Part shown: piece by piece, positions 1 through 64,000 of the stretch
How the letters are laid out: each line of letters begins with the position of its first letter
How positions within the stretch are numbered: position 1 is the first letter of the stretch
Assembly: GCA_023137185.1 (NCBI GenBank)
Contig: JAGLPS010000019.1
Location: 309 to 64,308 of the forward strand
Source: Minisyncoccota bacterium
GTDB lineage: Bacteria; Patescibacteriota; Minisyncoccia; Phycocordibacterales; JAGLPS01
Direction of reading: 5' to 3'
Length of the DNA: 64,000 nucleotides
Translations under genes and position numbers: made by a program
Notes under the pieces: model-generated
Database searches by the model: none
Told to the model about the DNA's origin: nothing
What the model saw: only the letters and a program-made list of their open reading frames with translations

Positions 1-3000
1 TTATAATTTCTCTTATTATCGCACCTTTTGGTAGTTTTTTCTCAACAGATTCAAGATTGATGTCATTAGTGTTCTTTGAAACAGATATTATTTTTGTCCT
101 ATCTCTTGATGGTTCATAAATAGCGATGAGATTGTCCATTACGGTTTTTAAATGGGAAATAAAGATTAAAGACTTTCCTGTTCTTGGGTGTTTCGCGTAA
201 TGGTACCTTGCGAACGCATTTTCATTATACACCGCCTTCGTCGTTGTTCCGTACGTGAGCAAATTCAGAGAAATTAAAGACTGGCGTTTCTTTTCAGCCA
301 AATCATAACTAACTGCAAGGGTGTTCCCCCACTCGTCCGTTATCGTGGTGGATTTATCTCCAAACAAAACCACGGGTTCTTGCGTTGTTTCGTCAATGCC
401 CGTTATTTCTATGCCGTTCTTTTCCATAGAAAAACCGATTCTCGCTTCGGGAGGAATGTCATCAACAGGAATCGGGGGTAAGGTTACAGTGCCTCCGATC
501 ACGGGCTCAAGCGAAATGTCCGTTTCTCCGTCATTGTCAAAATCCACGTCAAGAGAAGACGCGTTCTCTATGGTGCCAAGAGGAAAAGATATTGACGCTT
601 TCGTTGTGGTCGCAACTGGTATTGATTCAAACATAGTCGCGGCAATAATAACGCCATTGGAAGATTCTTCTATTTCAAGGTCAAAGGACCCGCTCGCGAA
701 TCCCGAAAGATTTATAACAGGAGCAGCTTGTTTTGGTATGGAGATATATTGGACTTCTCCAAAGTGTTTATACCTTCCCCCGGGTATAGCCGATGTCGTT
801 GAACTAAGTGTGTTTCCAAAACTGTCTACAGCCGTCATACCCAAAGGAGAGTGAAGATAGAAATACAAGCGGTTGTCGGATTCTCCCACCGATGGCTGGT
901 AATCGGTAACAAATTGCGGAGTGGTAGTCGTCCCCTCAATTTTGTTTTTTATGAGCTCAACTAGCTGTGGAATTTCTAAAATGTTTTTGTGCTCCCTTGG
1001 AACATGAATACCACTAGATAAAACATTGTTGTAACTATTCAAATTCACCCACCACCTTTTAACGTTCGGGCTTGAAGTGCTCATAGCAAGAGCGCTCGGC
1101 GTAACAACTATCCCATCGCCGTCAACAACAAGCTTAGGTTTATAATCCCACACAAGTTCGCTTTCCTCACAGAAAAAGTTATCCCCAATCGGCAAATAAG
1201 AAACGCATTTATTTTTCCCTTTATAAACTATTGACGACAACGTCTCCTCGCCCCAGCCGGCAATTTCGTAAATATCAATACGCGAAGGCGGAATAAAATC
1301 GTCTATTTCATTATGCGCGCTATCGGCGTACGCGAGCAATTGTTCGTTCAATACTTCCGGCGATGACAAATCGGAAAATAGCGGGGATTCCCTGCCATCG
1401 CCCTCCTCGCCTTTTAGAAAACTCCAAAGTTCCTCCTTCGTATCTATTGTATCGCCGTATTCAGCCACAGCATCGTCTATTGGTTCGTACCCGCTACCTT
1501 CAAACCGTATGGGAGGCGTGGTTATTCCTCCGCCTTCACCCAGCCAATACGAAGCGGATGGTAAAAGAGGATACGCGCCCGGCATATTCTGCGCAAACTC
1601 GCGCGCCGTGCTCCTTGAAACCACCGCGTCAAACCAGTCTTTAGGCAAACCCTGGTCAAAGCCGTGAAGAAGCGCGCCTATCGCCATCGGCGTTCCCGCT
1701 TGCGGAACCGCCACCAAAAATACGTTGTCAATTTTTTCAAGAAGCGGGCTGTTTTCATTTTCAAGTTTTTTCAGCAAATACTTTACTACCAGTCCCCCGT
1801 TTGAATGAGCAACAATAGACACTTTTCCCGTCTTTGACGTTTCAGCGAGCCGATTGAGTTCCTGAATAATGTAAGGAGTGCTAGTCGCCCGCAAATCTCC
1901 AGAATAGTAAATTTTTTCGTCCACTTTGTTCCCATAAGAGAGAATGTCATTAAGCGAGAGCCGCCAATCGTATGGCACGGTCGAATAATCGGCGATAATA
2001 CGCTCGTCGTTTTTCCAAGTTTCCAAATCGGAAAGAAACGACTTGTAAATATTCCAAAGAGGAATAAACCCAAACGCGCGCACCTCGCCAATCACGTCCT
2101 TTGTGTAAATATCAAAACGCGCGCTTTGTCCGTTTTCATCCAAAAAGAGCGCTTCAACATCGCCGTTGTTATTAGGTTCCCAAAGAATATCCGTGCCGCC
2201 GCTATAGTCGGGTTTGTACAAGCGACTTGCTTCAAGTCCCGGCAAAAACAGAACACTTGAACAACATTCCGGCGCGAGAATATTAAGAGGATACTCGGTA
2301 AGCCATGGGTCAAAATCAACGTCGCCGACAACTCCGTCCCCCGTGCCCAAAGGGTTCACGGGATTTCTCGGTCCGGACGCATCTCCCCACCAATTATTGG
2401 TGGCATCCGCGATATCAGGGTTTGCGGACGGCAAACTGGAGTAAAAATTGACGCCGTAGTTTGAGTTTCCGGCGATAGAACTGTCATGAATTTCAAGAAT
2501 CGGTCGGATGTCGCAAGAAAAAACTCCGGCGCAGACGCCTAGCACACCATCAAAATTATTCGTAATGGTCGTGCTCGCGATACTCGCCGAGCCACCTGTT
2601 AACTTCACACCTGCGATAATAAAATCTTGGATCACGGCGTCTGCTAATTCAAGATGTCCTCGCTCGCCGCTTCCGGCGCTGACCTCAATTCCAACTCTTC
2701 CACCCGAAAGAAACACGCGATTCGCACTCGCGATCGCGTTGACACTTATGTTGATTGCCAATCCCGACCCCGCGTTGGTAACAGTTATATTTTCAAATGT
2801 CGCGGTCGCGTTTCCGACTGTAATTCCCGAGCCACCAGTAAGATTTTCAATAGTAATATCGGAGAACAAGCAGGTTCCACCCCCGCCACAGGACAAGCCG
2901 TCGTTAACATTATTCAACGTAATATTTTTAAATTCATACGTTCCATTATTCGCGATAACAGAACGAACTGAATCAAGAAAATGCGTGTCTTCAAAAACAG

Positions 3001-3499
3001 TATCCGCGCGCGTAGCCCGCAAACCGTCATTACTGTATTTCCACACAAGCCCTTTAATTTTATGGGGACCGCTATATTTAGACAGGTCAACCAACCATTC
3101 GTCATTCGGCGCCCCTTCCGAAAAACCATCTCCATTTGTATCACCACCCGCGCTGTCATCCTTGAGCGAAGTAAAAAATACAGGATTTTCGGTAGCGCCA
3201 TTCACGATTAAGACGCCGGTCTGACGGACATACATTCTGGCATTATCCCCAAACTTCACAATCGCGCCTTCTTCAATGGTAAGAGTGGCACCGTCTTGAA
3301 CGCTTACGATAGTAGAGTCGCTTATGTAATACGGACTGTCCTCGGCATTCCACACAGTATCTGATGTAATAGTTGCGCCAGAGACGTCTGTTGCTGCCCG
3401 CACGGCAATCGGCAACAGCAATATAAGTGCGAAAACAGCCAATTTCAAAAACCATATATTTGTGCGTTTTTTTATGTATTTCTTGGTATGTTTGAGCAT
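1..3499 (-). CDS. Large secreted protein, 3'-truncated by the window edge (more than 1160 codons visible). It has an N-terminal signal peptide, parallel beta-helix-like repeats, and a C-terminal-half alpha/beta-hydrolase (lipase/esterase) domain with a GxSxG nucleophile elbow (VAHSNGG).
   Basis: I translated the minus strand by hand from the ATG at 3497-3499 and found no stop codon down to position 1. The frame is absent from the ORF track, apparently because its stop lies outside the window. The start reads MLKHTKKYIKKRTNIWFLKLAVFALILLLPIAVRA, a clear signal peptide. Beta-helix-like motifs include NITVTNAGSGLAINISV, and SIVAHSNGGLVVKYLL marks the nucleophile elbow. The plus-strand ORFs in this span (321..854, 2508..3224) are low-complexity shadows. 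Confidence 0.6.
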   Translation of the reverse strand, partial: MLKHTKKYIKKRTNIWFLKLAVFALILLLPIAVRAATDVSGATITSDTVWNAEDSPYYISDSTIVSVQDGATLTIEEGAIVKFGDNARMYVRQTGVLIVNGATENPVFFTSLKDDSAGGDTNGDGFSEGAPNDEWLVDLSKYSGPHKIKGLVWKYSNDGLRATRADTVFEDTHFLDSVRSVIANNGTYEFKNITLNNVNDGLSCGGGGTCLFSDITIENLTGGSGITVGNATATFENITVTNAGSGLAINISVNAIASANRVFLSGGRVGIEVSAGSGERGHLELADAVIQDFIIAGVKLTGGSASIASTTITNNFDGVLGVCAGVFSCDIRPILEIHDSSIAGNSNYGVNFYSSLPSANPDIADATNNWWGDASGPRNPVNPLGTGDGVVGDVDFDPWLTEYPLNILAPECCSSVLFLPGLEASRLYKPDYSGGTDILWEPNNNGDVEALFLDENGQSARFDIYTKDVIGEVRAFGFIPLWNIYKSFLSDLETWKNDERIIADYSTVPYDWRLSLNDILSYGNKVDEKIYYSGDLRATSTPYIIQELNRLAETSKTGKVSIVAHSNGGLVVKYLLKKLENENSPLLEKIDNVFLVAVPQAGTPMAIGALLHGFDQGLPKDWFDAVVSRSTAREFAQNMPGAYPLLPSASYWLGEGGGITTPPIRFEGSGYEPIDDAVAEYGDTIDTKEELWSFLKGEEGDGRESPLFSDLSSPEVLNEQLLAYADSAHNEIDDFIPPSRIDIYEIAGWGEETLSSIVYKGKNKCVSYLPIGDNFFCEESELVWDYKPKLVVDGDGIVVTPSALAMSTSSPNVKRWWVNLNSYNNVLSSGIHVPREHKNILEIPQLVELIKNKIEGTTTTPQFVTDYQPSVGESDNRLYFYLHSPLGMTAVDSFGNTLSSTTSAIPGGRYKHFGEVQYISIPKQAAPVINLSGFASGSFDLEIEESSNGVIIAATMFESIPVATTTKASISFPLGTIENASSLDVDFDNDGETDISLEPVIGGTVTLPPIPVDDIPPEARIGFSMEKNGIEITGIDETTQEPVVLFGDKSTTITDEWGNTLAVSYDLAEKKRQSLISLNLLTYGTTTKAVYNENAFARYHYAKHPRTGKSLIFISHLKTVMDNLIAIYEPSRDRTKIISVSKNTNDINLESVEKKLPKGAIIREII

Positions 3500-3640
3500 T
3501 TTGTTTTCCCAAATTTTCGAGTATGTGTATACTATCATAAACATAATTACGAACGTAATTACGAACGTAATTACACCCTTGAAATTATCTGAATGCCCTA
3601 CTTGGAGGTTGAGCCTCCAAAGTTCACAAAGTTGAGATTT

Positions 3641-3988
3641 TTAAATAAGCTCAAAACCCAGAATTCCGTATTCTTCTATCTTCTCTAAATAGTCGGGGTA
3701 CGAAGCATATCTTTTTCTTATTTGTTCGGCACTATTCAAGTTAGGCATAACTTTTTTTATTGGGACTTCGGTAAGCATATCCTCAATGGTCGACCAGTGG
3801 TATTTTCTAAGTATTTTTTTAGAGAAAACATCGTTACCGCACACAAACTTGATTTCACCCCCCGCTTCAATAGATTGATACTCTTTTGTTCCGGCGCGTG
3901 TTTCTATGGCTTTAACACCGTTTTTGATTTCTTCAAAACGCTCTTTGTCTACCTCTCTGAATTTTAAAATTGGTATTCCCATTCTCAA
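3641..3988 (-). CDS. ASCH-domain protein
   Basis: A 115-aa protein with the ASCH-like pattern (LKF...I..G.K.IETR... GGEIKF, short beta-barrel). Confidence 0.55.
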   Translation of the reverse strand: MRMGIPILKFREVDKERFEEIKNGVKAIETRAGTKEYQSIEAGGEIKFVCGNDVFSKKILRKYHWSTIEDMLTEVPIKKVMPNLNSAEQIRKRYASYPDYLEKIEEYGILGFELI

Positions 3989-4056
3989 AAATTATAGCAA
4001 AATAACAAAACAGTCTAGTTCGCTTTGTACATTCGGCTTTGCAAAGTTCAGTGTTT

Positions 4057-4121
4057 TTTTATCGAGTTTTTATCGAGGTTTTTTATCGAGGTTCTTTTTT
4101 ATCGAGGTTCAACCTCGATAT
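4057..4121. repeat. Iteron-like direct repeats: about four copies of TTTTTATCGAGGTT, followed by the inverted copy AACCTCGATA
   Basis: Seen in the sequence between the ASCH and GIY-YIG genes. A related TTGAACCTCGATAA occurs at 8866-8879. Confidence 0.6.
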
Positions 4122-4148
4122 TTCACTTTATTAGTTTCTTCCATAATT

Positions 4149-4430
4149 CTAAGTCCTTCTTTTAGGTCGATGTTTTGCAGTCCTTGTCATAGTGGCACAT
4201 ATTAGATTCAATTTCTTTTTTCTGCGCCAACTTTTGATTTCAGCTTCTCTTTTTAAAGCCGATGACCTGTTAGGATGTTCCTCTGTATACACAACACGTA
4301 CAACTTTTTTGGAACTTGTGTAGTGCCCGCCCATTTTATTCTTGTGTTCATTAAAGCGACGTTCTACATCAGTTGTTATTCCTGTGTAGAATGAACCGTC
4401 ACTGCATTCTATAAGATATACAAAATACAT
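4149..4430 (-). CDS. GIY-YIG nuclease-family protein (YhbQ/UPF0213-like small stand-alone GIY-YIG)
   Basis: MYFVYLIECSDGSFYTGITTDVERRFNEHK...ALKREAEIKSWRRKKKLNLI matches the GIY-YIG core (GIY...YTG...R...EH...K). Confidence 0.75.
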   Translation of the reverse strand: MYFVYLIECSDGSFYTGITTDVERRFNEHKNKMGGHYTSSKKVVRVVYTEEHPNRSSALKREAEIKSWRRKKKLNLICATMTRTAKHRPKRRT

Positions 4431-4460
4431 ATTTCATCTGCCCTTCAAAGCAAAGCTTTT

Positions 4461-4669
4461 CAGGACATTGGGTTGCATTTGTCCCTTGCCCTTCGTCGAA
4501 GACTTCTCAAGGACTGCGTCGCTTCGCTTCTTTCCCTGCCCTTCGTCGAGGACTCCTCAGGACATTAGATTGCATTTGTCCCCTGCCCTTCGTCGAGGAC
4601 TCCTCATCAGGACTGCATCGCTTCGCTTCTTTCCCTGCCCTTCGTCGAGGACTCCTCAGGACACTGAAT
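4461..4669. repeat. Tandem repeat, about 99 bp x 2.1. Each unit contains two copies of a 28-bp core (CTGCCCTTCGTCGAGGACTCCTCAGGAC) separated by two alternating 21-22-bp spacers.
   Basis: Read directly from the sequence. The spacers themselves recur, so this is not CRISPR-like. Confidence 0.8.
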
Positions 4670-4702
4670 TTTTATAGTCGCTTCGCTCGTTAAAAATTCG
4701 TG

Positions 4703-4773
4703 CTGCGGGACTTGGACTCGAACCAAGATACTCGCCTTCAAAGGGCGATGTCCTACCATTAGACGATCCCGCA
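4703..4773 (-). tRNA. tRNA-Gln (anticodon UUG)
   Basis: A cloverleaf folds by hand. The acceptor stem is U1-A72 and the discriminator is G73 (Gln identity elements). The D-arm is GUCU/GGAC, the anticodon stem UCGCC/GGCGA, the anticodon loop CUUUGAA and the T-arm CUUGG-UUCGAGU-CCAAG. No CCA is encoded. Confidence 0.75.
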
Positions 4774-4778
4774 ATGTG

Positions 4779-5891
4779 TTATTCAGAATGCCCGATTATC
4801 TTAATAAGCGCAAGCTCAAGTGGGAGCGTTTGAATGTATGAATACTGCGTGTTTTCGTACGCAGTCAAAAGAGTGTAAAGCGTAGCTGATGAAATATTAG
4901 AATCCTTGTTCTTGCTCAAGTCTTTTAAAAACTTAAAGTCCTCGTCCGTTAATTCTTCTTTGATTTCCTTTTCCATTTCAGGAGCAAACCGCAAAAGCAA
5001 CACATAGCGAACATTGCGGAGAAGGAGTTTCAAAAATACCTTCATATCAATATTCCCCTCCGCCACTTTCTTGAGAGCCATAAGTCCGTCCGGCAATTTT
5101 TTCTCGGAAATGCTTTTTATGACCGTGTTTACAAGCCCGGATTTCGGCGCGCCGGTTACCATTTCCACTTCTTCAACGGAAACTTTTTTGTCCTTTGAAG
5201 ATGTGATTACTTTTTGCAAAATTCCCAACGCGTCTCGGAAAGAGCCCTCTGAAAGAAGCGCGATCAAATCAGCAGACGAAGGCTCAAGCGAGTACCCTTC
5301 TTTTTTTGCCACATCCGTAATCATTTTTTTAAGAGTCTCCTGATTCGGTTTCTTGAACGTGAATGTTTGGCAGCGGGAAATGACAGTTTCCGGAAGTTTT
5401 TCCATTTCCGTCGTCGCGAGAATAAAGACGACATATTCCGGCGGCTCCTCCAAAGTTTTCAGAAGCGCGTTGAAGGCTTCTTTGGTAAGCATATGCACCT
5501 CGTCAATAATGTAGACTTTACATTTTGAATCAAACGGAAAGCTGGAAACCGATTCGCGAAGCGCCCGCACATCATCAATGCCGCGGTTTGATGCCGCGTC
5601 TATTTCATAGAGGTCGTTTCCGCTGCATCCGATTTCCGAAGAGAATATGCGGGCAACACTTGTCTTCCCCGTTCCACGGGAACCTGAAAAAAGATAGGCG
5701 TGGGAGAAGTTTCCTTCTTTTATCGCGCCCTGAAGCACATTTACTACGTGATCCTGCCCAATGACTTGGGAAAATTTTTGAGGCCTGTATTTGCGATAGA
5801 GTACGCTTTGAGACACTCCGATAGAATTTTTACTATTATTGATAGACATATTAAATATATGATTGCCCCTATTCCTGTCTGCGCTTATCAA
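4779..5891 (-). CDS. dnaX: DNA polymerase III subunit gamma/tau (short form)
   Basis: YRPQKFSQVIGQDHVVNVLQGAIKEGNFSHAYLFSGSRGTGKTSVARIF, with Walker A and the clamp-loader sensor motifs. Confidence 0.85.
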   Translation of the reverse strand: MISADRNRGNHIFNMSINNSKNSIGVSQSVLYRKYRPQKFSQVIGQDHVVNVLQGAIKEGNFSHAYLFSGSRGTGKTSVARIFSSEIGCSGNDLYEIDAASNRGIDDVRALRESVSSFPFDSKCKVYIIDEVHMLTKEAFNALLKTLEEPPEYVVFILATTEMEKLPETVISRCQTFTFKKPNQETLKKMITDVAKKEGYSLEPSSADLIALLSEGSFRDALGILQKVITSSKDKKVSVEEVEMVTGAPKSGLVNTVIKSISEKKLPDGLMALKKVAEGNIDMKVFLKLLLRNVRYVLLLRFAPEMEKEIKEELTDEDFKFLKDLSKNKDSNISSATLYTLLTAYENTQYSYIQTLPLELALIKIIGHSE

Positions 5892-5930
5892 ATTATAACG
5901 AAATTCTAACAGAACAAGTAGCCACAGTAT

Positions 5931-5964
5931 ATCAAAAGAAAACCCCCTTACGCATCAAGGGGGC
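5931..5964 (-). terminator. Rho-independent terminator on the minus strand (CCCCCTT-loop-AAGGGGG followed by TTTTCTTTT)
   Basis: Hairpin plus U-tract immediately downstream of the small membrane ORF 5998..6234. Confidence 0.5.
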
Positions 5965-5997
5965 AGTGGCTATTATTTTATTCGGAGAGGTTATGGC

Positions 5998-6234
5998 CTA
6001 GAGGGGCAAAAGCGGACCCCAAATCAAAAGAAAACAAACTGCAAAGATCAAAATAGCAGCCAATATGAGGGGCTCAGAAGAACCGTCGTATTTTTCCATA
6101 TTAGGAATCCAATATTTAGAGTTCCTAATATAAAAAGTAATACCAATCACAACAATGCCAGTAATTATCACTCTAATACAATATGGTGATGAAACAAGAG
6201 CCTCCGTTAAGATTCCCATTTTTCCTCCTTCCAT
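5998..6234 (-). CDS. Small hypothetical membrane protein (two predicted TM helices)
   Basis: ORF-track ORF with hydrophobic helices and a terminator downstream. No homology recognised. Confidence 0.3.
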   Translation of the reverse strand: MEGGKMGILTEALVSSPYCIRVIITGIVVIGITFYIRNSKYWIPNMEKYDGSSEPLILAAILIFAVCFLLIWGPLLPL

Positions 6235-6308
6235 CCATATATAAATGAACTTAAAATTGACTGTATAGAATTAAATAGAAGAAAGAAGTAATTGTCAAAT
6301 TATGAATT

Positions 6309-7460
6309 TTAGTTTGTCTGTCTTGTTTTTAGATAGTTTTTCACCACTTTTTTTACCTCTTCTGCGTTTTTTACTTCCATAAGCCGCATCCGCAATTCTT
6401 TTGCCCCGTTCCAGCCAAATACGTACGCTTTGAAATGTTTTTTCATAACTGAAAAATTCTTTTTGCTCTTGAAAAGTTTTTCAAACAAAAGCGTATGCTC
6501 CACCATCACTGAAAGACGCTCCTGAATTGTGGGAATATGTCCCGGTTCCAATTTTGCGAGATTTTTAGAAAGCGACGCACTCACTTCGTTCGACCTATTT
6601 CGGCTCTGCGTCGCAAAACTTCGTTCGTGTGTTTTCAATTTTTTTTCTCTATCTTTTTCCAACAGCAAAATTGGAACGGGATGCTCAATTTGCCAACGAG
6701 CTTTTAGCTCGGGCAAATTGGCAAACATCCAAGGCGCGCCGAAAATCGCCCGTCCGAGCATTACGCCGTCCGCGCCTGTTTCTTTGGCTTTCTTTTTCGC
6801 GTCCGCGAGACTCATTATGTCCCCATTCCCTAAAATAAGAGTTTTGCTTTTAAGCGAATCGCGAATTTCAACCGCTCGTTTTATCACGTCCCAGCGCGCG
6901 GGAACGTCAGACATTTCTTTGCGCGTTCGCGCGTGAATTGTAATAGCGGCCGGCTCTTCGACTAATAACTCCAGAAGCCACGTTTCAATCTCATTTGTCT
7001 TGTATCCAATTCTTGTTTTAACTGACACGGGAATCCGCCGACCGGCGGATTCCGCGCCTTTTTTTGCCGCCTTTATAAGTTCGCGCGCGAGCTTCGGATT
7101 CTTCATCAATGCCGCGCCAGCCCCCTGTTTTTCAATGCTTCTGTCAGGGCATCCCATATTAATATCTACCCCGTCAAAACCAAGCTCAACGGCAAGCTTG
7201 GCGGCTTTGTGCATATTTTCGGGCTTTATCGTAAAAAATTGCGCCACAATTGGCCGTTCTTTTTCTGTAAATTTTAAGTTAGTCATAAGCGCCTTTTTGC
7301 CTCCCTGAAACAGCCCGTCCGCAGAAACAAATTCCGTCCACATTACATCGGGCTTCCCATATTTGGCGATAACACGCCGAAAAGCCGCGTCCGTAACATC
7401 CGACATCGGCGCAAGCGCTATAATTGGCTTTTTAAGTTTTTTCCAAAATCCCTGCGACAT
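6309..7460 (-). CDS. tRNA-dihydrouridine synthase (Dus family, TIM barrel) with a C-terminal extension
   Basis: ALAPMSDVTDAAFRRV...GVDINMGCP...KTRIG...GNGDI are Dus family motifs. Confidence 0.8.
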   Translation of the reverse strand: MSQGFWKKLKKPIIALAPMSDVTDAAFRRVIAKYGKPDVMWTEFVSADGLFQGGKKALMTNLKFTEKERPIVAQFFTIKPENMHKAAKLAVELGFDGVDINMGCPDRSIEKQGAGAALMKNPKLARELIKAAKKGAESAGRRIPVSVKTRIGYKTNEIETWLLELLVEEPAAITIHARTRKEMSDVPARWDVIKRAVEIRDSLKSKTLILGNGDIMSLADAKKKAKETGADGVMLGRAIFGAPWMFANLPELKARWQIEHPVPILLLEKDREKKLKTHERSFATQSRNRSNEVSASLSKNLAKLEPGHIPTIQERLSVMVEHTLLFEKLFKSKKNFSVMKKHFKAYVFGWNGAKELRMRLMEVKNAEEVKKVVKNYLKTRQTN

Positions 7461-7519
7461 TGTTTTTTACACTACCACAACTTTAAAAAAAGAATCAAAA
7501 AAACCCGTGAGAAATTTTC

Positions 7520-8035
7520 TCACGGGCTCAAATACGCAGTTTTGTAGAAACACTCTTCCCTTTCTTTAAGAAGGTGAAGATAAAATTCAGCATTTCCATA
7601 TTTTGTAAGAATTAATGTGGCAATTGATGTACCGTTAACTTCCACATCCTCGGTTACAAATACAGCATCAGGCACAAGTTTTTTGAGCCTATTAAGCGGC
7701 TCCGGTAGAGAGGAAAAAAGACTAAAGGGTAAGGTAGTGCGACGATATTTAAATCGAGATTCTTTCTGGTCCTTAAACAAACCGACTGAACGACAATCCC
7801 AAAAAAAATCTGTAGAAATTTCGTTGGCATACCTCTTCACTGATTCCTCGGTCAGCGGCTTGATACGAAGCGCGTTAAGAGCTTTCATAAGCACCTTTGC
7901 TTGTGCGCTTTCGCGCCGTGCCTTCCCCGGACTAAATAAGCGGCCACGAAAGGAAGCGAGCCTGTCTTGTATGGGTAGATTGTTGATGAGTAAATAGACA
8001 GGAACCCTTTTTAAAAGCTGCTTGTGTTTTGTCAC
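7520..8035 (-). CDS. Hypothetical protein
   Basis: A 171-aa ORF with no recognised domain, immediately upstream of dus. Confidence 0.35.
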   Translation of the reverse strand: MTKHKQLLKRVPVYLLINNLPIQDRLASFRGRLFSPGKARRESAQAKVLMKALNALRIKPLTEESVKRYANEISTDFFWDCRSVGLFKDQKESRFKYRRTTLPFSLFSSLPEPLNRLKKLVPDAVFVTEDVEVNGTSIATLILTKYGNAEFYLHLLKEREECFYKTAYLSP

Positions 8036-8148
8036 TTTGCCCTCCTTTCTTTATGAAAAGAATTTAACCTAAAACTAGTTATAGCACAAAATCATCTTTT
8101 GCAAAGGAGAACCCATCCTATAAGATGCCGCTTGTACTACCTCATTGC

Positions 8149-8190
8149 GCAAGCGCTATAATTGGCTTTTTAAGTTTTTTCCAAAATCCC
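8149..8190. repeat. Exact 42-bp duplicate of the 5' end of the dus gene (7411..7452), displaced into the intergenic region
   Basis: GCAAGCGCTATAATTGGCTTTTTAAGTTTTTTCCAAAATCCC is present at both sites. Confidence 0.8.
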
Positions 8191-8331
8191 AAATTCATAG
8201 CTTCAAGATTAACACGTTCCCACAATATAAGCGTGGAAATACTTGACGTACTATTTTAAATATGATGTTATGTAAAAAGATAGAGTCAAAAGAATCTTAA
8301 AAAGATGTTCTTTAACAAGGAGGAAGTAAAA

Positions 8332-8790
8332 ATGAAAAAAGTTAATAAGTTTTGGCTTGTAATCGCGTTTTTAATGATTTTGAATTTGAATCTAGGAAAT
8401 TGCAAAGCGGCAATCCCTATGTTTGATAACACAGAAGCAGTCCAAATCTTTCGGACAGAGTCTGGAAAAATACCATATCAGGTAATAAAGAGAGGGTTTC
8501 AAGAACAAATTGCTCTTCTTGGAGAGAGATCGATAATGGTGTTAGACGACTGGAGTACAATTTTTCACTTACATCCTAAAAACCACAACTTCCTTACAGT
8601 ATACGGACCAATAAAAATACGCGTAAATTCTTCGGAAGAAACAATCATACTGAAAGGTAAGATTGAACAAACGATACAGCTTCACAGTACTATTACAAGC
8701 ATTCAATTTCAGGCAAGCAAAAAAGTAAAAATTCTTCTTGTTTCTCGGATGCCCAATCCGTTTGTTGATCAGTTTTTGCCAGTACCATAA
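8332..8790 (+). CDS. Small secreted hypothetical protein (signal peptide)
   Basis: AGGAGG sits 8 nt upstream of the ATG at 8332. MKKVNKFWLVIAFLMILNLNLGNCKA is signal-peptide-like. Confidence 0.45.
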   Translation: MKKVNKFWLVIAFLMILNLNLGNCKAAIPMFDNTEAVQIFRTESGKIPYQVIKRGFQEQIALLGERSIMVLDDWSTIFHLHPKNHNFLTVYGPIKIRVNSSEETIILKGKIEQTIQLHSTITSIQFQASKKVKILLVSRMPNPFVDQFLPVP

Positions 8791-8893
8791 AAGGCAAACC
8801 AGTAAAAGTGGAGAAAGAAATTTCTCCACTTTTTTTATGCAAAGAAAACCCGTCAATTATACCTAGATTGAACCTCGATAACAAAGCACTCCG

Positions 8894-8971
8894 TTTTTGG
8901 ACACTCAGTGTCCAAAAACCCAAGTGTCCAAAAACCCAAATTACACTACACTTGGAAGCCGAGCTTCCAAG
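8894..8971. repeat. Composite palindromic repeat element: TTTTTGGACACTCAGTGTCCAAAAA, then TTACACTACA, then CTTGGAAGCCGAGCTTCCAAG
   Basis: Both palindrome cores recur in the same arrangement but inverted orientation at 23646..23726. Single palindromes occur at 3602, 31520, 36964, 50946, 60241 and 60771. Confidence 0.7.
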
Positions 8972-9088
8972 TTGGCAAAGATTGTTAAACTCGCGTAAAA
9001 AAATTTGACAAAAAGGATATTTGTGCTAATATAGCAAAAGATAAAGAAGAGTACAGTCCTTTAAAAAACCGTTAAAAGGAGAGCTGCG

Positions 9089-9424
9089 ATGGATACTGTG
9101 ATTGATAATTTGGGTACTTTGAATCTAGATTTAAAAGACGAAAAAACGTTAAAATACCTGATTGGACGTTGCAAGTCGGTGGAGAATTTCGAAAGGCTGT
9201 ATGGGCAAATTTCGCCTTATTATTCAAAAGCCACAGCAAAGGTCGGGGGAGCGTGGAATAAGTTCATTCTGCCTGAAATTGAGAAGCAAATCCCAAATTG
9301 CAAGTCAGTGGAGGATTTTGAAAGGCTGGATAGCCAAACTCCGCCTTATTCAGAAGCCAAGAGAAAGGTTTGGGGGGCGTGGCAAACATTCGTAAAATCT
9401 GAAATTCAGAAAACCATCGTTTAG
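9089..9424 (+). CDS. Hypothetical protein with an internal tandem duplication of about 42 aa (CKSVENFERL...GGAWNKF / CKSVEDFERL...WGAWQTF)
   Basis: Good RBS (AAAGGAGAG) and an internal repeat visible in the translation. Confidence 0.45.
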   Translation: MDTVIDNLGTLNLDLKDEKTLKYLIGRCKSVENFERLYGQISPYYSKATAKVGGAWNKFILPEIEKQIPNCKSVEDFERLDSQTPPYSEAKRKVWGAWQTFVKSEIQKTIV

Positions 9425-9442
9425 ACTCTTAATTAAAACTTG

Positions 9443-9478
9443 AAAGCGGGCAAGGATATAATCCTGCCCGCTTTTTTT
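9443..9478 (+). terminator. Rho-independent terminator (GCGGGCAAGGA-loop-TCCTGCCCGC followed by TTTTTTT)
   Basis: Hairpin plus T-run after the 9089..9424 ORF. Confidence 0.6.
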
Positions 9479-9596
9479 GTTGCACTTTTCCGAGAGAACA
9501 ATAATCTCTTTTCTGAAGTAGTATAGAGATAAATCCGCTCAATCCTGCCTTCCGCAGGCGACAGCGCAACCACAATAGGTTCAATCCTCTCGGAGC

Positions 9597-10748
9597 TTAG
9601 CCCGAGGGAACCTTGATTTTACTTAAAGTACTTTTTTTCTCCTTTTCTTTTCCGCAAGGCATTGATAACCGACGGCAAGTTTCTTCAAGAAGAAGTTTTG
9701 TTGTGTCCCATCCCATACAGCTGTCTGTTACCGACTTATCGTGCAGAATATCCGCAGGATTGTCTGGTGTTGATTGTCTACCTTCGGTGAGATGACTTTC
9801 AAGCATAACGCCAGCAATAACATCATTTCCACTTAACCTCCTTTTTATTATCTGCTCAAGGACCTCCGCAAAAACAGACTCCTGTTTTTTGTAGTCTTTT
9901 TCCGAATTCCCGTGCGAACAGTCAATAATAAGTTTCTGTCTTAACCCTTTTTGCGTAAGACACGCAATGGCGGATGAGACAGAGAATTGGTCATAATTGG
10001 GAAGAAAACGAGGCTCCCCTTTCACACCGGCTGACTCTTTTCCTCCCCGCAAAATAATGTGAGAGTAAGAATTTCCCTTCCCGCGAATTTCACAAGGGAA
10101 ACCTTCATCATCAATCCCTGGAAAAGTATGTGGAAACTTTGTTGTGTATGCCGCATCAACCGCTACTTGAGTTGAACCTCCTTCACTGTTCTTGAAACCA
10201 ACAGGCATCGACAGAGCGCTTGCCATTCGACGGTGCTCGCTTGAAGAAGCTGTGCGAGCGCCAATCCATACGTATGACACCAGTTTGCTTATGTAGTGAA
10301 TAAAATAGGTATCAACAGGCTCCGTTGCGATAGGAATACCAATTTTAGTTATTTCCCTCGCAATTTTCCAGGACAATTCGTACCCTTCGGAAAGTTTGTA
10401 CGAACCGTCAAGACGCGGGTCATTTGAAAGTCCCGGCCAACCAGTGCCTGTACGCGGTTTTTGGAAACATACTCGCAGTACAGGAAAAATTTCTTTATGA
10501 GCCTTCTTCGCAAGCGCTTTAAGCCGCCTCGCGTACTCAAGCGCACACTCCGTGTCGGTAATAGAACAAGGACCTACAATAACAAGAAGTCTCTTGTCTT
10601 TTCCTTCTAAAATATTTTCAATCGTCGTCGTTGCACACCCAACAAAGGCAAGCATTTCATCATCCACGGGGTGCTTTTCCCATAATTCTTTTGGAGAGAT
10701 TATCCTTTTCATACTCTCGACACGATAATTATTAACTCTAACTGTCAT
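9597..10748 (-). CDS. 3-deoxy-7-phosphoheptulonate (DAHP) synthase, class I (AroG/F/H-like)
   Basis: LLVIVGPCSI, KPRTGTGWPGL and IGARTASSSEHRRMASALSMPVGFKN, in the same order as in enterobacterial AroG. Confidence 0.8.
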   Translation of the reverse strand: MTVRVNNYRVESMKRIISPKELWEKHPVDDEMLAFVGCATTTIENILEGKDKRLLVIVGPCSITDTECALEYARRLKALAKKAHKEIFPVLRVCFQKPRTGTGWPGLSNDPRLDGSYKLSEGYELSWKIAREITKIGIPIATEPVDTYFIHYISKLVSYVWIGARTASSSEHRRMASALSMPVGFKNSEGGSTQVAVDAAYTTKFPHTFPGIDDEGFPCEIRGKGNSYSHIILRGGKESAGVKGEPRFLPNYDQFSVSSAIACLTQKGLRQKLIIDCSHGNSEKDYKKQESVFAEVLEQIIKRRLSGNDVIAGVMLESHLTEGRQSTPDNPADILHDKSVTDSCMGWDTTKLLLEETCRRLSMPCGKEKEKKSTLSKIKVPSG

Positions 10749-10981
10749 TTAGACCTCCTTTTTTACTTGGGTTTTTCCAAAAACTACAAGTCACAAGTCA
10801 ATTTCCAATTTGAAAAGAACAACAAGCTCTTTTTCAGAGCCTGTTGCCAAACTCTTGAAACAAAAATTCAACAATTGACTCTGAAACAAAAACTATTTAA
10901 AAAGAAACTAAAGAAATACGAATTTCTAAAGCTGTTCATATTTGCTGCCCAGTATAGTCCTCCTTACAGAAGAATGCAAAT

Positions 10982-13363
10982 TTAGCGCAAATCATCTTCA
11001 CGTAATACTACTTTTGAACCTGGACGAAGAGCGCCAGAAATAATTTCCTCAGCGATTACCTTTTCAATTTTTTCCTGAATCGCGCGATTAAGGGGACGAG
11101 CGCCAAACTGCGGATCACTTCCTTCTCTAACAAGAAAATCAATTAGAGCGGGAGTAATCTCCAAGTCATAGCCTTTTTCATAGAGTCGCTTTTTAAGCTT
11201 GTTGAGCATTAACTCGGCAATTTTCTTGAGATGTTCTTCTTGGAGCGGATGAAAAATAATAATTCCATCAAACCGATTTAAGAATTCGGGTTTGAAAATT
11301 CTCTTTTGGATAAGCGCGTCAATGAGTGTTTCTTTTTTCCGCGCAAGACTTTTTCCCTCCTTAACCATATTCCAGATAATATCGCTTCCAGCATTTGAAG
11401 TTGCGATAATAATGAGGTTGCGAGCATTTACTTTTTTGCCGAACATATCTGAAAACATTCCTTCATCAAGAACCTGCAAAAATAAGTCGTGCACTTCTGA
11501 ATGTGCTTTCTCAAACTCATCAAGAAGCAAAACACCATACGGATATTCGCGAACCATAGAAGCAAGAACACCTGCCGTTCCCGTTGTGAAAGAGCCAATG
11601 AGACGATCAAGAGCGTCAAGAGAGTTGTATTCTGACATATCAAGCCGCATCATTTTTGCCTCATTTCCAAAAAAGATTTCCGCGAGCGCCTTAGAGGTTT
11701 CTGTTTTCCCAACACCTGTGGGTCCCAAAAAAAGAAACGAACCAAGTGGGCGATGGGGATTCGCAATCCCAGAACGAGCCCGTTTCATTGCTATACTCAC
11801 CGCGCTCACCGCCATATCTTGTCCGACAATTCTTCTGTGAAGAACTTCTTCAAGATTCGTAAGAATCTTTTTCTCGCTTCCCTTTACCTCGCTCGTGGGG
11901 ATACCTGTTTTTGATTCAATAAGCGCGAAAACATCTTTATCTTCAATAATTTTCTTTCCACTTTTTTTAACAATAGGTACAAGTTCAACCAGCAAATCAA
12001 GCGCTTTTTCTGATAAGGAACCGCTTGTTATATAACGCTCCACGCCGTAAGCAATCGCCCGAACTGCCTGATATGTAAAAAAAACTTTATCTTTATCCTC
12101 AAAAGTTAACGCAGCGCTTTCAAGCATTTGGAGTATTCCTGAAAACCCTTTTTCTTCTATCCGCAGCTTCTCAAATCTTCGCTCAAGTCTCTCATCACGA
12201 ACAATTGTCTGTTGAAACTGAGCTGCGTCTGCAAGCGCGATGCACTGCAAAGATTGGGACGTAAGGAATGGCTCAAGCAACGCCGTGGCATCGCTTCCCA
12301 AAGAAAGAGCATTTCGTATAAACATCGTAAAGTTGGGTATCACCAAAATTATATCTCCAGCTTTTTCTGCCTGATTAAGAAGTTTGAGTAATTCTCTTTC
12401 AAATACCGCTTTTCCTCCACACACCGCAATAAAATTTTCAGTCTCAAAAACTTTTATTTGTTTATGTTCAATAGGAGAAAAAACCGTGCGTCTTTGAATT
12501 TTTGCGGCAATAGCCGATAACACTTCCATTTGAAAAGAGGGAGTATCGCTTACAAGAACCGCGTTAGCTTCCCGTGCTCGAGACAAAATTGTTTCAAGAA
12601 TTTCTACCTCCCTATCAAATCGTCCCGAGGATGAAGGTTCAATAGTTCGCGCGTATTTATCAAGGAAAAAAGTTTCTCCGTATGACCACGCCGAACCGAT
12701 ACTTTTGACACGAGCAAGATTCTCTCTGCTCCACCAACGTTTTTTTCTTCTTGCCCATTCTCGCATATTCTCAACAAATATTACTGCGCCAACCCATTCT
12801 TCCCGCTGAATATTTTTTGAAAAAAGAAAATTGGAGAGTTCAGCATCTGATTCAAAAAGCGCTTCGGCATACAAAGAGAGGGAAATGTGTGTTTTAAAAG
12901 ACAAATTATTGCCCATAACCTTACTGGATCTCTCGTTAAGAAAAAACCGCATCTCTTTTTGAGATAGCCCAAGGCGAGTCGCTATTTCTTTTCCGAAAGA
13001 AGAAACAAAAAAACCTTTAGTGATATCCGATGAATTTGTTTCGAAAATTACCGAGGCAACATCAAAACTTACTGTTTTTTTCTGAGAATGGAGAATGTCT
13101 ATATCAGAGAAACGAAAGGCATATGAACGGAAAAAGACTTCAAGCATAAAAAAAGAAAGATACACAGACAAAAAAAGGAAAATGCCCCTTGTCGTGACTG
13201 AAAGAGAAACGCTGGGGACAAAAACAAAAACGAAAATAAAAAATAATACGAAAACGAGAGAAACGCGAAGAATAAGAGCGCGAATAGACGAAGGAAGTAT
13301 TTTTTCAATAAAAGCCGCGGGGGAAAAAGGACGGGAGAGCTGTGTGATTTCTTTCCAATTCAT
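10982..13363 (-). CDS. Membrane-anchored Clp/Hsp100-family AAA+ ATPase. It has N-terminal TM helices, a Clp_N-like region, a degenerate D1 module lacking Walker A, and an intact D2 ATPase module.
   Basis: D2 shows [45 protein letters not shown] ... VLLLDEFEKAH ... ATSNAGS. The D1-equivalent region has no GxxGxGKT. The N-terminus is strongly hydrophobic (LVFVLFFIFVFVFVPSV...). Confidence 0.7.
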   Translation of the reverse strand: MNWKEITQLSRPFSPAAFIEKILPSSIRALILRVSLVFVLFFIFVFVFVPSVSLSVTTRGIFLFLSVYLSFFMLEVFFRSYAFRFSDIDILHSQKKTVSFDVASVIFETNSSDITKGFFVSSFGKEIATRLGLSQKEMRFFLNERSSKVMGNNLSFKTHISLSLYAEALFESDAELSNFLFSKNIQREEWVGAVIFVENMREWARRKKRWWSRENLARVKSIGSAWSYGETFFLDKYARTIEPSSSGRFDREVEILETILSRAREANAVLVSDTPSFQMEVLSAIAAKIQRRTVFSPIEHKQIKVFETENFIAVCGGKAVFERELLKLLNQAEKAGDIILVIPNFTMFIRNALSLGSDATALLEPFLTSQSLQCIALADAAQFQQTIVRDERLERRFEKLRIEEKGFSGILQMLESAALTFEDKDKVFFTYQAVRAIAYGVERYITSGSLSEKALDLLVELVPIVKKSGKKIIEDKDVFALIESKTGIPTSEVKGSEKKILTNLEEVLHRRIVGQDMAVSAVSIAMKRARSGIANPHRPLGSFLFLGPTGVGKTETSKALAEIFFGNEAKMMRLDMSEYNSLDALDRLIGSFTTGTAGVLASMVREYPYGVLLLDEFEKAHSEVHDLFLQVLDEGMFSDMFGKKVNARNLIIIATSNAGSDIIWNMVKEGKSLARKKETLIDALIQKRIFKPEFLNRFDGIIIFHPLQEEHLKKIAELMLNKLKKRLYEKGYDLEITPALIDFLVREGSDPQFGARPLNRAIQEKIEKVIAEEIISGALRPGSKVVLREDDLR

Positions 13364-13752
13364 ATATTAATGCCTGTTATTCCCATTAAAAAAAGAGTCG
13401 GAACAAACGCTGGTAGCAATATCCAGACTCCAAAAAGCGCAATGCCCAAGACAACTGCAAGTACGATAGTGACAATTCCTGCTCCTATTACAAAGATTCG
13501 AGCAACTACTCCGACTATCCGCATCAACGTGTTAACAACAAACGTTTCAAAAAAAGCCTCAATATCAAGACCTTCTTTATATTGCTCCCCCATTCGTCTA
13601 AACGGACTGAATAAAGTTCTAGCAAGTACCGGAATAGAAAAAAAATGATAAAAAAACCAAATAAAATTTCTGAATACTTTAAAGAAATCTTTGATGGCGC
13701 GCGTATAGTGCCATACAAGATAATGTGGAATAAATGTAACAAATCCGCTCAT
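13360..13752 (-). CDS. Hypothetical polytopic membrane protein (4-bp overlap with the Clp-like gene)
   Basis: ORF track plus hydrophobic helices. Translationally coupled (ATGA overlap). Confidence 0.4.
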   Translation of the reverse strand: MSGFVTFIPHYLVWHYTRAIKDFFKVFRNFIWFFYHFFSIPVLARTLFSPFRRMGEQYKEGLDIEAFFETFVVNTLMRIVGVVARIFVIGAGIVTIVLAVVLGIALFGVWILLPAFVPTLFLMGITGINI

Positions 13753-13767
13753 ATGCGTTTATTATAC

Positions 13768-14565
13768 CTATTTATAGAAAATTTTGTTTCCAAAACGGAG
13801 GTCAAGATATTCAAAATCTGACAATTCATCTCGATTTTCTCTCCAAAAAGACTTCAGATTCGCGAGAGTTTCATTAAAGTCGCGCTCGAGAGTGAAGATT
13901 ATTTTCCCCTCGTTTGTTTCTAACACGACACTGTCATCTTCAAACACCTCAACAAAAACCGAAGGGAATCCAATTTCCTCAACTCTCTTCACAAATGAGG
14001 ACAAGCGGAAAAAAATTTCGGGAAGAAATACAGAGCGAAGCGGCTCATCATTTGAAAGCTGTCCCAAAAAACGCGTGTACACCTGCGAGGAAAATAAAGG
14101 GGACTTTGCAAATATAAAACCTCTTTCATCTAAAAAGTAGCAGTCGCTATTTTCTTCTTTGCTTTGGCACCAGAGCGCTTCGGGAAGTCTTTCTGAAATC
14201 AGCACCGATACAGCGCGCGCGCCTTTTATACGAACAATGACATTTTTAATGCGTGGAAAATCCTGAAGAATTTTTCGTTCTATCTCTCCCTTGGGATATA
14301 AAAGAATATTTCTCTTTGAGAAGAAACCCAAATACGCACCGGAAGTGTGTTCAAAGATAATAGGTTCAATATCGGAAAGGGAGGTAAACACATTTCCCTC
14401 TAGAGAAACATCTTCAATAAAAAAAAACGGACTACAAGAAATCGATGAAAGAGACCATACAATACCAATAACAGCAGCAAAGCCAACACAACAGCGTAAA
14501 GTTTTAAAATTTCTTCTTTGTTTTGCCGCTTGCCGTGACCTTCTAAGTGAGCGTCTCTTTAACAT
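13768..14565 (-). CDS. FtsQ/DivIB-like cell-division protein (TM anchor plus POTRA-like domain)
   Basis: N-terminal basic segment plus a TM helix, then IEDVSLEGNVFTSLSDIEPII, typical of the POTRA start of FtsQ. Confidence 0.45.
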   Translation of the reverse strand: MLKRRSLRRSRQAAKQRRNFKTLRCCVGFAAVIGIVWSLSSISCSPFFFIEDVSLEGNVFTSLSDIEPIIFEHTSGAYLGFFSKRNILLYPKGEIERKILQDFPRIKNVIVRIKGARAVSVLISERLPEALWCQSKEENSDCYFLDERGFIFAKSPLFSSQVYTRFLGQLSNDEPLRSVFLPEIFFRLSSFVKRVEEIGFPSVFVEVFEDDSVVLETNEGKIIFTLERDFNETLANLKSFWRENRDELSDFEYLDLRFGNKIFYK

Positions 14566-14574
14566 GAGACTTTA

Positions 14575-15843
14575 TTATGATTTTTTGAGATTTTCCTTGC
14601 CTTGCATATATACTCTAAGCGCTTCAGGAATAGAGATACTTCCGTCTTCTCTCTGGAAATTTTCAATTAAGGGTATTGCGATTCTCGGAGTCGCGATTGC
14701 CGTATTGTTGAGAGAGTGAACAAACTTGAGTCTTCCGTCACTGTCTCGATACTTGATGTTGAGACGTCTTGTTTGAAAATCATGAAAATAAGAAGAAGAA
14801 TGCGTCTCCCGATACGTTTCCTGTGACGGTATCCAGCTCTCAATGTCGTATTTCTTTACCTGCCCCAATCCAAGGTCGCCTCCACAATTAATGACAACGC
14901 GATACGGAATGGAAAGCTTTTGTAAAATTTCTTCCGCGTTTTTTGTAATTTCCTCGTGAAAAGACACGGTTATATTGTGATCGGCTTCGCATAGCACAAT
15001 CTGCTCAAGTTTGAAAAACTCATGAACGCGAAAAATTCCTTGGACGTCCCTTCCATAACTTCCCGCTTCCCTTCTAAAACAAGGAGAAAACGCAAGAATT
15101 TTTATCGGCAGTTCGCTTTTATCAAAAACCTTGTCCATAAAATACCCCATTGCTCCGACCTCCCCTGTCCCGGCAAGATAATCCCCGTCTTGAGTTTTGT
15201 ACAAATCATCTTCGCCTTGTGGAAGATATCCGGTACCCATAAACGCCTCGCGTCGAAGAAGCGACGGAGCAATCATAAATTGGAAACCTTTGGGTAAAAT
15301 AGAATCCATCACGAATCTCCACAGCGCGACATTAAGCAGTGCTCCGTCTCCTTTCAGGAAATATCCGCGGAATCCTGCTAGCTCCGCGCCTTTTTTGGTA
15401 TCAAGTATATTCAAACCCTCCATCAAAATTTTGTGGTCTTTTGGTTTAAATGAGAACCGCGGTTTCTTACCCCACGCTCTAATTTCTTTATTGGATGTAT
15501 CGTCCTCGCCCTCAGGGACAGACATATCCGGTATATTCGGAACAGAAAGCATAAGCTTCTGCCATTCTTTCATTATCTCTTTTAGCTCTTCTTCAAGTTT
15601 TGAGAGCGGCTCTTTCAACGCTTGCATATCCTGTATAAGCGCGGCCTTTTCAACTATGGAAGCTTGCGCTATTTTTTGGTTATAGGAATTCTGCTCGCTT
15701 CGTCTCTCTTCCACCTCAGAAAGAAGTTTCCGCCGTTTGTCGTCAAGAGAAAGAAAAGCGCCGACATTGAAAGAAATGTGTTTTTTCCGAGCCGCATCGT
15801 CAATGAGGTCTTTATTTTCTCTGATAAAGTTAATATCTAGCAT
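14575..15843 (-). CDS. serS: Seryl-tRNA synthetase
   Basis: An N-terminal coiled coil followed by a class II core (motifs 2 and 3: FRREAGSYGRD..., GTGEVGAMGYF). Confidence 0.9.
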   Translation of the reverse strand: MLDINFIRENKDLIDDAARKKHISFNVGAFLSLDDKRRKLLSEVEERRSEQNSYNQKIAQASIVEKAALIQDMQALKEPLSKLEEELKEIMKEWQKLMLSVPNIPDMSVPEGEDDTSNKEIRAWGKKPRFSFKPKDHKILMEGLNILDTKKGAELAGFRGYFLKGDGALLNVALWRFVMDSILPKGFQFMIAPSLLRREAFMGTGYLPQGEDDLYKTQDGDYLAGTGEVGAMGYFMDKVFDKSELPIKILAFSPCFRREAGSYGRDVQGIFRVHEFFKLEQIVLCEADHNITVSFHEEITKNAEEILQKLSIPYRVVINCGGDLGLGQVKKYDIESWIPSQETYRETHSSSYFHDFQTRRLNIKYRDSDGRLKFVHSLNNTAIATPRIAIPLIENFQREDGSISIPEALRVYMQGKENLKKS

Positions 15844-15968
15844 AAAGATAGCTGTTAGCTTTTAGGAATTAGCATTTAGGCAAATGAAACAAGGAATCCT
15901 GCAAACTACACGCTATTAATTACAAACTGTTTTATAATAGTATCAAAGCCTGTCTAAATAAACAAAAA

Positions 15969-16820
15969 ATGAATCATCCTATTAAAACATTAGCTTCTCA
16001 AGAATTTCCTCCGCTTCTTACGGAAATCCCTGATAAACCGAAGCAGCTTTTTCTTCGCGGCGTGTTGCCAAATCATCAGAAAATTCTTTCTGTTGTCGGC
16101 GCGCGAAAATACAGCCCGTACGGCAAGGACGTATGCGAGCGGCTTATTGAAGGACTCCGCGGTTACAGTATAGCCATTGTATCCGGCCTTGCCCTTGGCA
16201 TTGATTCAATCGCCCACCGCGCCGCTCTTAAAGCCGGTTTATACACACTTGCGATTCCGGGTTCCGGATTATCGGACAATGTGCTATACCCAAGTCTCCA
16301 CCGTAACTTGGCAAAAGAGATTCTTAGCTCTGGCGGCGGACTTTTATCGGAGTTTGAAGAAGAAACAAGAGCCGCGCCGTGGACATTTCCGCGACGTAAC
16401 AGAATTATGGCGGGAATTTCGCACGCGACACTCGTTATTGAAGCCGAGAAAAAATCAGGAACACTTATTACTTCTCGTCTCGCGACAGAATATAATCGCG
16501 ATGTATTCACCGTCCCCGGTTCTATCTTTTCAAAAAACTCCGAGGGACCGCATATGCTCTTGAGGCTTGGCGCTACTCCTATCACATCGGCAGAAGAACT
16601 TTTAGACGCGCTTGGTTTTGAGAAAGATGAAAAAGCGGAAAAAAACATTGACTGCTCGCCACAAGAAAAGAAAATTCTAGAAATTTTACACACACCGCTT
16701 TCCCGCGATGAGCTTATTCGTCAAAGCAAGATGACTGTAAGTGAAGCTAACACCTTGCTTTCCATAATGGAGATAAAAGGGCTTGTTGAGGAAACGCTTG
16801 GAGAAATACGACGAAGTTGA
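15969..16820 (+). CDS. dprA: DNA processing protein A (DprA/Smf)
   Basis: VVGARKYSPYGKDVCERL...IVSGLALGIDSIAHRAAL...RNRIMAGIS, with a C-terminal winged-helix-like tail. Confidence 0.85.
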   Translation: MNHPIKTLASQEFPPLLTEIPDKPKQLFLRGVLPNHQKILSVVGARKYSPYGKDVCERLIEGLRGYSIAIVSGLALGIDSIAHRAALKAGLYTLAIPGSGLSDNVLYPSLHRNLAKEILSSGGGLLSEFEEETRAAPWTFPRRNRIMAGISHATLVIEAEKKSGTLITSRLATEYNRDVFTVPGSIFSKNSEGPHMLLRLGATPITSAEELLDALGFEKDEKAEKNIDCSPQEKKILEILHTPLSRDELIRQSKMTVSEANTLLSIMEIKGLVEETLGEIRRS

Positions 16821-16888
16821 TTTTTTTACCCTTTGTGTTAAAAAGATATAAATTGTTCTAAAAATACACAATAAAGGAAAGGGGGTGT

Positions 16889-17383
16889 TTGATGATAAAG
16901 TCAGCTGGCTTAATCATTATTACACAATTGCCGTCTTGCAAAGGTAACGTAGCGATTCTTCACAGGCGAGGTATTTTAAACGAAAAATTGACACCTCAAT
17001 CGTGGCCAGGAGGATATCAGGTTACCGCAACAGGAAAAATAGAAACTGGAGAAACTTCAGACAACGCTCTCGAAAGAGAGACTGTGGAGGAACTTGGAAA
17101 AGAGTTTTCTCTGTCAATTCCCTCTGAGATGATGAGAGTATTCAGAAGTGACATACGTATTATCTATGCAGTGTGGATCAGTCCAGAAAATCTTCCTCAA
17201 GTGTCATTAAGTCTTGCCTCTGGTGGACTTGTACCTATTACAAGAAAAATGATTCCCCAGATTAAGAACCTCCTTATGTTTGACAAGAAAAAGGGGGTTC
17301 AGGATGGAAATGTAATTGCGATGTTTCCAGACGAAAAAGAAGCACTGAAATGGGCTTTTAATAGAATTTCCATCCCTCGTTAA
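16889..17383 (+). CDS. NUDIX hydrolase
   Basis: Nudix box GKIETGETSDNALERETVEELG, which is Gx5Ex7REUxEExGU. Confidence 0.6.
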   Translation: MMIKSAGLIIITQLPSCKGNVAILHRRGILNEKLTPQSWPGGYQVTATGKIETGETSDNALERETVEELGKEFSLSIPSEMMRVFRSDIRIIYAVWISPENLPQVSLSLASGGLVPITRKMIPQIKNLLMFDKKKGVQDGNVIAMFPDEKEALKWAFNRISIPR

Positions 17384-17398
17384 GTACAAAAATAAAAC

Positions 17399-17438
17399 TT
17401 GCCCATCGTGCATAATCGCACGATGGGCAATCCTTTTT
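17399..17438 (+). terminator. Rho-independent terminator (TTGCCCATCGTGC-ATAAT-GCACGATGGGCAA followed by TCCTTTTTA)
   Basis: Perfect 13-bp stem plus T-run after the NUDIX gene. Confidence 0.6.
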
Positions 17439-17479
17439 ATAGATAAAAGTTTGCAAAAAAAATTAGGTTGTAGTACTAA

Positions 17480-19708
17480 TTGGTATCAATGACTAAGTTG
17501 TTAATTGTAGAATCACCGGCAAAAGCCAAAACCATCACAAAGTATCTTGATGATACATATACCGTTACCGCGTCAGTCGGGCACATAAGAGACTTGCCAA
17601 AAAGCAATAAGAAAGCCGTGGATATAGAACACGGTTTTGTTCCACATTACGAAATTTCCAAAGGAAAAGAGAAAGTTATTTCGGAAATAAAAAGTCTCGC
17701 AAAAAAAGCAGAGGAGGTGCTTCTCGCGACCGACCCCGACCGCGAAGGAGAAGCGATCGCGTGGCATATAATTCAAGCCTGCGATTTAGAAAATCAAAAG
17801 TTAAAAGTCAAAAGGATTGTTTTTCACGAAATTACCAAAGACGCCGTCAACGAAGCATTAAAGCATCCCCGAGATATTGATAACGACTTGAAGGAAGCTC
17901 AGGAGGCCCGCCGTGTTCTTGACCGCCTCGTCGGCTACGACTTGTCGGGACTTATCTGGAAAAAAGTTAGATATGGACTTTCCGCGGGACGAGTGCAATC
18001 CCCCGCTTTGCGAATCCTCTCCGAACGCGAGCGCGAAATCGCGGCTTTTATTCCCCAGAAATATTGGGTTATTGACGCGGACACAGAAACTGATAAAAAA
18101 GAAAAAATTACTTTTACCTGCGCGAAAGAACCCACTGAAGAAAAAGAAGCGGAAGAGATTTTGAAACGAGGAAAAGAGGCGCAATGGAAAATTGTTGATG
18201 TTAAAGAAACAAAAGGGAAACGTGCACCGAAAGCTCCTTTTATCACTTCAACTCTCCAACAAGCCGCAAGTTCCCGTCTTGGATTTTCGCCATCACGCGC
18301 GATGATGCTTGCCCAGAAACTTTATGAAGCGGGATTCATTACATATATGCGCACCGATAGCACTACCATAAGTGGTTCTATTGCCACTCATATCGCGGAA
18401 GTTATCAAAAAAGAGTTCGGAGAAAAATTATACACGCCGCGTGTATATAAAACAAAATCAAAAAACGCGCAAGAAGCGCACGAAGCAATACGTCCAACTG
18501 ATGTACTGAAGAGGTTTGCTGGACACAATGACGCGGAGAAAGCGCTCTACCAGCTTATCTGGGAAAGAACTGTCGCCTCTCAAATGGCAGACGCTATTGT
18601 TTTGAAAACCCGCGTCATCGCGGAAGGAGGAAAGGAAAATCCTGAGTTTACGGCAAATGGTTCGCGAATTATTTCACCCGGCTGGCTCCTTGCTGACCCG
18701 CGCGCGCGAGGCGAAGACGTAGAACTGCCGAAAGTGCAAGCTCAAGACAATCTCTCTCTGCTTAAAATACGCTCTGAAGAAAAAGAAACGCTTCCCCCGC
18801 CTCGCTATTCAGAGGCCGGCCTCGTAAAAGAGCTTGAAAAGCGCGGTATTGGTCGCCCTTCCACTTACGCGGCTATCATAAAAACCATTCAGGAAAGAGG
18901 CTACGTTGAGAAAATAAACCGCAGTCTCAAAGTAACAGACACAGGCGAAGTAGTAAGCTCTTTTCTAGAAAATAATTTCGCAAAATACGTAAGCGATACA
19001 TTTACCGCCGAGATGGAAAACAAGCTTGACGCAATCGCCGATGGACAAGCCACATATACAAAAATACTTGAAGACTTTTATGCCCCATTCGCCAAGGATG
19101 TGGAATCAAAACAGGACACGGAAAAAATCACGACACTGGGAGACGCTGAACCTCATCACAAATGTCCTTTGTGCGGAGGAGATATGATTATAAAACTCGG
19201 ACGAACCGGAAAGTTTTTAAGTTGTAAAAAATTCCCAGAATGCAAAGGCGCGCGAACACTGGAAGGAGAAGCAATGGAAGGACCAAAAGAAACTGGAGAA
19301 AACTGTCCCGAATGCGCAAAAAGCCTGCCTGTTGAGAAACAAGGAAAACTTGTAGAGCGTATGGGACGATTCGGAAAATTTATCGCTTGTAGCCGTTATC
19401 CCAAATGTAAGTACGTCAGGAAAGACCCCGCTCAAGAAGAAAAGGCAAAAACAGGAGTTAAGTGCCCCGAATGCGCAAAAAGCCTGCCTGCCGATAAGCA
19501 AGGTGAAATTATGGAGCGTCGCGGACGATTTGGACCTTTTTTCAGTTGCAGCAACTACCCTGATTGCCGTTTTAATATAAAATCAAAACCGACAGGAAAA
19601 TTGTGCGAGGATTGCGGTTCTCTAATGATGGAAGGCACGAAGACTATCCCTGAACGTTGTAGCAACAAAAACTGTCCAAATCACAATCCTCATAAAAAAA
19701 TAAAGTAA
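17480..19708 (+). CDS. topA: DNA topoisomerase I with C-terminal zinc-ribbon repeats
   Basis: TOPRIM TDPDREGEAIAWHI, and multiple CPxC...C Zn ribbons (CPLCGGDM, CPECAKS x2, CEDCGS). The start may be Met-4 (MTKLL). Confidence 0.9.
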   Translation: MVSMTKLLIVESPAKAKTITKYLDDTYTVTASVGHIRDLPKSNKKAVDIEHGFVPHYEISKGKEKVISEIKSLAKKAEEVLLATDPDREGEAIAWHIIQACDLENQKLKVKRIVFHEITKDAVNEALKHPRDIDNDLKEAQEARRVLDRLVGYDLSGLIWKKVRYGLSAGRVQSPALRILSEREREIAAFIPQKYWVIDADTETDKKEKITFTCAKEPTEEKEAEEILKRGKEAQWKIVDVKETKGKRAPKAPFITSTLQQAASSRLGFSPSRAMMLAQKLYEAGFITYMRTDSTTISGSIATHIAEVIKKEFGEKLYTPRVYKTKSKNAQEAHEAIRPTDVLKRFAGHNDAEKALYQLIWERTVASQMADAIVLKTRVIAEGGKENPEFTANGSRIISPGWLLADPRARGEDVELPKVQAQDNLSLLKIRSEEKETLPPPRYSEAGLVKELEKRGIGRPSTYAAIIKTIQERGYVEKINRSLKVTDTGEVVSSFLENNFAKYVSDTFTAEMENKLDAIADGQATYTKILEDFYAPFAKDVESKQDTEKITTLGDAEPHHKCPLCGGDMIIKLGRTGKFLSCKKFPECKGARTLEGEAMEGPKETGENCPECAKSLPVEKQGKLVERMGRFGKFIACSRYPKCKYVRKDPAQEEKAKTGVKCPECAKSLPADKQGEIMERRGRFGPFFSCSNYPDCRFNIKSKPTGKLCEDCGSLMMEGTKTIPERCSNKNCPNHNPHKKIK

Positions 19709-19986
19709 TATTAAAGCACGCAAACTGCTTTGCGTGCGCAACTAGTCTGAGTGAGCCGGAGCGATGTTTCTGTAGCAACAGAAACCGCGAGGCGGGTGAG
19801 AAATGCTGGGAGCATTTCGCAAGACCTTTTGAGACAATTTCTGAATTGTCCAAAAGGTGTACAGACTCTGTAAGAGTCACAAGTCATTCAAGCTCCGTCG
19901 AGCTTGAATGACTTGTGACCGAAGACTATCCCTGAACGTTGTAGCAACAAAAACTGCCCAAATCACAATCCTCATAAAAAAAACTA
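19709..19986 (+). mobile_element. 211-bp non-coding structured element inserted immediately after the topA stop. It is followed by a near-identical duplicate of the last ~66 bp of topA, carrying its own in-frame stop (PHKKN*).
   Basis: topA 19642..19708 is repeated at 19920..19986 with 2 mismatches plus an altered terminal codon. The element begins with the hairpin GCACGCAAACTGCTTTGCGTGC. It ends with CCAAAAGGTGTACAGACTCTGTAAGAGTC plus a 20-bp-stem hairpin. The same 3' motif ends the tRNA-linked elements. Confidence 0.5.
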
Positions 19987-20398
19987 AAAGCCAAAAGCTG
20001 TCTTGGGAGCTTGTCCGCCAAACTTTATTTTGACGAGCGAGTATGCCATGAAAGCTTCCGAGCTTTCATGGCATACAAGCCTGCCTGCCGGCATAGGCAA
20101 GGTCAAGGTCAAGTCAAACTTATAGGTCAATACCGCCCCGCAGGCGGGGCGGGGCGATTGGACAAGCAAAGCGGGCGAGTACCGATAAGACCTGTGGACA
20201 CGGCGTGTCCACAGGTCTTTGTTACTCCCATACTCCCATATTACCCTGCGGTTTTTGCCGCAGGGACATATATTACCTAAACTTAAAATACGATGGGAAG
20301 GGAAAATTTGAGACAATGTGCTTTTTATCCACTTATATTCCATTTTTCCATAAAGTTAGGCGAGTTGCTTTTTTGCCCGCCTCTCCTAAAATAGAGAT

Positions 20399-21982
20399 AT
20401 GAGTGCCCGAGATATTCTTAATCTCCTGCCCGTTCCTCCGACAGAGAAGGATACGGCACTTATTGAACACGCTTATATATTTGCAAAAAAAGCTCACCAA
20501 GAGCAAAAACGATACGAGGGAGAACCTTATTTTACGCATCTTTTCGAGACGGCAAAAATACTCGCGGAGCTCGGTATGAGCGCTGTAACAATCACCGCGG
20601 GACTCCTTCACGATGTTGTGGAAGACAAAAAAGCAACCTCTGAGCAAGTGGAAAAAGAATTCGGAAGCGAGATTCTTTTTCTTGTTGAGGGAGTAACGAA
20701 GGTTGGAAAAATTGAATACCACGGAATAGAACGCTACAACGAAAGTCTGCGGAAACTTCTCGTCGCGACATCACAGGACATTCGCGTCATTATTATCAAA
20801 CTGTGCGACCGATTGCATAATATGCGAACACTAAACCACCTTCCAGAATATAAGCAGCAGCGAATCGCGAAAGAAACATTGGATATTTATGTTCGTATCG
20901 CCTACCGATTGGGAATAAGAAGGATACAGCGCGAACTTGAAAATCTTGCGTTTCCTTACGTATACCCCAAGGAATACAAAGAAATAAACGAATTAATAAA
21001 ACACAAGGAAAAGGAGGACGCGCGGCAACTTGAGAAATTCCAGAAGTCTCTTCGCAAAGCGCTCGCGAAAGCGGGCATAAGAGACTTCAAAACCGATTAC
21101 CGAATTAAGAGTATGTACAGTTTGTACAAGAAATATTTACGAAAGAATAGAAATATTGAAAAAATTTATGACATTCTTGCGATTCGCGTCATCGCGCCTA
21201 CTATAGAAGACTGCTATAAAGTTCTTGGGGTAATACACAGTGTCTGGAAACCAGTTTTAGGACGAATCAAAGACCACATTGCCTTTCCCAAAATAGACGG
21301 TTATCAGAGCATCCATACAACTATTTTTACCGGCGATGGAGCTATTGTTGAAATTCAAATAAAAACAGAAGAAATGTATAAACGGGCAGAATATGGTATG
21401 CATTTTATATATAAAAATGAGTATGGAAGCAAAGATGAAAACAAGGATCAATCAACATTCGCATGGGTTTTGAGACTTCTTCCTTCTTTGTTTTTCAGAG
21501 GAAGAAATGAAAAACCAATCCAAAAAAAATTAAAACGTTCTTCAAAAAATGGAGAAAATAATGATATTCCAAAATGGGTAAAGGAGCTCGCGGAATATCA
21601 AGCTTCCTTGTCTACAAACAAAAAAGACTTCGCAAAAAATCTGCAAGCTGATTTTTTTGATGAGAGAATTTTCGTATTCACGCCAAAAGGAGACGTGATT
21701 GATCTTCCGATTTATTCAACCCCTGTTGATTTTGCCTATAATATCCATTCGGACATCGGCAATCATATGAGCGGAGCCAAAGTGAATGGTAAACTTATTT
21801 CCTTTGACTCATCGTTAAATAATGGCGATATTGTGGAAATCATTATAAAACAGTCCGCAACGCCATCACATAAGTGGCTTGAATCAGTAAAAACGACGCT
21901 CGCTCGGAAACAAATCAAGTCTGAAATCGCTCGCGCGGAAGAAAAAAAATATCAATCTAAAACTAAGTTTAAATCTAAATAA
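20399..21982 (+). CDS. rel: Bifunctional (p)ppGpp synthetase/hydrolase, Rel/SpoT family (HD, synthetase and TGS domains; no ACT)
   Basis: HD domain (HLFETAKIL...LLHDVVED), synthetase domain (YRIKSMYSLYKKY...IHTTIF), TGS domain (IFVFTPKGDVIDLP). Confidence 0.85.
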   Translation: MSARDILNLLPVPPTEKDTALIEHAYIFAKKAHQEQKRYEGEPYFTHLFETAKILAELGMSAVTITAGLLHDVVEDKKATSEQVEKEFGSEILFLVEGVTKVGKIEYHGIERYNESLRKLLVATSQDIRVIIIKLCDRLHNMRTLNHLPEYKQQRIAKETLDIYVRIAYRLGIRRIQRELENLAFPYVYPKEYKEINELIKHKEKEDARQLEKFQKSLRKALAKAGIRDFKTDYRIKSMYSLYKKYLRKNRNIEKIYDILAIRVIAPTIEDCYKVLGVIHSVWKPVLGRIKDHIAFPKIDGYQSIHTTIFTGDGAIVEIQIKTEEMYKRAEYGMHFIYKNEYGSKDENKDQSTFAWVLRLLPSLFFRGRNEKPIQKKLKRSSKNGENNDIPKWVKELAEYQASLSTNKKDFAKNLQADFFDERIFVFTPKGDVIDLPIYSTPVDFAYNIHSDIGNHMSGAKVNGKLISFDSSLNNGDIVEIIIKQSATPSHKWLESVKTTLARKQIKSEIARAEEKKYQSKTKFKSK

Positions 21983-22132
21983 TTCATCTTGTTAGGTAAA
22001 TATATTTGGTATAACATTTTGAATGCATCTGCGCGACAATCAGGTTGCCGTAGAGCAATGCCAAAACTCTCTCGGTCTGAGGACGTTTGTCTCTGAGAGA
22101 TTAGTTTCAATGAGCTGGAGACTCGAAAGTTA

Positions 22133-23131
22133 CTACAGAGTGAAGTTCTTGATTGAATAAAGTTCTTCTTCTTTTTTCTCTTCTGAGGATCTATCGTCTG
22201 CTGGCTTGTCCAGAACTTCTCCGACAGAAGTCTGAGCTGGCGTTTCTCCGTTCTGTTGCAAATTTGCTATATGGCGGTCAAGCATTTCGGACGGATTTTT
22301 TTGTTGATTTGAACGGATAAGGCCGAGGATGTTATGCAGGTCGTCATTTGAGAAAAAATCTATAAGAAGTTTGCCGCCGTTCTCCTTTCTCTCAATAGTT
22401 ACCCGTGTTCCAAGGCTTTCGGCAAGATGTTCTTCAAGCTCCATAAGTTCCGGGTCAGGAATATATTTTTTCTTTCGTATCCGTTCAACCGCGATACGGC
22501 GAGCCATTGATTCAGCGTCGCGCACACTAAGTTTTTTGTATACGATTTCTTTGAAAAGAGTCACTTGCTCTTCAGGTCGGTCATCTAACATCAAAAGCGG
22601 ACGAGTGTGACCTTCGGAAATCTGTCCAGCGCCCAACGCGTCAACAATCTCTTGTGGAAGAGAAAGAATCCTCATTGTATTGGTAACATACGCGCGACTC
22701 TTTCCTACTTTTTTTCCAATCTGCTCGTGTTTGAATTTAAATTCGTTTGCAAGACGGTGGAAAGCCCGCGCTCGGTCAACCGCGTTTAGGTCTTCGCGTT
22801 GGATATTTTCAATAATTGCCAATTCAAGCTTAAGAAGGTCGCTTTCTTCACCCATACGAATCATTACCGGCACCTGTGTCAGTTGGGCTATTTTTGCAGC
22901 GCGCAAACGGCGTTCCCCAGAAATAAGCTCGTATTCAACAGCTAGTCCCCCATCTTCTTTGGAAACTTCTAACCTTGTTACCACAAGAGCTTGAAGTATC
23001 CCGTATTGTCTGACAGAATCAGCAAGATTTTCAAGTTGAGCCTGGTCAAATTCCCGCCGGGGTTGGTAGGGATTCGGTTTTATTTTGTCTGTCTCAATCC
23101 AAAAAATTGAATCGTTGTAAAATTGTGACAT
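22133..23131 (-). CDS. parB: ParB/Spo0J-family partition protein (no adjacent parA)
   Basis: ParB box ELISGERRLRAAKIA, HTH KKVGKSRAYVTNTMRIL. The adjacent upstream position on this strand is occupied by tRNA-Leu rather than parA. Confidence 0.8.
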   Translation of the reverse strand: MSQFYNDSIFWIETDKIKPNPYQPRREFDQAQLENLADSVRQYGILQALVVTRLEVSKEDGGLAVEYELISGERRLRAAKIAQLTQVPVMIRMGEESDLLKLELAIIENIQREDLNAVDRARAFHRLANEFKFKHEQIGKKVGKSRAYVTNTMRILSLPQEIVDALGAGQISEGHTRPLLMLDDRPEEQVTLFKEIVYKKLSVRDAESMARRIAVERIRKKKYIPDPELMELEEHLAESLGTRVTIERKENGGKLLIDFFSNDDLHNILGLIRSNQQKNPSEMLDRHIANLQQNGETPAQTSVGEVLDKPADDRSSEEKKEEELYSIKNFTL

Positions 23132-23236
23132 ATCAGTTTATTAAAACAATTTTAGCATATTTTTTTCTAGGAGCGAAAATTCGTGGAGTATTCTAAAATT
23201 GAAACAGAGGCTTATTTGTAGTAACGTGTATCGTAT

Positions 23237-23318
23237 GCCGAGGTGGCGGAATTGGTAGACGCGCACGACTCAAAATCGTGTGGGGAAACTCATGAGGGTT
23301 CAAGTCCCTCCCTCGGCA
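23237..23318 (+). tRNA. tRNA-Leu (anticodon CAA), class II
   Basis: GCCGAGGUGGCGGAAUUGGUAGACGC, anticodon arm CACGA-CUCAAAA-UCGUG, long variable arm, T-arm GAGGG-UUCAAGU-CCCUC, acceptor CCUCGGC-A. No CCA is encoded. Confidence 0.8.
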
Positions 23319-23638
23319 CAAATTGAGCAAAGCGAAAGCTGTGCCGAGGGAGGCGCAGCTTTCTTTCTGAAGAAAGCGTCGCGCGGACTTGAAGCCCGAT
23401 TGAGATTTTCTTGAATCCAAAGGATGAAAAGAAAATCCAATTGGGGTACTGTTCCTGTAAGGAACAGTACCCCAACACAAGTAGTCAAGGCGAAGTTGGG
23501 CGCGGCAAAATCGTGTGGGGAAAGGCTTGAGGGTTGAGGCGCGAATACTTGGAGCGCCGAAAAATCTTGTGAGATTTTTTCTGAAAAATCCACAAGGTGT
23601 ACAGAACCTGTAAGATTCAAGTCCCTCCCTCGGCACCA
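23319..23638 (+). mobile_element. tRNA-3'-end-linked element. It comprises module B (about 130 bp), the hairpin GGGGTACTGTTCC-TGTAA-GGAACAGTACCCC, a partial tRNA-Leu copy (anticodon-3' half to T-stem), the GGTGTACAGAACCTGTAAG motif, and a duplicate of the tRNA 3' end with CCA (ATTCAAGTCCCTCCCTCGGCACCA).
   Basis: It starts exactly after the discriminator A. Module B is shared with 30473..30630 and 40615..40777. Confidence 0.5.
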
Positions 23639-23645
23639 AGTCAAA

Positions 23646-23726
23646 ATTTGGAAGCTCGGCTTCCAAATGGGAGTCTCAAAACGTGGTGTAATAATTTTAC
23701 AGCTTTTGGACACTGAGTGTCCAAAA
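23646..23726. repeat. Composite palindromic repeat element (ATTTGGAAGCTCGGCTTCCAAAT ... TTTTGGACACTGAGTGTCCAAAA); same family as 8894..8971, opposite orientation
   Basis: Seen in the sequence. Confidence 0.7.
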
Positions 23727-23874
23727 CCGTATTTAGAAGCTTTGCTTCCGAGAGGCTGAAGTGTTACTAACGCTATGGTAATAGGTGGTGCGCAATTTTG
23801 ACTTTTTAATTAAAATATTGTTATATTCAGACAGTCTAATATAGCCATCGTACATTTTTACCAAAGAAAGGAGG

Positions 23875-24159
23875 TTGTCTATGAAGAAGATTTACGTGGT
23901 AATATGTGTCGCCCTTCTCATATTTTTTGTCATCGGGTGCGAAGAGAGACCTGAACTGGTTCATGAAAGGGAAGAACGCCAACGAGCGAGAAATATTAAG
24001 TACGGAATTTTTGTAATCAAAACCGTTGAGTATATAAAAGATCCGCGAACTAATATTTGTTTCGCTTACTCTTGGGGAGGACAGTATAATGGTGGACAAG
24101 CTCTCTCAACAGTACCTTGCGAAGCAATCCCGCCCGAATTGTTAACGGTGGCAAAGTAA
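23875..24159 (+). CDS. Small hypothetical lipoprotein-like protein (signal peptide ending in a Cys lipobox-like IGC)
   Basis: ORF track. Hydrophobic N-terminus VVICVALLIFFVIGC. AGGAGG upstream of the start. Confidence 0.35.
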   Translation: MSMKKIYVVICVALLIFFVIGCEERPELVHEREERQRARNIKYGIFVIKTVEYIKDPRTNICFAYSWGGQYNGGQALSTVPCEAIPPELLTVAK

Positions 24160-24247
24160 ACATCTCCAATCCCTTCCCCGCTATTTTTCGGAATAGCGGG
24201 GTTTTTGTTGAAAAAAAAGTAGAAAAACTGGTAAGATTCATTTTATC

Positions 24248-24340
24248 GCGAGTATAGTTTAGTGGTAAAATGGCTGCCCCGAACAACTTTGCTCCGCAAA
24301 GCATACGGGGTAAACTTCCCAAGCCCCTACACCAACTTTT
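24248..24340 (+). pseudogene. Degenerate tRNA-like sequence (5' acceptor/D-arm-like GCGAGUAUAGUUUAGUGGUAAAAU and an anticodon-arm-like CUUCCCAAG copy of tRNA-Gly) without a T-arm
   Basis: It resembles the 5' half and the anticodon region of the adjacent tRNA-Gly(CCC) but cannot fold into a cloverleaf. Confidence 0.3.
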
Positions 24341-24351
24341 ACATAACATAC

Positions 24352-24422
24352 GCGGGTATGGTTCAGTGGTAGAACACTTGCTTCCCAAGCAAGAAACGCG
24401 AGTTCGATTCTCGCTACCCGCA
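24352..24422 (+). tRNA. tRNA-Gly (anticodon CCC)
   Basis: GCGGGUA-UG-GUUCAGUGGUAGAAC, anticodon arm CUUGC-UUCCCAA-GCAAG, T-arm GCGAG-UUCGAUU-CUCGC, acceptor UACCCGC-A. Confidence 0.85.
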
Positions 24423-24472
24423 CAAAAAGGCCGCATTATTATTTAGAAATAATGCGGCCGAAAACTTGATAC

Positions 24473-25558
24473 TTAAAAGGAAGAATTAAAAAATACACCT
24501 GCCCATTTTTTGCCGCCCTTTGTTACTTTGGATTCTTTTATTTCGATGCGTTCCACAACAATTTTGTTCTTAGCAGATTCTTGGGTAACGTACTGTACTA
24601 CATCCAGTGCTTGCGCGGTGGGGCTAAAATTGAGCCAACCTTCTTTGCTTTTTCCCCCCTTAAGAGAAGCTTTTACAAAGTATTTTCCCTCTGCACACTG
24701 AGTACGAGGTTTTGATTTCACTAGTTTACCGACAAACTTATTACTATCGGTAAAATTTATGGAAAACTCCGTACTCCTACCGTCAAGTAGTTGTCTGAAC
24801 TGTTGAACCGCTTCCATAACCCACATTTCATTTTCTTCAACTGGACGAGGTGTACAAGTAAAACCGTTTGAGACACTTCCGTCATCCCAATAAATGAAAC
24901 GTGAATGAGATTCATTTTCTATGAAACGTGTTCCCATACATGTCTTTATCACTGGAATGTTTTTATCATCAGAGACGACAAACTTCCGTCCAAAACGATA
25001 CACCGGATCATCTTGCAGTCCTTCGGGGAAAGTATAATCACCAATAAGTTGTTCCTCGCCAATTGCGTAAAACCATGGCGTTAGAGCGCCACAGACAACT
25101 CGACGCTTGAAACCAGTAAGTTTTGGGAACGTTTCTTTGACGTTTATGCTACTAGTCCAATATTTGGAGAAAACAGCACAGGCTTGCTTAATTGTTTCCC
25201 ATTCTGTAAATATTGAGCCCTTGCGATTCGAAAACTCATTAATGACAATTCCCCACCGCCCGTCAGGTGGATTTTTAACTTCAAGCACTTCAATATATCC
25301 CCCACTACCAGAACAACCTCCACCAGCGTATTTGTGCTGTTTAATTTTATAGCGAGTGTATCGTCCATAACTCCCATGAGAGACATTGACACGACCAGTT
25401 GAGGGTATGTCAATATTACGAATGTTATTTTTGATGAATTCTTTAATTTGCTCCCTCAAACTCTTGGGTTCTGTAGGACAACTAAATTCAATATGCTGCC
25501 CAATACCGGTTCTTGCTTCGCCAAAAGTATAACAAGAGAAACGGTCAGATGTACTCAT
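24473..25558 (-). CDS. Hypothetical protein (361 aa from MSTSDRF), Gly-rich central segment, no recognised domain
   Basis: ORF track. AGGAGG sits 5 nt upstream of the ATG at 25558. The gene is convergent with the tRNA-Gly locus. Confidence 0.5.
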   Translation of the reverse strand: MSTSDRFSCYTFGEARTGIGQHIEFSCPTEPKSLREQIKEFIKNNIRNIDIPSTGRVNVSHGSYGRYTRYKIKQHKYAGGGCSGSGGYIEVLEVKNPPDGRWGIVINEFSNRKGSIFTEWETIKQACAVFSKYWTSSINVKETFPKLTGFKRRVVCGALTPWFYAIGEEQLIGDYTFPEGLQDDPVYRFGRKFVVSDDKNIPVIKTCMGTRFIENESHSRFIYWDDGSVSNGFTCTPRPVEENEMWVMEAVQQFRQLLDGRSTEFSINFTDSNKFVGKLVKSKPRTQCAEGKYFVKASLKGGKSKEGWLNFSPTAQALDVVQYVTQESAKNKIVVERIEIKESKVTKGGKKWAGVFFNSSF

Positions 25559-25629
25559 AATAACCTCCTTTTTGTTTTTAAGTTTTTGAAGAACAATATT
25601 CACCGAAAAATTACCATTATTTTACTTTA

Positions 25630-26541
25630 ATGTCCAATTTCTATATATTATGTTCTATGCAAAAACTTTTAGTAATTCTTGGTCCTACGGCTTCTGGAAA
25701 AAGCGAGCTCGCGGTAAAACTTGCCAAAAAATTCAATGGTGAGATTATTTCCGCCGACTCTCGGCAAGTATACAAAGGATTAGATATTGGAACAGGAAAA
25801 ATAACAAAAAAAGAAATGCGGGGGGTCCCGCACTATCTTCTTAACGTTGCGTCTCCTAAAAACACATTTACCGTCGCGCAGTATAAAAAGCAGGCGGAAA
25901 AAGCCATAAACAAAATTATTAAAAAGGGAAAATTGCCAATTCTATGCGGTGGAACGGGATTTTATATTCAGGCCGTCGTGGATGATATTTCCATTCCTGA
26001 AGTAAAACCAAACAGCGCGCTTAGGAAAAAGTTTGAGAAAAAAAGTATAAAGGAGCTCGCTACAATTCTCAAAAAACTTGACTCCAAACGGCATAAAACA
26101 ATAGATATTAAAAATCCAAGACGCCTTATTCGCGCGATTGAAATAGCAAAAGCGCTCGGGAAAGTCCCCTCTTTAAAGAAAAAAAAGAAATTTGATGCAT
26201 TGCAGATTGGAATAAAAACAGAGGATAAAATTCTTAAACAGAAAATAAACAAACGAATTAAGCAGTGGTTAAAACAAGGGCTGATACAAGAAGTAAAAAA
26301 ACTTCACAATCCGCCCACCCGCCTCATCGGCGGGCGGGCGGGCGAAGGGTTATCTTGGAAACGACTGGAATCTCTCGGTTTAGAATACAAATATGTCGCC
26401 CTTTATCTCCAAGGAAAACTTTCCAAAGACGAAATGCTAAAAAAACTTGAGACTGAAACATGGCGTTACGCAAAACGCCAAAAAACATGGTTCAAGAAAG
26501 ACAAGAGAATTGAGTGGGTTGAATCGAAAGAAAAATCTTAA
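25630..26541 (+). CDS. miaA: tRNA dimethylallyltransferase
   Basis: P-loop ILGPTASGKSELAVKLAKKF..ISADSRQVYKGLDIGTGK. The start may be the ATG at 25657. Confidence 0.85.
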   Translation: MSNFYILCSMQKLLVILGPTASGKSELAVKLAKKFNGEIISADSRQVYKGLDIGTGKITKKEMRGVPHYLLNVASPKNTFTVAQYKKQAEKAINKIIKKGKLPILCGGTGFYIQAVVDDISIPEVKPNSALRKKFEKKSIKELATILKKLDSKRHKTIDIKNPRRLIRAIEIAKALGKVPSLKKKKKFDALQIGIKTEDKILKQKINKRIKQWLKQGLIQEVKKLHNPPTRLIGGRAGEGLSWKRLESLGLEYKYVALYLQGKLSKDEMLKKLETETWRYAKRQKTWFKKDKRIEWVESKEKS

Positions 26542-26586
26542 TTATCAGTTGCTCGGAAAGCCCCCGGCTTTCCTTGCGAATAATTG

Positions 26587-26657
26587 CGGGAGTGGCAGGA
26601 ATCGAACCTGCAGTCACGGTTTTGGAGACCGTTGGTTTACCATTAACCGACACTCCC
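26587..26657 (-). tRNA. tRNA-Trp (anticodon CCA)
   Basis: Reverse complement is GGGAGUG-UC-GGUUAAUGGUAAACC-A-ACGGU-CUCCAAA-ACCGU-GACU-GCAGG-UUCGAUU-CCUGC-CACUCCC-G. Confidence 0.8.
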
Positions 26658-26660
26658 AGA

Positions 26661-26737
26661 TTAGTTTTGTCTCCCTACGAGAGACGCCCCGAAAGAGCAG
26701 AGACCGCCGTTATACCACTTAACTAAGCTCCCATAAG
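26661..26737 (-). pseudogene. tRNA-like 5' fragment (acceptor GGGAGCU, D-arm GUUAAGUGGUAUAAC, anticodon-stem-like) lacking a T-arm, directly abutting tRNA-Trp
   Basis: The reverse complement begins GGGAGCUUAGUUAAGUGGUAUAACGGCGGUCUC and has no GTTCGA/T-loop. It could be a truncated tRNA or a leader structure. Confidence 0.25.
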
Positions 26738-26771
26738 TAACTTTGAATAGAGTATCGCAAAAATTGGCTTC

Positions 26772-27647
26772 TTACAACGCGGGAATCGCGGAATGTTTTC
26801 CTACCTTATCTCTAAATTTTTTCATTAACTCCAACGTTACTTGCCCTGGCTTTCCACCTCCGGCAATTTTCCCGCCAACATTAACAATAGGAACAATCTC
26901 TTTGTTAGTAGCTGTTATAAACACTTCGTCAGCCGTATAGAGATCTTTCAAAGTTACATCCCTTCTAGTAACCGCGTATTTTCCTTTTGCCAAAGAAATA
27001 ACAAAATTTCTGGTTGTTCCAATCAAAATATTTTTTTCGGGAGTAATCAACCTTCCTTTTTTAACAATAAAAATGTTACTGGTGCTTGCTTCAAACACTT
27101 TCCCGCGCAAGGTATAGAGAATTTCAACCGCTTTTTCTTTAAGACGCTTTTGCTGCAAGCTCACGGCAGTAATATAGTTTAATGTTTTTGCTTCAGGAAA
27201 AATTCTTTGAAATTCCTCCACCATCAGTTTTCCACCCTTTTCATAAAGAGGTTTTGGAAAGGAAGTGAATTTTTCAATGATGATATAAAATGTCGGCTGT
27301 TTCTTATTAAAAAATATCCCTTCTATTGCTTCTCCCCCTGTAAGTATAAGACGCACCTGGTCATTGGGCATATTGTTCTTTTTGAGAAGCGTTATAATAA
27401 TTTCTTTTACTTTTTTGGGAGGTACGGAAAATTTCAATCCGAGAAGTTTCGCGGAATTAATAAACCTTCGTATATGCATATCAAAAAGAAACGGTTTCCC
27501 ATTGTATGCTCGCATCACATCAAAAATTCCAAAGCCGCGAATAATGCCGATATCGTTTATTGAAACCTTCGCGTCCTTTTCAGGAAGAATTCTTCCATTC
27601 AGATAGCAATACTTTTTAGCGCTTCGTGAAGCCATAATAAGTTTCAA
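26772..27647 (-). CDS. Class IV (D-amino-acid/branched-chain) aminotransferase, PLP fold type IV
   Basis: YLNGRILPEKDAKVSINDIGIIRGFGIFDVMRAYNGKPFLFDMHIRRF is typical of the IlvE/Dat/PabC family. Confidence 0.75.
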   Translation of the reverse strand: MKLIMASRSAKKYCYLNGRILPEKDAKVSINDIGIIRGFGIFDVMRAYNGKPFLFDMHIRRFINSAKLLGLKFSVPPKKVKEIIITLLKKNNMPNDQVRLILTGGEAIEGIFFNKKQPTFYIIIEKFTSFPKPLYEKGGKLMVEEFQRIFPEAKTLNYITAVSLQQKRLKEKAVEILYTLRGKVFEASTSNIFIVKKGRLITPEKNILIGTTRNFVISLAKGKYAVTRRDVTLKDLYTADEVFITATNKEIVPIVNVGGKIAGGGKPGQVTLELMKKFRDKVGKHSAIPAL

Positions 27648-27714
27648 TTATATGGGATTTCAGAAAAAAGAGAAAGGGCGACCAGATTTTGGCCGCCCTT
27701 TAAAACAGAAGCAA

Positions 27715-28680
27715 TCAGAGCCTGGCAAGTTTCCCATCATAATCTCTACAATGAGAAAAATCGACTTTGCCCCAGAAATCAAGAGGGATTGGAATTTTTC
27801 CTTTACCAGAGACATCAATGATGTATTCGGGAACAGCAATTCCCGAAAGTCTGCGCCGAATTTCGCTCACAATCATTCTCTCTTTCTCAAAGGAGCAAAC
27901 ATACCTCTCTATGCCCTTCACATAATCACACCGATACAGGTAGTAAGGTATAACGCCCATATGATAGAGCTCATTGAGAAGATGTCCCATAACCTCAACA
28001 TCATCATTAATGCCTTTGAGAAAGACTGTTTGAGAAAAAACAGCGGTGCAATTCTTCCGTATTCGTCTTATTACATCCCGCACATCCTTCGTCAATTCGT
28101 CAAAATGGCTTATATTGATAAGCACATAGAGTGGTTTTTTCAACGATATCCGGCAAGTCATTCTAAGAAGATTTTTAAGAGGCGTTGTTTCAAAACTTTT
28201 AGGCGAATGAATCGGCAAACGAGTACCTATTCGGATTACTTTTACACTTTTTATTTTTGCAAGCTCAGGCAAAAGTCCAAGTGTAATGTGCGGTGTGTAT
28301 AATGGATCTCCACCACTCAAGATTATATCGTTTATTTCCGGGTGATCGCGAATGTAAGACAAAGCGGTTTCTATTTCTTCAGGACTCAAATCACCTGAAG
28401 TGTCCCCTATTTGCCTTGCGCGCGTACAAAACTGACAGTGCGCGGCGCAGCGGTAAGAAACTTTGAAAAGCGCGCGATTGCGAAACTTGTGCGTAATTCC
28501 CTTAACGGGAGAGTATTGAGATTCCTCTCCCAAAGGGTCGAGATTTGCGAAAGCATATTCCACAACCTTTTCCGTATTCTCTACAGTAGGGTTCTTTCCA
28601 ACAGAATGAAACTGCAACGAGAGAGCTTTACTTCCTTCGTCTATAAGACGTTTGAGATGAGGAGTAATCTTTTCTTTCAT
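27715..28680 (-). CDS. KamA-family radical SAM protein (lysine 2,3-aminomutase / EpmB-like)
   Basis: CAAHCQFCTRARQIGD (a CxxxCxxC cluster) and ILSGGDPL are KamA family signatures. Confidence 0.75.
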   Translation of the reverse strand: MKEKITPHLKRLIDEGSKALSLQFHSVGKNPTVENTEKVVEYAFANLDPLGEESQYSPVKGITHKFRNRALFKVSYRCAAHCQFCTRARQIGDTSGDLSPEEIETALSYIRDHPEINDIILSGGDPLYTPHITLGLLPELAKIKSVKVIRIGTRLPIHSPKSFETTPLKNLLRMTCRISLKKPLYVLINISHFDELTKDVRDVIRRIRKNCTAVFSQTVFLKGINDDVEVMGHLLNELYHMGVIPYYLYRCDYVKGIERYVCSFEKERMIVSEIRRRLSGIAVPEYIIDVSGKGKIPIPLDFWGKVDFSHCRDYDGKLARL

Positions 28681-28859
28681 TAGGGGCTCCTTTCCAATTT
28701 TTTTCTTAATTTTAGGCTCTATTCAAATGTAAAGAACATATTAAAAGAGAAAAGCAATAGAGCCTTCTCTCACACTAAAAATACAATATCACAAGTTACA
28801 TTAAAAAAAATTATTGAATAACCTTGCGTGAAAATGTGTACTGAGAGAAACTTGAATTT

Positions 28860-28906
28860 TCAAAGAAACAAAAAGGGCTCTATTGTTTGCACAACAGAGC
28901 CCTTTA
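28860..28906 (-). terminator. Hairpin (GGGCTCTATTG-TTTGCA-CAACAGAGCCC) flanked by an A-run and a T-run; probable bidirectional terminator
   Basis: Lies just downstream of the MYG1-like gene on the minus strand. Confidence 0.45.
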
Positions 28907-28915
28907 GAAAAAAAA

Positions 28916-29986
28916 TTATTTTTTTCCTTTATGATAAGAATTAAACCGTATTCCACGACAGCGCGAGAGACCCCACGAATACCATGGGCACGGCTTTTTC
29001 TTCGAAGAACTACACGACCCTTTACTGCATACAGAAGCGCGTTTCGGCTCAAATACCGATGAGTTAAGGCCAATTTTTACTATCTCTTTTATTTTCTCAA
29101 GCGATAGCTGAGTTAGTGGCGCATCCGACGCCGTTTTTGAACCGTTCAGAAGAACTTGAAGCTTTTCGTGGAAATACCATTCTTCGGCTCCAGAAATTTT
29201 TCCCTCCGAAACAAGATAACTCCATGGAACTGGATCGTGAATATTCTTAACCGCCCTCTCCTCAACACGAAGAATACGGGCAACGTCCTCGAGCCTGATG
29301 CCCATTCTCTGGTTTGTAAAGATTTGGGTATGTCCCGACGGCTGTTTTTGGATAACCACAGAAATATTACCTCCTGCGCGACTCCGTGCGAATTTGCTTA
29401 TAATAGGATCGCCGGAGACAACCGTGGCAAGTTTAAGTTTTCCGCAAGCGCTATGGATTTCTTCAACTAGCGCGTTTTTAAGAAATTCCGTTTTTGTTTT
29501 TGTCCAGAATTGTCGTTGCTCTTCATACTTTGCCGTAATGCCTTGCATAACCCAATTTATTACTTCTCCGTTTGCGTTTGGTTTTTGTTCGTATAGAAGC
29601 GTCGCCAAGTGCGCGATGTCAAAAGGATGCCCTGAACCCTCAAGGTCATTGCTTTTCGCAAAGGCAATGATTTTGTTCAATGACGGACAATCATCTACTT
29701 CAAGCTCTTTCGCAACCAGAGTTGATGAACATTCATTTTTTTTGCGTTTCTTTTTCTCTGTCGGGTGTTCGTCAAATCTGCCGCCGCCGCAACCTATACA
29801 AAGAATTCCTTCTTGTTCGCGCTTTGCGGAAGAGCGATTTCCCATTTCTTTCCTCCAGAAATTAATTTTCGCATCCTGTATTTCCGGGAAAGTTTCTTCA
29901 CCAAAACGGAGCAGAAGCCAGATAGCAACAATTTCGTCAAGGTGCGGACGTTCGTGCGTGATAATTGTGTGAATTTTTTGGGCCAT
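28916..29986 (-). CDS. MYG1/UPF0160-family metal-dependent hydrolase-like protein with a Cys-rich C-terminal tail
   Basis: ITHERPHLDEIVAIWLL and IGCGGGRFDEH match the MYG1 pattern (TH..FHCDE, GG.YD..HH). Confidence 0.5.
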   Translation of the reverse strand: MAQKIHTIITHERPHLDEIVAIWLLLRFGEETFPEIQDAKINFWRKEMGNRSSAKREQEGILCIGCGGGRFDEHPTEKKKRKKNECSSTLVAKELEVDDCPSLNKIIAFAKSNDLEGSGHPFDIAHLATLLYEQKPNANGEVINWVMQGITAKYEEQRQFWTKTKTEFLKNALVEEIHSACGKLKLATVVSGDPIISKFARSRAGGNISVVIQKQPSGHTQIFTNQRMGIRLEDVARILRVEERAVKNIHDPVPWSYLVSEGKISGAEEWYFHEKLQVLLNGSKTASDAPLTQLSLEKIKEIVKIGLNSSVFEPKRASVCSKGSCSSSKKKPCPWYSWGLSRCRGIRFNSYHKGKK

Positions 29987-30197
29987 TACAGCCTCCTTTC
30001 GTTGGGAGCTAAGCGCTCCTAGGTTTACGTAAATTCACGTTTCAATTTTTTCTAAAGAAATTATACTACAAAAATAGTTTTAAGTCAACAAAATAAACCT
30101 CGGAACTGGAAACCTCCTTTACTTTTTTCTTTTTTGCATTTACATTATATGAGTATCTCTCTTCGCGAAGGCGAAGAGAGATAGAAAAAAAATATAT

Positions 30198-30280
30198 GCG
30201 CAGGTGGCGGAGTGGTCAATCGCGCCTGACTGTAAATCAGGTGGCTTATGCCTACGGGGGTTCAAATCCCTCCCTGCGCA
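30198..30280 (+). tRNA. tRNA-Tyr (anticodon GUA), long variable arm
   Basis: GCGCAGG-UG-GCGGAGUGGUCAAUCGC, anticodon arm CCUGA-CUGUAAA-UCAGG, variable arm GUGGCUUAUGCCUAC, T-arm GGGGG-UUCAAAU-CCCUC, acceptor CCUGCGC-A. Confidence 0.8.
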
Positions 30281-30818
30281 CAAAATCAAATTTCAGCAGG
30301 TTCTCCTGCTGAAATTTGTATTTCTAGTAGCACACGCAGTGTGCGATGGGATTTGAAAGATTTTGCGGGGCTACCCATTCAGCAGAATGGGTCGCAAAAT
30401 CAGGGCTGAGAAATTTTTTACTGCGGCGGCAGTAAAAAATGTTCTTGGCCAAATCCCTCCCTGCGCACAGATTGAGCAAAGCGAGAGCTGTGGCTGGGAG
30501 GCGCAGCTTTTTTTCTGAAGAAAGCGTTGCGCGGATTTGAAAACCTTTTGAGGTTTTTTGGAGTCAAAGACGAACAAAAAATCCAAAAGGTGTACAGAAA
30601 CTGTAAGTTTCAAATCCCTCCCTGCGCACAAAATCAAATTTCAGCAGGTTCTCCTGCTGAAATTTGTATTTCTAGTAGCACACGCAGTGTGCGATGGGAT
30701 TTGAAAGATTTTGCGGGGTTACCCATTCAGCAGAATGGGTCGCAAAATCAGGGCTGAGAAATTTTTTACTGCGGCAGCAGTAAAAAATGTTCTCGGCCAA
30801 GTCCCTCAGCGCGCACAA
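30281..30818 (+). mobile_element. Three tandem tRNA-3'-end-linked elements. Module A (30281..30472), module B (30473..30630) and module A' (30631..30818) each end in a duplicate of the tRNA-Tyr 3' end (AAATCCCTCCCTGCGCA; degenerate in the third).
   Basis: Module A and A' are about 97% identical over about 190 bp and are built from four near-perfect hairpins. Module B matches the elements at the Leu-CAA and Leu-UAG loci and ends CCAAAAGGTGTACAGAAACTGTAAGTTTC. Confidence 0.55.
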
Positions 30819-31011
30819 AAATTATACAAAAATATTTCTTCAAAATTTCGCCTGACATCGCGGTTATCTGAAGTTGCCGAAGGCAATTTTGGGATTTTTC
30901 GCAGGAAAATCTCAGATAATCGCTGTTAGGCGTCCCGAGCGGAATGAAATGGAGCGAGTGCCTGCAAGGCGTGGTCGGAGTAAAATCTTTGATTTTACGG
31001 AGAAGTTGAAT

Positions 31012-31434
31012 TTATGGGCTCTGAATATTTTCTTTTATGAAGAGTTTTATTTTCGATTTTATTTGAGAAATTATCTTTTTGTAACCTTTGTCATCTATTC
31101 CTTTAGGATCTTTAATGTCCCAAAATTCTGCTTTGTTGCTTTTAAATAAATATTCAGGAATTGTTTCAAATTCAGCCATGACTATTATTTTATCGAACTC
31201 TATAACCATTTCTGGAGTTAATTGAGTTCTGGCATTTTCTGCTATACCAATTCCTTCTTCTTCCATAAATCTAATAACCGGTTCTGCCAAGGGAATTTCT
31301 TTGAGTTTTTGTCCTTCTTTTTCAAAAATCTTAGTTCCTACAGAAAATGCTTTTATTCCTGAATATTTATTGAACAAAGCAGCAGCCATTTGGCTTCTTC
31401 CAACATTTCCTCTACAAACAAAAAGTATTTTCAT
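31012..31434 (-). CDS. Low-molecular-weight phosphotyrosine phosphatase / ArsC-superfamily protein
   Basis: N-terminal P-loop MKILFVCRGNVGRSQMA (CX5R). Confidence 0.65.
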   Translation of the reverse strand: MKILFVCRGNVGRSQMAAALFNKYSGIKAFSVGTKIFEKEGQKLKEIPLAEPVIRFMEEEGIGIAENARTQLTPEMVIEFDKIIVMAEFETIPEYLFKSNKAEFWDIKDPKGIDDKGYKKIISQIKSKIKLFIKENIQSP

Positions 31435-31519
31435 AAAAAAGATATTATTTTAAAACTTTATAAATATTGCCCTAAATTCAATTTCGCCTAACTGATTTTT
31501 ATCTAAACTTTCTGTTCAT

Positions 31520-31562
31520 ATTACACTACATTTAGAAGCTGAGCTTCCAAATGTAGTGTAAT
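31520..31562. repeat. 43-bp palindrome ATTACACTACATTTAGAAGC-TGA-GCTTCCAAATGTAGTGTAAT, in the TTGGAAGC/GCTTCCAA family
   Basis: Seen in the sequence, with one mismatch in a 20-bp stem. Confidence 0.7.
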
Positions 31563-31703
31563 ATGAATTTTATCTACTTATATCTACTTGAAGGCTCAAC
31601 ATCCAAACAAGCCTCAAACCTCCAATGTTTAAAGTGCATTCAAAAAATTTTGTAAATTCTCGGCGATCTTGACGCTTTTATCAGACGCGATATTATTAAA
31701 TGT

Positions 31704-31961
31704 ATGAAAGAAGAACAAATCTCCAACAATGAGCTTGCGGCGATGGTAAAGCGCGGTTTCGACGAGACCGCGACCAAAGCTGACCTTGCGGACGTTAAAA
31801 CCGACCTTATGAGCGTTAAAACCGACCTTGTAGGTGTTGAAAAACGCCTCACTCAACGTATAGAAATTCTTGAACACCGCGTGCTTAACAAACATTCCAC
31901 CCGCATTGATATTCTTGAAGACAATATGCGGCAGGTTAAAACAAAATTGGGCATAGCGTAA
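31704..31961 (+). CDS. Small coiled-coil protein, paralogous to 60380..60607 (shared C-terminal MRQVKTKLGIA / MRKVKTEIGIE)
   Basis: ORF track, a heptad-like pattern, and a paralog elsewhere in the window. Confidence 0.45.
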   Translation: MKEEQISNNELAAMVKRGFDETATKADLADVKTDLMSVKTDLVGVEKRLTQRIEILEHRVLNKHSTRIDILEDNMRQVKTKLGIA

Positions 31962-31994
31962 TATTGAAACTATCCAAACAGAAAAAACCTCAAT

Positions 31995-34694
31995 TCATCG
32001 GGTTTTTTTAATGGCAGTTTCAGCAACGAGATTTTCAGTAATTAAACTCCCCCTTCTTCCTTTTTTCACATCAAAAATAAATTCTCCGTTTTTTACGTCA
32101 ACGGAAACAGTGCCCCCTTTTACTATACCTTTGGAAATGATAAGCGAAGCGACTTGATTGAGAATTTTTGTTTGAATAAGTCTTTTAAGGGGCCGCGCGC
32201 CATATTGCGGATTGTGTCCCTCCTTAGCAAGATATTCCATCGCCTGCAAACTCACATTAAGGGTAATTTCTTTTTGATTGAGACGTTCTTGCACAAGTTT
32301 AATCTGAATTTCAACAACTTTCTTGGTAGCTTCCCTGCTCAAGATATCAAATACCACAATGTCATCTAGACGGTTTAAGAACTCGGGACGAAAATGATCT
32401 TTTAGAGCGTCCATTACTTTGCTCTTCACTTCTGTGTATGTTTCTCCTTCGCTCTTTCCCCCAAATCCGATTTTTTCCATTTTGTCTATATATCGCGCGC
32501 CGATATTCGAGGTAAGAATAATAACAGTATTTTTGAAATTCGCCGTGCGTCCTTTTGCGTCGGTAAGTTGTCCGTTATCAAGCACTTGAAGCAAAATATT
32601 AAATACTTCGGGGTGCGCTTTTTCAATCTCGTCAAAAAGAACCACAGAGTATGGTCGGTGGCGAATTTTTTCGGTCAAGCCACCTCCTTCATCGTGTCCA
32701 ACATAACCTGGAGGCGAACCGATAATTTTTGAAACTGAGTGTTTTTCCATAAATTCAGACATATCAATGCGAATAAGCGCCTTTTCATCATCAAAGAGAA
32801 ATTCGGCAAGCGCTTTCGTAAGCTCTGTTTTTCCAACGCCAGTCGGACCTAAAAACAAGAACGAACCAATCGGCCGCTGCGGATCGGAAACTCCCGCTCG
32901 TGAACGTTTGATTGTCTCTGAAATTTTAGTTACCGCTTCATTCTGTCCCACTACGCGTTTCTCTATTTCTTCCTCCATACGAACAAGTTTCTGGGCTTCG
33001 CTTTCAAGCATCCGAGACATCGGAATTCCAGTCCATCGTGAGACGATATCAGCAATGTCTCCTTCCGTCACTTCTTCTCTGAGAATTCTGCGGGAGCTTT
33101 GGAGCCTTTTTAGCCGTTTTGTTTTTGTCTCCAAATCTTTTTCAAGTAATGGGATTTTTCCATAGCGAATTTCAGCCGCTTTTCCAAGGTCAGTACGAAT
33201 TTCGGCGTTTTCAGCCTCGACTCGCGCTTCATCAAGTTCTTTTTTTATCCGCTTAATATCGGTTACCATTTCTTTTTCATTTTTCCACTTGAGCTCAAGT
33301 TCTGACGTCTTTTCCTTAAGGTCAGCAATTTCTTTTTCAATCTGTTTGACCCGCGCTTTTGTCTTGGTATTTCCTTTTTCTTTTGCTGCTTCTGTTTTTA
33401 GCGCTTCTCGTTCAATCTCAAGTTTGGTCACTTTCGAGCGGGTTTCCGCAAGCGCTGGCGGCATATTTTCAAGAGAAATTTTCAAAAATGAAGACGCCTC
33501 ATCAATAAGATCAACCGCTTTATCTGGCAAAAACCTATCAGTAATATAGCGAGCGCTTAAGGTAACAGCCGATTGAATCGCTTCATCTGTAATATGAACT
33601 CCGTGATAAAGCTCATAGCGTTCTTTAAGCCCGCGCAAGATTGCCGTAGTGTCATCAAGAGAGGGTTCAGAAACGTGAACTGGTTGAAAACGGCGAGTAA
33701 GAGCTGGATCTTTTTCAATATGTTTTTGATATTCTTTCAGTGTTGTCGCGCCGATAGCTCGTAATTCCCCGCGCGCAAGCGGAGGTTTGAGCATATTGGA
33801 GGCATCTATTGAACCTTCCGCAGCACCTGCGCCAACAATTGTATGAATTTCATCTATAAACAAAATAACTTTCCCTTCGGAACGTTCAATCTCCTTAATA
33901 ATATTTTTCAGGCGTTCTTCAAACTCTCCTCTATATTTCGTTCCAGCAACTAAAAGTCCGAGATCAAGAGATACAAGTTCTTTCCCGCGAAGTGATTCTG
34001 GCACATCGCCGCTCGCCATTTTAATGGCAAGACCTTCAACAATCGCCGTCTTCCCGACCCCAGCTTCACCAATAAGAATTGGGTTGTTCTTTGTACGTCG
34101 GGACAAAATCTGAACAATGCGGGAAATTTCGTTGTCCCGTCCGATTACCGGATCAAGTTTATTCTCCGCCGCAAGCACAGTAAGACTTCGTGTATAGCGA
34201 GCAAGCGACTTAAATCGTTTTGGCTGTTGAATATCTGTGACGTTGCCTTTCTTCAGCTCTTCAACAATTTTAAGCACTTCCTGTTTATCAATCTTAAAAC
34301 GCAAAAGAAGTTCTTTTGTTGCTCCAGGAATTTCCAAAATAGCAATAAAAAGATGCTCGGTAGAAACAAAATCATCATTAAGACTCGCCGCGACTTTAAC
34401 GCCCCCTTCAAGCACATGTGCAAGATCGGGAGTAAGGTAAATCTGGTATGACGAAGAAAGCACACCATGACTTTCAGTGCCTTCAATCGCTTCAAGTAAC
34501 GAGTCCGTAAGAAGCACATAATCTATTTCGAGCCTGTCTAAGATTGAAGCGACCATACTTTCTTCCTGCAAAATAAGCGCGGTGAGAAGATGAAGTGGAT
34601 TAACATGGTTTTGACTTCGTTCAATGGCAAGTTCATGGGCTTTGCGAATAGCCTCTTTTGCTTTGGTTGTAAATTGATTAAATGGTGGTGGCAT
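31995..34694 (-). CDS. clpB: Chaperone ClpB (Clp_N, NBD1, long coiled-coil M-domain, NBD2)
   Basis: [15 protein letters not shown] (NBD1), a coiled-coil M-domain of about 120 aa, [18 protein letters not shown] and the sensor-2 GARPLKR (NBD2). Confidence 0.9.
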
Positions 34695-34746
34695 AGATAA
34701 GATAATAAATACAATAAATTAATGAAGTTTGTCAACCCCGTAGTGA

Positions 34747-34810
34747 ATTTTGGCATAGCACTTTGAGTGCGCCCCGCGGCAATCTGATTGCCGCGGGGCA
34801 ATGCCAAAAT
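34747..34810. promoter_or_regulatory. Nested palindromes upstream of clpB: ATTTTGGCAT [AGCACTttgAGTGC] [CCCCGCGGCAAT-ctg-ATTGCCGCGGGG] ATGCCAAAAT. A CIRCE-half-like GCACT/AGTGC lies inside.
   Basis: Seen in the sequence, 50-115 nt upstream of the clpB start. A candidate heat-shock operator or attenuator. Confidence 0.3.
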
Positions 34811-34825
34811 CTACTACAGGGTCAA

Positions 34826-35650
34826 TTACAGCGCCTGCGTGGTTGTCGCAGTGATATTTATTTTCTCTACCGGCAGAAATGCTCCTTTCATAACAGAGGA
34901 AGTCTTGATGCCCACCATTTCTCCGGAAAGGTTTATGAGAAGCGCTCCAAGTGTCTCGTTGGAAACATTTATGTCTGTATTAATTAGTGAAACAGTATCC
35001 CCTACAGTATTAACACTTTCTCCTCTTATGGATGAGGAAAACCCGGATACGCGTCCCGTAGCAACTATCGTACTTATCTCTCCCCCCAAGAGAATGACAC
35101 TCTGCCCGAGCTTAAGCGGCTTATTTGATACAACAACCGGATAAAATGTATACGGGGTGGTTGTTCCAAAGGATGAAGAAAGATATATGACTCCATTAAG
35201 CGTATCTCTGCGAATGACAGAAACTGTTGTCGTGGCGGCATCATAAAATTTTGCCGTGTATATTGTGCCCTCAACAAAATCACGCAATGAAGCAACAATT
35301 ATACCTCCGCTTGAGAACACAGTACCAAGTGTATAAAACGACCCTTCTTCAGAACCACGAAAAATTCTTACCACACTCTTTGAATTTTTATCAATCGAAT
35401 CAATAACAAGCTCCTCTTCCTTTACTATTATTGTTATTTCCTTGATTTCCTTCGTTTCCGTTATTTTTCCGGGAATTTCGACAGGGACTACTCGTTCAAT
35501 AGTTTTTTCAACGACACGATTGATTGTCTGAGTTATCTCCTGCGGAGCTTCGTTCAAAAGAGAAACAGTCATAATTCCTGTCGCAATTGATGTGACAAAA
35601 CTTAATAAAAGCGTTAAAAGAATTAATTGTTGTTTAGTTAAATCCTCCAT
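34826..35650 (-). CDS. Membrane-anchored trypsin-fold (HtrA/DegP-like) pseudo-protease lacking the catalytic His and Ser
   Basis: N-terminal TM segment. GALLINLSGEMVGIKT aligns to the HtrA GNSGGPLVNLNGEVIGINT with the nucleophile Ser replaced. The His-region equivalent is GTVFSSGGIIVAS. Confidence 0.45.
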   Translation of the reverse strand: MEDLTKQQLILLTLLLSFVTSIATGIMTVSLLNEAPQEITQTINRVVEKTIERVVPVEIPGKITETKEIKEITIIVKEEELVIDSIDKNSKSVVRIFRGSEEGSFYTLGTVFSSGGIIVASLRDFVEGTIYTAKFYDAATTTVSVIRRDTLNGVIYLSSSFGTTTPYTFYPVVVSNKPLKLGQSVILLGGEISTIVATGRVSGFSSSIRGESVNTVGDTVSLINTDINVSNETLGALLINLSGEMVGIKTSSVMKGAFLPVEKINITATTTQAL

Positions 35651-35695
35651 AGATTACTCATTCATAATAACAAAACACTTTAACGAACACCAATA

Positions 35696-36880
35696 CTATC
35701 GCGCTCGCAAAACAATTGACGGAAGGGCTTTTAATAACACGTCTATATCGTTTTTGCGAGTTCCCCGCCCCATCGTAATGCGAAGGCTTGAAACAGCGCA
35801 TTCTTTTTTGCTCAACGCTTCAATAACGTAAGATGAAGCCCCTTCCGCAAGTGTCCGACAAGAACTTGCGTACGCGACAGATATTCCTAGCGCGTCCAAA
35901 AGATATACCGCGAACTCGGCGTTCATCCCCGGAATACAAATATTTATGTTATTAGGAAGCCTTTCCGCACAGCTTCCATTAAGCGATGCTTTTGGAAATT
36001 GTTTTAAAATTTTTTCTATTGCGTAATCCCGCAGAAAAGAGAGATATTTTGCTTCTTTTTCTCTGTCACGCGTTGCCATTTCTAAAGAAACGGCCATACC
36101 TACAATACCCGCGACGTTTTCAGTTCCCGACCGCAACCCATATTCTTGCCCTCCTCCATACATAATTGGAAGCAAACGGGTACCGCGTCGCGCGTATAAC
36201 ATTCCTACCCCCTTAGGACCATACACTTTTGACGCGTCAAGAGTCATTAAATCAACGCCAAGCGAGGAGACATTCAAGGGCAGGTAGTTGGGAGCCTGAC
36301 TTGCGTCTGTATGAAAATACAAGGAAGTACCTTTTTCCTCTTTATATTCACGAATTACCTTACCAATTTCACGAATCGGGTTTACAGTGCCAATTTCGTT
36401 ATTCGCATACATTACTGAAACAAGAATAGTTTCTTCCCGCAATGCTTCTCTGATTGAGCTGGCAGTAACGAGACCGTTTTCGTTCGGGTGAATAAGAGTA
36501 ACATTTCCTCCGACAGCCTTAATTGCCTTTGCAACTTCTCGCACCGCGGGGTGTTCAATCGTAGTTGTAACAATGTGAGGAGCTTTTTTCCCTTGATATG
36601 AATTAATCACTCCCCAGAGAGCCAGATTTGCCGATTCTGTTCCGCTTCCGGTAAATATAATTTCCTCCGAACGACTTCCCAATATACGCGCTATTTTTTT
36701 TCGCGCCTGTTCAACCGCTTTCTTGGCGTCAATTCCTTCTTGGTATAATGTGGCAGGGTTTCCAAAATGCTCCGAAAAATATGGCCCCATAGCTCTTTTT
36801 ACCTCCAACAGCACTGGTGTTGTTGAGGCGTAATCAAGAAATATTCTTTTCTTTTTTCTCCAAAAACCCATACGCGACAT
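35696..36880 (-). CDS. Cysteine desulfurase (IscS/NifS-like, class V aminotransferase)
   Basis: DYASTTPV...FTGSGTESANLALWG...LDASKVYGPKGVGMLYAR (PLP-lysine region). Confidence 0.85.
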   Translation of the reverse strand: MSRMGFWRKKKRIFLDYASTTPVLLEVKRAMGPYFSEHFGNPATLYQEGIDAKKAVEQARKKIARILGSRSEEIIFTGSGTESANLALWGVINSYQGKKAPHIVTTTIEHPAVREVAKAIKAVGGNVTLIHPNENGLVTASSIREALREETILVSVMYANNEIGTVNPIREIGKVIREYKEEKGTSLYFHTDASQAPNYLPLNVSSLGVDLMTLDASKVYGPKGVGMLYARRGTRLLPIMYGGGQEYGLRSGTENVAGIVGMAVSLEMATRDREKEAKYLSFLRDYAIEKILKQFPKASLNGSCAERLPNNINICIPGMNAEFAVYLLDALGISVAYASSCRTLAEGASSYVIEALSKKECAVSSLRITMGRGTRKNDIDVLLKALPSIVLRAR

Positions 36881-36963
36881 TCTACGTATTTATTGCATAA
36901 ATTTCAAACTCCCTTTTCTTGAGTAACGTATTTCCCAATCTGCCCTTGAAACAAGTGATACCT

Positions 36964-37016
36964 TTTTTGGGCATAGATTTTGGACACTCTGTGTCCAAAA
37001 TCTATGCCCAAAAAAC
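36964..37016. repeat. Perfect 53-bp palindrome (25-bp arms: TTTTTTGGGCATAGATTTTGGACAC-tct-GTGTCCAAAATCTATGCCCAAAAAA) in the divergent iscS/DUF4446 intergenic region
   Basis: Seen in the sequence. The core GGACAC/GTGTCC is shared with 8894, 23704, 60771 and 20187. Confidence 0.8.
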
Positions 37017-37192
37017 CAACAAATAACGTAACTTTCCAGAAACTCGCGCAGTCCCGCCCAGTATGGTTTCGCCCAGGGCGAATTGGCGGGACGAGCGGAG
37101 TACATAATTTTCGCTGGAAAATCATAATGCGTTTTCTGGAAAATTATGTTATGAGTGCTATAATCCAGTAGTTAATTAACTCTTAATTTTCT

Positions 37193-37678
37193 ATGCTGAC
37201 AACAGGTATCATTTTTTATATTGTTTCGGGATTTGCACTACTTGTGTTAGTCTGGTTACTTCGTTTAGAAATTAAATTCAAACGACTACTGCCGGGAAAA
37301 TCCCACAATCTTGAGGAATCTCTTACGTCCATTCAAGACGCTGTAAAAGAGCTTAAAAAATTTCAGATAGATTCTGTCGCCTATCTCGGTACTGTAGAAG
37401 AAAGATTGCAGTGCAGTGTCCAAGGCGTTGAAACCATTCGGTTTAATCCGTTTCAAGGAAGGGGTGAAGGTGGAAAGCAAAGTTTCGCGACAGCACTTAT
37501 TAATGAAAAAGGTGATGGAGTGGTCATTTCAAGTCTTTATTCACGCGAAAGAGTAAGTATGTTTGCAAAACCTCTAAAATGCTTTGTGTCAGAATTCGAA
37601 CTTTCAGACGAAGAAAAAGAGGCGCTACAAAAAGCCCGAAAGAGTTTCTCCAATCATAAAGATAAAAATGGAAAATAA
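37193..37678 (+). CDS. DUF4446-like membrane-anchored protein
   Basis: N-terminal TM segment, then RFNPFQGRGEGGKQSFATALINEKGDGVVISSLYSRE, resembling the DUF4446 signature. Confidence 0.45.
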   Translation: MLTTGIIFYIVSGFALLVLVWLLRLEIKFKRLLPGKSHNLEESLTSIQDAVKELKKFQIDSVAYLGTVEERLQCSVQGVETIRFNPFQGRGEGGKQSFATALINEKGDGVVISSLYSRERVSMFAKPLKCFVSEFELSDEEKEALQKARKSFSNHKDKNGK

Positions 37679-39200
37679 ATCTGGACAAAAGAATTCGATT
37701 CCTCTAGGCGGACAAGCCTTAAACGGGCAAGCTCGCCCTCCTGTTATCGCAGTGATGGGGCATATTGACCATGGGAAATCAACGCTTTTGGATTACATTC
37801 GTAAATCAAACATTGTTGAGAAAGAAAGTGGCGGAATTACGCAACATATTTCCGCGTATGAAGTGTCGCATAAAACAAGCGACGGGAAAGAAGGTAGGTT
37901 GACATTTCTTGATACTCCGGGGCATGAAGCATTTGGAGCTCTTCGCGCGCGCGGCGCGCGCATCGCGGACATGGCAGTGCTTGTTATATCTGCTGAAGAT
38001 GGAGTAAAGCCACAGACCCTCGAGGCGTTAAAAGTGATAAAAGAATCGGGTATCCCTTACATCATTGCAATAAATAAAATTGACCTTCCCGGGGCAAATG
38101 TAGAAAAAACAAAAACCGGTCTTGCCGAGAATGAAATCTATATTGAAGGATATGGAGGCTCAATTTCAGCGGTAGAAATTTCGGCAAAAACAGGACAAGG
38201 GGTGAACGACCTGTTGGATATGCTTGTTCTTCTCTCCGATATGGAAGAATTAAAAGGCGACCCGCATAAAAATGCGAAAGGGTTTGTGCTTGAAAACAAT
38301 CTAGATAGCCAAAAAGGAATTTCAGCTACGTTAATTATCAAAGATGGAACGCTTCAATCAGGGATGTTTGTGGTAGCGGAAAAAAGTTATTCTCCTGTCC
38401 GTATTATGGAAGATTTTTCTGGCTCTTCTATAAAGAAAGCAAGTTTTTCAAGTCCTATACGAATTATCGGATGGAATGCTCTTCCTCAAGTAGGCACGTG
38501 CTTTGTTTCTTTAAATTCTAAAAAAGAAGCAGAGAAATATATTGAGCAAAATCAGACTGAAATCCTAAACCAGGAACAAAATGAAGAGGATACACGGACT
38601 ATTATTCCTATTATTATAGAAGCCGACACATCAGGCTCGCTTGAGGCAATTGCCGCGAAAATCGCTCTGTTTTCAAATGACCGCGCGCGATTCAAAATAA
38701 CACAGAGCGGCGTTGGTTCAATTTCCGAAAGCGATATCAAACTTACCCAAAATAATAAAAACACAATTGTTATTGGATTCAATGTAAAAACTGACTCTCT
38801 TGCCCGAAATCTTGCCGAGCGTTCAGGGGTAGATATCCAGATATTTACCATCATTTATGAGTTAACTGATTTTCTCGAAAAAACGCTCCAAGAAAAAACT
38901 CCAAAAGTTGAGAGCGAAGAAGTTATTGGGAAACTGAAAGTTTTGAAGATATTTAGTCAAGAAAAAAACCATCAGGTTATTGGAGGGAAAGTTCTAGAAG
39001 GAAGTCTGAAAGTCGGAGGAGAAGTAAAGGTAGTGCGCAGAGAAACTTTTCTTGGTGAGGGAGAAATACGACAGATTCAAAAACTTAAAAACAAAGTGAG
39101 TGAAGCGACAGAAGGAGAAGAGTGTGGTCTTTTAGTGGAGTCAAAAACAGAAATTGCCATTGGTGATGTGTTAGAAAATTTTGTTCTTGTTGAAAAATGA
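37668..39200 (+). CDS. infB: Translation initiation factor IF-2 (short form; G domain plus beta-barrels)
   Basis: [29 protein letters not shown]. Start chosen at the ATG at 37668 (MENKSGQ), which overlaps the previous gene end. Confidence 0.85.
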
Positions 39201-39511
39201 GTTTCAAATTTGAAAAAGGAACACAGGTTTTGAGAGACGTCGCGGCAGAATTTGTTTCCCGCGAGTCAAACAGAACATCCCTCATTACTGTCACCTCTGT
39301 CTCCCTATCAACTGATTTCTCAAAAGTTATATTTTTGATAAGCGTATACCCAGAAGAAGCGGAAAAAGAAGCGCTTGACTTCTTAAAAAGAAAAAGGGGA
39401 GAATTGAGGACATACCTCGGAGCGAAAGTAAAAACAAAAAGAATACCCTTTGTCGATTTTGAAATAGACAAAGGCGAGAAAACGCGTCAGCGACTTGACG
39501 AGATTCTCTAG
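39197..39511 (+). CDS. rbfA: Ribosome-binding factor A
   Basis: Position downstream of infB with a 4-bp overlap. KH-like RbfA fold pattern (RTSLITVTSVSLSTDFS.VIFLIS). Confidence 0.8.
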   Translation: MSFKFEKGTQVLRDVAAEFVSRESNRTSLITVTSVSLSTDFSKVIFLISVYPEEAEKEALDFLKRKRGELRTYLGAKVKTKRIPFVDFEIDKGEKTRQRLDEIL

Positions 39512-39555
39512 AACAGTATTTACATAATAAAAAAGAAATCTTAAAGAAAAAATAT

Positions 39556-39630
39556 GGCCTGGTAGACAAGTGGTAAGTCGAGAGTCTGCAAAACTCTTAT
39601 GCGCGGGTTCGATTCCCGCCCAGGCCTCCA
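39556..39630 (+). tRNA. tRNA-Cys (anticodon GCA), CCA encoded
   Basis: GGCCUGG-UA-GACAAGUGGUAAGUC-GAGAG-UCUGCAAAA-CUCUU-AUGC-GCGGG-UUCGAUU-CCCGC-CCAGGCC-U-CCA. Confidence 0.8.
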
Positions 39631-39895
39631 GAAAACTGGTTGCAGTTTTCGTAGAGGACTAGGGAGTACGTAAACTGCTTTACGTGCGTCGGGAATCGAA
39701 AGGTGGAGGCACGTTTTTCTAGCAAGAAAAACAGCCGAGCCAAGGTCATGGAAATGTGTCTGCGACGGCAGACAAATTATCCCTGACCGATTCCCGCCCA
39801 GGCCTCCAGAAAACCGACTGTGGTTTTCGCAGAGGATTGGGAGCATGTAAACTGCTTTATATTCATAGGCTTTGTACCTTTTGTTTTTAAGGCAA
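39631..39895 (+). mobile_element. tRNA-3'-end-linked element. It starts with the hairpin GAAAACTGGTTGCAGTTTTC and a CGTAAACTGCTTTACG hairpin, and ends with a duplicate of the tRNA-Cys 3' end with CCA (39789..39808). A second truncated copy follows (39809..39895).
   Basis: GATTCCCGCCCAGGCCTCCA is repeated. The CUGC-loop hairpin is shared with the topA-linked element. Confidence 0.45.
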
Positions 39896-39898
39896 TCT

Positions 39899-39981
39899 GC
39901 CCGGGTGGCGGAATGGTATACGCGAAGGACTTAAAATCCTTTGTTCGAAAGGACGTGTGGGTTCGACTCCCACCCCGGGCA
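39899..39981 (+). tRNA. tRNA-Leu (anticodon UAA), class II
   Basis: GCCCGGG-UG-GCGGAAUGGUAUACGC, anticodon arm AAGGA-CUUAAAA-UCCUU, long variable arm, T-arm GUGGG-UUCGACU-CCCAC, acceptor CCCGGGC-A. Confidence 0.8.
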
Positions 39982-40201
39982 CAATGGCACATTATGATAT
40001 GAAGAAAAAAGAAACATACGAATCTGTACAGTAAAAAGTGTCACTAATAGAAAAATCTGGTAAAGTAGTAAAATATTCCCCGCCCATAGCCATGCCCCGT
40101 ACCTCCCGCAGCGGGATGGTATCGGGGTCAATTGGTAGATTCGCCAGCTGGCGGACTTTTAAAGAAAATGAAGCAGTTTGATTGTTTGAAAATTTAATCA
40201 T

Positions 40202-40274
40202 CCGCCCATAGCTCAGTTGGTAGAGCAGTTGCCTCTTAAGCAAATGGTCGCAGGTTCGAATCCTGCTGGGCGGA
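40202..40274 (+). tRNA. tRNA-Lys (anticodon CUU); unusual C1-G72 start
   Basis: CCGCCCA-UA-GCUCAGUUGGUAGAGC-A-GUUGC-CUCUUAA-GCAAA-UGGUC-GCAGG-UUCGAAU-CCUGC-UGGGCGG-A. It matches canonical bacterial tRNA-Lys apart from the 5' end. Confidence 0.7.
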
Positions 40275-40532
40275 CTCGCGAAGCGAGTCCGAGACGGAGG
40301 CTGACGAGCCGAGTCGGGCTCGCGCAAAAATTCAGCAGAATTTTATGTGTGAGGACACAAAGACTTTGCGAAGCGATAGGACGTCCAGAGAAAGCAAACT
40401 GCTTTGCTTTCGTCAGGATTCGAAGTTGCCTAACAAGCTAAAAACTAATAAACTACAAGCTGTGGTTATGGGCAGACGGGAAAATTCAAGTAGTACAGCA
40501 AAGCTGACCACAGGATAAATCCCGTACAAAGT

Positions 40533-40614
40533 GCTGGGGTGGCGAAATTGGTAGACGCGCTAGTCTTAGGAACTAGTGGAGCAATCCATGGGAGTTCAAG
40601 TCTCCCCCCCAGCA
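40533..40614 (+). tRNA. tRNA-Leu (anticodon UAG), class II
   Basis: GCUGGGG-UG-GCGAAAUUGGUAGACGC, anticodon arm CUAGU-CUUAGGA-ACUAG, long variable arm, T-arm GGGAG-UUCAAGU-CUCCC, acceptor CCCCAGC-A. Confidence 0.8.
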
Positions 40615-40777
40615 CAAATTGAGCAAAGCGAAAGCTGTGCCGAGGGAGGCGCAGCTTTCTTTCTGAAGAAAGCGTTGCGCGGACTTGAAGCCCGATTGAG
40701 ATTTTCTTGAATCCGAAGGATGAAAAGAAAATCCAATTGGGATACTGAAACTGTAAGTTTCAAGTCTCCCCCCAGCA
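40615..40777 (+). mobile_element. tRNA-3'-end-linked module B, ending in GATACTGAAACTGTAAGTTTC plus a duplicate of the tRNA-Leu(UAG) 3' end (AAGTCTCCCCCCAGCA)
   Basis: About 95% identical to module B at 23319.. and 30473... The whole tRNA-plus-element unit is bracketed by a 19-bp inverted repeat (40521..40539 and 40772..40790). Confidence 0.5.
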
Positions 40778-40888
40778 CTTTGTACGGGATTTGAAATAAC
40801 TTGACTTTTTTAAATATTTGTGACACTGTTACAAATAGAAGATAACGCTTTTTGAAATCGGTTTTTACATCCTAAAGGAGGGTGCAAA

Positions 40889-42112
40889 ATGAAAGAAAAA
40901 AAGAAGGAGCTTTTGGAGATAGCCTTAAACAAGGCTTTGGAAAAGAGAGAAAAAGATAAAGAACGGAGAAAACTAAAATTCATACAGTGGATTGTTGCGT
41001 TGTATAGCATCGCTCTGCTATTTTCTTCCCTTTTTCTTCTTGTATCTCTCAAAATTGGAGGAATTCTGTTTATTGTAAATGTAATCTACTCACTTGCTTC
41101 ATTCAAAACCGTTTCCTCAAATGAGTTGGGGGTAGTACGTCTTTTTGGAGAAGCCGTGGCAGAATTAGAGTCAGGACTTTGTTTTGTGCCACTTGGTATT
41201 TGTGAACTCAAAACATATCCTAAAAGCACTCAAGTAATAGAAATAGGTTCCCCTCTTGAAGATGATGAGGGAAAGCCTATCCCCAAAGAAAAAATTCAAC
41301 GGACTGGTGTTGTGATCAACGACACTCCTTTTAGAATCCCTTTAAAAGGAGATCCAGAGAGTAAAAACGTTATGGACCATGCTTTGACAGTTGATTCTCG
41401 AGCGCAAGTTCAGTACGTCGTCGAAAGCACTATTGCTTTTGACGAACAAAAGAGAGACCCCAATCTTGCTAACAACGAATTAATTGAAGTTCTCAAAACA
41501 GCCGTTCAAAAATTATATGGTGACAAAACACCAAAAATGGTACTCGAGCTCATCAGCAGTGGAAGAATCAACGATGTGCTCCAGGAAGAATTGGAATGGC
41601 TTATCGGTGAACCGACATCACAACCTCCTTCGGTTCTTTCAGGAAAAGAGCCTGAGGAAAATAAGGAGGAGACCAAAGAAAAAGAATGGGAATGGGTTGA
41701 AAACAAAAGGCCATGGTGGGGAATCGACATACTGAGTGTGGGTATCACAACATTGGGCCTTCCGAGAAGGGTGAACGAAGGCCTAGCTGATGCAAGAAAA
41801 AGAGAAATACTTGCAGAGGCAGACGAAGTGCAAAGAGTTAAGGCTGGTACGGGTGACGCATTTGCACTCAGTGCACGTCTTGACGCGGAAGCAACCGGCC
41901 TAAAGAAAAAGGCTAAAGTCGGGAAAACTGTTGAAGGAAAGAGAGTTATTGAACTGGAAACAGTTCAACAAACTTTTAAGAACACGGAGAAAATCATTGT
42001 CACCCCTTCTGAAGGGTTGATGTCCACAGTAATGGGATTATCCCAAGCTGTAAAAGAAACATCCTCTTCTTCCAAAAAGAGCGCCATTGAAAAAGAAACC
42101 GTAAAAAAGTGA
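40889..42112 (+). CDS. SPFH/band-7 domain membrane protein (stomatin/HflKC/flotillin superfamily) with a coiled-coil C-terminus
   Basis: N-terminal TM segment, then SNELGVVRLFGEAVAELESGLCFVPLGICELKTYPKSTQVIE...TVDSRAQVQYVV, the SPFH pattern. Confidence 0.65.
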   Translation: MKEKKKELLEIALNKALEKREKDKERRKLKFIQWIVALYSIALLFSSLFLLVSLKIGGILFIVNVIYSLASFKTVSSNELGVVRLFGEAVAELESGLCFVPLGICELKTYPKSTQVIEIGSPLEDDEGKPIPKEKIQRTGVVINDTPFRIPLKGDPESKNVMDHALTVDSRAQVQYVVESTIAFDEQKRDPNLANNELIEVLKTAVQKLYGDKTPKMVLELISSGRINDVLQEELEWLIGEPTSQPPSVLSGKEPEENKEETKEKEWEWVENKRPWWGIDILSVGITTLGLPRRVNEGLADARKREILAEADEVQRVKAGTGDAFALSARLDAEATGLKKKAKVGKTVEGKRVIELETVQQTFKNTEKIIVTPSEGLMSTVMGLSQAVKETSSSSKKSAIEKETVKK

Positions 42113-42233
42113 GTCCCTTAAAGTGTCCGCCCCACAAAATTTTGTGGGGCGGTTTTTGTTGACTTTTTATATAATTATGCTATACTGCTATTTAGCATCG
42201 GACATTGAAAATTTGAAAAAAGGAGGAGATAAA

Positions 42234-43178
42234 ATGATTAACCCAAAAAAGTGGATGGACGCCTTAAGCAAAAAAATACAGTATCTGAACAACAAGTGTC
42301 GGGAAAAGATTTCACTTCCAACAAAAACAAAAAGGGAGGCAAAAAAAAGTCTTCTAACACGATGGTACCTTTTACAGAAAGAAAAATACGGAAAAGCAAC
42401 AGATTGTATAGTTATTGTCGTTCTTGCCTGTCTTATTATCACTGTTACAGCCATCTTTAAAAACCCAGGAATCTATCGCCTCTCGGCAAAAACAGAGATG
42501 TGGACTATTTATTCATTGATTGGAATTGCCACTATTATTCTTCTACTAAAGAGTGGTGGAGGACAAGCTGGAAAAATTATCTTTTCTTGGTTCAAAGGAA
42601 GATGGGGTGATTTGGTAAATCTGTTTGCATGGCCGGGAGTTATCTTCGCGGGTCTTGTAATGTTCAACATCTTTCTCTGGCTTGTATTCCCGGGATCATG
42701 GAATGCATGGTTTGAAAACAAAAGATGGTTTTTTGCTTCAAGCTTGTTGATTCTGACAATACCGATATTCGTCAGAACAAAAACGATAGGAGGATATACT
42801 GTAGCAGCAATACTCAGTTTTCTTATGACAGGAGGATTTATGCGCCACAATGAAATTCCTCCTTCTATTGCCTACGTGGGTAACTTCTCCCAAACACAAA
42901 CAAAAGAAGTAAAAGAACTTCCATGCCCAGCTCGAAAGGGAGATTTCTGGATTGCTGCTCCAGCTAGCGGATACGGAGAATGTGTTGGGATTCCAAATAA
43001 CTCTTCCGCGAAATTCCGCGCCGATTTTAAAGTATCTATGCAAAGAATGGACACAATGGAGGAGTATCCTAATGTGGATTACAAGACATTCAGTATCCAG
43101 AACTTTAAGGGAGTGCGATTCAAATCTCTTACAGGAAAAGACAAACAGGTTCTAATGCGTATTGAACCTAAGTCTTAG
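42234..43178 (+). CDS. Hypothetical polytopic membrane protein with a C-terminal soluble domain (possible NfeD-like partner of the SPFH protein)
   Basis: Strong RBS AGGAGGAG 6 nt upstream of the ATG at 42234. Multiple TM helices. Followed by a strong terminator. Confidence 0.45.
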   Translation: MINPKKWMDALSKKIQYLNNKCREKISLPTKTKREAKKSLLTRWYLLQKEKYGKATDCIVIVVLACLIITVTAIFKNPGIYRLSAKTEMWTIYSLIGIATIILLLKSGGGQAGKIIFSWFKGRWGDLVNLFAWPGVIFAGLVMFNIFLWLVFPGSWNAWFENKRWFFASSLLILTIPIFVRTKTIGGYTVAAILSFLMTGGFMRHNEIPPSIAYVGNFSQTQTKEVKELPCPARKGDFWIAAPASGYGECVGIPNNSSAKFRADFKVSMQRMDTMEEYPNVDYKTFSIQNFKGVRFKSLTGKDKQVLMRIEPKS

Positions 43179-43198
43179 TTACCTTGTTCTTTAAACCC

Positions 43199-43230
43199 AA
43201 AACGGGAAGACATATGTCTTCCCGTTTTTT
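43199..43230 (+). terminator. Rho-independent terminator (AACGGGAAGACA-TA-TGTCTTCCCGTT followed by TTTT), probably bidirectional
   Basis: Perfect 12-bp stem plus T-run, flanked by an A-run upstream. Confidence 0.7.
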
Positions 43231-43253
43231 ACTTTTAAAATCTAGGTGCAGTT

Positions 43254-43529
43254 TTACGGAAAACTTGGACTATAAATTCCAAAAGTGCCAATGAGTACCT
43301 GTACTATTCCATAGACACTCCCCATTATAAACATTCCAATAAGCCCCCACATAATTGCTCGTTTTCCTTGAAGACGATCGTTATCGGTCAAACCCCCCTC
43401 ACCCTTTCCACTTATCACATACTGCACTACCCCCCAAACAAAAACAATCATTGCGACTGCGAACAAAAGTCGGATAAAAGGGTCAATAATGACTTCAGAA
43501 ACGCTGTTAAGAAAGGGACCAATTGACAT
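43254..43529 (-). CDS. Small two-helix membrane protein, VirB2/TrbC (T4SS pilin)-like paralog 1
   Basis: Helix-loop-helix hydrophobic topology with a central GKGEGG loop; similar to the five upstream paralogs. Confidence 0.4.
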   Translation of the reverse strand: MSIGPFLNSVSEVIIDPFIRLLFAVAMIVFVWGVVQYVISGKGEGGLTDNDRLQGKRAIMWGLIGMFIMGSVYGIVQVLIGTFGIYSPSFP

Positions 43530-43537
43530 ATCGAGCT

Positions 43538-43879
43538 TTATTGAACTGAAGGAACAGTAACTGAAGTTGTTTCCTGAATACCAAGTGCTTGGTTAATAAA
43601 GGCTACAATACCCCAGATTGACGCCATCACAAAGAGCGCGATTACTCCCCAAAGCATCATTGTCTTTCCTTTTGTTTGTGCTTCTTCATTTCCTCCAGCA
43701 AGAAGATACATTGCCAATCCCCAAAAGAAGAAAAGAAGCGCGGCAGCAAACGCGATAGGAATAAGAAGATCAACTATTGACCCAATTGCCTGAACAAGTG
43801 TTTGCACATTGCTTAAATTCTGAGCAAACGCGATTACAGGCGCCCCCAAAATTGCAAAAAGTGCTATATTTTTTTTCAT
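43538..43879 (-). CDS. VirB2/TrbC-like pilin paralog 2 (signal peptide MKKNIALFAILGAPVIAFA)
   Basis: Core AAALLFFFWGLAMYLLAGGNEEAQTKGKTMMLWGVIALFVMASIWGIV. Confidence 0.5.
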   Translation of the reverse strand: MKKNIALFAILGAPVIAFAQNLSNVQTLVQAIGSIVDLLIPIAFAAALLFFFWGLAMYLLAGGNEEAQTKGKTMMLWGVIALFVMASIWGIVAFINQALGIQETTSVTVPSVQ

Positions 43880-44055
43880 TTTTTTGTATAAAGCTAATAA
43901 AAATAATACGAAAACGACCTCATTTTCTAACAAATCATTCTTTATAATACCTTAATTTCAAGCGAAGAACAAGGAGACTGTGGATAAATACCAAGGAGGA
44001 TAAAGCAATTTTAAGGTATTTGTTATTCAAAAAAAAGACCGACCTGATTCACCGT

Positions 44056-44370
44056 CTAAAAAATGTCTTCTTGGAAGAATGTGATAATCCCCCAAATCGA
44101 GACCATAACAAAAAGAGCGGTAATCCCCCATTGCATAAGCCGTTTACCATCGGCGCGCGCTTTCTCGTTATCAGCATTAAGAATAAACTTTGCCAATCCC
44201 CAAAAGAAGAAAAGAAGAGCGGCGGCAGCGGCAATACGAGTAAGGTCATTAAAAAAATCTACAAGGTACCACAAAATCTCTTGGATATTCTCAAAGGCTT
44301 CTGTAATGAATGGGAAAGAAACTAAAATGGAAATAAATATAAGAAAAATGGAGAATGAATATATTTTCAT
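44056..44370 (-). CDS. VirB2/TrbC-like pilin paralog 3
   Basis: Core AAAALLFFFWGLAKFILNADNEKARADGKRLMQWGITALFVMVSIWGII. Confidence 0.5.
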   Translation of the reverse strand: MKIYSFSIFLIFISILVSFPFITEAFENIQEILWYLVDFFNDLTRIAAAAALLFFFWGLAKFILNADNEKARADGKRLMQWGITALFVMVSIWGIITFFQEDIF

Positions 44371-44380
44371 AAGACCTTAA

Positions 44381-44710
44381 TTAAAAACGTGGAGCAAGCG
44401 GCACACCAAATTGAAAGTCAAAACTTCCCGCAATGATACTTGCAAGCGCCCAGGCCGAAAGAATTACGAACAGACCTATAATTCCCCACAGCATAAGTTT
44501 TTTTCCTTCTTCAACCGATTCTTCACTTCCCCCACGAGAGAGAAATTTAGCCAAACCCCATACAAAAAGAAAAAGAGCGTACGCCACCGCTGCCGGAAGC
44601 GCCAGATTTATAATTCCTATAACAATCCCTACAAAACCGCTAAAATCCTGCGGCTGAGCAAACGCCATTAGAGGAAAAAGAAATGAAATTAAAAGCAAAA
44701 AATATCGCAT
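44381..44710 (-). CDS. VirB2/TrbC-like pilin paralog 4 (signal peptide MRYFLLLISFLFPLMAFA)
   Basis: Core AYALFLFVWGLAKFLSRGGSEESVEEGKKLMLWGIIGLFVILSAWAL. Confidence 0.5.
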   Translation of the reverse strand: MRYFLLLISFLFPLMAFAQPQDFSGFVGIVIGIINLALPAAVAYALFLFVWGLAKFLSRGGSEESVEEGKKLMLWGIIGLFVILSAWALASIIAGSFDFQFGVPLAPRF

Positions 44711-44713
44711 AAA

Positions 44714-45055
44714 TTAACCTGTGATTTGGCTGATAGTATTTTCAATAACCTGCGCTATTACCCACGCGCCAAGCAGGATAATCGCTCCGATAGCGCTCCA
44801 CAAAAACGCCCGTTTTGCCACCTCCAGTTTTTCTGGGTTTCCTTGCGCCGTGACAAAAAGAAAACCAGAATAAATAATTGCCAAGACTACAATCACAGCG
44901 CCTATTGGAATAACTATATCCGTGACAATAACCTCAACAAATTTGCCAAGCGTATCAATACCTCCCTTGAGAGGATTTTCAATTCCCTGGGCAGAAACTG
45001 CTAAAGGCAGAGTGCCTGCAATAAGTGAAACAAGTGATATATATGCTTTTTTCAT
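44714..45055 (-). CDS. VirB2/TrbC-like pilin paralog 5 (signal peptide ...LAVSAQG)
   Basis: Core VLAIIYSGFLFVTAQGNPEKLEVAKRAFLWSAIGAIILLGAWVIAQV. Confidence 0.45.
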   Translation of the reverse strand: MKKAYISLVSLIAGTLPLAVSAQGIENPLKGGIDTLGKFVEVIVTDIVIPIGAVIVVLAIIYSGFLFVTAQGNPEKLEVAKRAFLWSAIGAIILLGAWVIAQVIENTISQITG

Positions 45056-45064
45056 AATAGGTAA

Positions 45065-45433
45065 TTAGAGATATGAATAGCTTTCTTTGACAAGAGCGCC
45101 GAGAATAGTGTGAACGATAAGCCACGCGCTTAAAATAATAATAAATCCCCATAACACTTTCCAAAATACTAAATGCGCCTTTTTTATCTGATTCTCACTG
45201 CCTCCTGCCGTGAGATACAAAAATCCAGCGTACACAAACGCGATAACAGCAAGAGGAATTGAGATAACAACAAGAAAATTAACGATACTGTCCCCAAGTT
45301 CCAAAAGAGACCCGAAGTTGCAATCAAGACCGTCACACGGAACAATCCCCTCTTGAGAAAATACGAGTAATGGAAAAACAAAAAAGAGAATACTCGCAAG
45401 AAAAAAAGACTTTTTAAAAATAAGTGATTTCAT
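45065..45433 (-). CDS. VirB2/TrbC-like pilin paralog 6 (signal peptide; CDGLDC motif)
   Basis: Core AVIAFVYAGFLYLTAGGSENQIKKAHLVFWKVLWGFIIILSAWLIV. Confidence 0.45.
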   Translation of the reverse strand: MKSLIFKKSFFLASILFFVFPLLVFSQEGIVPCDGLDCNFGSLLELGDSIVNFLVVISIPLAVIAFVYAGFLYLTAGGSENQIKKAHLVFWKVLWGFIIILSAWLIVHTILGALVKESYSYL

Positions 45434-46728
45434 TGGCTGCTTCTAAATAATTCTGCCATTTCGGCATGAGCCCGCAATACCGCTTCAGTTGTCGCCGTTC
45501 TTCCTCCTGTAACAGATTCTATCATAGATTGGAAAATAGCTCCTGTCGCTGTATTTTCAGGGTCAAGCCATGCTTGCGAACGCAAAGCGCTCTGATAAAA
45601 AATACTAGAATACGCGTCCCCTTTATTTTGGGACAATAAATCACGGCGCGCGGGAGGAAGAGTGGTTTCGCCGCTTAAAACGCTCGCAACCGTAGCTTCA
45701 GCAAAAGCATAGGCAACTCGTATTGAATCAGTAATGTTATCCGATGTTTTTAACACCGACAGCGCGTATACTTTGCCAAAAGTGCTCCGAGTGTCTTCGC
45801 CGCGCGCTTGTGGAAAAAGTGCAACGTCAAAATTAAGATTTGGATTTTTATTTTTGAGAGAAATAAATTCGCTCGCGAAACCAAAATATATCGCCAAATC
45901 GCCTCCTAAAAATGCGTTGTCAGAACGTGAAAGAGAACGATTCCATGAATAGAATAGTTTAATAGGATTTGAAAATTCGGTAAAGAAATTTATTGCCGCA
46001 ACAGCGGGAATAGTAGGTTTGCCAAGTTTCTCTCCAAAGACAAGGGAAACTATTCCATCTGCTTTGCGTGTTGTAATCGGACTGCCTGCCTGAATAACAA
46101 GCGCGCTAATAATATCTTTTGCATTCACTACGTTACGATACTCACCAAACGCGATAGCGCTTTCAAGAATGTTAAGAGACTGGTCTTTCTTTGTGAGTAT
46201 CGTAGAAAGATTGAAAAGTTCGTCCCAATATTGCGGCGGACGACTTATTCCAGCGTTTGAAAAAAGAGTTCGATTCCAATACATCACGAGAGGGTCAACA
46301 AGAATCGGAAAACCCATTACTCCTTCAGGAAAAAGATATAATTCCCCTTCTTCTATAAAGGTATCTTTAAATTGTCGTTCAGAAAAAGATTTGTAGGGTA
46401 CCGGAAAGATTTTGTTTCTGTGCTCCCATAACGCATCTTGAGGTAACATAACAATATCAGGACCTCTGTCTTCAGCAAGAGCTTCAATAAGCTCTTTTTC
46501 TATGGTGAGAGCATTTTTTTGCACGTAGGTGACGATAACTTCTTTCTTTGTCCCCAGAAGAGAGTGGCTCCGTATAGCCTCAGCAATCACAGATTCTGAA
46601 ATTGTGCCCCATACTTCAATATTGCCGTTGGGGCCAGGACCACTTCCTCGGTTTGTCGAAAATATAATTACCCCAGTAACAATAAATACCCCGAAAATAA
46701 TGAGTGTGATAAGTTGAAAACGTGTCAT
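45430..46728 (-). CDS. Membrane-anchored extracellular solute-binding-protein-like protein (ABC-type SBP family 1 fold)
   Basis: N-terminal TM segment. PDIVMLPQDALWEH, VMYWNRTLF and PQYWDELF are typical of MalE-like SBPs. 4-bp overlap with pilin paralog 6. Confidence 0.5.
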   Translation of the reverse strand: MTRFQLITLIIFGVFIVTGVIIFSTNRGSGPGPNGNIEVWGTISESVIAEAIRSHSLLGTKKEVIVTYVQKNALTIEKELIEALAEDRGPDIVMLPQDALWEHRNKIFPVPYKSFSERQFKDTFIEEGELYLFPEGVMGFPILVDPLVMYWNRTLFSNAGISRPPQYWDELFNLSTILTKKDQSLNILESAIAFGEYRNVVNAKDIISALVIQAGSPITTRKADGIVSLVFGEKLGKPTIPAVAAINFFTEFSNPIKLFYSWNRSLSRSDNAFLGGDLAIYFGFASEFISLKNKNPNLNFDVALFPQARGEDTRSTFGKVYALSVLKTSDNITDSIRVAYAFAEATVASVLSGETTLPPARRDLLSQNKGDAYSSIFYQSALRSQAWLDPENTATGAIFQSMIESVTGGRTATTEAVLRAHAEMAELFRSSQ

Positions 46729-47252
46729 ATTTTTTTAAATATAAGTCCGTAATGATGAGCGCCTGCTGGCATACGGCGGTCAAGCGCAAAACCGATTTCT
46801 TCAAAAATTTCTTGTGCTCTTTCCGAAGTCAGTACATTTTCTGGTGTCGGTCCCATATTTTCAAACGACGAAGTCCAGTCAATCACAAGCACTCGCCCTT
46901 TTGGTTTTAAAATCCGTCTCGCTTCTTTTACAAGTCCCGCTTTATCAGGCGTTTGGAATAAGACATTAGAAAGAAAAACAGCGTCAACAAAATTGTCGTG
47001 TAAACCGCTCCCGCCAGGTTTTTCTATATTCCCCCATATTGTTTCAATATTTTTTTTATATATATTCTCTGCTTCATTTTTTAGCTTCGCCAAAAGGTCT
47101 TTCTGAACATCAACGGCATACACTCGTCCTTTCTCTCCTACTATTTTTCCCGCGGCCAAACTGTAAAAACCCGAACCCGAACCCAAATCGGCAACACGCA
47201 TACCAGGCATAAGCCCAAAATTGGCAACATTTTTTTCAGGGTCAGAAAACAT
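46725..47252 (-). CDS. Class I SAM-dependent methyltransferase
   Basis: Motif I VADLGSGSGFYSL; post-I acidic VYAVDV. Confidence 0.7.
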   Translation of the reverse strand: MFSDPEKNVANFGLMPGMRVADLGSGSGFYSLAAGKIVGEKGRVYAVDVQKDLLAKLKNEAENIYKKNIETIWGNIEKPGGSGLHDNFVDAVFLSNVLFQTPDKAGLVKEARRILKPKGRVLVIDWTSSFENMGPTPENVLTSERAQEIFEEIGFALDRRMPAGAHHYGLIFKKI

Positions 47253-47419
47253 AAAGACAGCTTGTTAGTCCGCCAGCTGGCGGAGTAACTTATTAGCTCG
47301 TCAAATACAACAAGCTAATTATATTATAGCGCGCACAAATTTTACTTACCACATATATCCAGACACATCTGTGGAAACCTTGGCTTTCTGAAGTTTTTTC
47401 CTACAAACCAAACAAGCTG

Positions 47420-49885
47420 TTAGAGACAGATAAGAGAGGCGATACTGTCTTTGTCCCGCAACTTCATAATACGAACACCCTGCGTTGAACGACTTAAGAG
47501 TGGAATTTCTTCAATTCCAACGCGTATAACTTGGCTTTTCTTGGAAATCGCGACAATTTCACTATCTTCCTCTTCAACAATTTTTGACGCAACAAGTTGG
47601 CCGGTTTTTGTGGTTACATTTGCCGTTTTAATTCCTGAACCTCCGCGTTTTTGTATTTTATATTCTTTAATGGATGTTTTCTTGCCAAACCCGTTCGATG
47701 AAACTACCAAAAGGAACGGATTTCTCATATCTTTTGTTACAACATACGCGCCAACAATAAAATCGTTTCTAGAAAGGCGGATACACCGAACACCACCGGC
47801 GCTTCGTCCCATTTCGCGAATATCGGATTCTTTAAAGTGAATTGACTGACCCTTTCCTGTTATTGCCATAATGGTTTCACTCTTTGCTACAAATGAAGCG
47901 GAAACAAGCTCATCTCCTTTTGGCAATTTAATGGCTATAATACCGCTTCTACGCACATCGTGAAAACTTTTCGCCGCGACTTTTTTTGCAGTTCCTCCTT
48001 TTGTTACCATAAGAATAGAAAGGGGGCTTTGTTTTATCTCTATTGGCATCGAAAGCACGGAAGTAACTTTTTCCTCGGCTTCAAGTGAAAGAAAGTTTAG
48101 TATTGATTTTCCTTTAGTCGCCCGTCTTCCTTCCGGAATATCATACATTTTTATCTGATACGCCTTTCCCTTGTCAGTAAAGAAAAGCAAGTCGCTGTGA
48201 GTAGAAGCATTAAGGAAAGTTGTTACAAAATCCTCTTCTTTTGTGTTTAGGTCAACGACACCCACCCCCCCGCGTTTCTGTTTTTTAAACTCATCAGGAT
48301 TAGTTCGTTTTATATATCCGCCAGAAGTCAAAACGAGAGCATTTTCTTCGTCAGGAATTAAATCCTCTGGAGAAATAACACGCGCACCTGATTTGATAAC
48401 TTTGGTTCTCCTCTCATCTCCGTACTTATCCGAAATATCCGCAAGTCCCGCTTTTATAATTGATAGAATTTTCTTTTCGCTCGACAGAATCGTTTTGAGT
48501 TCAACAATAAGTTTTTGCGTTTCCTTTAAGTCATTCTCGATTTTCTTGCGTTCAAGACCCGCAAGTTTCTGCAACTTCATTTCAAGGATAGCGGTAGCTT
48601 GTCTGTCGGAAAACTTGAATGTTTTCATCAGTTCACTGTGCGCATTTTCCACGTCTCTCGCGGCCTTAATGAGCTTGATAATCTTGTCTATATGGTCAAG
48701 CGCCTTTTTAAGACCTAAAAGAATGTGTTCCTTCTCTTCGGCTTTGCGAAGGTCAAATTCGGTTCTTCGGCGGATAATAATAATCCGATGTTTTATGAAT
48801 TCTTGCAGAATGCCTTTAAGAGCAAGCGTATGCGGAATGCCATTTACAAGCGCAACAACATTAAAGTGGAAAGTATCTTCAAGCGCCGTATGTTTATAGA
48901 GATAATTGAGCACTTTTTGCGGGTAACTTCCTGTTTTGAGTTCTATGACAATACGAATGTCCCTTGTTGACTCGTCGCGAAGCGCTTTAATCCCTTCAAT
49001 TTTTTTATCCCGTACAAGCTCGGCAATTTTTACAATCAAATCCGCTTTATTTACCCGATACGGTAATGATGTAACGACTATCTGAAACGAACCCGCTTTT
49101 GGTTCAACAATTTCAGCAACACCACGTGTCACTACACCGCCCCGTCCTGTAGCATAGGCATGGTGGATATCTTTTTCATTAAAAATAAGGCCTCCTGTTG
49201 GAAAATCAGGACCTTTAATAAACTGCAGCAAATCTTCGGTTGTCGCGTTTTTGTTATCAATGAGATAGACGGTTGCATCAATGACTTCTCCAAGGTTATG
49301 AGGTGGTATATTTGTAGCCATACCAACAGCAATACCAAGAGTGCCATTAAGCAACAAATTCGGAGCGGCAGATGGAAGAACAGTCGGTTCTTTTTTAGTG
49401 CCGTCGTAGTTTGGGCGAAATTTTACTGTCTCTTTTTCAATGTCTTTCAAAAGCTCTCCGGAGAGTTTAGACATTTTCGCCTCTGTATATCTCATTGCCG
49501 CCGCGGAATCTCCGTCAATGTTCCCGAAGTTTCCTTGTCCCGCGATAAGCTGATAACGCATCAAAAATCCTTGTGCCATTTTTACCATTGCGTCATAGAC
49601 AGAGGCATCGCCGTGAGGATGATAATTACCGAGGACATCTCCCACTACAACCGCCGACTTTCTGAATTTTGATGTTGAAACAAGCCCCATTCGATGCATT
49701 GAATAAAGAATGCGACGCTGAACCGGCTTAAGTCCATCCCGAACATCGGGTAATGCCCTTGATGTAATAACAGACATCGCATAATCTAAATACGATTCCT
49801 TCATTTCGGAAGTTATGCTTCTCGGTACAATATTTTTGGAGCTATTTTCCGCCCCATTTTCTTGTGTATCTTTCTTTTCCGTCAT
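47420..49885 (-). CDS. gyrA: DNA gyrase subunit A
   Basis: [12 protein letters not shown]...AAMRYTE (active-site Tyr region), beta-pinwheel C-terminal domain, and a GyrA box QKRGGSG. Confidence 0.9.
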
Positions 49886-50062
49886 ACAAATTTAAAAGCT
49901 ACTGTGTAAGTGAGGAGCGCCATGTAAATAGTTTATTTACATGGCGTCCAAGCAAAATCATAACAAAAGTTTACTTTGTAATTATAGCATATTTCCAGCC
50001 TTTTACCTACTAAAAATTGTATTTTTCTCCATTACTTCGCAGCCTTTTTGTTACAGAGAAAA

Positions 50063-50263
50063 TTACATTTCATCAAAAAAAATGTTGAGTGGAGATGATG
50101 CAGCGGATTGTTCCACGCCCTTATCTATGCGGAGAGAACGGGTATATAAAATAGTAAGCCACACAAAAACAATAACGCCTGTGAGAACAACTGCTGTAAT
50201 GATGGCAATGCGTTTGCGAACACTCTCCGGTTTTGCTTTTAAATGTTCAAGAATATTAGGCAT
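50063..50263 (-). CDS. Small hypothetical single-TM protein, translationally coupled to the upstream MBL-like gene (start 2 nt after its stop)
   Basis: ORF track; ATG at 50261-50263; TM helix IAIITAVVLTGVIVFVWLTILY. Confidence 0.3.
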   Translation of the reverse strand: MPNILEHLKAKPESVRKRIAIITAVVLTGVIVFVWLTILYTRSLRIDKGVEQSAASSPLNIFFDEM

Positions 50264-50918
50264 ATGAAGGTGAAATAACAATAATATCTCCCTTTTTGCC
50301 TTCTACATCCTTTCTTTTAAGCGTTACTTTCTCCTGCGGTTCTACTTTTTCTACTCCTCCCTCCTTGAGAAACGTGTTTAACAACTTGTTCTGCTGGTCA
50401 AAGTGCATTGGAATAATAATACTGGGTTCAAGACTTACTGAAAATTCATACGCTTCCGCGGGAGACATTACCCCGTCTCCTCCAATAGGAACAAAAAGAA
50501 TCCCAATATCCTCCATTTCCTCAAGCACTTCAGGGGAAAGATTTTTGTTTGAAAGGGCGCCTAAAAAACACAGACGAATATCTTCCAATGTAACCATATA
50601 AATGGTATTGATTCGCTTCTTTTCTCCGTAATGCGAAACTGAAGGAAATCCTTTTATAATAACTCCCTTCACATCATATTCTCCGGGACCGGAAATAATA
50701 AACGGTTTTTTCTCTCCGAAAACAAGACTGTCAACTCCGTTAAAGTCTTTGTCTCGAACACTTACCAGAGCTATGTCAGCCCCAAATTTCGGAGATTTGA
50801 TTTTAGATTCCTTTGAAGGCGGATTAAAACCTAATACCATATCCCCAAACTGGACTTTGAAAGATTGCAAACCGTAATATGTAATAATCATAGGAAAAAG
50901 TATAGCACAATATGGCAC
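50256..50918 (-). CDS. Metallo-beta-lactamase-fold hydrolase-like protein (COG2220/UPF0173-like) with a degenerate metal-binding motif
   Basis: ITYYGLQSFKVQ (versus the usual ITWLGHSSF) ... LFVPIGGDGVMSPAEAYEF...IIPMHFD. Confidence 0.45.
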   Translation of the reverse strand: MPYCAILFPMIITYYGLQSFKVQFGDMVLGFNPPSKESKIKSPKFGADIALVSVRDKDFNGVDSLVFGEKKPFIISGPGEYDVKGVIIKGFPSVSHYGEKKRINTIYMVTLEDIRLCFLGALSNKNLSPEVLEEMEDIGILFVPIGGDGVMSPAEAYEFSVSLEPSIIIPMHFDQQNKLLNTFLKEGGVEKVEPQEKVTLKRKDVEGKKGDIIVISPSYA

Positions 50919-51002
50919 TTTTTTTCGTGAAAATTGAAAGTCAACTTGGAAGCTCGGCTTCCAAAAAAGAGCTCCGAAATGTTGTATGGGGCAGCCTTTA
51001 GC

Positions 51003-51066
51003 TATTAGCTCTTAGGCGGAAGAATTTTTCCTAATAGCTATCTTCCTAAAGGCTAAAAGCTATACC
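51003..51066. repeat. Intergenic motif copy 1 of TAGCTNTTAGGCRGAAGAATTTTTCYWAAAGCTA (also at 53262..53300 and 58358..58392), embedded in AGCTATTAG/CTAATAGCT inverted repeats
   Basis: Three copies, each upstream of a plus-strand gene (rpsA-like, lepB, trxB). Confidence 0.6.
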
Positions 51067-51441
51067 AGGGGGTTTACCCCCACACCTGTTTCCCCGTTGT
51101 CACAGTATTTTCAGGAATAATGTGATTGTAAAAAGTGTGGCTATACTTTCCAATGTTATGAATACATCGACTTAGGCGACAAAATACTACGAGAAAACAG
51201 GTGTGGGGGTATACAAAAGTCTTTTTCTCCGTATAATAGGGAAATCTGTCTTTATTATGTACTGTCTTAAAGAGACAGGGTAGTTAAGATATGTTCTTTA
51301 TTGGAAGCGACCATTTATCCTCACAGCTCTGCTGCGGGAATCGACGGACGGCAAACTTTATTATTAATCGGAAAAGAGTAGCCTCATATTTGAGAACAGA
51401 GAGAATCGGCACTATGAACCTCTTTTCTATACAACATTATA

Positions 51442-52569
51442 ATGGAAAATGAAACACAAACTTCGGCAGACGCCCTAGAAACGCCTCACGAAGAAAAAGA
51501 TAAGAGCAAAAAAAAGGACTCATTGATGGGGTCTTTATTTTCATCCACCCCAAATCCCCCACTTGTCGGCGATCTTGTGGAAGGTTCTGTAATTGGCGTA
51601 ACCAAGGACGCGGTGTATGTTAACCTCCCCCCATTTGGAACAGGAATTATTTTTGGTCGGGAATATCTAAACAGTCGCGATGTTATAAAAAAGATAAATA
51701 TCGGAGATAATGTCGCTGGCAAAGTAATCGAAATCGCAAACAAAGACGGTTACATTGAAATTTCTCTGAAAGAAGCCCGCCAAGCGCTTTTATGGAGCGA
51801 GGCAGAAATATATATTAAAAACAAAACTCCTCTTGAGCTTGTCATAGCCGACGCAAATCGCGGAGGACTTATTCTTGAATGGCAAGGAATACAAGGGTTC
51901 TTGCCTGCCTCCCAACTTAAAACAGAGCATTATCCCCGCGTAAACGACGGAAACAAAGACAAAATCCTTGAAGAACTTAAAAAATTAGTCGGACAAAAAA
52001 TTTCTGTCTCTATTATTTCCGTTCTTCCGAAAGAAGGAAAAATGATTTTTTCGGAAAAGGACCCCGAACAAAAGAACAAGGATGAAATTGTTGACAAGTA
52101 CTCTCTCGGAGACGAAATTGAGGGCGAAATAACAGGAATCGTTGATTTTGGAATCTTCATAAAGATTGAGGAAGGCCTTGAGGGGCTTGTGCATATTTCT
52201 GAAATCGATTGGTCGCTCGTTGAAGACCCGCGTTCTCTTTATAATCTCGGAGACAAAGTAAAAGTAAAAATCATTGATATCAAGGATGGAAAAATTTCAC
52301 TATCAATTAAAGCGCTCAAAGAAAATCCCTGGATGTCAGCCGAAAAGAGATACAAAAAGGATAACATCGTGCAAGGAGTAGTCATTAAGTTCAACAAACA
52401 CGGTGCTCTCGCATCAATTGAAGAAGGAATCGCCGGACTCGTTCATGTGTCTGAATTTGGAAACGAAACTGCGCTACGTCAGAAATTGGAGCTTGGTAAA
52501 ACTTACGCGTTCAAGATTTCACTTTTTGATCCGAAAGAACGTCGTATGGCGCTTTCGTTTGTGGAATAA
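51442..52569 (+). CDS. rpsA: 30S ribosomal protein S1-like (four S1 domains)
   Basis: Four S1/OB repeats (GDLVEGSVIGV..., NVAGKVIEI..., GDEIEGEITGIVDFGIFIKI..., NIVQGVVIKFNKHGALASI...). Confidence 0.75.
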   Translation: MENETQTSADALETPHEEKDKSKKKDSLMGSLFSSTPNPPLVGDLVEGSVIGVTKDAVYVNLPPFGTGIIFGREYLNSRDVIKKINIGDNVAGKVIEIANKDGYIEISLKEARQALLWSEAEIYIKNKTPLELVIADANRGGLILEWQGIQGFLPASQLKTEHYPRVNDGNKDKILEELKKLVGQKISVSIISVLPKEGKMIFSEKDPEQKNKDEIVDKYSLGDEIEGEITGIVDFGIFIKIEEGLEGLVHISEIDWSLVEDPRSLYNLGDKVKVKIIDIKDGKISLSIKALKENPWMSAEKRYKKDNIVQGVVIKFNKHGALASIEEGIAGLVHVSEFGNETALRQKLELGKTYAFKISLFDPKERRMALSFVE

Positions 52570-52639
52570 CTACTAGCTTTTGCCAGAGTGATTAAAAATA
52601 TTTTTTCTAAAAGATAATCCGCTAGATGGCGGATTAAAG

Positions 52640-53233
52640 CTACTTCCGATGTGCAACTTCAGTAGCCTTTCCCCTCCCTTCCGTTAACCACGCATCAAGC
52701 GCAATATTTACTCGGTGGGCAACTTTTTTAAGTTCGCCTTCCTCTTTTGGTTTAAAATTATTGAGAATAAAACTATTGACGGCTTTCTCTCCGCGAGGTT
52801 TTTTTGGGATACCTTTTGATGTTTTTTCTGATACTCCGACGCGAAATCGTAAAAAACCTTTAGTTTTAACAGCGCGCATAATTGATTCTACCCCCCGATG
52901 GCCGGCAGACCCACGATTAAAAGAAAGTTTGAGCGTCCCAAGCGGCAAATCAAGGTCATCGTGTACTACCCCCAGTTTCTCTGCTTTTTTTACGCTTGTT
53001 ACAAGATGCTTAAGACTTACACCCGACTTATTCATAAAAGTCTCTGGAAATACAAGAGTAACACTCTTTCCCCCGCGCTTCCCCTTTGAAACAAGAGCTT
53101 TAAGCTTCTTATCTTCCTTCCACTCCGGAAATTTCCACAATATCCGCACTTCTTCTACAATAATATGCCCCGTATTATGGCGAGAGTGAGCATATTCTTT
53201 TCCGGGATTTCCAAGACCAACAATAATATACAT
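52640..53233 (-). CDS. pth: Peptidyl-tRNA hydrolase
   Basis: MYIIVGLGNPGKEYAHSRHNTGHIIVEE. Confidence 0.85.
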   Translation of the reverse strand: MYIIVGLGNPGKEYAHSRHNTGHIIVEEVRILWKFPEWKEDKKLKALVSKGKRGGKSVTLVFPETFMNKSGVSLKHLVTSVKKAEKLGVVHDDLDLPLGTLKLSFNRGSAGHRGVESIMRAVKTKGFLRFRVGVSEKTSKGIPKKPRGEKAVNSFILNNFKPKEEGELKKVAHRVNIALDAWLTEGRGKATEVAHRK

Positions 53234-53369
53234 AGCTTTTAGTTTTTAGCTATTAACTGTTAACTCTTAGGCAGAAGAATTTTTCTAAAAGCTAATAGCT
53301 AACTAATTGTACTGACTATGTCTCTATTGCGTCAAGAGAAGCACCTGTATTACAATTGGCTTTATAATA

Positions 53370-53963
53370 ATGTCCGATACTCCTCAAGAACCATTTTCCA
53401 AAGAAGGTTATTCCTTGGGAAAAAAAGAAAGCGGATCATTCGCAGATACACTACGTTTTGTGTTGTTCGCGTTGCTTATAGTAATTCCATTCCGGATTTT
53501 TATTGCCCAACCTTTTATCGTCAGCGGCGCATCTATGGATCCTACGTTTGAAACTGGAGATTATCTTATTGTTGATCAGATAACACCACGTTATTTTAAA
53601 GAACTGAAACGCAAAGAGGTGGTAGTATTTCACTATCCACTTGACACGACACGCTCTTTTATAAAAAGAATAATCGGACTGCCGGGAGAAACTGTCGAAA
53701 TACGATCTGGTGTTGTCACTATAAAAAATGAGGAAAATTCGGATGGACTTACTCTTTCAGAACCATACGTTCTTTATCAAAGAGACGTAACAATGACAAC
53801 GATTTTGAAAGAAAATGAATATTTCGTTATGGGAGATAATAGAGAAGGGAGTTTGGATTCGCGAATCTGGGGACCACTTGAAAAAAAATATATTATCGGT
53901 AGACCTATATTTCGGCTTTTTCCATTTCAAAAATTTAACATTATTTTTCTAGAGTATGAATAA
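53370..53963 (+). CDS. lepB: Signal peptidase I
   Basis: TM segment, SGASMDPT (Ser box), IKRIIGLPGETVEI, VMGDNREGSLDSR. Confidence 0.8.
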   Translation: MSDTPQEPFSKEGYSLGKKESGSFADTLRFVLFALLIVIPFRIFIAQPFIVSGASMDPTFETGDYLIVDQITPRYFKELKRKEVVVFHYPLDTTRSFIKRIIGLPGETVEIRSGVVTIKNEENSDGLTLSEPYVLYQRDVTMTTILKENEYFVMGDNREGSLDSRIWGPLEKKYIIGRPIFRLFPFQKFNIIFLEYE

Positions 53964-55152
53964 AACCAAGAATAAGAAAATCAAAAAGAAAAAAGAAAAG
54001 GCGCGACATATCGAACGACCTGCTGAAGTGGCTTTTTATTTTGGATTTACAGAAATTTCATCACCCTCCATAGAAAAAAAGGACAAAGATTCAATAAAAT
54101 GGGGGAAAAGGGGGGAATTAAACAGCGAAAAAAAGGAGGATATATACAAAGCAGAAGAGAAAGCTCGTATACTTCGTTTATATTTTGAGGATATGAAGGC
54201 GTTTCCGCAACATTACTTTCTTTTTTATCGTAAACCGCTGTCAGGAGGTTCATTGAAAAAAAGAACAAGCAATTATGAGTGCGGTCTTGATATAATCGGG
54301 TCATCAAAAGCGGTCGCTGAAGCCCTTGTGATTCAAGCCGCTCTGTCAATTCTTTCAGAGGAAGGATTTGTAGATCTTGAAATTATAATAAATAGTATCG
54401 GGGACAAAGGGTCTTTTACGGCGTTTGAGCGTGAACTTATCGCATATTATCGGCAGAACATAGAAAAATTTCCAACGTTATGTCGTCAGACATTTAAAAA
54501 AGATATATTTGAAATATTGCGGACAGAAGATGAAAAGTGCCGAGAGGCGGTTGCTGACGCGCCTCAGTCACTGAATCTGTTATCAGATTCTGCCCGTCTT
54601 CATTTTAAAGAGGTTCTTGAATTCTTGGAAAGTATGGGTGTGCCATATACAATAGATAATCATCTTATCGGAAATCCTTTTGTTACCTCACATACAATTT
54701 TTGAAATACAAGGAACCACAAAAAGCGGTAAAAAAATGCTCCTCGCTTCAGGATATCGTTATAATGACTTCTCCAAAAAAGTGGGGATTAAAAAAGAAAT
54801 CCCCGCAGTCGGAATAAGTCTTTCATGGAAACGAAGCGGAAAACCTGCTCCAAGACGTCTTCCCAAACCTATTTTTTATCTTGTACAACTTGGAACATTT
54901 GCAAAATTTAGAAGTCTGCCAATTATTGAATCTCTCCGAAAAGCAAAAGTTCCAATTTTCCACGCGTTGACAAAAGATAAATACGGAGGACAATCTGGAA
55001 CAGCTGAGAATATGAGAGTTCCGTTTCTTCTTATCTTTGGACAAAAGGAAGCAATCGAGAATACAATCGCCGTTCGTGATGTCAAGACGCGATTCCAAGA
55101 GACAACTTCTCTTGCAAAACTTCCTTCATATTTGAAAAAACTTTCGTCTTGA
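53956..55152 (+). CDS. Histidyl-tRNA synthetase-like class II aaRS (HisS/HisZ family) with divergent motifs 2 and 3
   Basis: EADAEVIAL-like ALVIQAALSILSEEGFVDLEIIINSIG; motif-3-like LLASGYRYNDF...PAVGISLSW; anticodon-binding-like VPFLLIFGQKEAIENTIAVRDVKT. The conserved Arg residues of motifs 2 and 3 are substituted. Confidence 0.5.
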   Translation: MNKTKNKKIKKKKEKARHIERPAEVAFYFGFTEISSPSIEKKDKDSIKWGKRGELNSEKKEDIYKAEEKARILRLYFEDMKAFPQHYFLFYRKPLSGGSLKKRTSNYECGLDIIGSSKAVAEALVIQAALSILSEEGFVDLEIIINSIGDKGSFTAFERELIAYYRQNIEKFPTLCRQTFKKDIFEILRTEDEKCREAVADAPQSLNLLSDSARLHFKEVLEFLESMGVPYTIDNHLIGNPFVTSHTIFEIQGTTKSGKKMLLASGYRYNDFSKKVGIKKEIPAVGISLSWKRSGKPAPRRLPKPIFYLVQLGTFAKFRSLPIIESLRKAKVPIFHALTKDKYGGQSGTAENMRVPFLLIFGQKEAIENTIAVRDVKTRFQETTSLAKLPSYLKKLSS

Positions 55153-55185
55153 AGCCTCCAAACATTTGTGGTAGCATAGGGTGCT

Positions 55186-55443
55186 ATGATAGGAAATATA
55201 AAAGTTGAACGCGGAGGAAGTGAAAACAATTTAAGTATTTTACGTCGTTTTACAAAACGGATGCAAGGTTCTGGAATTCTTCGTCGCGTTCGCGGACGAC
55301 GCTACCACAGTCGAGCGCTATCTCAAAGCGTGCAAAAAAAACAGGCGCTCAAAAAGCTCGGGAAGAGAGAAAAGTACGAAGAGTTGGTTAAATTAGGAAA
55401 AATTATCCCGCGAGTAACAGGAAGGAGACCTCGCAAAAAATAA
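55186..55443 (+). CDS. rpsU: 30S ribosomal protein S21
   Basis: IKVERGGSENNLSILRRFTKRMQGSGILRRVRGRRYHS parallels [37 protein letters not shown]. Confidence 0.6.
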   Translation: MIGNIKVERGGSENNLSILRRFTKRMQGSGILRRVRGRRYHSRALSQSVQKKQALKKLGKREKYEELVKLGKIIPRVTGRRPRKK

Positions 55444-55832
55444 TGGAAAAGGAGAGCTTCTATATAACAAACCACACAAAAGGCAAGCTCAAAAGCTTGC
55501 CTTTTTCGAAGATTAAAGGACACTGCGTCGGCCAAAACTTTGAAGTTAGCCTCGTTTTTATAGGAGAAAAGAAGGCGCGTTTCCTCAACTATAGATATCG
55601 TAAAAAAAAGTACGTCCCTAATGTTTTAAGTTTTCCGCTCGGAAATAACAGCGGAGAAATTTTTATTTGTCCAAAACAAGCGGCTCGCGACGCAAAAAAA
55701 TTTGGTATGAATTCGGAAAAATTCCTCCCATTTCTTTTTATCCACGCCCTTTTTCATTTGAAAGGACTCTCACACGGTAGTACAATGGAGAAGAAGGAAG
55801 CGAGTGTGAGAAAAAAGTTTCGCATTGCGTAA
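55443..55832 (+). CDS. ybeY: Endoribonuclease YbeY
   Basis: C-terminal H..FHLKGLSH metal-binding motif (HxxxHxxGxxH); about 129 aa. Confidence 0.7.
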   Translation: MEKESFYITNHTKGKLKSLPFSKIKGHCVGQNFEVSLVFIGEKKARFLNYRYRKKKYVPNVLSFPLGNNSGEIFICPKQAARDAKKFGMNSEKFLPFLFIHALFHLKGLSHGSTMEKKEASVRKKFRIA

Positions 55833-55910
55833 CAAACACACAAAAAAAATTCTTCTTTCTCTTATCCCTTTCATCTGGAAAGGAATGGATTTGTCTTTAA
55901 TCAAAAATAA

Positions 55911-57086
55911 ATGGCACGGCACATTATTACAGGTATAGATATCGGCACACACCAAGTGAAGGTGGTTATTGCCGAGGGAATACGCAAAAATGGCGGATAT
56001 GCGCCACGTATTATAGGAAAAGGTTTGGCCGAATCAAAAGGGCTTCGTCATGGCTATATCATCAATCCAGGAGATACAATTCGAAGTGTTAGGCAGGCAA
56101 TAAATGAAGCCGAAAAAGTAGCTCGTGTTGGAGTACGAAGGGCATTTGTTTCTATAGGAGGTATAGGTTTGGGAAGTATTATTTCTCAGGGAAGCACGAT
56201 TATTTCCCGCGCTGACTCCCTTGTGACAGAATTGGACATATCAAAAACTCTTGAAACAAGCGAAACTCAAATTCCCCAGTCACTTTCTCTCAATAAAGAA
56301 ATAATTTATACCATTCCTGTCCAGTACAAAATTGACGGAAAACCAATTCTTGGACGTCCTGTTGGAATGAAGGGAAGTAAGTTTGAGGTTAGAGCGCTTT
56401 TTGTAAACTGTCTTAAACCCCATCTGGATGATTTGATTGCCGCAATTGAAGAAACGGGGGTAGAAGTAATTGACGTAATGGCTGCTCCAATAGCCGCAAG
56501 TGTTGTAACGCTCAATAAAACACAGAAAATCGCAGGTTGTGTTCTCGCTAATATCGGAGCAGAAACCCTTTCTATTGTCGTATTTGAAAACAGTATTCCT
56601 ATTTCTCTTGAGGTTTTTCCTATTGGCTCAACCGATATCACAAACGACATTGCTCTTGGGCTTCGTATTTCCATAGAAGAAGCGGAACAAATCAAATTGG
56701 GAGCAATAACGAGCACTAATTATTCAAAGAAAGAGCTTGACGACATTGTCAGCGCGAGACTGTCGGATATGTTTGACCTTATTGAAGCGCATCTTAAAAA
56801 AATCGGACGAAATGGACTTCTGCCCGCGGGAATTATTATTACAGGAGGAGGTTCGGGAATCGGAACAATAGAGGATTTTGCAAAAGCGGCGCTTAAACTT
56901 CCTTCGCGAAAAGCGGTATTTCAAGCAAAAGCGGGGTTCGCCGAAAACCTTGACACAACGTGGTCAGTTGCGTATGGTTTGTGCGTTTTAGGACTTTCTG
57001 CTGAAAATGAGGATGGTTTTGGGAAAAAATTGGTAAGAACGACAGGTAAGAACATCGCATCTTGGGTAAAACGATTCCTTCCATAA
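55911..57086 (+). CDS. ftsA: Cell division protein FtsA
   Basis: Actin-fold ITGIDIGTHQVKVV ... IIITGGGSGIGTIEDFA. Confidence 0.85.
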   Translation: MARHIITGIDIGTHQVKVVIAEGIRKNGGYAPRIIGKGLAESKGLRHGYIINPGDTIRSVRQAINEAEKVARVGVRRAFVSIGGIGLGSIISQGSTIISRADSLVTELDISKTLETSETQIPQSLSLNKEIIYTIPVQYKIDGKPILGRPVGMKGSKFEVRALFVNCLKPHLDDLIAAIEETGVEVIDVMAAPIAASVVTLNKTQKIAGCVLANIGAETLSIVVFENSIPISLEVFPIGSTDITNDIALGLRISIEEAEQIKLGAITSTNYSKKELDDIVSARLSDMFDLIEAHLKKIGRNGLLPAGIIITGGGSGIGTIEDFAKAALKLPSRKAVFQAKAGFAENLDTTWSVAYGLCVLGLSAENEDGFGKKLVRTTGKNIASWVKRFLP

Positions 57087-57194
57087 CCTCAAAAAGATAG
57101 TTTTTTGAACACAAAACTTGAAAAAATCAAGTATTTTTTATTTAACTTTCTGCTATGATGGAGAGCACATAAAAGTTCACAGTAAAAAACGCTT

Positions 57195-58355
57195 ATGCCA
57201 CAAGTTAAACCTGAAGTAGAAACATTTGCCCGCATTAAAGTGCTAGGTATCGGTGGTTCCGGCAAAAACGCCGTCAACCATATGGTCAATTCCCGTGTCA
57301 AAGGAGTTGATTTTATTGCCGTCAATACAGACGCGCAAGATCTCCATCATTCTCTTGCTAAAAAGAAAATTCATATTGGAAAAAATCTCACTCGTGGTTT
57401 GGGAACTGGAATGAATCCCGACCTCGGACGAAAAGCCGTTGAAGAAACACGCGAAGAAATCCAAGAGTCCATAAAAGGCGCCGATATGATTTTTATTGCT
57501 GGCGGTCTTGGCGGCGGAACATGCTCCGGTGCCGCGTCCCCTATTGCCCAGATTGCAAAAGAACTTGGAGCGCTTACAGTAGCTGTTGTTACAAAACCAT
57601 TCTTTTTTGAAGGACAACAGAGAATGCGAATTGCGGAACAATCTTTGGAAGTTCTCCGTAAAGCGGTAGATGCGATTATTATCATTCCAAACGATCGACT
57701 TCTTAACGCTATTACAAAAGAAACAAGTGCCCGAAATGCCTTCGCGCTTTGCGATGAAGTTCTAAAACAGGCCGTTGAGGGAATCTCCGACCTTATTACT
57801 ACTCCGGGAATGATTAACGTTGATTTTGCCGATGTACGTTCCGTTATGGAAAGCGCGGGTTCCGCTCTTATGGGAATCGGTTCTGCAAGCGGAGAAAACA
57901 GAGCTGTTGAAGCCGCAAAAATGGCAATCAATTCTCCTCTGCTCGAGCTTTCTATTGCCGGAGCAAAAGGTGTATTATTCTCAATTGCCGGAGGGGACGA
58001 CCTTTCAATGTTTGAAATTCAAGAAGCCGCTAAAGTTATTACCGAATCCGTTGATTCTGAGGCAAAAATTATTTTTGGTACTGTCCATGATGAAAAATTA
58101 AAGAAGAACGAGATTAAAGTTACTGTTGTCGCTTCCGGTTTCCCAGATGTTCCAGGGAAACGCTCAAGTCTTTTTACAAGTGGAAGTCAGGAAGGAAAAG
58201 ATGAAAAAGGCAAAATTTACAATTCTGTGCCTGCTGTAACTCCCGAGAAAAATGATAAGAAAAAAGACGAAAAGGAAAGCGCTGTAATTGAAGATACTGA
58301 CGATGATGACTGGAGTGCAGTTCCGGCATTTTTACGGCGCTCAAAACTTAAGTAG
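57195..58355 (+). CDS. ftsZ: Cell division protein FtsZ
   Basis: GIGGSGKNAVN, GGGTCSGAASPIAQIAKE (T4 loop GGGTGSG-like), acidic C-terminal tail. Confidence 0.9.
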   Translation: MPQVKPEVETFARIKVLGIGGSGKNAVNHMVNSRVKGVDFIAVNTDAQDLHHSLAKKKIHIGKNLTRGLGTGMNPDLGRKAVEETREEIQESIKGADMIFIAGGLGGGTCSGAASPIAQIAKELGALTVAVVTKPFFFEGQQRMRIAEQSLEVLRKAVDAIIIIPNDRLLNAITKETSARNAFALCDEVLKQAVEGISDLITTPGMINVDFADVRSVMESAGSALMGIGSASGENRAVEAAKMAINSPLLELSIAGAKGVLFSIAGGDDLSMFEIQEAAKVITESVDSEAKIIFGTVHDEKLKKNEIKVTVVASGFPDVPGKRSSLFTSGSQEGKDEKGKIYNSVPAVTPEKNDKKKDEKESAVIEDTDDDDWSAVPAFLRRSKLK

Positions 58356-58499
58356 CTGTTAGGCAGAAGAATTTTTCTAAAAGCTATCTTCTTAAAAGCT
58401 ATGCGATAGCTATGAGTTTATTAGTCGGCAGAAATTGTTATAATAACAAAGATTTATCTTTATTTATTCCTAAAAGCTAACAACTAATCGCTAAAAGCT

Positions 58500-59435
58500 A
58501 TGCAGTATGATTTGGCAATTATCGGCGGCGGGCCTGCGGGAGTTGCCGCTGGAGTTTACGCAGCCAGAAAGCGCCTTAAAACGATTCTTATTACTAAAGA
58601 ATTTGGGGGACAAAGCGTTGTGTCAGCAGATATTCAAAACTGGATAGGCACAGTATCGGTATCAGGCGAAGAACTTGCGAATATGCTTGAAAAGCACATC
58701 AGAACATACGCCTCTGATGTTGTTGATATTCGCGCGGGAGAATTGGTAGAAAAAATCAGCAAAAAACCCGCGTCTCATCAAGAACAGGATGATAGTTTTG
58801 TAATCAAGACTGCTCACGGTGAAGAAAAAGCCAAAACAGTTCTTGTAACAACAGGAAGCGAAAGACGAAAACTTTCCGTTTCCAGAGCGGATACATTTGA
58901 AAATAAGGGACTCACCTATTGCGCCTCCTGCGATGGACCAATGTTTTCAGGCAAAGACACGATTGTAATAGGCGGCGGAAATGCGGGATTTGAAACGGCA
59001 GCTCAACTTCTCGCATACGCTAAAAGTGTTACATTACTTGAATCCGAAAACGAGTTTGGGGCAGACCCGATAACCGTTGAAAAAGTCCTTTCAAACCCGC
59101 ATATGAAGGCTGTCAACGGAACGCGAATACTTGAAATAAAGGGCGATACATTCGTGAAAAGCGTTGTGTATGAAAAAGGTGGAAAGAAGGAGGAATTGCC
59201 GGCAGAAGGCGTATTTGTTGAAATAGGGCTTGCCCCAACGACATCTTTTGTTAAAGACCTTATTGAGTTGAACAAGTACAGACAGATTATTATTGACCCC
59301 CGTACCCAGAAGACTTCCGTAAAGGGTTTATGGGCCGCGGGAGACTGCACTGACACGCTTTATCATCAAAATAACATCGCCGCTGGTGACGCGGTACGAG
59401 CGCTTGAAGATATATACATTTATCTAAAGGCGTAG
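58500..59435 (+). CDS. trxB: Thioredoxin-disulfide reductase
   Basis: FAD motif DLAIIGGGPAGVAAGVYAAR; redox CASCDG; NADPH motif VIGGGNAGFETA. Confidence 0.85.
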   Translation: MQYDLAIIGGGPAGVAAGVYAARKRLKTILITKEFGGQSVVSADIQNWIGTVSVSGEELANMLEKHIRTYASDVVDIRAGELVEKISKKPASHQEQDDSFVIKTAHGEEKAKTVLVTTGSERRKLSVSRADTFENKGLTYCASCDGPMFSGKDTIVIGGGNAGFETAAQLLAYAKSVTLLESENEFGADPITVEKVLSNPHMKAVNGTRILEIKGDTFVKSVVYEKGGKKEELPAEGVFVEIGLAPTTSFVKDLIELNKYRQIIIDPRTQKTSVKGLWAAGDCTDTLYHQNNIAAGDAVRALEDIYIYLKA

Positions 59436-59493
59436 TATAATATTTTTAGACAAACATTCATAAAAGTACTCTACGGGAAAGGAGGTTTGGGAT

Positions 59494-59844
59494 ATGAGGA
59501 GGAAAGTAAAGGTCTTTGTCTTTTTAATGATTAACGAAAGCGCGAGGGAAAGATACGAAAAAATCCAGGATGAGAGAGAAATGCCAGATTTCACTATCAC
59601 TGACCATATTCCTCTTGTCGGAGAACTTATTACTCGTCGCGGAAATTTATGCTTTTTTCCGCGGGAAGGACGCTGGATACAGCCTGATAAGAGAAACGGG
59701 GAGCTTCTTATTACGTCAAAGGTGTATAAGGTTACCCGTAACACAAGTTCCCCCTCTCGCATTCCCATTTCCGTCTACGCATTTATAAAAGATGTGGAAA
59801 AAAAGGTAAAAGAAAAAACCTTAAGGAATATACCCACTCTCTAA
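59494..59844 (+). CDS. Hypothetical protein
   Basis: ORF track with a strong RBS AAAGGAGG upstream. Confidence 0.4.
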   Translation: MRRKVKVFVFLMINESARERYEKIQDEREMPDFTITDHIPLVGELITRRGNLCFFPREGRWIQPDKRNGELLITSKVYKVTRNTSSPSRIPISVYAFIKDVEKKVKEKTLRNIPTL

Positions 59845-59904
59845 GGGGTGGGTATATTTTTTTGTAATTTCTATACTTAGACAGACAAGAAAGGAAGGTG
59901 CGAT

Positions 59905-60192
59905 ATGACACAGTTTTACGTTCTTTTGTATGGAGGCAAAGGAGTGTATCAGAAACCGTTTTTTTTGGCAGACTCCGATTACATTTTTTTCAATCCGCAA
60001 ATAGGAGATTTTGTTGAATGTCCAGAAGAAATTCTCTCTTCAGAAAAACTAAGGAGAAAATTTGGACTTAAGCCAACAGAAAGTTACGTGTTTAGAATTA
60101 CCCACGTCGAAAACTCCCTAATCGAAAGTACCGTCTTTCTGTCACCTGTACGAGTAAGCTCTTTGCCAACATTAGTAGAGGTATGTTCTTAA
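59905..60192 (+). CDS. Hypothetical protein
   Basis: ORF track with an RBS GAAAGGAAGG, followed by a terminator. Confidence 0.4.
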   Translation: MTQFYVLLYGGKGVYQKPFFLADSDYIFFNPQIGDFVECPEEILSSEKLRRKFGLKPTESYVFRITHVENSLIESTVFLSPVRVSSLPTLVEVCS

Positions 60193-60203
60193 TTTTTAGC
60201 TCA

Positions 60204-60234
60204 AACTCCCGTGTAAAAACGGGAGTTTTTCTTT
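60204..60234 (+). terminator. Rho-independent terminator (AAACTCCCGT-GTAAAA-ACGGGAGTTT followed by TTCTTT)
   Basis: Hairpin plus T-run. Confidence 0.6.
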
Positions 60235-60379
60235 AGCGTCTCACTTGGAAACTTCGCTTCCAAGTGAGGCTTACAAAGGCTTCGTCTTTGTAAGCCTTTG
60301 TAAGAGGCTATTTGGAGTTGAGCCTTCAAGTCGCATCCAAACATCAAAAAGTTTCGATTCATTGAAACTTTTTAAAAGT

Positions 60380-60607
60380 TTACTCTATTCCGATTTCCGT
60401 TTTCACTTTCCGCATATCGTCCCTCAATCCGTCAAACTGATTGGTGAAATTCGTTTCAAAATAGTCTTTGAGGTCTCTCAAATCCTCTTTTGTGGCCATT
60501 GTCTTTCTGATTTCTGAAAATTCATTCTGCGCCGCCGTAACGACATTTTCAATTTGCGTAACCAGACCTTTAACTTCGTTGTGAATTTCATTAAGTTTGT
60601 TTTCCAT
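60380..60607 (-). CDS. Small coiled-coil protein, paralog of 31704..31961; flanked by palindromic elements at 60241..60268 and 60771..60793
   Basis: The C-terminal MRKVKTEIGIE matches MRQVKTKLGIA of the paralog. Confidence 0.45.
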   Translation of the reverse strand: MENKLNEIHNEVKGLVTQIENVVTAAQNEFSEIRKTMATKEDLRDLKDYFETNFTNQFDGLRDDMRKVKTEIGIE

Positions 60608-60815
60608 TGGGTTAATAATAACTTGCCTGATAATATCGTCAAGGAAATGTCCAGTCTATAACATCTGACACTCCCGCTCTGGGTAATGTACTGACAAAGA
60701 AAAACACCAATGAGGGCATCTTGTGTTGTGCCACAGAAGCCAAACGAGGAGGGTATCTGTGTCTGACACTTTTTGGACACTGGATGTCCAAATGGTGTTC
60801 AATAATTAGTGCGAG

Positions 60816-63494
60816 TTAAAAACTTGTAAAAGCGTTCCGCAAGCGAGTACGCCTTAAGAGCACATCTGAAATAAGATAGGACGCAAGAAGCGCAAGGGCA
60901 AGAAAATACGTGTCCTGAATATTTTTTCGGTTGAAAGCAGAAAAGACAGCAGCTTTCTGGTCAGGTAGTTTCGGCGCCGTAATAGAATCCTTAAACGCAA
61001 ACACCTTGTGAAGAAGGGGTGAAAATGGCGCATAAAACGGCATTTCGGCAGGCATTGGAGTAATATTTCCGCTATCTTTCGGAATTTCAGTCGCGACAAT
61101 CGCGCGTTTGATGACAGCCGGAAGCGCTGTTGTGGCAACTTCCTCCTCTACAAACTCTTCTGTCGCAGTAACTACGGGAGTCGGAGGAACTTCAATAATA
61201 GTATTTGAACTCGTCGCGATATTTGAATCGGCAATATATCCATAAAACGGCACTAGCGACGGATGGCGACCGGTAGCTTTCACCTGCGCGTAGTTTGTAT
61301 ATACGCCACCCGGAGTATCGGCGCTAAATATAGACGTATAAGTAACTTCAATCTCTTCATTTGGATAAATATCGTCAAGCTCCCATTGCTGCTCGTTTAG
61401 CACCTCTCCATACTCATTCTTGAGTGTATCTATAAGCACAGCATGGTGAGCAATTCCTCCTTCGTTTTTAATGACAATTCTATAGTTAACGGTTGTCGTG
61501 CCAGCAGTCGGGAAAAATACATCATTTGTTTTTGTAACAACAATTTCAGGGTCGGGGGTAAATGTGAGATTTTGGACGCCAGTTCGTCCGGGAATAAAAC
61601 TTGTCGCGAGTATTGTAAGTAAATCCCTGTTATCAATAAGGTCAGCGTCAGTTTCTGTCAATACAACATTGGTCGTTGCCACTATGTTTGTATCTTGGTA
61701 AGGAATTTCGGGGCTAATTTTTGCGTCATAGGTAACTTCTACCATTCCACCAGCTGGAATATTGCCGATATCCCAACCAGTGATTCCTTTTTCAGGGTCA
61801 ATATAGTTATACCCTTCTTCAAAAGAAATAAATTGCGGCTTATCAAATTTTGTTAACAGACGCACACCAGAAGCGTCGGCGTCACCATGGTTTATAATCG
61901 TGAAGCGATAACGAACTTCTTCGCTCTGCCCGAAGAAATTCTTTTCAGGCACTTCTACCTGTGTTCCAACCCACAAGTCGGGCATACCAAACGACACATT
62001 CCCCGCCCAGTCTCCAAAAATATTCACAATCGCCAATATCCAGTTTTGACCCATAATGTTCGTATTGGCGACATTCACGACATTCGCGCTCGCGTAAGCA
62101 TTTCCAGTATAGATATCACCTTCCCCAAGCAGATTGTCTCCGGTAAGAGCTTGAACTTGCACATCGTTATGTATGGAGGCCGTGTTTGTAGCATCCACTG
62201 TAAGTTTTGAAAGGTTGCTTGCCGCGCCCGATGTTAATTCCGCGTCAGGAGCTCCGTAGAGCTCTACCCCGGAATCTGTTTCTCTCCAATACACTCCCGG
62301 AGGCGCGTTAAATACGTCCCCAAGCCAGTTTCCATGAATACGAATAAGTATCCGAAGATTGCTTCCTCCAAAAAAGTTTGAGTTTATTTGGTTTACAACA
62401 TTTGTCCCCGCGTAGGCATCTCCTGTCTGTATATTTCCCCCGTTAACAGCCGTATTCTCTCCTGTTGAAGCCGCTGTGGTCACGCTAGTGGTAATTTCAG
62501 CCGTATTATCCGTGGAAACATCAACTCCAGAATTCGCCGTTCGCCCACCGCCAAAAAAGAAACCAGTGAAAAAATCATCATTAGGAAGCACCAAATCTCC
62601 GCCCAAACCGCCAAAATTATTGAGGGTAAATAAAAGATAATTTGAATCAATAATATTGGTATTAGCGACATTCACGACGTTCGCGCTCGCGTATGAGTCT
62701 CCCGTGGCAATAATTCCCGCGCTATCAACATTTCCTCCCGTGTTTGAACGAACCAAAACCGTATTGGAAATATCGGCAGTGCTTGTTGATGAAATCGTCT
62801 CGGATGAAGGGGCGATTTGAGCTGAACACCCGTCTCCGGAAGAGCACAAAGAGGGAGGTGAGGTAGAAGCATTTTGAAAATCGCGCAAGTCAATGTGTCC
62901 GTCAAAACCGAAAAATTGGTTTAGCAAATAAAAGAAGCCGAATGAATTAAAGATATTCGTGTTTACCACGTTAAGAACATTTGCTCCCGCGTATGAGTCC
63001 CCCGTCACAATCACTCCGGCGTCCCCGATAATTTCATTTCCTCCAGTATTTGCTTCCGTATCAACCTCATTGATAACCTCTGCCTCATTTTCAATTTCAA
63101 CGTCAATTGACAGGGGAGTGCTTGTTGCTTGTGTTAGTGTCGCCTCTGCCTCGCCTGTTTCCTCAACTACAACTTCCTCCTCGGTAGTTGCCTGCTCTTC
63201 TTCGGGAACCGGCGGATTTTCTTCGGATTCCTCCGAAGCCTCTTCTTCGTCTTGAGTACTTTCGTTTTGGGTACTGTCGTCTCCCTCAATTTCCGCTTCA
63301 TTAGTATTCACCTCATTTTCAATGTCAGTCGTCGCAACCGCGTCCCCTGTCTCAATTACCGGGTAATCGTCTGCTTCCGTAGTGCCAACGTCCTCCGCGG
63401 AAAGGATAAAAGGATAAAAGACAAGCGCAAAAACCGCGCACAACGCGAGCGCTTTGTTTAATAGGTTATTTTGTTGTAAACCAAGAAAATACAT
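60816..63494 (-). CDS. Large cell-surface protein. It has a signal peptide, an acidic region, four tandem ~35-aa repeats (TG.N...G.I.TGDAYA.ANVVNVANTNI), a DUF11-like beta domain and a C-terminal TM anchor.
   Basis: ORF track; repeats visible in the translation; hydrophobic C-terminus YFLALALLASYLISDVLL. Confidence 0.6.
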   Translation of the reverse strand: MYFLGLQQNNLLNKALALCAVFALVFYPFILSAEDVGTTEADDYPVIETGDAVATTDIENEVNTNEAEIEGDDSTQNESTQDEEEASEESEENPPVPEEEQATTEEEVVVEETGEAEATLTQATSTPLSIDVEIENEAEVINEVDTEANTGGNEIIGDAGVIVTGDSYAGANVLNVVNTNIFNSFGFFYLLNQFFGFDGHIDLRDFQNASTSPPSLCSSGDGCSAQIAPSSETISSTSTADISNTVLVRSNTGGNVDSAGIIATGDSYASANVVNVANTNIIDSNYLLFTLNNFGGLGGDLVLPNDDFFTGFFFGGGRTANSGVDVSTDNTAEITTSVTTAASTGENTAVNGGNIQTGDAYAGTNVVNQINSNFFGGSNLRILIRIHGNWLGDVFNAPPGVYWRETDSGVELYGAPDAELTSGAASNLSKLTVDATNTASIHNDVQVQALTGDNLLGEGDIYTGNAYASANVVNVANTNIMGQNWILAIVNIFGDWAGNVSFGMPDLWVGTQVEVPEKNFFGQSEEVRYRFTIINHGDADASGVRLLTKFDKPQFISFEEGYNYIDPEKGITGWDIGNIPAGGMVEVTYDAKISPEIPYQDTNIVATTNVVLTETDADLIDNRDLLTILATSFIPGRTGVQNLTFTPDPEIVVTKTNDVFFPTAGTTTVNYRIVIKNEGGIAHHAVLIDTLKNEYGEVLNEQQWELDDIYPNEEIEVTYTSIFSADTPGGVYTNYAQVKATGRHPSLVPFYGYIADSNIATSSNTIIEVPPTPVVTATEEFVEEEVATTALPAVIKRAIVATEIPKDSGNITPMPAEMPFYAPFSPLLHKVFAFKDSITAPKLPDQKAAVFSAFNRKNIQDTYFLALALLASYLISDVLLRRTRLRNAFTSF

Positions 63495-64000
63495 TTTTTA
63501 GAAAATTTGAAACCTTTTTGAATAATGAAAATTGTTTTGCTGGCGGAACCTTTTCTGTTTTCCCGTCATTTCCTGCGAGTTTTTCCGTTGCGCCCGAGCT
63601 GTTTTTTTGGGTTGACATACCAGTCTCTTCGTTCTGTATCTTCTCGGTAATCGCGATCCGTTCAGAGATATGTTCTTCCGCGTTTTCTTTCTCAGAAACT
63701 TTCCCTCCTCCAAATATGTTTTCAAATAGTCTGGAAAGAAACGCTTTCGCGGGTACTTCAGAAGCGGAAGTCGTCGCATTTGCTTTAACCGATATGTTCG
63801 TCTTTACCGACGCGTTGCCGCCTTCGTATGTATGCGATTCATTTATTTCAACCGACTCCGTCCCTTCAACGGTTTTATGAACTTCCTGAACCGTTACCCC
63901 ATTGACCGTCGTTTTTACGTCAACGCTTGCTTTTGCAGACGATTCAGCCACTTGCCCATCGCCTGCGGTATTTCCTCCGCTATTAGCGCTTGAAGAAACT
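63466..64000 (-). CDS. Ser/Thr/Asn-rich hypothetical secreted or surface protein, 5'-truncated by the window edge (overlaps the downstream gene by 29 nt)
   Basis: The open frame continues upstream of the GTG codon at 63951 to the window end without a stop. Confidence 0.4.
   Translation of the reverse strand, partial: VSSSANSGGNTAGDGQVAESSAKASVDVKTTVNGVTVQEVHKTVEGTESVEINESHTYEGGNASVKTNISVKANATTSASEVPAKAFLSRLFENIFGGGKVSEKENAEEHISERIAITEKIQNEETGMSTQKNSSGATEKLAGNDGKTEKVPPAKQFSLFKKVSNFLKNVFSWFTTK

Follow-up and report, generated by a model that had tools for sequence, protein, structure and literature searches.

Structured modules carrying sense and antisense copies of the upstream gene's 3' end, behind tRNA genes and topA of a Patescibacteria genome

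The stretch of DNA analysed here (the window, 64 kb) contains a tRNA-Tyr(GTA) gene followed by three modules, A, B and A', each closed by a repeat of the tRNA's terminal part, T-loop to 3' end (Table 1). Exact matches were mapped against the tRNA end at 30261-30282 (T-loop to discriminator plus CA) as reference, and CAAATCCCTCCCTGCGCACA was found to occur exactly three times, at 30263-30282 in the tRNA itself, at 30450-30469 and at 30611-30630, the last occurrence extending to 22 nt and reading TTCAAATCC... The original prediction, made from the letters of this locus, had every module restoring the tRNA 3' end, which is true of two modules with exact copies (20-22 nt) but not of the third, whose copy matches at 16 of 20 positions. 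This degenerate copy keeps its pairing with the antisense segment of A and A' through U-G wobble. Chance can be excluded as the origin of the copies, since exact repeats of 19-21 nt are not expected within 600 nt and 0 of 20 tRNAs of module-free relatives show a comparable 3'-end copy.

Modules A and A' had been described as about 97% identical, and the blocks copy+A+copy (30261-30469) and copy+A'+copy (30609-30817) do share 97% identity over 209 nt, with three mismatches in the copy and body and four in the terminal 20-nt copy. The three differences between the bodies comprise one in an internal loop, one in a loop and one change from G-U to G-C. All the hairpins named in the prediction are present, one with a loop that had been slightly misquoted and is in fact GGCG/GGCA. 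A terminator-like hairpin begins 5 nt past tRNA-Tyr, at the very start of module A, and because it is strong the rest of module A may be poorly co-transcribed. The leftover non-coding trailer behind the array may be the original trailer of the tRNA-Tyr gene. By eye, GAAGTTGCC in this trailer recurs in the tRNA-Lys trailer (40414-40430).

Table 1. Positions of the modules, their parts and associated features in the window.
Feature	Position	Strand	Remarks
tRNA-Tyr(GTA)	30198-30281 (ARAGORN); 30198-30280 (Rfam, 63.8 bits)	+	no encoded CCA
Module A body	30283-30449	+	
A, terminator-like leader hairpin	30287-30318	+	
A, small hairpin	30330-30344	+	GCACAC/GTGTGC
A, antisense segment	30339-30357	+	GTGTGCG-AT-GGGATTTGAA
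A, hairpin X	30361-30399	+	loop AGCA
A, hairpin Y	30404-30450	+	loop GGCG
Sense copy 1 of tRNA-Tyr 3' end	30450-30469	+	20/20
Module B body	30470-30608	+	
B, GNRA mini-hairpin	30480-30489	+	
B, antisense part 1	30489-30501	+	TGTGGCTGGGAGG
B, hairpin h	30502-30533	+	
B, antisense part 2	30533-30542	+	GGATTTGAAA
B, hairpin P3	30544-30590	+	
B, hairpin P4	30597-30611	+	loop C-UGUAA-G
Sense copy 2 of tRNA-Tyr 3' end	30609-30630	+	22/22
Module A' body	30631-30797	+	parts as in A
Degenerate sense copy 3	30798-30817	+	CAAGTCCCTCAGCGCGCACA, 16/20
Leftover non-coding trailer	30818-31011	+	long hairpin ~30849-30932 (z -2.5, weak)
topA module	19638-19982	+	63-nt ORF 3' end (19638-19700), module, second 63-nt copy
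topA module interior	19701-19919	+	hairpin h, X, hp1, P3, P4, 20-bp hairpin
tRNA-Leu(CAA) family member	23320-23636	+	B 5' part and P3-P4
tRNA-Cys module	39631-39865	+	antisense 39654-39700; sense copy 39788-39808 (21/21)
tRNA-Lys trailer	40276-40430	+	X-like hairpin 40327-40344; antisense a1-h-a2 ~40380-40424
Module B after tRNA-Leu(TAG)	40616-40792	+	sense copy 40759-40778

The most distinctive feature of the modules is an internal antisense copy, which the original prediction overlooked together with the mosaics of covarying hairpins and the wider family that includes topA. Every module contains an exact reverse-complement match to the local tRNA end, situated 20-75 nt from the start of the unit and in many cases interrupted by a small hairpin. 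For 9 of 11 modules, among them module A with tRNA-Tyr, the cognate end gave the best duplex of the 12 tRNA ends compared. The poorly matched antisenses are those of module B at tRNA-Tyr and at tRNA-Leu(TAG), and the pairing is therefore not strictly maintained; the antisense of the window's tRNA-Leu(TAG) module is of the Leu(CAA) type.

Modules of the same family lie behind at least five of nine tRNA genes, namely tRNA-Tyr, Leu(CAA), Leu(TAG), Cys and Lys, and behind the protein gene topA, and all copies are directly downstream of the gene and on its strand. Module B (covariance-model match of 90.8 bits at tRNA-Tyr) was predicted to be common to two other tRNA loci, and it recurs at 40620-40772 after tRNA-Leu(TAG), with 82% identity, and at 23324-23461 (80%) and 23584-23636 (89%) after tRNA-Leu(CAA). 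The latter locus carries a perfect antisense, TGTGCCGAGGGAGG..GGACTTGAA, at 23340-23393, and a degenerate tRNA-Leu copy (23484-23535) with an 80-nt hairpin insert in its T-loop (23536-23615), after which comes a sense copy matching at 21/21 positions (23616-23636). Blocks consisting of tRNA-Leu plus module B are 88% identical over 226 nt between the CAA and TAG loci, and by this comparison, together with the Leu(CAA)-type antisense at tRNA-Leu(TAG), the exchange between loci looks like gene conversion. A partial second unit follows the sense copy at tRNA-Cys, and a sense copy is absent from the window's tRNA-Lys trailer (40276-40430). At topA the second copy of the ORF end (19920-19982) is identical at 62 of 63 positions, the sole mismatch being T/C, and the module gives a covariance-model match of 63.8 bits at 19823-19886.

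The predicted folds of the modules have z-scores of -5 to -17 against shuffled sequences, and in minimum-free-energy folds the pairing of antisense with copy closes each unit. When the whole tRNA-Tyr array is folded, the cloverleaf stays intact and the three antisenses pair with the three downstream copies; with fewer of these copies, the predicted fold has the tRNA's 3' strand taken up by the antisense. Compensatory changes affect 14 of 23 pairs of P3-P4 (seven copies) and 11 of 14 pairs of hairpin X (seven modules), one hairpin differs between two strains by three compensatory pairs, and the conserved hairpins of the family (X, Y, hp1, P3 and P4) have invariant loops. The fold is better on the gene's strand for 12 of 13 modules, the exception being topA, where the opposite strand is better. 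This strong covariation (P3-P4, hairpin X) backs structured non-coding RNA, which the original prediction had offered as an alternative to integration. It is very unlikely that the modules are functionless debris, that is, decaying tandem duplications or recombination scars at tRNA genes in a rearrangement-prone genome. The many partial tRNA copies in the window (a tRNA-Gly 5' half at 24248-24340, a Lys-like piece at 40080-40156, and 23484-23535) and the loss of units between strains would suit such decay, but it would leave unexplained the compensatory substitutions and invariant loops across species, the strand bias, the perfect cognate antisense beside a decayed sense copy in loci L005 and L006 of relatives, and the presence of some 2 kb of modules in a streamlined genome.

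As the original prediction anticipated, further copies exist elsewhere in the genome and in relatives, and relatives also have empty sites. Repeat and antisense in related MAGs always fit the local tRNA, the antisense reading TGTGCTGGGGAGG at tRNA-Leu(TAG) in L005, TGTGCCCCCG..GCAGG at tRNA-Arg in L006 and TGTGCCGGAG..AGGGACTCGAA at tRNA-Leu(CAA) in L007; three of the five loci from a metagenome scan (L008-L010) were chance matches in coding DNA and were set aside. Orthologous sites are occupied in distant relatives, at tRNA-Leu(TAG) in L005, at tRNA-Leu(CAA) beside ParB in L007 and at topA in L018, and module copies within the genome of the window show about 80% identity to one another, with compensatory changes among their differences. 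Occupied orthologous sites in distant relatives, combined with compensatory divergence, argue for an inherited functional RNA and not for recent transposition. Syntenic relatives L020 and L021 are module-free at tRNA-Leu(CAA) and tRNA-Tyr. Synteny was also sought through two neighbours of tRNA-Tyr: homologues of the 356-aa protein were at most 54% identical and not syntenic, and relatives of the LMW phosphatase lay in archaeal contexts, with no orthologous tRNA-Tyr locus.

Conspecific strains differ by a single unit at tRNA-Cys, where strain contig L026 is without exactly one unit and the boundary falls at the 21-nt repeat; at tRNA-Lys, contigs L026 and L027 have an extra unit with a sense copy, and unit polymorphism is probable there. 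Two independent assemblies break exactly at 30282, the point where the copies diverge, and the modules explain assembly breaks at tRNA genes in these genomes. The arrays themselves are extremely unlikely to be an artefact of metagenomic assembly, in which strain variants had been mis-joined at 20-nt repeats. The contigs of one sample do end at the repeat, one scaffold has a gap within the array, and repeat collapse could account for the tRNA-Lys difference; against this, the order A-B-A' is the same in the window, in the NCBI MAG contig DAOWAV010000006 and, across the gap, in a scaffold of another sample, SNPs separate A from A', and the same architecture is seen at independent loci and in unrelated metagenomes.

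The first proposal for this locus was integration at a tRNA end, and the units are indeed bounded by duplicated ends that start in the T-loop, but none of the window's proteins is an integrase, and the units share no fixed att. Islands and CIMEs accreted at tRNA/tmRNA 3' ends by tyrosine integrases, such as ICESt-type elements and the Dehalococcoides ssrA islands (PMC3146451), resemble the modules in their tandem units, in gene-restoring direct repeats that begin in the T-loop (here 20-22 nt at tRNA-Tyr, 21 nt at tRNA-Leu(CAA) and tRNA-Cys, and 63 nt at topA) and in the occurrence of occupied and empty sites, for which deletion between repeats is an equally good explanation here. Unlike those elements, the modules are 160-260 bp long and gene-free, contain an internal antisense copy and RNA-type covariation, and have among their hosts a protein gene, with its 63-nt repeat. 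Their repeat also varies with the host gene, so that module B, instead of one att for the family, has Tyr-, Leu-CAA-, Leu-TAG- or Arg-specific repeats; a fixed attP cannot produce such a change of repeat from one host gene to the next within a single module family. The 38 proteins of the 64-kb window include no integrase (neither tyrosine nor serine recombinase), transposase or reverse transcriptase, the neighbours of the modules being housekeeping genes, and a partial scan beside the modules of L005-L007 revealed none of the three. Four module patterns searched against viral contigs gave one chance match inside a coding region and nothing else.

A version of the integration idea that does not need a local enzyme would make the modules miniature, non-autonomous integrative or mobile DNA cassettes, in which a new gene 3' end with its module enters the T-loop or the topA end through a recombinase encoded elsewhere and units accrete serially. 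This is possible, if on the unlikely side. The direct repeats run from the T-loop to the gene end, as in the T-loop class of tRNA integration, and the left repeat of topA completes the ORF in an att-like manner. At tRNA-Leu(TAG), positions 40770-40792, after the copy, are a 23/23 reverse complement of the tRNA 5' leader and first bases (40517-40539), and at two loci such a partner of the leader lies after the last copy. The outermost copy is also the most diverged, the terminal copy after A' being far more diverged than the module body, and together with the position of the leader partner this suggests that blocks of copy plus module were inserted into a pre-existing gene end. Empty sites, unit indels between strains and the two assemblies that stop at the same base fit as well. 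Weighing against cassettes, repeats within one family are peculiar to the host gene, with lengths of 19-63 nt, inter-repeat deletion accounts for the strain differences, copies within the genome are not near-identical as after a recent burst, orthologous sites are conserved, and neither the recombination genes sought in the window and beside the L005-L007 modules nor virus- or plasmid-like carriers were found.

In one variant, single-stranded DNA folds so that antisense and sense copy form a hairpin imitating the duplex of the target, in the manner of CTX-phi attP and integron attC, and an alternative makes the antisense an "insulator" that sequesters the duplicated end within the transcript. 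Like CTX-phi attP(+)/XerCD and attC, the modules have inverted target copies about 80-100 nt apart that form a bulged, imperfect hairpin, and their sequence of copy, loop, inverted copy, rest and copy is what integration of a folded hairpin site of the CTX-phi kind should leave; attC cassettes, too, form tandem arrays at one site and may be non-coding. The modules differ in having arms of 20 nt of host-gene sequence and no dif or GTTRRRY core or Xer/IntI context, and an integron cassette was rejected on the lack of this core and of an integrase (the junctions read ..GGC/CAAATCC and ..AAGT/TTCAAATCC); GNRA and other conserved loops, with conservation of orthologous sites, point to RNA. A broader proposal, which we find doubtful, is that of an undescribed class of miniature cassettes anchored at gene 3' ends, without a recombinase of their own, able to sit behind any conserved gene, tRNA or protein-coding, and with an antisense guide or insulator rewritten for each host gene. 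Such cassettes might spread, for example, by transformation followed by homologous recombination through the gene ends they duplicate, or as single strands folded to resemble their target, and would then be mobile non-coding elements guided by a hairpin or by homology.

Several other kinds of element were considered. A group I intron was rejected, tRNA-Tyr being intact and no model matching; the tRNA introns of Patescibacteria interrupt the anticodon loop at position 35/36 (PMC13011429). A primer-binding site was rejected because the antisense matches the gene sequence (..A-CA) and not a CCA end. For a diversity-generating retroelement at the topA repeat there is no reverse transcriptase and only one, non-adenine, mismatch in 63 nt, and for a retron or other RT-dependent ncRNA there is no adjacent reverse transcriptase among the housekeeping neighbours. 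A MITE would have terminal inverted repeats, which the unit ends do not have, and a target-site duplication of 2-10 bp, where the duplications seen here are 19-63 nt and always end at the gene end. Box C/D-like guides were considered by eye from CUGA in some loops and rejected, as its distance to the antisense is not fixed.

Searches with Rfam 15, including its models for group I/II introns, tmRNA, ribozymes and GOLLD/ROOL, returned only tRNAs at the gathering score, and permissive searches gave nothing credible at E<=10 over 30150-31000 or at E<=1 over 4400-4800 and 39500-40900. Literature searches found no description of such elements. As judged from Rfam 15, viral contigs and these literature searches, the modules correspond to none of the RNA families or mobile elements described so far. 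Structured non-coding RNAs do occur directly downstream of tRNA genes, as in E. coli 3'ETS-leuZ and GOLLD/ROOL, and the modules are like these in being structured, non-coding, 3' of a tRNA and probably co-transcribed. They share no sequence or structure match with them in Rfam, and we know of none with antisense and sense copies of a tRNA 3' end or in arrays of units.

The reading we favour, at a probability of roughly 0.45, is that the modules are a lineage-specific family of structured trailer RNAs, passed on vertically and probably co-transcribed, whose plan is a triad of target, antisense and decoy and whose arrays change by recombination between decoys. The target is the 3' part of the upstream gene, usually a CCA-less tRNA (from T-loop to discriminator plus CA), with the unit immediately 3' on the same strand and ordered as antisense of the target, between two and four of the conserved hairpins (X, Y, hp1, P3, P4) and sense decoy. 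By pairing with the decoy, the antisense would form a compact multi-hairpin domain and leave the real tRNA free to fold; were decoys missing, it would be predicted to seize the tRNA's 3' strand. Co-transcribed units may in this way act as insulators of the upstream RNA's 3' end or control how it folds, is processed or is kept stable, which would amount to an attenuator-like choice between 1:2 and 2:3 pairing. Homologous recombination and gene conversion between copies, and not a dedicated integrase, would let arrays grow, shrink and swap parts. As in attenuators and T-boxes, there are three segments, the central one of which is able to pair with the first or with the third; unlike in an attenuator, segment 1 is a functional tRNA 3' strand or an ORF end and no regulated gene lies downstream, and the complementarity of 14-23 nt differs from the T-box, which contacts NCCA only. 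Besides the terminator-like hairpin of module A, the poorly matched antisenses of module B, the opposite-strand fold at topA and the signs of block insertion into gene ends, two further points speak against the trailer-RNA reading: the closing helix has no obvious need for tRNA sequence, and perfect direct repeats of 20-63 nt resemble the products of DNA-level events.

Some units could instead be read as small RNAs on a tRNA scaffold, which as an account of the family is quite unlikely. Tandem tRNA duplicates would have retained their acceptor and T stems, which would give stability and serve RNase P, RNase Z and the CCA-adding enzyme as a processing scaffold. Only one hairpin would be left of the D and anticodon arms, cargo hairpins would sit in the T-loop, and a stable tRNA-like RNA would be set free from each unit. 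The antisense of L006 and of module B in L007 is split accordingly into 7 nt (acceptor 5' strand) and 5 nt (T-stem 5' strand) around a hairpin, giving an acceptor-like and a T-stem-like helix, and at the window's tRNA-Leu(CAA) a degenerate but full tRNA copy can still be recognised, with the 80-nt insert in its T-loop. Two tandem tRNA-Gly copies decay reciprocally between the window and L018/L019, which would also fit. Such units recall tmRNA, YrlA, viral TLS, mascRNA and engineered tRNA scaffolds in their 7-bp and 5-bp helices enclosing a cargo. The arrangement is not family-wide, however, for module A is without the 7+5 split and the topA module without any such scaffold. The helix, moreover, usually spans the T-loop, which is thus paired, and passes the discriminator by 3 bp (as in A and the window's B), which is not tRNA-like, and non-tRNA parts common to different tRNAs cannot stem from independent duplications.

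Patescibacteria have genomes of about 1 Mb, and yet this lineage devotes kilobases to the modules. If they are RNAs, they would form a new modular ncRNA family with an unusual logic, in which an antisense to the host RNA's 3' end is neutralised by a decoy, and they would matter for the maturation or control of CCA-less tRNAs in organisms whose RNA-processing machinery is minimal. As DNA parasites they would instead be the smallest gene-end-restoring insertions known and would show how to spread without a dedicated recombinase. The covarying module alignment can seed a family-wide search. Separately, DNA mini-hairpins of the type GCGAAGC/GCGAAAGC show a modest enrichment, on both strands.

The array 3' of tRNA-Tyr(GTA) is built around a 20-mer, CAAATCCCTCCCTGCGCACA, which spans the T-loop, the 3' strands of the T-stem and acceptor stem, and the discriminator plus CA. 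The original prediction of three modules, each bounded by the tRNA end, held for the two exact downstream copies, but the last copy is degenerate (see table). A and A' were found, as proposed, to be near-duplicates (97% identity over 209 nt when each is compared with its flanking copies), B recurs 3' of tRNA-Leu(TAG) and tRNA-Leu(CAA), and the hairpins are real, with stability far above that of shuffled sequences (z of -8.4 for A, -5.3 for B and -17 for the whole array). The A-B-A' order is identical in the window and in an NCBI MAG (contig DAOWAV010000006), a scaffold from another sample covers A-B-A' with a gap, and the tRNA-Tyr locus is also on ENA and Logan contigs of one sample series. 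Two other assemblies stop precisely at base 30282, beyond which the copies differ, and this may point to structural heterogeneity; that the array is an assembly artefact seems to us very improbable. The window, part of a Patescibacteria MAG, has a G+C content of 41%, and CCA is encoded in none of its nine tRNA genes (0/9); one of its proteins carries the name 'Candidatus Pacebacteria bacterium KAR00_02885', and ParB homologues are labelled Paceibacterota.

Coordinates and composition of the module loci
Feature	Position	Remarks
tRNA-Tyr(GTA)	30198-30281	
CAAATCCCTCCCTGCGCACA, exact copies	30263-30282; 30450-30469; 30611-30630	first copy in tRNA
CAAATCCCTCCCTGCGCACA, degenerate version	30798-30817	16/20
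Module A body	30283-30449	
Module B body	30470-30608	
Module A' body	30631-30797	
topA module of the same family	19638-19982, including both repeats	219-nt module directly behind ORF
B leader + locally matched antisense		Leu(TAG) in L005; Arg(CCT) in L006; Leu(CAA) in L007

The original prediction missed that every module carries, in addition, the repeated tRNA end in antisense (reverse-complement) form. In A this antisense reads GTGTGCG-AT-GGGATTTGAA; in B at tRNA-Tyr it is split (TGTGGCTGGGAGG - hairpin - GGATTTGAAA), and in the B unit 3' of tRNA-Leu(CAA) it matches the tRNA of that locus perfectly (TGTGCCGAGGGAGG - hairpin - GGACTTGAA). Equivalent segments occur in the tRNA-Cys module and the tRNA-Lys trailer. 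Further module copies, which had been sought, were present at other window loci and in L005, L006 and L007, where the B leader, ATTGAGCAAAGCGAAAGC, recurs and the antisense after it is altered to suit the tRNA at each locus; these loci come from other metagenomes, and the L007 tRNA-Leu(CAA) has two modules in tandem, as at tRNA-Tyr. In a duplex-energy matrix comparing 12 tRNA ends, 9 of 11 modules paired best with their cognate end, the exceptions being B at Tyr (weak) and the window B at Leu(TAG), which bears a Leu(CAA) antisense.

The hairpins are conserved and covary. Across seven copies, 14 of the 23 pairs in P3 and P4, two hairpins of B, are compensatory; the P4 stem occurs in six different complementary forms around an unchanging loop, C-UGUAA-G. 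Hairpin X (loop AGCA; 11/14 pairs compensatory) is common to A, the Cys module, both L007 modules, the extra Lys module and the topA modules. One hairpin reads GGCT-gacg-AGCC in one strain and GCGC-gacg-GCGC in another, and the bodies of A and A' have three differences, in loops or from G-U to G-C. For 12 of 13 modules the gene's strand gave a better fold than its complement. Compared by eye, the modules appear to have arisen by deletion from a single archetype, whose order would be leader, antisense-1, hairpin h, antisense-2, X, hairpin hp1, P3, P4 or hairpin Y, and sense copy.

For one module alone, the predicted thermodynamic optimum joins the tRNA's own 3' strand to the antisense, and the tRNA's 5' strand pairs with the distal copy. 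The predicted fold of the full array retains the tRNA cloverleaf and places every antisense on one downstream copy, so that each unit would be self-neutralising. At tRNA-Leu(TAG) and L007 tRNA-Leu(CAA) the complement of the tRNA 5' leader follows the last copy, and in module-free tRNAs it lies immediately 3' of the tRNA; the distal copy thus appears to be the gene's original end. A perfect 23-nt inverted repeat (40517-40539 / 40770-40792) brackets tRNA-Leu(TAG) and its module, one arm comprising the 5' leader and first tRNA bases, the other the sense-copy end and 14 nt of trailer. In module-free Patescibacteria tRNAs, namely L015 tRNA-Ile (12074-12146) and L019 tRNA-Gly, leader and trailer are complementary over 11-20 nt, which lengthens the acceptor stem in the manner of an rRNA processing stem.

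The module family is not restricted to tRNA genes. A P3-P4 covariance model recovered an untrained copy at 19823-19886 (63.8 bits), in a module behind topA that lies between two copies (62/63) of the ORF's last 63 nt. The left copy completes the protein (..HNPHKKIK*), the right would give ..HNPHKKN*, and the left edge of the duplicated segment coincides with the antisense target. The orthologous topA module of L018 (74% ParB identity) lacks P3-P4 and the second copy, yet it retains a stretch complementary to the L018 topA sequence ~70 nt ahead of the stop codon; the theme common to the family is therefore antisense against the 3' portion of the preceding gene.

Modules were absent at tRNA-Leu(CAA), Tyr, Gln and Trp in the syntenic relatives L020 and L021 (67-70% ParB identity), whose module-free tRNA-Tyr and tRNA-Leu(CAA) are empty sites, and in the more distant Patescibacteria loci L015-L017 (0/20 tRNAs together with L020/L021). 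In L019 a degenerate tRNA-Leu copy lies directly 3' of tRNA-Leu(CAA); in the window a 150-nt B segment intervenes. At tRNA-Gly two tandem gene versions show reciprocal decay: upstream of the intact gene (24352-24423) the window retains a degraded 5' portion (24248-24340) of a second tRNA-Gly(CCC) version, whereas in L018 (2846-3062) and L019 the second version is intact and the window's version is only a 3' remnant, with an 86-nt hairpin block in its T-loop in L018 but not L019. Among strains, the tRNA-Cys locus of L026 is short by exactly one unit, the junction falling within the 21-nt repeat, and L026 and L027 have an extra unit at tRNA-Lys, a difference that could in part reflect collapse during assembly; four assemblies showed no variation at the Leu(CAA) and Gly loci. 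When the window, L026 and L027 are compared at tRNA-Leu(TAG), a C-to-T change in the T-stem/acceptor C-run (40595-40609) goes together with an A-to-G change in the module antisense, and the C-run of the decoy copy (40759-40778) varies from 6 to 8.

Our leading interpretation, held tentatively (probability about 0.45), is that the modules form a family of structured trailer RNAs, inherited vertically and probably co-transcribed, based on a triad of target, antisense and decoy. The units would likely insulate or switch the way the 3' end of the upstream RNA folds and is processed, and arrays may change through recombination between decoy copies. The original prediction proposed accretion at the tRNA end of miniature mobile elements or of structured RNA genes, with which the repeats, empty sites and unit indels are compatible; the perfect repeats, the leader-trailer geometry and the strong terminator-like hairpin that begins A also fit mobile DNA, including a variant with a folded-hairpin att site. 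Integrase-driven mini-elements are argued against, and trailer RNAs favored, because no recombinase was found among 38 proteins of the 64-kb window, the repeats are host-specific (19-63 nt inside one family), modules are kept at orthologous sites with compensatory change, and exchange between loci resembles gene conversion. Mobile DNA is somewhat unlikely, and a tRNA-scaffold reading of the units is improbable, neutral debris slightly more so; these last two, like assembly artefact, rank below both trailer RNAs and mobile DNA. Neither Rfam families nor viral sequences matched the modules, and the searched literature held no description of them. The ingredients (tRNA-end repeats, structured trailers, alternative pairings) are each known; their combination was not seen in that literature. 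That the modules are a new class of recombinase-independent cassette, homology-guided or hairpin-guided, we consider unlikely.

A different kind of structured tRNA trailer follows tRNA-Gln (4702-4773): a tandem repeat (4460-4663, minus strand; 99 nt x 2.1, 92% matches) that has a shorter period of ~50 nt inside it and consists of hairpins with CUGAUGA...CGAAG, resembling a hammerhead core or C box; it had no Rfam match even at E<=1. A mini tRNA-Lys-like piece (40080-40156), 45 nt upstream of tRNA-Lys, combines an acceptor 5' strand (CCGCCCATAGC), a hairpin insert, a D-loop-like TCAATTGGTAGA and a 3' end-like GCCAGCTGGCGGAC. Adjoining the tRNA-Tyr array is an LMW phosphatase / ArsC-like gene (31012-31434, minus strand) whose closest relatives (~80% identity) share their contigs with archaeal genes (Spt5-NGN, D-Tyr-tRNA deacylase), suggesting transfer between domains. 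At 43254-45433 (minus strand) there is a run of five to six small paralogues of the T4SS_pilin family, their number and length varying between strain contigs (L026-L028). Palindromic terminator-like hairpins (TTTTGGACAC..GTGTCCAAAA) form a small family in four intergenic regions (8895, 23704, 36978, 60771), and several gaps between genes, at 400-520 nt longer than is usual in a streamlined genome, occur at 855-1362, 2092-2507, 3225-3640, 5892-6308 and 50919-51441.

What the first reader, a model, noticed from the sequence alone, without database searches (positions are those of the whole stretch)
39556..39895. tRNA-Cys followed by an element with a CCA-bearing duplicate of its 3' end and a second truncated copy; conserved CUGC-loop hairpins
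After tRNA-Cys...CCA comes the hairpin GAAAACTGGTTGCAGTTTTC, then a hairpin with core CGTAAACTGCTTTACG, about 100 bp, and GATTCCCGCCCAGGCCTCCA (the tRNA-Cys T-loop-to-CCA copy, 39789..39808). A second copy of the element start follows (GAAAACCGACTGTGGTTTTC...GCATGTAAACTGCTTTAT) and is truncated before tRNA-Leu(UAA). The hairpin core CAAACTGCTTTG (CUGC tetraloop closed by AAA/UUU) also opens the topA-linked element (19712..19733) and occurs at 40392..40413. This is a second sequence signature linking these elements.
Basis: seen in the sequence. Interest (0 to 1): 0.6.

Follow-up and report, generated by a model that had tools for sequence, protein, structure and literature searches.

The report
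Guide-carrying insertion elements behind tRNA genes
Behind the tRNA-Cys gene sits a 178-base, gene-less, tightly folded insertion element, one of a large and apparently undescribed family in CPR bacteria, that carries an antisense match to the end of the tRNA in front of it plus a spare copy of that end, which points to an unrecognised base-pairing way of landing safely at gene ends.

Summary
The segment 39631-39808 is a full-length, ORF-less element. A 99-100% identical strain lacks exactly these 178 bp.

The CUGC hairpin (H2) marks a family found in at least 120 species genomes, mostly Patescibacteria and some Elusimicrobia. It always lies on the same strand as, and just 3' of, a tRNA. Less often it lies 3' of topA or rplE.

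H2 is flanked by antisense segments (g1, g2) that are complementary to the T-loop-to-3'-end of the upstream tRNA and that span the T55|C56 breakpoint. A structured 3' module follows (four types; type d here), then a direct copy of the tRNA end. Type d has 18 of 29 base pairs with compensatory changes.

Scaffolds that are 85-94% identical carry unrelated guides, each matched to its own locus. I found no Rfam family, no linked protein gene and no paper describing this.

Best reading (about 0.5): these are non-autonomous homing elements that choose gene 3' ends by base pairing and keep the gene intact by duplicating its end. The enzyme and the chemistry are unknown.

Main rival: a cis-acting 3'-end RNA module that spreads by recombination.

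The parts
39556..39630 (+). tRNA-Cys(GCA) with encoded CCA. This is the target gene.
   Evidence: ARAGORN; Rfam RF00005, 66.9 bits
39610..39630 (+). Repeat X1: tRNA positions C56 to CCA, the segment that is duplicated.
   Evidence: 21/21 identical to 39788-39808
39631..39650 (+). Hairpin H1 (the 'B' hairpin), stem GAAAACTG/CAGTTTTC. This is the first structure of the element.
   Evidence: Sequence; MFE fold; both arms changed compensatorily in the older copy at 39809-39828
39655..39665 (+). g1: GAGGACTAGGG, an imperfect antisense to the acceptor 3' strand CCCAGGCCTC.
   Evidence: Paired with 39617-39627 in the MFE structure
39666..39687 (+). H2: 9-bp hairpin GUACGUAAA-CUGC-UUUACGUGC, the conserved family signature.
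   Evidence: three of its pairs covary across 24 relatives
39689..39700 (+). g2: TCGGGAATCGAA. Its last 11 nt (39690-39700) are the reverse complement of T54-G64 of tRNA-Cys (TTCGATTCCCG, 39608-39618), so the pairing spans the T55|C56 breakpoint.
   Evidence: Direct reading; MFE fold; family-wide own-versus-other test, 9.5 versus 5.3 nt
39701..39788 (+). 3' module type d. It consists of P2 (with tandem G.A) enclosing hairpin P3 (39713-39732), then the P4-P5 hairpin (39744-39788) ending in ..CUGACC.
   Evidence: CM R1 hit 39664-39788, 92.1 bits, E=1.4e-25; covariation
39788..39808 (+). Repeat X2: direct copy of C56-CCA of tRNA-Cys. It is preceded by AC, not the TT of the T-loop.
39809..39862 (+). 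Older, 3'-truncated unit: H1', g1' and a decayed H2' with no g2 or module. In strain L001 it follows the tRNA directly.
   Evidence: weak CM hit 39841-39964 at 15.8 bits
40276..40424 (+). 3'-truncated unit behind tRNA-Lys(CUU). It has H2 at 40390-40411 and g2 CAGGATTCGAA at 40414-40424, which is antisense to the Lys T-loop and T-stem. Strains L001 and L002 carry an extra full unit here.
   Evidence: (I3)
40616..40778 (+). Element behind tRNA-Leu(UAG) with a type-a module ending CTGTAAG (40751-40757) and repeat X2 (40758-40778). Its guides match tRNA-Leu(CAA), not Leu(UAG).
19701..19982 (+). Composite element at the 3' end of topA. It has H2 at 19712-19733, a type-d unit at 19714-19825, a type-a end at 19856-19874, an extra 20-bp hairpin at 19876-19919, and then a 63-nt copy (19920-19982) of topA 19638-19700 that carries the displaced original stop codon.
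23320..23636 (+). Composite type-a elements behind tRNA-Leu(CAA). g1 GTGCCGAGGGAGG lies in a hairpin loop, followed by g2 GGACTTGAA. The region ends with CTGTAAG at 23608-23614 and repeat X2 at 23615-23636.
30282..30816 (+). Tandem array behind tRNA-Tyr, in the order unit A, X, unit B (type a), X, unit A, degenerate X. The tRNA end is repeated at 30450-30468, 30608-30629 and 30798-30816.

Best explanation
Window 39631-39808 is one full copy of a family of ORF-less, roughly 120-200-nt, strongly structured insertion elements found in CPR/Patescibacteria. The elements home to the 3' ends of genes. Targets are mostly tRNA genes, but also topA and rplE.

Anatomy, which is shown: a 5' hairpin; antisense segment g1; the conserved CUGC hairpin H2; antisense segment g2; one of four alternative structured 3' modules (type d here); and then a direct repeat of the target. 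The repeat runs from a point a few nucleotides inside the g2-target duplex (T55|C56 in tRNAs) to the end of the gene.

Mechanism, which is inferred: one strand of the element folds, either as the sense transcript or as the equivalent single DNA strand. H2 and the 3' module form a constant scaffold for a trans-acting host or helper factor. g1 and g2 flank H2 and base-pair with the sense strand of the target gene, forming a three-way junction that selects the site. Insertion then duplicates the target segment between two break or switch points, one fixed by the guide duplex and one at the gene's 3' end. The gene therefore stays intact and often gains the element's terminator-like hairpin.

Repeated hits next to the gene build tandem arrays. 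Recombination between the repeats removes units cleanly. The enzyme and the chemistry (staggered cuts, target-primed copying or copy-choice) are not known.
For: Insertion signatures:
- A strain 99-100% identical in both flanks lacks exactly these 178 bp. The same strains carry an extra unit at tRNA-Lys.
- At topA and rplE the original last codons and stop codon lie displaced downstream of the element.
- There is a tandem array at tRNA-Tyr.
- Copies 96-97% identical occur at different loci in the window.

Family distribution:
About 60 of the first 80 record titles are CPR.
- 70 of 128 hits lie within 150 nt behind a same-strand tRNA, and none lies behind an opposite-strand tRNA. All 20 amino-acid types are represented.
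- 54 of 157 tRNAs have a downstream copy of their last 16 nt. None of the 157 has an upstream copy.

Guide evidence:
- The longest exact antisense run of g2 against its own tRNA averages 9.5 nt, against 5.3 nt for other loci's tRNAs.
- g2 pairs better with the real gene than with the downstream repeat in 44 of 46 loci, because it includes T54 and T55.
- At orthologous rplE loci, guide and target changed together at three positions.

Structure:
- In type d, 97.5% of cells are paired and 18 of 29 pairs have compensatory changes, with 0 of 500 shuffles reaching this and slid controls at 32-41%.
- A conserved G.U pair (21 of 24 sequences) and GCGAAGC loops (29 on the same strand, 4 on the opposite strand) make the fold strand-specific.
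- The window element folds at -90.7 kcal/mol, z = -7.3.

Modularity: scaffolds 85-94% identical carry unrelated guides that each match their own locus, at different targets.

Related type-a elements in the window sit at near-cognate targets: Leu-CAA, Leu-UAG and Tyr.
Against: - No helper enzyme is linked. Clustering ORFs from 0.88 Mb around 119 loci gave only housekeeping genes. About 40 window ORFs have no integrase, transposase or reverse transcriptase domain.
- Insertion and precise deletion cannot be told apart at the Cys locus, because the boundary lies within a 27-nt repeat.
- The repeat length varies widely: 4-6, about 12, 19-21 and 63 nt. That fits homology-driven or copy-choice events at least as well as enzyme-set staggered cuts.
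- The 5' hairpin is unique at each locus even when the 3' modules are 90% or more identical.
- The Leu-UAG element carries guides for Leu-CAA, so a matching guide is not required for an element to persist.
- The element is retained at rplE in three species, and the scaffold is well conserved. This could mean a host function rather than mobility.
- The minus strand folds about as well by energy alone.
- The loci were collected with an exact H2 pattern, so the invariance of the H2 core follows from how they were found.
Confidence: 0.5

Rival explanations
1. The element is a cis-acting 3'-end RNA module with a host-level function. Co-transcribed with the gene, its antisense segments pair with the last 12-23 nt of the upstream tRNA or mRNA around hairpins B and H2. 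This would set or protect the 3' end, terminate transcription or direct processing, for example by RNase III, RNase P or RNase Z. The downstream repeat would act as a decoy that frees the tRNA. Copies would spread by duplication, gene conversion and homologous recombination through the conserved tRNA sequence, for instance after natural transformation.
For: - The element is always in the same orientation as the gene and immediately 3' of it.
- g2 tracks the upstream gene copy rather than the repeat, with compensatory guide and target changes at orthologous rplE loci.
- 28 of 70 B hairpins look like terminators.
- The scaffold is conserved across species with covariation.
- No transposition enzyme was found.
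- dprA is present in the window.
- The Leu-CAA and Leu-UAG elements are 96% identical including mismatched guides, which looks like gene conversion.
Against: - Pairing with the tRNA 3' half would unfold the tRNA.
- A terminator-like hairpin lies in front of the supposed functional RNA.
- Elements replace the C-terminal codons of topA and rplE and pile up in arrays, which is typical of insertions and not of evolved regulators.
- Only some tRNAs carry an element, and this differs between near-identical strains.
- Four unrelated 3' modules would have to serve one function.
Confidence: 0.25
2. The element is an RNA-level mobile element of the ribozyme or retrozyme type. The transcript would use one guide to cut, and possibly ligate, after the target sequence at both of its ends. 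That would release a linear or circular RNA, which could reverse the reaction into another RNA or DNA bearing the target. A reverse transcriptase or repair synthesis would then fix it in DNA.
For: - The same target sequence lies at both ends, and one internal guide is complementary to it.
- The junctions lie at the ends of helices: P4 closes on C56 of the repeat, and in type a the stem of the CUGUAAG loop is formed with the first nucleotides of the repeat and covaries with them.
- Conserved unpaired nucleotides and tandem G.A pairs sit at the junctions.
- The fold is strand-specific.
Against: - No known self-cleaving ribozyme or group I or II intron model matches, even at E-values up to 10.
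- Four different modules would all have to be catalytic.
- No reverse transcriptase gene is in the window or linked to the loci.
- Terminator-like hairpins lie upstream of the putative ribozyme.
Confidence: 0.1
3. The elements are decayed attL/attR scars of ordinary integrase-mediated islands or prophages that integrate in the T-loop of tRNA genes. Most of the island would since have been deleted.
For: [quoted passage not shown] It is seen here.
Against: - The elements have a uniform small size.
- The same conserved, covarying structure appears in hundreds of genomes and at all tRNA types.
- There is an internal antisense to the target.
- Repeat lengths run from 4 to 63 nt.
- No integrase remnant lies between or beside the repeats.
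- No copies occur in 2.9 million viral contigs.
Confidence: 0.04
4. The motifs are chance occurrences in AT-rich intergenic DNA.
For: The 19-nt degenerate H2 pattern is expected roughly 70 times by chance in 596 Gb (my estimate). A minority of hits, in Planctomycetia, Bacteroides, Glycocaulis and the viral contigs, are plain coding-sequence matches.
Against: Window counts against shuffles; the strict tRNA-linked orientation; covariation; and the guide-target match.
Confidence: 0.01

Closest known systems
IS200/IS605 family (e.g. IS608) and its ORF-less derivatives (PATEs)
   Same: Both have strand-specific hairpins near the ends. Both insert in one orientation immediately 3' of a target sequence. 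In both, the target is read by base pairing with a guide inside the element's left end, so retargeting needs only a change of guide. Both have non-autonomous copies. (Family properties are from established knowledge.)
   Different: IS608 guides are 4-5 nt and use partly non-canonical pairing; here the antisense is 11-23 nt. IS608 makes no target duplication and has separate left and right guides. It also needs a Y1 HUH transposase, which was not seen in the window or the loci. Here the guide flanks a conserved hairpin and four alternative 3' modules exist.
IS110/IS1111 elements with bridge RNA or seekRNA
   Same: Both involve a structured non-coding RNA of about 150-200 nt encoded by the element, with programmable segments that pair with the target. 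In both, the scaffold is conserved while the guides vary.
   Different: A bridge RNA has two loops, one for the target and one for the donor, and reads both DNA strands. The element encodes a DEDD recombinase, and only a 2-nt core is repeated. Here there is no ORF, both guides are antisense to the same strand, and 4-63 nt of target are repeated.
Group II introns, especially class IIC, which insert after terminator hairpins
   Same: Both recognise the upstream ('5' exon') sequence by two separated antisense segments (EBS1 and EBS2 in the intron). Both insert in the sense orientation at gene ends or behind hairpins.
   Different: The elements have no six-domain ribozyme, no domain V and no reverse transcriptase, and there is no Rfam hit. 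They are 5-10 times smaller. Introns do not duplicate their target.
Casposons and Cas1-type integration
   Same: [quoted passage not shown] Repeated insertions next to the 'leader' are possible (PMC5137440). The tRNA-Tyr array with a degenerate last repeat resembles a CRISPR array.
   Different: Casposons are 8-20 kb, have terminal inverted repeats and encode Cas1 and PolB. They have no internal antisense to the target. Their duplication length is fixed, whereas here it varies.
Integrase-borne islands in tRNA genes and their cis-mobilisable remnants (CIMEs)
   Same: Both have a direct repeat of the tRNA 3' segment from the T-loop onward, and in both the gene is restored after insertion.
   Different: Here there is no integrase and no arm-type sites. 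The elements are 120-200 nt with a conserved fold and an antisense to the target. Protein-gene targets have repeats as short as 12 nt, and some tRNA targets have only 4-6 nt.
CTX-phi and other Xer-dependent elements with a folded single-stranded attP
   Same: In both, two inverted copies of the target sequence about 90 nt apart on one strand can fold into a duplex that mimics the chromosomal target. Here those are g1/g2 and the repeat X2. Tandem arrays are typical of both.
   Different: CTX-phi mimics one fixed site (dif) that XerCD reads. Here each element mimics a different gene end, so one sequence-specific recombinase cannot explain all copies.
Retrozymes and other small non-autonomous elements with terminal ribozymes
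   Same: Both are small, ORF-less, structured and bounded by direct repeats, with possible RNA intermediates.
   Different: No hammerhead or other known ribozyme was detected. Retrozymes are eukaryotic and depend on a retrotransposon reverse transcriptase.

Membership tests
Rfam RNA families (release 15) | A match to a curated covariance model | tested here: not met
   Only tRNAs reach the gathering score in the window. No credible match appears at E up to 10 in 39500-40900, up to 1 in 19500-31000, or up to 10 in 4100-4800.
tRNA-integrating islands (T-loop class att sites) | Direct repeat of the tRNA segment from the T-loop to the 3' end on both sides of the insert | tested here: met
   39610-39630 equals 39788-39808. 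54 of 157 tRNAs in related loci have such a repeat downstream and none of 157 has one upstream.
tRNA-integrating islands (T-loop class att sites) | An integrase gene and kb-scale cargo between the repeats | tested here: not met
   The insert is 178 bp with no real ORF. Pfam scans of about 40 window ORFs found no integrase. No recurrent mobile-element protein occurs in 119 loci.
MITEs | Terminal inverted repeats and a short target duplication of fixed length | tested here: not met
   No terminal inverted repeat was found between the element ends. The left end is unique at each locus, while the right end is ..GTGACC or ..CTGTAAG. Repeat length ranges from 4 to 63 nt.
IS200/IS605 and PATE | Strand-specific subterminal hairpins, and a target on the left flank read by an internal guide | tested here: inconclusive
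   A strand-specific fold and a left-flank antisense are present. However, the guide is 11-23 nt rather than 4-5 nt, and it flanks a hairpin instead of preceding one.
IS200/IS605 and PATE | No target duplication, and a Y1 HUH TnpA somewhere in the genome | tested here: not met
   A target repeat is present at nearly all complete copies. No TnpA was seen in the window. The rest of the genome was not available to test.
IS110/IS1111 bridge-RNA elements | An adjacent DEDD/Tnp recombinase ORF, an RNA with separate target and donor loops, and a 2-nt core repeat | tested here: not met
   The elements have no ORF. There is a single guide set, and both parts are antisense to the same strand. The repeats are 4-63 nt.
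Group II introns | Six-domain ribozyme with a catalytic domain V, usually with an RT ORF | tested here: not met
   No Rfam intron model matched. The element is only 120-200 nt.
Group II introns | Two separated antisense segments pairing with the upstream exon | tested here: met
   g1 and g2 pair with the last 20 nt or so of the upstream gene. This is a functional resemblance only.
Casposons | Cas1 casposase, PolB and terminal inverted repeats | tested here: not met
   None is present in the elements or the window.
Casposons | [quoted passage not shown] | tested here: met
   Here the repeat runs from C56 to the 3' end, 19-21 nt. A. boonei has 15 bp overlapping tRNA-Pro by 5 bp (PMC5137440). This is a resemblance only.
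Small self-cleaving ribozymes (hammerhead and others) | The conserved catalytic core of a known class | tested here: not met
   There is no Rfam match. The CTGATGAG-like string in the tRNA-Gln repeats does not score as a hammerhead. Catalysis itself cannot be tested with these tools.

The most novel reading that the evidence does not exclude
These are the first protein-gene-less, RNA-guided (or single-strand-guided) mobile elements. In this reading, a constant folded scaffold (H2 plus one of four modules) carries a freely exchangeable 11-23-nt internal guide that directs insertion behind any chosen gene end and duplicates the target so that the gene survives. The elements would be moved either by an unrecognised CPR enzyme that reads the scaffold or by the RNA's own catalytic activity. 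That would make this a new, very compact, programmable DNA-insertion system.
Probability: 0.3. Interest if true: 0.95.

Novelty: categorically new. Interest (0 to 1): 0.8.

Why it matters
If the guide really selects the site, this is a new principle of target choice for mobile DNA. It would join CRISPR-associated transposons, IS110 bridge RNAs, IS605 guides and group II introns, but with an element of only about 150 nt and no gene of its own. That is of clear interest for programmable insertion tools.

The family is worth curating whatever the mechanism turns out to be:
- It is a large, covariation-supported structured RNA/DNA family that is absent from Rfam.
- It occupies many of the tRNA loci in the sampled regions. 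In the window, five of nine tRNAs carry CM- or motif-detected units, and a sixth, tRNA-Gln, is followed by tandem repeats that were not shown to belong to the family.
- It breaks metagenome assemblies at these loci.
- It rewrites the C-termini of essential genes (topA, rplE).
- It creates strain-level variation in otherwise identical genomes.

It also gives a concrete handle on tRNA-gene architecture and 3'-end formation in the poorly understood Patescibacteria.

Tried and rejected
- Known RNA families. Rfam at gathering score and at permissive E-values around all the elements returned only tRNAs.
- Hammerhead in the tRNA-Gln repeats. The CTGATGAG-like string does not fold or score as a hammerhead.
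- Linked enzyme. All-against-all clustering of 1,251 ORFs from 119 loci gave only housekeeping synteny: typA/EF, clpB, valS, rbfA, smpB and topA. Pfam scans of about 40 window ORFs gave no integrase, transposase or RT. The small GIY-YIG gene next to tRNA-Gln has only one weak tblastn match (30% identity, E=2.4e-4, in L014) in the 0.88 Mb of loci, so it is not enriched near the elements.
- Apparent cargo ORF in L085. It lies after a truncated unit and is not part of an element.
- Phage origin. The 7 viral-contig hits are chance matches inside coding sequence.
- Metagenome scan for the interior of the window's type-a subfamily. It found nothing.
- Related strains at topA and tRNA-Tyr. They are either identical to the window or broken by N-gaps and contig ends, so no further empty sites were found.
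- T-box-like reading of UGGA in 39703-39706. The homologous position in relatives is GGCGGAGC, not UGGN.
- Ungapped per-position scoring of the guide-target duplex. It was blurred by register shifts and bulges, so I rely on the longest-run test instead.
- Literature. Six full-text searches found no description of such elements.
Full report
THE OBSERVATION

tRNA-Cys(GCA) with an encoded CCA lies at 39556-39630. It is followed by the hairpin GAAAACTGGTTGCAGTTTTC at 39631-39650 and by a hairpin with core CGTAAACTGCTTTACG at 39669-39684. About 100 nt further on, a 21/21 copy of the tRNA's C56-to-CCA segment lies at 39788-39808, matching 39610-39630. A second, diverged element start occupies 39809-39862 and stops before tRNA-Leu(UAA) at 39899-39982.

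The two element starts are 85% identical over 54 nt. The first hairpin keeps its pairing through changes on both arms.

AAACTGCTTT occurs four times in the window against 0.56 expected, and all four copies are intergenic. The second signature, GGTGTACAGNNNCTGTAAG, occurs five times against 0.14 expected, each time behind a tRNA or topA.

ORGANISM AND POLYMORPHISM

The neighbouring protein is encoded on MAG contigs (GCA_030634405.1 and three ENA/Logan assemblies) with clusters of T4SS-pilin genes. Relatives of the element are overwhelmingly Patescibacteria.

One near-identical strain, L001, has flanks 98.8% and 100% identical to the window. L001 and L002 also carry a full extra unit behind tRNA-Lys that the window and L003 lack. 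Units are therefore gained or lost cleanly between strains.

Because the boundary falls within a 27-nt repeat, insertion and repeat-mediated deletion cannot be distinguished at this locus.

Directly 3' of the CUGC hairpin (H2, 39666-39687) lies TCGGGAATCGAA (39689-39700). Its last 11 nt are the reverse complement of TTCGATTCCCG, which is T54-G64 of tRNA-Cys. Just 5' of H2, GAGGACTAGGG (39655-39665) is an imperfect antisense to the acceptor 3' strand.

The minimum-energy fold pairs both segments with the tRNA end around hairpins H1 and H2. It closes the rest of the element onto the downstream repeat (-90.7 kcal/mol, z = -7.3).

The same layout occurs elsewhere in the window:
- Behind tRNA-Lys, CAGGATTCGAA is antisense to TTCGAATCCTG (pair I3).
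- Behind tRNA-Leu(CAA), GTGCCGAGGGAGG and GGACTTGAA are antisense to the tRNA end.
- Behind tRNA-Tyr, GGATTTGAA plays the same role.

THE FAMILY

About 60 of the first 80 titles are CPR lineages, namely Paceibacterota, Saccharibacteria, and Kaiser-, Yonath- and Nomurabacteria among others. Six are Elusimicrobia, and a few are plain chance hits in coding sequence.

Of 128 hits, 70 have a same-strand tRNA ending within 150 nt upstream. None has an opposite-strand tRNA there. All amino-acid types are represented.

The 18 nt after H2 contain an exact antisense run to their own tRNA end averaging 9.5 nt, against 5.3 nt for tRNAs of other loci. Of 157 tRNAs in these loci and the window, 54 have a copy of their last 16 nt 40-450 nt downstream, and none has one upstream.

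The repeat usually starts at C56 and ends at the discriminator plus C74. The guide also pairs with T54 and T55, which only the real gene has. As a result it fits the gene better than the repeat in 44 of 46 loci, so the guide spans the breakpoint.

Four alternative 3' modules follow the guide:
- (a) ends in a hairpin with the 7-nt loop CUGUAAG, whose stem is made with the first nucleotides of the repeat and covaries with them.
- (b) ends ..CACCUGGCUAUGUAAUAGCC.
- (c) ends ..ACCCGCGACCGUAGGGCGAGA.
- (d) is the type found in the window's Cys element.

STRUCTURE OF TYPE D

I aligned 24 type-d elements. This gives H2; a helix P2 (GCC/GGC alternating with GGC/GCC) next to a conserved tandem G.A motif (GGAGC/GCGAGG); hairpin P3; and a long P4-P5 hairpin with a bulged A.

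Across the alignment, 97.5% of cells are paired and 18 of 29 pairs show compensatory changes. None of 500 shuffles reaches this, and slid controls give 32-41% pairing.

A G.U pair conserved in 21 of 24 sequences, and GCGAAGC-type loops (29 on the element strand, 4 on the other), make the fold strand-specific. The folded species is therefore the sense transcript or the top DNA strand. Folding energy alone does not discriminate between strands.

A covariance model from this alignment finds the following in the window:
- the Cys element (92 bits);
- the topA element (53 bits);
- the Lys unit (38 bits);
- both tRNA-Tyr 'A' units (32 and 31 bits);
- a remnant at 40268-40354 (22 bits);
- the truncated copy (16 bits).

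NON-tRNA TARGETS AND REPEAT LENGTH

At topA, 63 nt of the gene end are repeated, and the original stop codon lies downstream of the element.

At rplE in three species, the element replaces the last codons, and the original tail (..KKEE..K*) lies downstream. Guide and target differ between species at three positions in a compensatory way.

In a subset of tRNA loci, the guide pairs with the extreme 3' end of the tRNA plus the first nucleotides of the element. Only 4-6 nt are repeated after module d in these cases.

The repeat therefore starts within a few nucleotides (0-4) of the 5' end of the guide-target duplex and ends at the element's left boundary, whatever that distance is.

MODULARITY

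Elements from different species with 85-94% identical modules sit at different targets with unrelated guides, each matched to its own locus. Examples are Met/Trp/Ile, Arg/Gly, and Val/rplE.

Inside the window, three related type-a elements sit at tRNAs with similar ends: Leu-CAA, Leu-UAG and Tyr. The Tyr copy has a point change in g2 that matches its T-loop. The Leu-UAG copy is about 96% identical to the Leu-CAA copy (my count from the two sequences as read) and still carries the Leu-CAA guides, yet both of its flanking repeats are of the Leu-UAG type. This means either off-target insertion with true target duplication, or gene conversion of the interior.

WHAT IS NOT THERE

- No Rfam family matches.
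- The elements contain no ORF.
- No recurrent mobile-element protein occurs in 0.88 Mb around 119 loci.
- No integrase, transposase or RT is found among about 40 window ORFs.
- No copies occur in viral contigs.
- Six full-text searches found no description.

INTERPRETATION

Several things are shown. These are insertion elements, as indicated by the displaced gene ends, the arrays and the strain polymorphism. They are ORF-less and have a selected, strand-specific fold. They carry an internal antisense to the gene end in front of them.

Other things are inferred. The antisense is a targeting guide held on a constant scaffold. Insertion duplicates the target between a guide-fixed point and the gene end.

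I put about 0.5 on this guide-directed homing reading. The chemistry is open, whether staggered cuts as with Cas1/casposons, target-primed copying or copy-choice.

The main rival, at about 0.25, is a cis-acting 3'-end RNA module that spreads by recombination through the conserved tRNA sequence. Retention at rplE, the terminator-like 5' hairpins (28 of 70) and the lack of any enzyme favour it. The arrays, the replaced C-termini, the patchy distribution and the four alternative modules argue against it.

A ribozyme-type RNA mobile element gets about 0.1, and decayed integrase att scars about 0.04.

COMPARISON WITH KNOWN SYSTEMS

The family works most like IS200/IS605, in using an internal guide that reads the left flank and in its strand-specific hairpins. 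It also resembles IS110 bridge RNAs in having a scaffold plus programmable guides, group II introns in using two antisense segments for the upstream exon, and casposons in duplicating a tRNA 3' end. It fails defining features of each of these (see the membership table). I therefore do not file it under any of them.

Noticed in passing
window 40517-40539 and 40770-40792: A perfect 23-nt inverted repeat brackets tRNA-Leu(UAG) together with its element. It extends the acceptor stem by 14 bp (aaatcccgtacaaa / tttgtacgggattt), like a processing stem.
   Followed up: no
window 4440-4700 (minus strand), behind tRNA-Gln 4702-4773: About 97-nt tandem repeats with GCGAAGC loops and a CTGATGAG-like string. 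There is no Rfam hammerhead match. The next gene (4149-4430, minus strand) is a 93-aa GIY-YIG protein that is not enriched near the H2 loci.
   Followed up: partly
window 7409-7452 and 8147-8190, with ORF 7520-8035 (minus strand) between them: The first 44 nt of the dus gene are repeated at 100% identity upstream of an inserted 171-aa ORF that has no Pfam hit. This is an insertion at a gene's 5' end that duplicates the gene start.
   Followed up: partly
window 8893-8975, 23645-23730, 31515-31567, 50942-50964: A separate repeated hairpin pair, TTGGAAGCTCGGCTTCCAA and TTTTGGACACTGAGTGTCCAAAA, recurs in intergenic regions, including right after the Leu(CAA) element.
   Followed up: no
window 23506-23543: A partial copy of tRNA-Leu(CAA), from the anticodon loop to the 5' T-stem, lies inside the composite element. 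It is followed by a type-a module and the tRNA's 3' end, as if a pseudo-tRNA had been split in its T-loop.
   Followed up: no
window 40079-40160: tRNA-like fragments lie upstream of tRNA-Lys. ccgcccatagc matches the 5' start of tRNA-Lys, and aattggtagattcgccag resembles the Leu(UAG) D-arm.
   Followed up: no
loci L126, L128, L130, L131, L001: Related metagenome assemblies end or contain N-gaps exactly at these elements, for example contigs ending at the 3' end of tRNA-Tyr. The elements therefore break short-read assemblies.
   Followed up: partly
loci L043, L089, L112 (3' end of rplE, uL5): The same kind of element sits at the end of ribosomal protein L5 in three species. The original C-terminal codons are displaced downstream, and guide and target show compensatory changes.
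   Followed up: yes
type-a modules, e.g. window 30601-30607, 40751-40757, 23608-23614: The conserved 7-nt loop CUGUAAG is almost identical to the anticodon loop of tRNA-Tyr(GUA), which is CUGUAAA. Types b and c also present GUA in their terminal loops.
   Followed up: no
window 43254-45433: A cluster of five to six small T4SS-pilin-like genes (PF18895 in the related contigs) lies next to the tRNA array.
   Followed up: no

Follow-up and report, generated by a model that had tools for sequence, protein, structure and literature searches.

In the window, that is, the whole stretch of 64,000 nt that was analysed, the region around the tRNA-Leu(UAG) gene consists, from 5' to 3', of a leader, the tRNA, an insert that we call module B, a copy of the tRNA from T-loop to 3' end, and a trailer (Table 1). 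ARAGORN and Rfam bore out the identity of the tRNA given in the original prediction, and the anatomy proposed there, with a tRNA, an inserted module, a 3'-end copy, and a flanking inverted repeat, was likewise found. The neighboring genes encode a short IF-2, RbfA, an SPFH protein, ClpB, GyrA, TopA, ParB, and RelA/SpoT. The SPFH protein is identical to one in a MAG that NCBI names 'Candidatus Pacebacteria bacterium'.

The arms of the inverted repeat detected with the repeat finder comprise 23 nt each (AAATCCCGTACAAAGTGCTGGGG at 40517-40539 and CCCCAGCACTTTGTACGGGATTT at 40770-40792), are 100% complementary, and lie 230 nt apart. A perfect repeat of 19 bp had been predicted; its sequence was correct, but the right arm of that part lies at 40770-40788 and not at 40772-40790, and each arm is 4 nt longer. 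Seven of the 23 pairs come from the acceptor stem, as had been stated, and 16 from the flank. The acceptor-stem pairs are formed by GCTGGGG (40533-40539) with CCCCAGC (40770-40776), and this partner lies in the duplicated tRNA 3' end downstream and is not the tRNA's own 3' strand at 40607-40613. The flank pairs are flush with the acceptor stem, so that the T at position -1 pairs with the discriminator A73. As RNA, the 291-nt stretch has a predicted fold of -132 kcal/mol (z = -10.8), in which the 23-bp helix is the closing stem. No promoter or terminator was detected at the arms themselves in a promoter/terminator scan. A weak promoter-like match (TTGAAA, 16 nt, AATATT; 40791-40818) shares its first two bases with the end of the right arm.

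Chance complementarity can be credited with seven of the 23 pairs, as these come free with any copy of an acceptor strand. The other 16 pairs are perfect and flush with the stem, and as such a flank complement has a chance of about 4^-16 per position, we exclude this explanation with near certainty. The flank 12-mer, for which further copies had been thought worth searching, occurs in the 64 kb just at the two arms, once per strand, with 0.19 occurrences expected even with one mismatch, and comparable palindromes recur at four other tRNAs but not at all in a control (see below).

The predicted duplication of the tRNA 3' end was confirmed: TTCAAGTCTCCCCCC is found at 40595-40609 and again at 40759-40773. 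The period is 164 nt from start to start, and the right arm therefore lies 157 nt further downstream. The proximal 3' end has a run of seven C, a perfect T-stem, and a perfect acceptor stem. The C-run of the distal copy counts six in the window and eight in a second strain of the species (L002), indicating that this copy is drifting. Judged by these features, the functional 3' end is the proximal one, and the distal copies are degenerate. It follows directly from these sequence comparisons that module B and the 3'-end duplication now lie between the tRNA in use and the 3' end and trailer that it originally had.

Module B is 95.5% identical to positions 23298-23451, which follow tRNA-Leu(CAA) 17 kb away. 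In two other strains (L001 and L003), the Leu(UAG) copy has the same three variants as the Leu(CAA) copy, so that the two loci are identical over about 130 nt, from the GCAC/AAATTGAGC border to the end of TACTG. The segment GGACTTGAA of module B is the complement of the T-loop, and GTGCCGAGGGAGG is the reverse complement of the 3' end of tRNA-Leu(CAA) and not of tRNA-Leu(UAG). Despite this Leu(CAA)-type interior, both 3'-end copies that flank module B are of the Leu(UAG) type. The simplest reading would be recent copying or gene conversion between paralogous modules. As the antisense block fits tRNA-Leu(CAA) instead, a match is evidently not essential for tRNA-Leu(UAG).

Three further assemblies of the same species (L001-L003) contain module B and both arms unchanged, and both arms are identical in all four strains. 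The strains differ in three respects, namely the distal C-run (6 or 8), the presence of a 178-nt tRNA-Cys unit, which is missing from L001, and an extra tRNA-Lys unit in two of them, as L001 and L002 have one additional complete unit with a tRNA-Lys 3'-end copy after tRNA-Lys. Contigs tend to end at module-bearing tRNAs. A search for orthologues via the downstream SPFH protein gave just two distant relatives, and both contigs were broken at the tRNA.

Table 1. Positions of the tRNA-Leu(UAG) locus and of related modules in the window
Feature	Position	Strand	Evidence or remark
Family copy at the topA 3' end	19709-19919	+	R1 matches 19821-19878, 47 bits
Sister locus of module B after tRNA-Leu(CAA)	23319-23636	+	R1 matches 23378-23491 (44.9 bits) and 23547-23644 (49 bits)
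Leu(CAA) locus: module B	23319-23451	+	mini hairpin now a perfect 13-bp palindrome at 23443-23473
Leu(CAA) locus: partial tRNA copy, anticodon loop to T-stem	~23507-23536	+	second module interrupts the T-loop
Leu(CAA) locus: tRNA 3'-end copy	23616-23636	+	last part of the locus
Array after tRNA-Tyr	30281-30820	+	R1 matches 30526-30637, 92 bits, E = 2e-22
tRNA-Tyr array: module C	30281-30452	+	followed by a 3'-end copy
tRNA-Tyr array: diverged module B'	30471-30610	+	followed by a 3'-end copy
tRNA-Tyr array: second module C	30631-30802	+	
tRNA-Tyr array: degenerate 3'-end copy	30803-30820	+	
tRNA-Cys modules	39631-39880	+	module 39631-39787, tRNA-Cys 3'-end copy 39788-39808, then an older truncated module
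Decayed module after tRNA-Lys(CUU)	40276-40516	+	anti-T-loop CAGGATTCGAA at 40414-40424; precedes the left arm
Left flank arm X', AAATCCCGTACAAAGT	40517-40532	+	5' leader abutting tRNA position 1; repeat finder and 12-mer search
tRNA-Leu(UAG), intact	40533-40614/5	+	ARAGORN; Rfam RF00005, 58.6 bits
tRNA-Leu(UAG): 5' acceptor strand	40533-40539	+	
tRNA-Leu(UAG): T-arm	40590-40606	+	
tRNA-Leu(UAG): 3' acceptor strand	40607-40613	+	
tRNA-Leu(UAG): A73	40614	+	
Module B, member of the gene-end module family	40616-40758	+	143 nt, between tRNA-Leu(UAG) and the 3'-end copy
Module B: antisense of the tRNA-Leu(CAA) 3' end, GTGCCGAGGGAGG	40637-40649	+	
Module B: hairpin H2	40649-40680	+	
Module B: anti-T-loop GGACTTGAA	40681-40689	+	
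Module B: long hairpin	40691-40741	+	
Module B: junction ATACTG	40742-40747	+	AUACUG vs GUACAG in the family
Mini hairpin GAAAC-TGTAA-GTTTC	40747-40761	+	runs into the first bases of the 3'-end copy
Displaced T-loop-to-3'-end copy, TTCAAGTCTCCCCCCAGCAC	40759-40778	+	one C fewer than the functional copy; repeat finder, strain comparison
Right arm: 3' acceptor-strand copy and trailer arm X, ACTTTGTACGGGATTT	40770-40792	+	acceptor-strand copy 40770-40776, arm X 40777-40792; repeat finder
Trailer CTTTGTACGGGATTT	40778-40792	+	begins one base after the start of arm X

A family of structured modules at gene ends

The covariance model R1, which was built from 34 metagenome members without any window sequence, matches module B at full length (40674-40787, 57.4 bits, E = 4.3e-13), and with this model five copies were found in the window, module B included. 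Five of the nine window tRNAs and one essential protein gene carry such an element or an architectural relative downstream. A direct repeat of the 3' portion of the tRNA around the insert is also present at the Cys, Tyr, and Leu(CAA) tRNAs, and the topA copy has a 63-nt direct repeat of the gene end on both sides, with a stop codon in each (19639-19700 and 19920-19983). The host tRNAs themselves are contiguous and not interrupted by the modules according to ARAGORN and Rfam. Two points had escaped the original prediction, namely that the module belongs to a very large family and that the right arm is displaced by an insertion.

The typical order of elements is a tRNA, a terminator-like hairpin flush with the tRNA end, the antisense of the acceptor 3' strand, a hairpin, the antisense of the T-loop and the T-stem 3' strand, a long hairpin closed by ACCUU/AAGGU, the sequence GUACA, a 5-bp hairpin with a UGUAA loop, and a sense copy from the T-loop to the 3' end. 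By R1, module B fits this family definition with its anti-T-loop helix, ACCUU/AAGGU hairpin, junction, UGUAA hairpin, and gene-end copy. The inserts are 100-250 nt long, non-coding, and highly structured. Their 19-nt core motif AAGGTGTACAGANNCTGTAAG, which lies at the module end, was found in exact form at more than 120 metagenome loci among the matches listed. Among these listed loci, a co-oriented tRNA lies within 400 nt upstream at 60 of 102 sites and a tRNA on the opposite strand at one of 102, the host tRNAs belong to at least 15 isotypes, and exact flanking direct repeats of at least 14 nt are present at 28 of 88 sites as compared with none of 88 in the control. Besides tRNAs, 5S rRNA and topA serve as hosts, and a duplicate of the gene end usually accompanies the module. 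At locus L091, a family copy has the complete 5S gene on one side and, on the other, 22 nt duplicated from the 5' end of 5S rRNA, and duplications on the 5' side occur at tRNAs as well (L054, L046, and L021).

The antisense segments to the host gene end are 9-21 nt long, covary with the host, and, in contrast to a canonical P1, pair with sequence that lies downstream of the insertion site. Their match to the module's own tRNA has a median length of 11 nt as compared with 6 nt for non-cognate tRNAs; the tRNA-Cys module of the window, for example, has an 11-nt antisense match (CGGGAATCGAA) to the tRNA it follows, covering the T-loop and the 3' strand of the T-stem. For 52 trimmed members, pairing in the mini hairpin reached 98%, with exchanges among AU, UA, CG, and GC, and covariation was also seen between the anti-T helix and the type of T-loop. 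The score for covariation was 0.286 as compared with 0.129 for shuffled alignments, with 0 of 500 shuffles scoring as high and slid controls not exceeding 0.12. Taken at the level of sequence and predicted structure, the family is one of structured elements that occupy gene ends in genomes apparently of the Patescibacteria type and share the orientation of their host genes.

Over the modules, Rfam detected only tRNAs, both in a scan of the whole window at the gathering score and in E-value scans of four regions and one further locus. The family is absent from Rfam 15 and apparently undescribed in the literature searched. When the conserved junction was compared by eye with the hammerhead, hairpin, pistol, hatchet, and twister cores and with the CR-V region of RNase P, there was no convincing match, and as there was no Rfam match either, we rejected a small self-cleaving ribozyme. 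All-against-all clustering of 551 ORFs near 120 loci revealed no recurrent partner protein or autonomous version; the only recurrent ORFs were the synteny genes for IF-2 and RbfA. As viral contigs gave zero matches to the H2 20-mer or the core motif, there is no sign of a phage origin. In genome contigs, the H2 20-mer gave chance matches only, in unrelated phyla.

Direct repeats that span a tRNA gene from T-loop to 3' end are the classic att arrangement, as with mycobacteriophage Ms6 (PMC1762012), whose tyrosine integrase has its crossover in the T-loop of a tRNA gene. Module B and the 3'-end copy could in this sense be the attL/attR scar of a tyrosine-integrase element in the tRNA T-loop, with the inverted repeat being incidental. 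As in tRNA-gene islands and prophages, the proximal copy completes the tRNA and the displaced copy decays, and there is tandem accretion, as seen at tRNA-Tyr. In contrast to such islands, the modules are small, non-coding, structured, always co-oriented, equipped with an antisense copy of the target, and present also at the duplicated 5' end of 5S rRNA and the duplicated 3' end of topA. Moreover, the 19 window ORFs scanned include no transposase, integrase, or reverse transcriptase, no integrase is a recurrent neighbor, the covariation is of the RNA type, co-orientation with the host gene is strict, and the two repeat copies of the Leu(UAG) type enclose an interior of the Leu(CAA) type. We therefore regard an integrase scar as very improbable.

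Palindromes at other tRNA genes and the origin of the inverted repeat

The 154 distinct tRNAs of the window and of the loci retrieved were all searched for a leader of at least 10 nt that is complementary to the trailer and flush with the acceptor stem. Such palindromes are present at five of them (about 3%), as compared with none in a control with an offset leader. Apart from the window gene, these are the tRNA-Leu(UAG) of L047, the tRNA-Pro(CGG) of L026 and L076, and the tRNA-Ile(UAU) of L021. The palindromes of these four loci are unrelated in sequence, perfect or nearly so, and placed directly around the bare tRNA, and the sole difference of the window palindrome is the position of its right arm 157 nt further on, behind module B. 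In L047, the palindrome directly flanks the syntenic tRNA-Leu(UAG) without a module, differs in sequence from that of the window, and forms a helix with two G.U and no A.C pairs. Further perfect palindromes in line with these are the hairpins flush with tRNA 3' ends and the one at 23443-23473 in the Leu(CAA) module B.

The envisaged conservation of the flank pairing at orthologous loci was not found. The palindrome is absent from L058 and L037, which have the syntenic RbfA-Cys-Leu(UAA)-Lys-Leu(UAG) clusters. In the L013 orthologue, the tRNA 3' end is directly joined to AACTTGACTT, which follows arm X in the window, and the trailer arm is thus absent. L047 has a pairing of different sequence. 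The pairing is therefore largely missing from relatives with the same locus, which speaks against the original prediction, although the relatives are distant (about 50% protein identity). An apparent 5' fragment of tRNA-Leu(UAG) upstream in L058 turned out to be tRNA-Leu(UAA).

Equally, the proposal that the repeat is the terminal inverted repeat of an element composed of tRNA and module B had to be abandoned. There is no other copy of the flank in the window, module B also occurs without these flanks (23319-23451 after tRNA-Leu(CAA) and, diverged, 30471-30610 after tRNA-Tyr), and the other tRNA palindromes are not related in sequence and enclose a bare tRNA rather than a tRNA with a module. 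MITEs are small, non-coding elements bounded by inverted repeats. The unit shares these properties, but unlike MITEs it has no further arm copies, no fixed target-site duplication, and no family-wide terminal sequence.

In three of the five cases, however, the complete palindrome-flanked tRNA has an older 5' fragment of the same tRNA on one side and an older 3' fragment on the other, with the break in the anticodon loop or D-loop (tRNA-Pro in L026 and L076, tRNA-Ile in L021). L076 even has two nested layers, each with a separate palindrome whose arms differ. The acceptor strands of the outer fragments and the inner gene show compensatory differences (CGGGATA/TATCCCG outside and CGGGATG/CATCCCG inside in L026; CCGCCCT/AGGGCGG and CCGCCCG/CGGGCGG, respectively, in L021), indicating that the outer halves represent another allele or a paralogue. 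The nesting implies that palindrome-flanked units could be inserted cassettes. In this modified form of the tRNA-carrying element, a leader arm, a complete tRNA, and a trailer arm would move or be captured together, the arms being created anew with each insertion, and the targets would be, for example, hairpin apexes or a resident copy of the same tRNA. It would also fit that the tRNA-Leu(UAG) unit is preceded by a truncated module of the previous tRNA both in the window and in L047. Against this, there are no outer tRNA-Leu fragments around the window unit, the arms are unique in sequence and thus not terminal inverted repeats of a recombinase type, and no target-site duplication was seen outside the arms, as ACAGGAT and GAAATAAC are not repeats. 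Furthermore, none of the 19 window ORFs scanned encodes a transposase, integrase, or reverse transcriptase, no recurrent protein family was found around the 120 loci, and the unit would be a bare tRNA and not a tRNA with module B. On balance, we consider an inserted cassette unlikely for the window locus.

RNase III cleaves stems formed by the leaders and trailers of rRNA precursors and of some tRNA precursors. Like these stems, the 23-bp helix is long, perfect, and formed by sequences that flank a stable RNA, and it could be a functional processing or stability stem that directs the excision of the transcript of tRNA, module, and copy. The length is sufficient for RNase III, the helix dominates the predicted fold, and all elements are co-oriented and probably co-transcribed. 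In addition, pairing is kept in L047 by the two G.U pairs, and both arms are conserved in the four strains. Unlike RNase III stems, however, this type of helix is sporadic (the five of 154 tRNAs in related contigs), not conserved in the syntenic orthologues L058, L037, and L013, flush with the acceptor stem, and split by an insertion. It also relies on the decaying distal copy, which has six or eight C, and its formation would be in competition with that of the tRNA's acceptor stem. As pairing that extends the acceptor stem is reported to hinder RNase P (PMC9433436), a simple processing benefit is unlikely. Altogether, a dedicated processing stem seems improbable to us, even more so than the cassette.

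We instead favor, with some reservation, the view that the inverted repeat is the leader/trailer palindrome of tRNA-Leu(UAG) itself, which was split by the later arrival of module B together with the end duplication and is a by-product of a young rearrangement. First, a palindrome of a 16-nt leader and a 16-nt trailer would have arisen flush with the acceptor stem, by a DNA rearrangement at tRNA genes such as fold-back or template-switch copying primed on the acceptor-stem repeat. The intact palindrome-flanked tRNA would then have received module B along with the end duplication, and the split palindrome would now have no dedicated role, with co-transcriptional folding and RNase P presumably acting on the tRNA before the distal arm is made. 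This order of events is inferred from the relatives, as no allele with the palindrome but without module B was found. A young DNA-level structure is favored by the non-conservation, the absence of promoters and terminators at the arms, and the hindrance of RNase P reported in PMC9433436. On the other hand, the perfect helices of 14-18 bp could also reflect strong selection at the RNA level, and the two G.U pairs and missing A.C pairs of L047 mildly favor a helix that acts as RNA. In sum, we read the palindrome as a young structural footprint rather than a conserved processing helix or a terminal inverted repeat.

A candidate for comparison is provided by quasipalindromes. In work by Ripley and by Lovett and co-workers, template-switch mutations reportedly create or perfect inverted repeats by copying one arm. 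Classical cases are short hairpins with small loops. A template switch would explain the perfect and unique arms flush with the 7-bp repeat as well as the 13-bp palindrome at 23443-23473. The difference is that here the 'loop' would be a whole tRNA and 14-18 nt would be added.

Relation to group I introns and implications

In mitochondrial atp6 of Allomyces, a mobile endonuclease or intron element is said to carry a replacement gene end and to leave the resident end downstream. The modules resemble these elements in the duplication of the gene end, with a functional proximal copy and a displaced copy that stays behind, but the Allomyces elements encode an endonuclease, whereas the modules encode nothing.

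Group I introns, which occur in tRNA genes of Patescibacteria (PMC13011429) and in the T-loop of tmRNA, are a second point of comparison. Like these introns, the modules are co-oriented with RNA genes and have a guide-like antisense segment to the 'exon' sequence of the host. The module core AAGGUGUA(C)AGA matches the intron R element GGAAGGUGUAGAGACUA, and the layout GGGUGAGAA-hairpin-GCAAG-hairpin parallels the J3/4-P4/P5-P6-J6/7-P7 region, as given in PMC13011429. The resemblance of the module core to the group I intron core is a loose one. Unlike group I introns, the modules have no P3', P8, or P7' (S element), no U(-1) or terminal G at their borders (topA and tRNAs), and sizes down to about 70 nt, and the duplication of the displaced end leaves the host gene uninterrupted. 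With the group I model RF00028, no module was matched at E ≤ 5-10 or at the gathering score, while the true intron of L032 scored 38 bits. This intron lies in the anticodon loop of the L032 tRNA-Thr, which also has a module downstream. We also considered a functional intron spliced to the distal copy and rejected it, as the distal copies are degenerate and the border nucleotides do not fit. Because of the lacking P3', P8, and P7', the RF00028 result, the border bases, and the uninterrupted host genes, 'intron-derived' is a lead and not a classification.

Following this lead, we tentatively raise the possibility, which we hold to be less probable than its negation, that the modules are undescribed small, guide-bearing, group-I-intron-like RNA elements that colonize gene ends and that palindromes and nesting are footprints of the same process. 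The modules might then be ribozymes or mobile relics of ribozymes at the ends of tRNA, rRNA, and protein genes, which would be tolerated since the displaced gene end is duplicated. The duplication could come about through an intermediate of element plus exon fragment that integrates next to the intact gene, and the tRNA loci of reduced genomes would be the outcome of RNA-guided insertion and self-healing, many times over.

The inverted repeat itself is a minor curiosity, but it points to a very abundant structured element, with five of nine tRNAs and one essential protein gene affected in 64 kb of a genome of roughly the 1-Mb class. If the elements are active, be it as self-cleaving, splicing, or RNA-guided mobile RNAs, they would represent a novel strategy by which selfish RNA persists in essential genes without destroying them and would account for the breaks at tRNA genes in short-read assemblies of these bacteria. 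Should they be dead intron relics, they would record how streamlined genomes neutralize introns, namely by duplicating a short exon. Either way, the annotation of tRNAs in genomes of candidate phyla is affected, as pseudo-fragments and nested genes have to be reckoned with.

Modules at topA and at rRNA loci

The module at the 3' end of topA, like the other modules a structured non-coding repeat at a gene end, is bracketed by two 63-nt copies of this end. The proximal copy encodes the terminus ...HKKIK* and the distal copy the terminus ...HKKN*. The start of the 63-nt repeat is complementary to the 6-nt UAGUCU of the module, and this complementarity extends to 11 nt if tandem G.A is allowed. 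At an rRNA locus of L091, the complete 5S gene is separated by a module from a 22-nt duplicate of its 5' end. As side aspects, the 23S gene in L091 exceeds the model length by about 1.1 kb, and the 23S rRNA span of L085 contains two tRNA-model matches. The T4SS_pilin gene run lies downstream of the SPFH gene, and L013 and L014, two distant relatives, have it as well.

Coordinates of the described features, in the window unless a related contig or metagenome locus (L-number) is named
Feature	Position	Strand	Remarks
topA module and duplicated gene end	19639-19983		module 19709-19919
tRNA-Leu(CAA) downstream array	23319-23636		in order: module B, partial tRNA copy, 3'-end copy
Palindrome in this array	23443-23473		perfect, 13 bp
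tRNA-Tyr array	30198-30820		modules C, B', C in tandem
tRNA-Cys unit	39610-39787		178 nt
Relic 5' of tRNA-Lys(CUU)	40079-40160
tRNA-Lys(CUU)	40202-40274
T4SS_pilin run	43254-45433	-	5 or 6 small genes; PF18895 from precomputed annotation of identical contigs L001-L003
Onion-like tRNA locus	L021 5111-5845	-
Onion-like tRNA locus	L026 5371-6102	-
Onion-like tRNA locus	L076 1741-2472
tRNA-Thr(UGU) with group I intron and class-2 module	L032 577-1089		RF00028
tRNA-Lys duplication	L047 about 534-625		numbering of the examined stretch
Module at 5S rRNA	L091 10361-10705
Locus with 23S rRNA	L085 6408-10408		tRNA-model matches 7893-7975, 8125-8198

Tandem, nested and onion-like tRNA loci

In the tRNA-Tyr array, a copy of the tRNA 3' end stands behind each of the three modules; the final copy is degenerate (AAGTCCCTCAGCGCGCAC). 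Behind module B of tRNA-Leu(CAA), the partial tRNA copy spans the anticodon loop to the T-stem, and its T-loop is split by a second module. The palindrome in this array is what the mini hairpin (5 bp with loop UGUAA in the family) has turned into in this module B copy. At the three onion-like loci, a complete tRNA with a perfect flanking palindrome sits between a 5' piece and a 3' piece of that tRNA, and these outer halves show compensatory differences in the acceptor stem. The nesting comprises two layers in L076, and in L026 the inner tRNA reads Pro(CGG) and the outer gene tRNA-Pro(UGG).

A group I intron, the 5' side of tRNA-Lys and strain differences

In L032, the anticodon loop of tRNA-Thr(UGU) contains a true group I intron, which scores 38 bits and thus stays under the gathering score. 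A class-2 module follows the same gene, so that a single gene hosts both types of element.

The relic upstream of tRNA-Lys(CUU) consists of the first 11 nt of the tRNA (CCGCCCATAGC), hairpins and the 3'-end-like CTGGCGGAC. In L047, the initial 16 nt of tRNA-Lys are followed by ~75 nt and then by the complete gene, which is a duplication on the 5' side with the insert within the D-loop. We also note that C1 pairs with G72 in tRNA-Lys(CUU) (CCGCCCA/TGGGCGG) in the window and in the related contigs L037 and L058.

Compared with the window, strain L001 precisely lacks the tRNA-Cys unit (tRNA 3' end plus module), and strains L001 and L002 carry one additional unit downstream of tRNA-Lys. Unequal recombination between tandem repeats could account for both differences.
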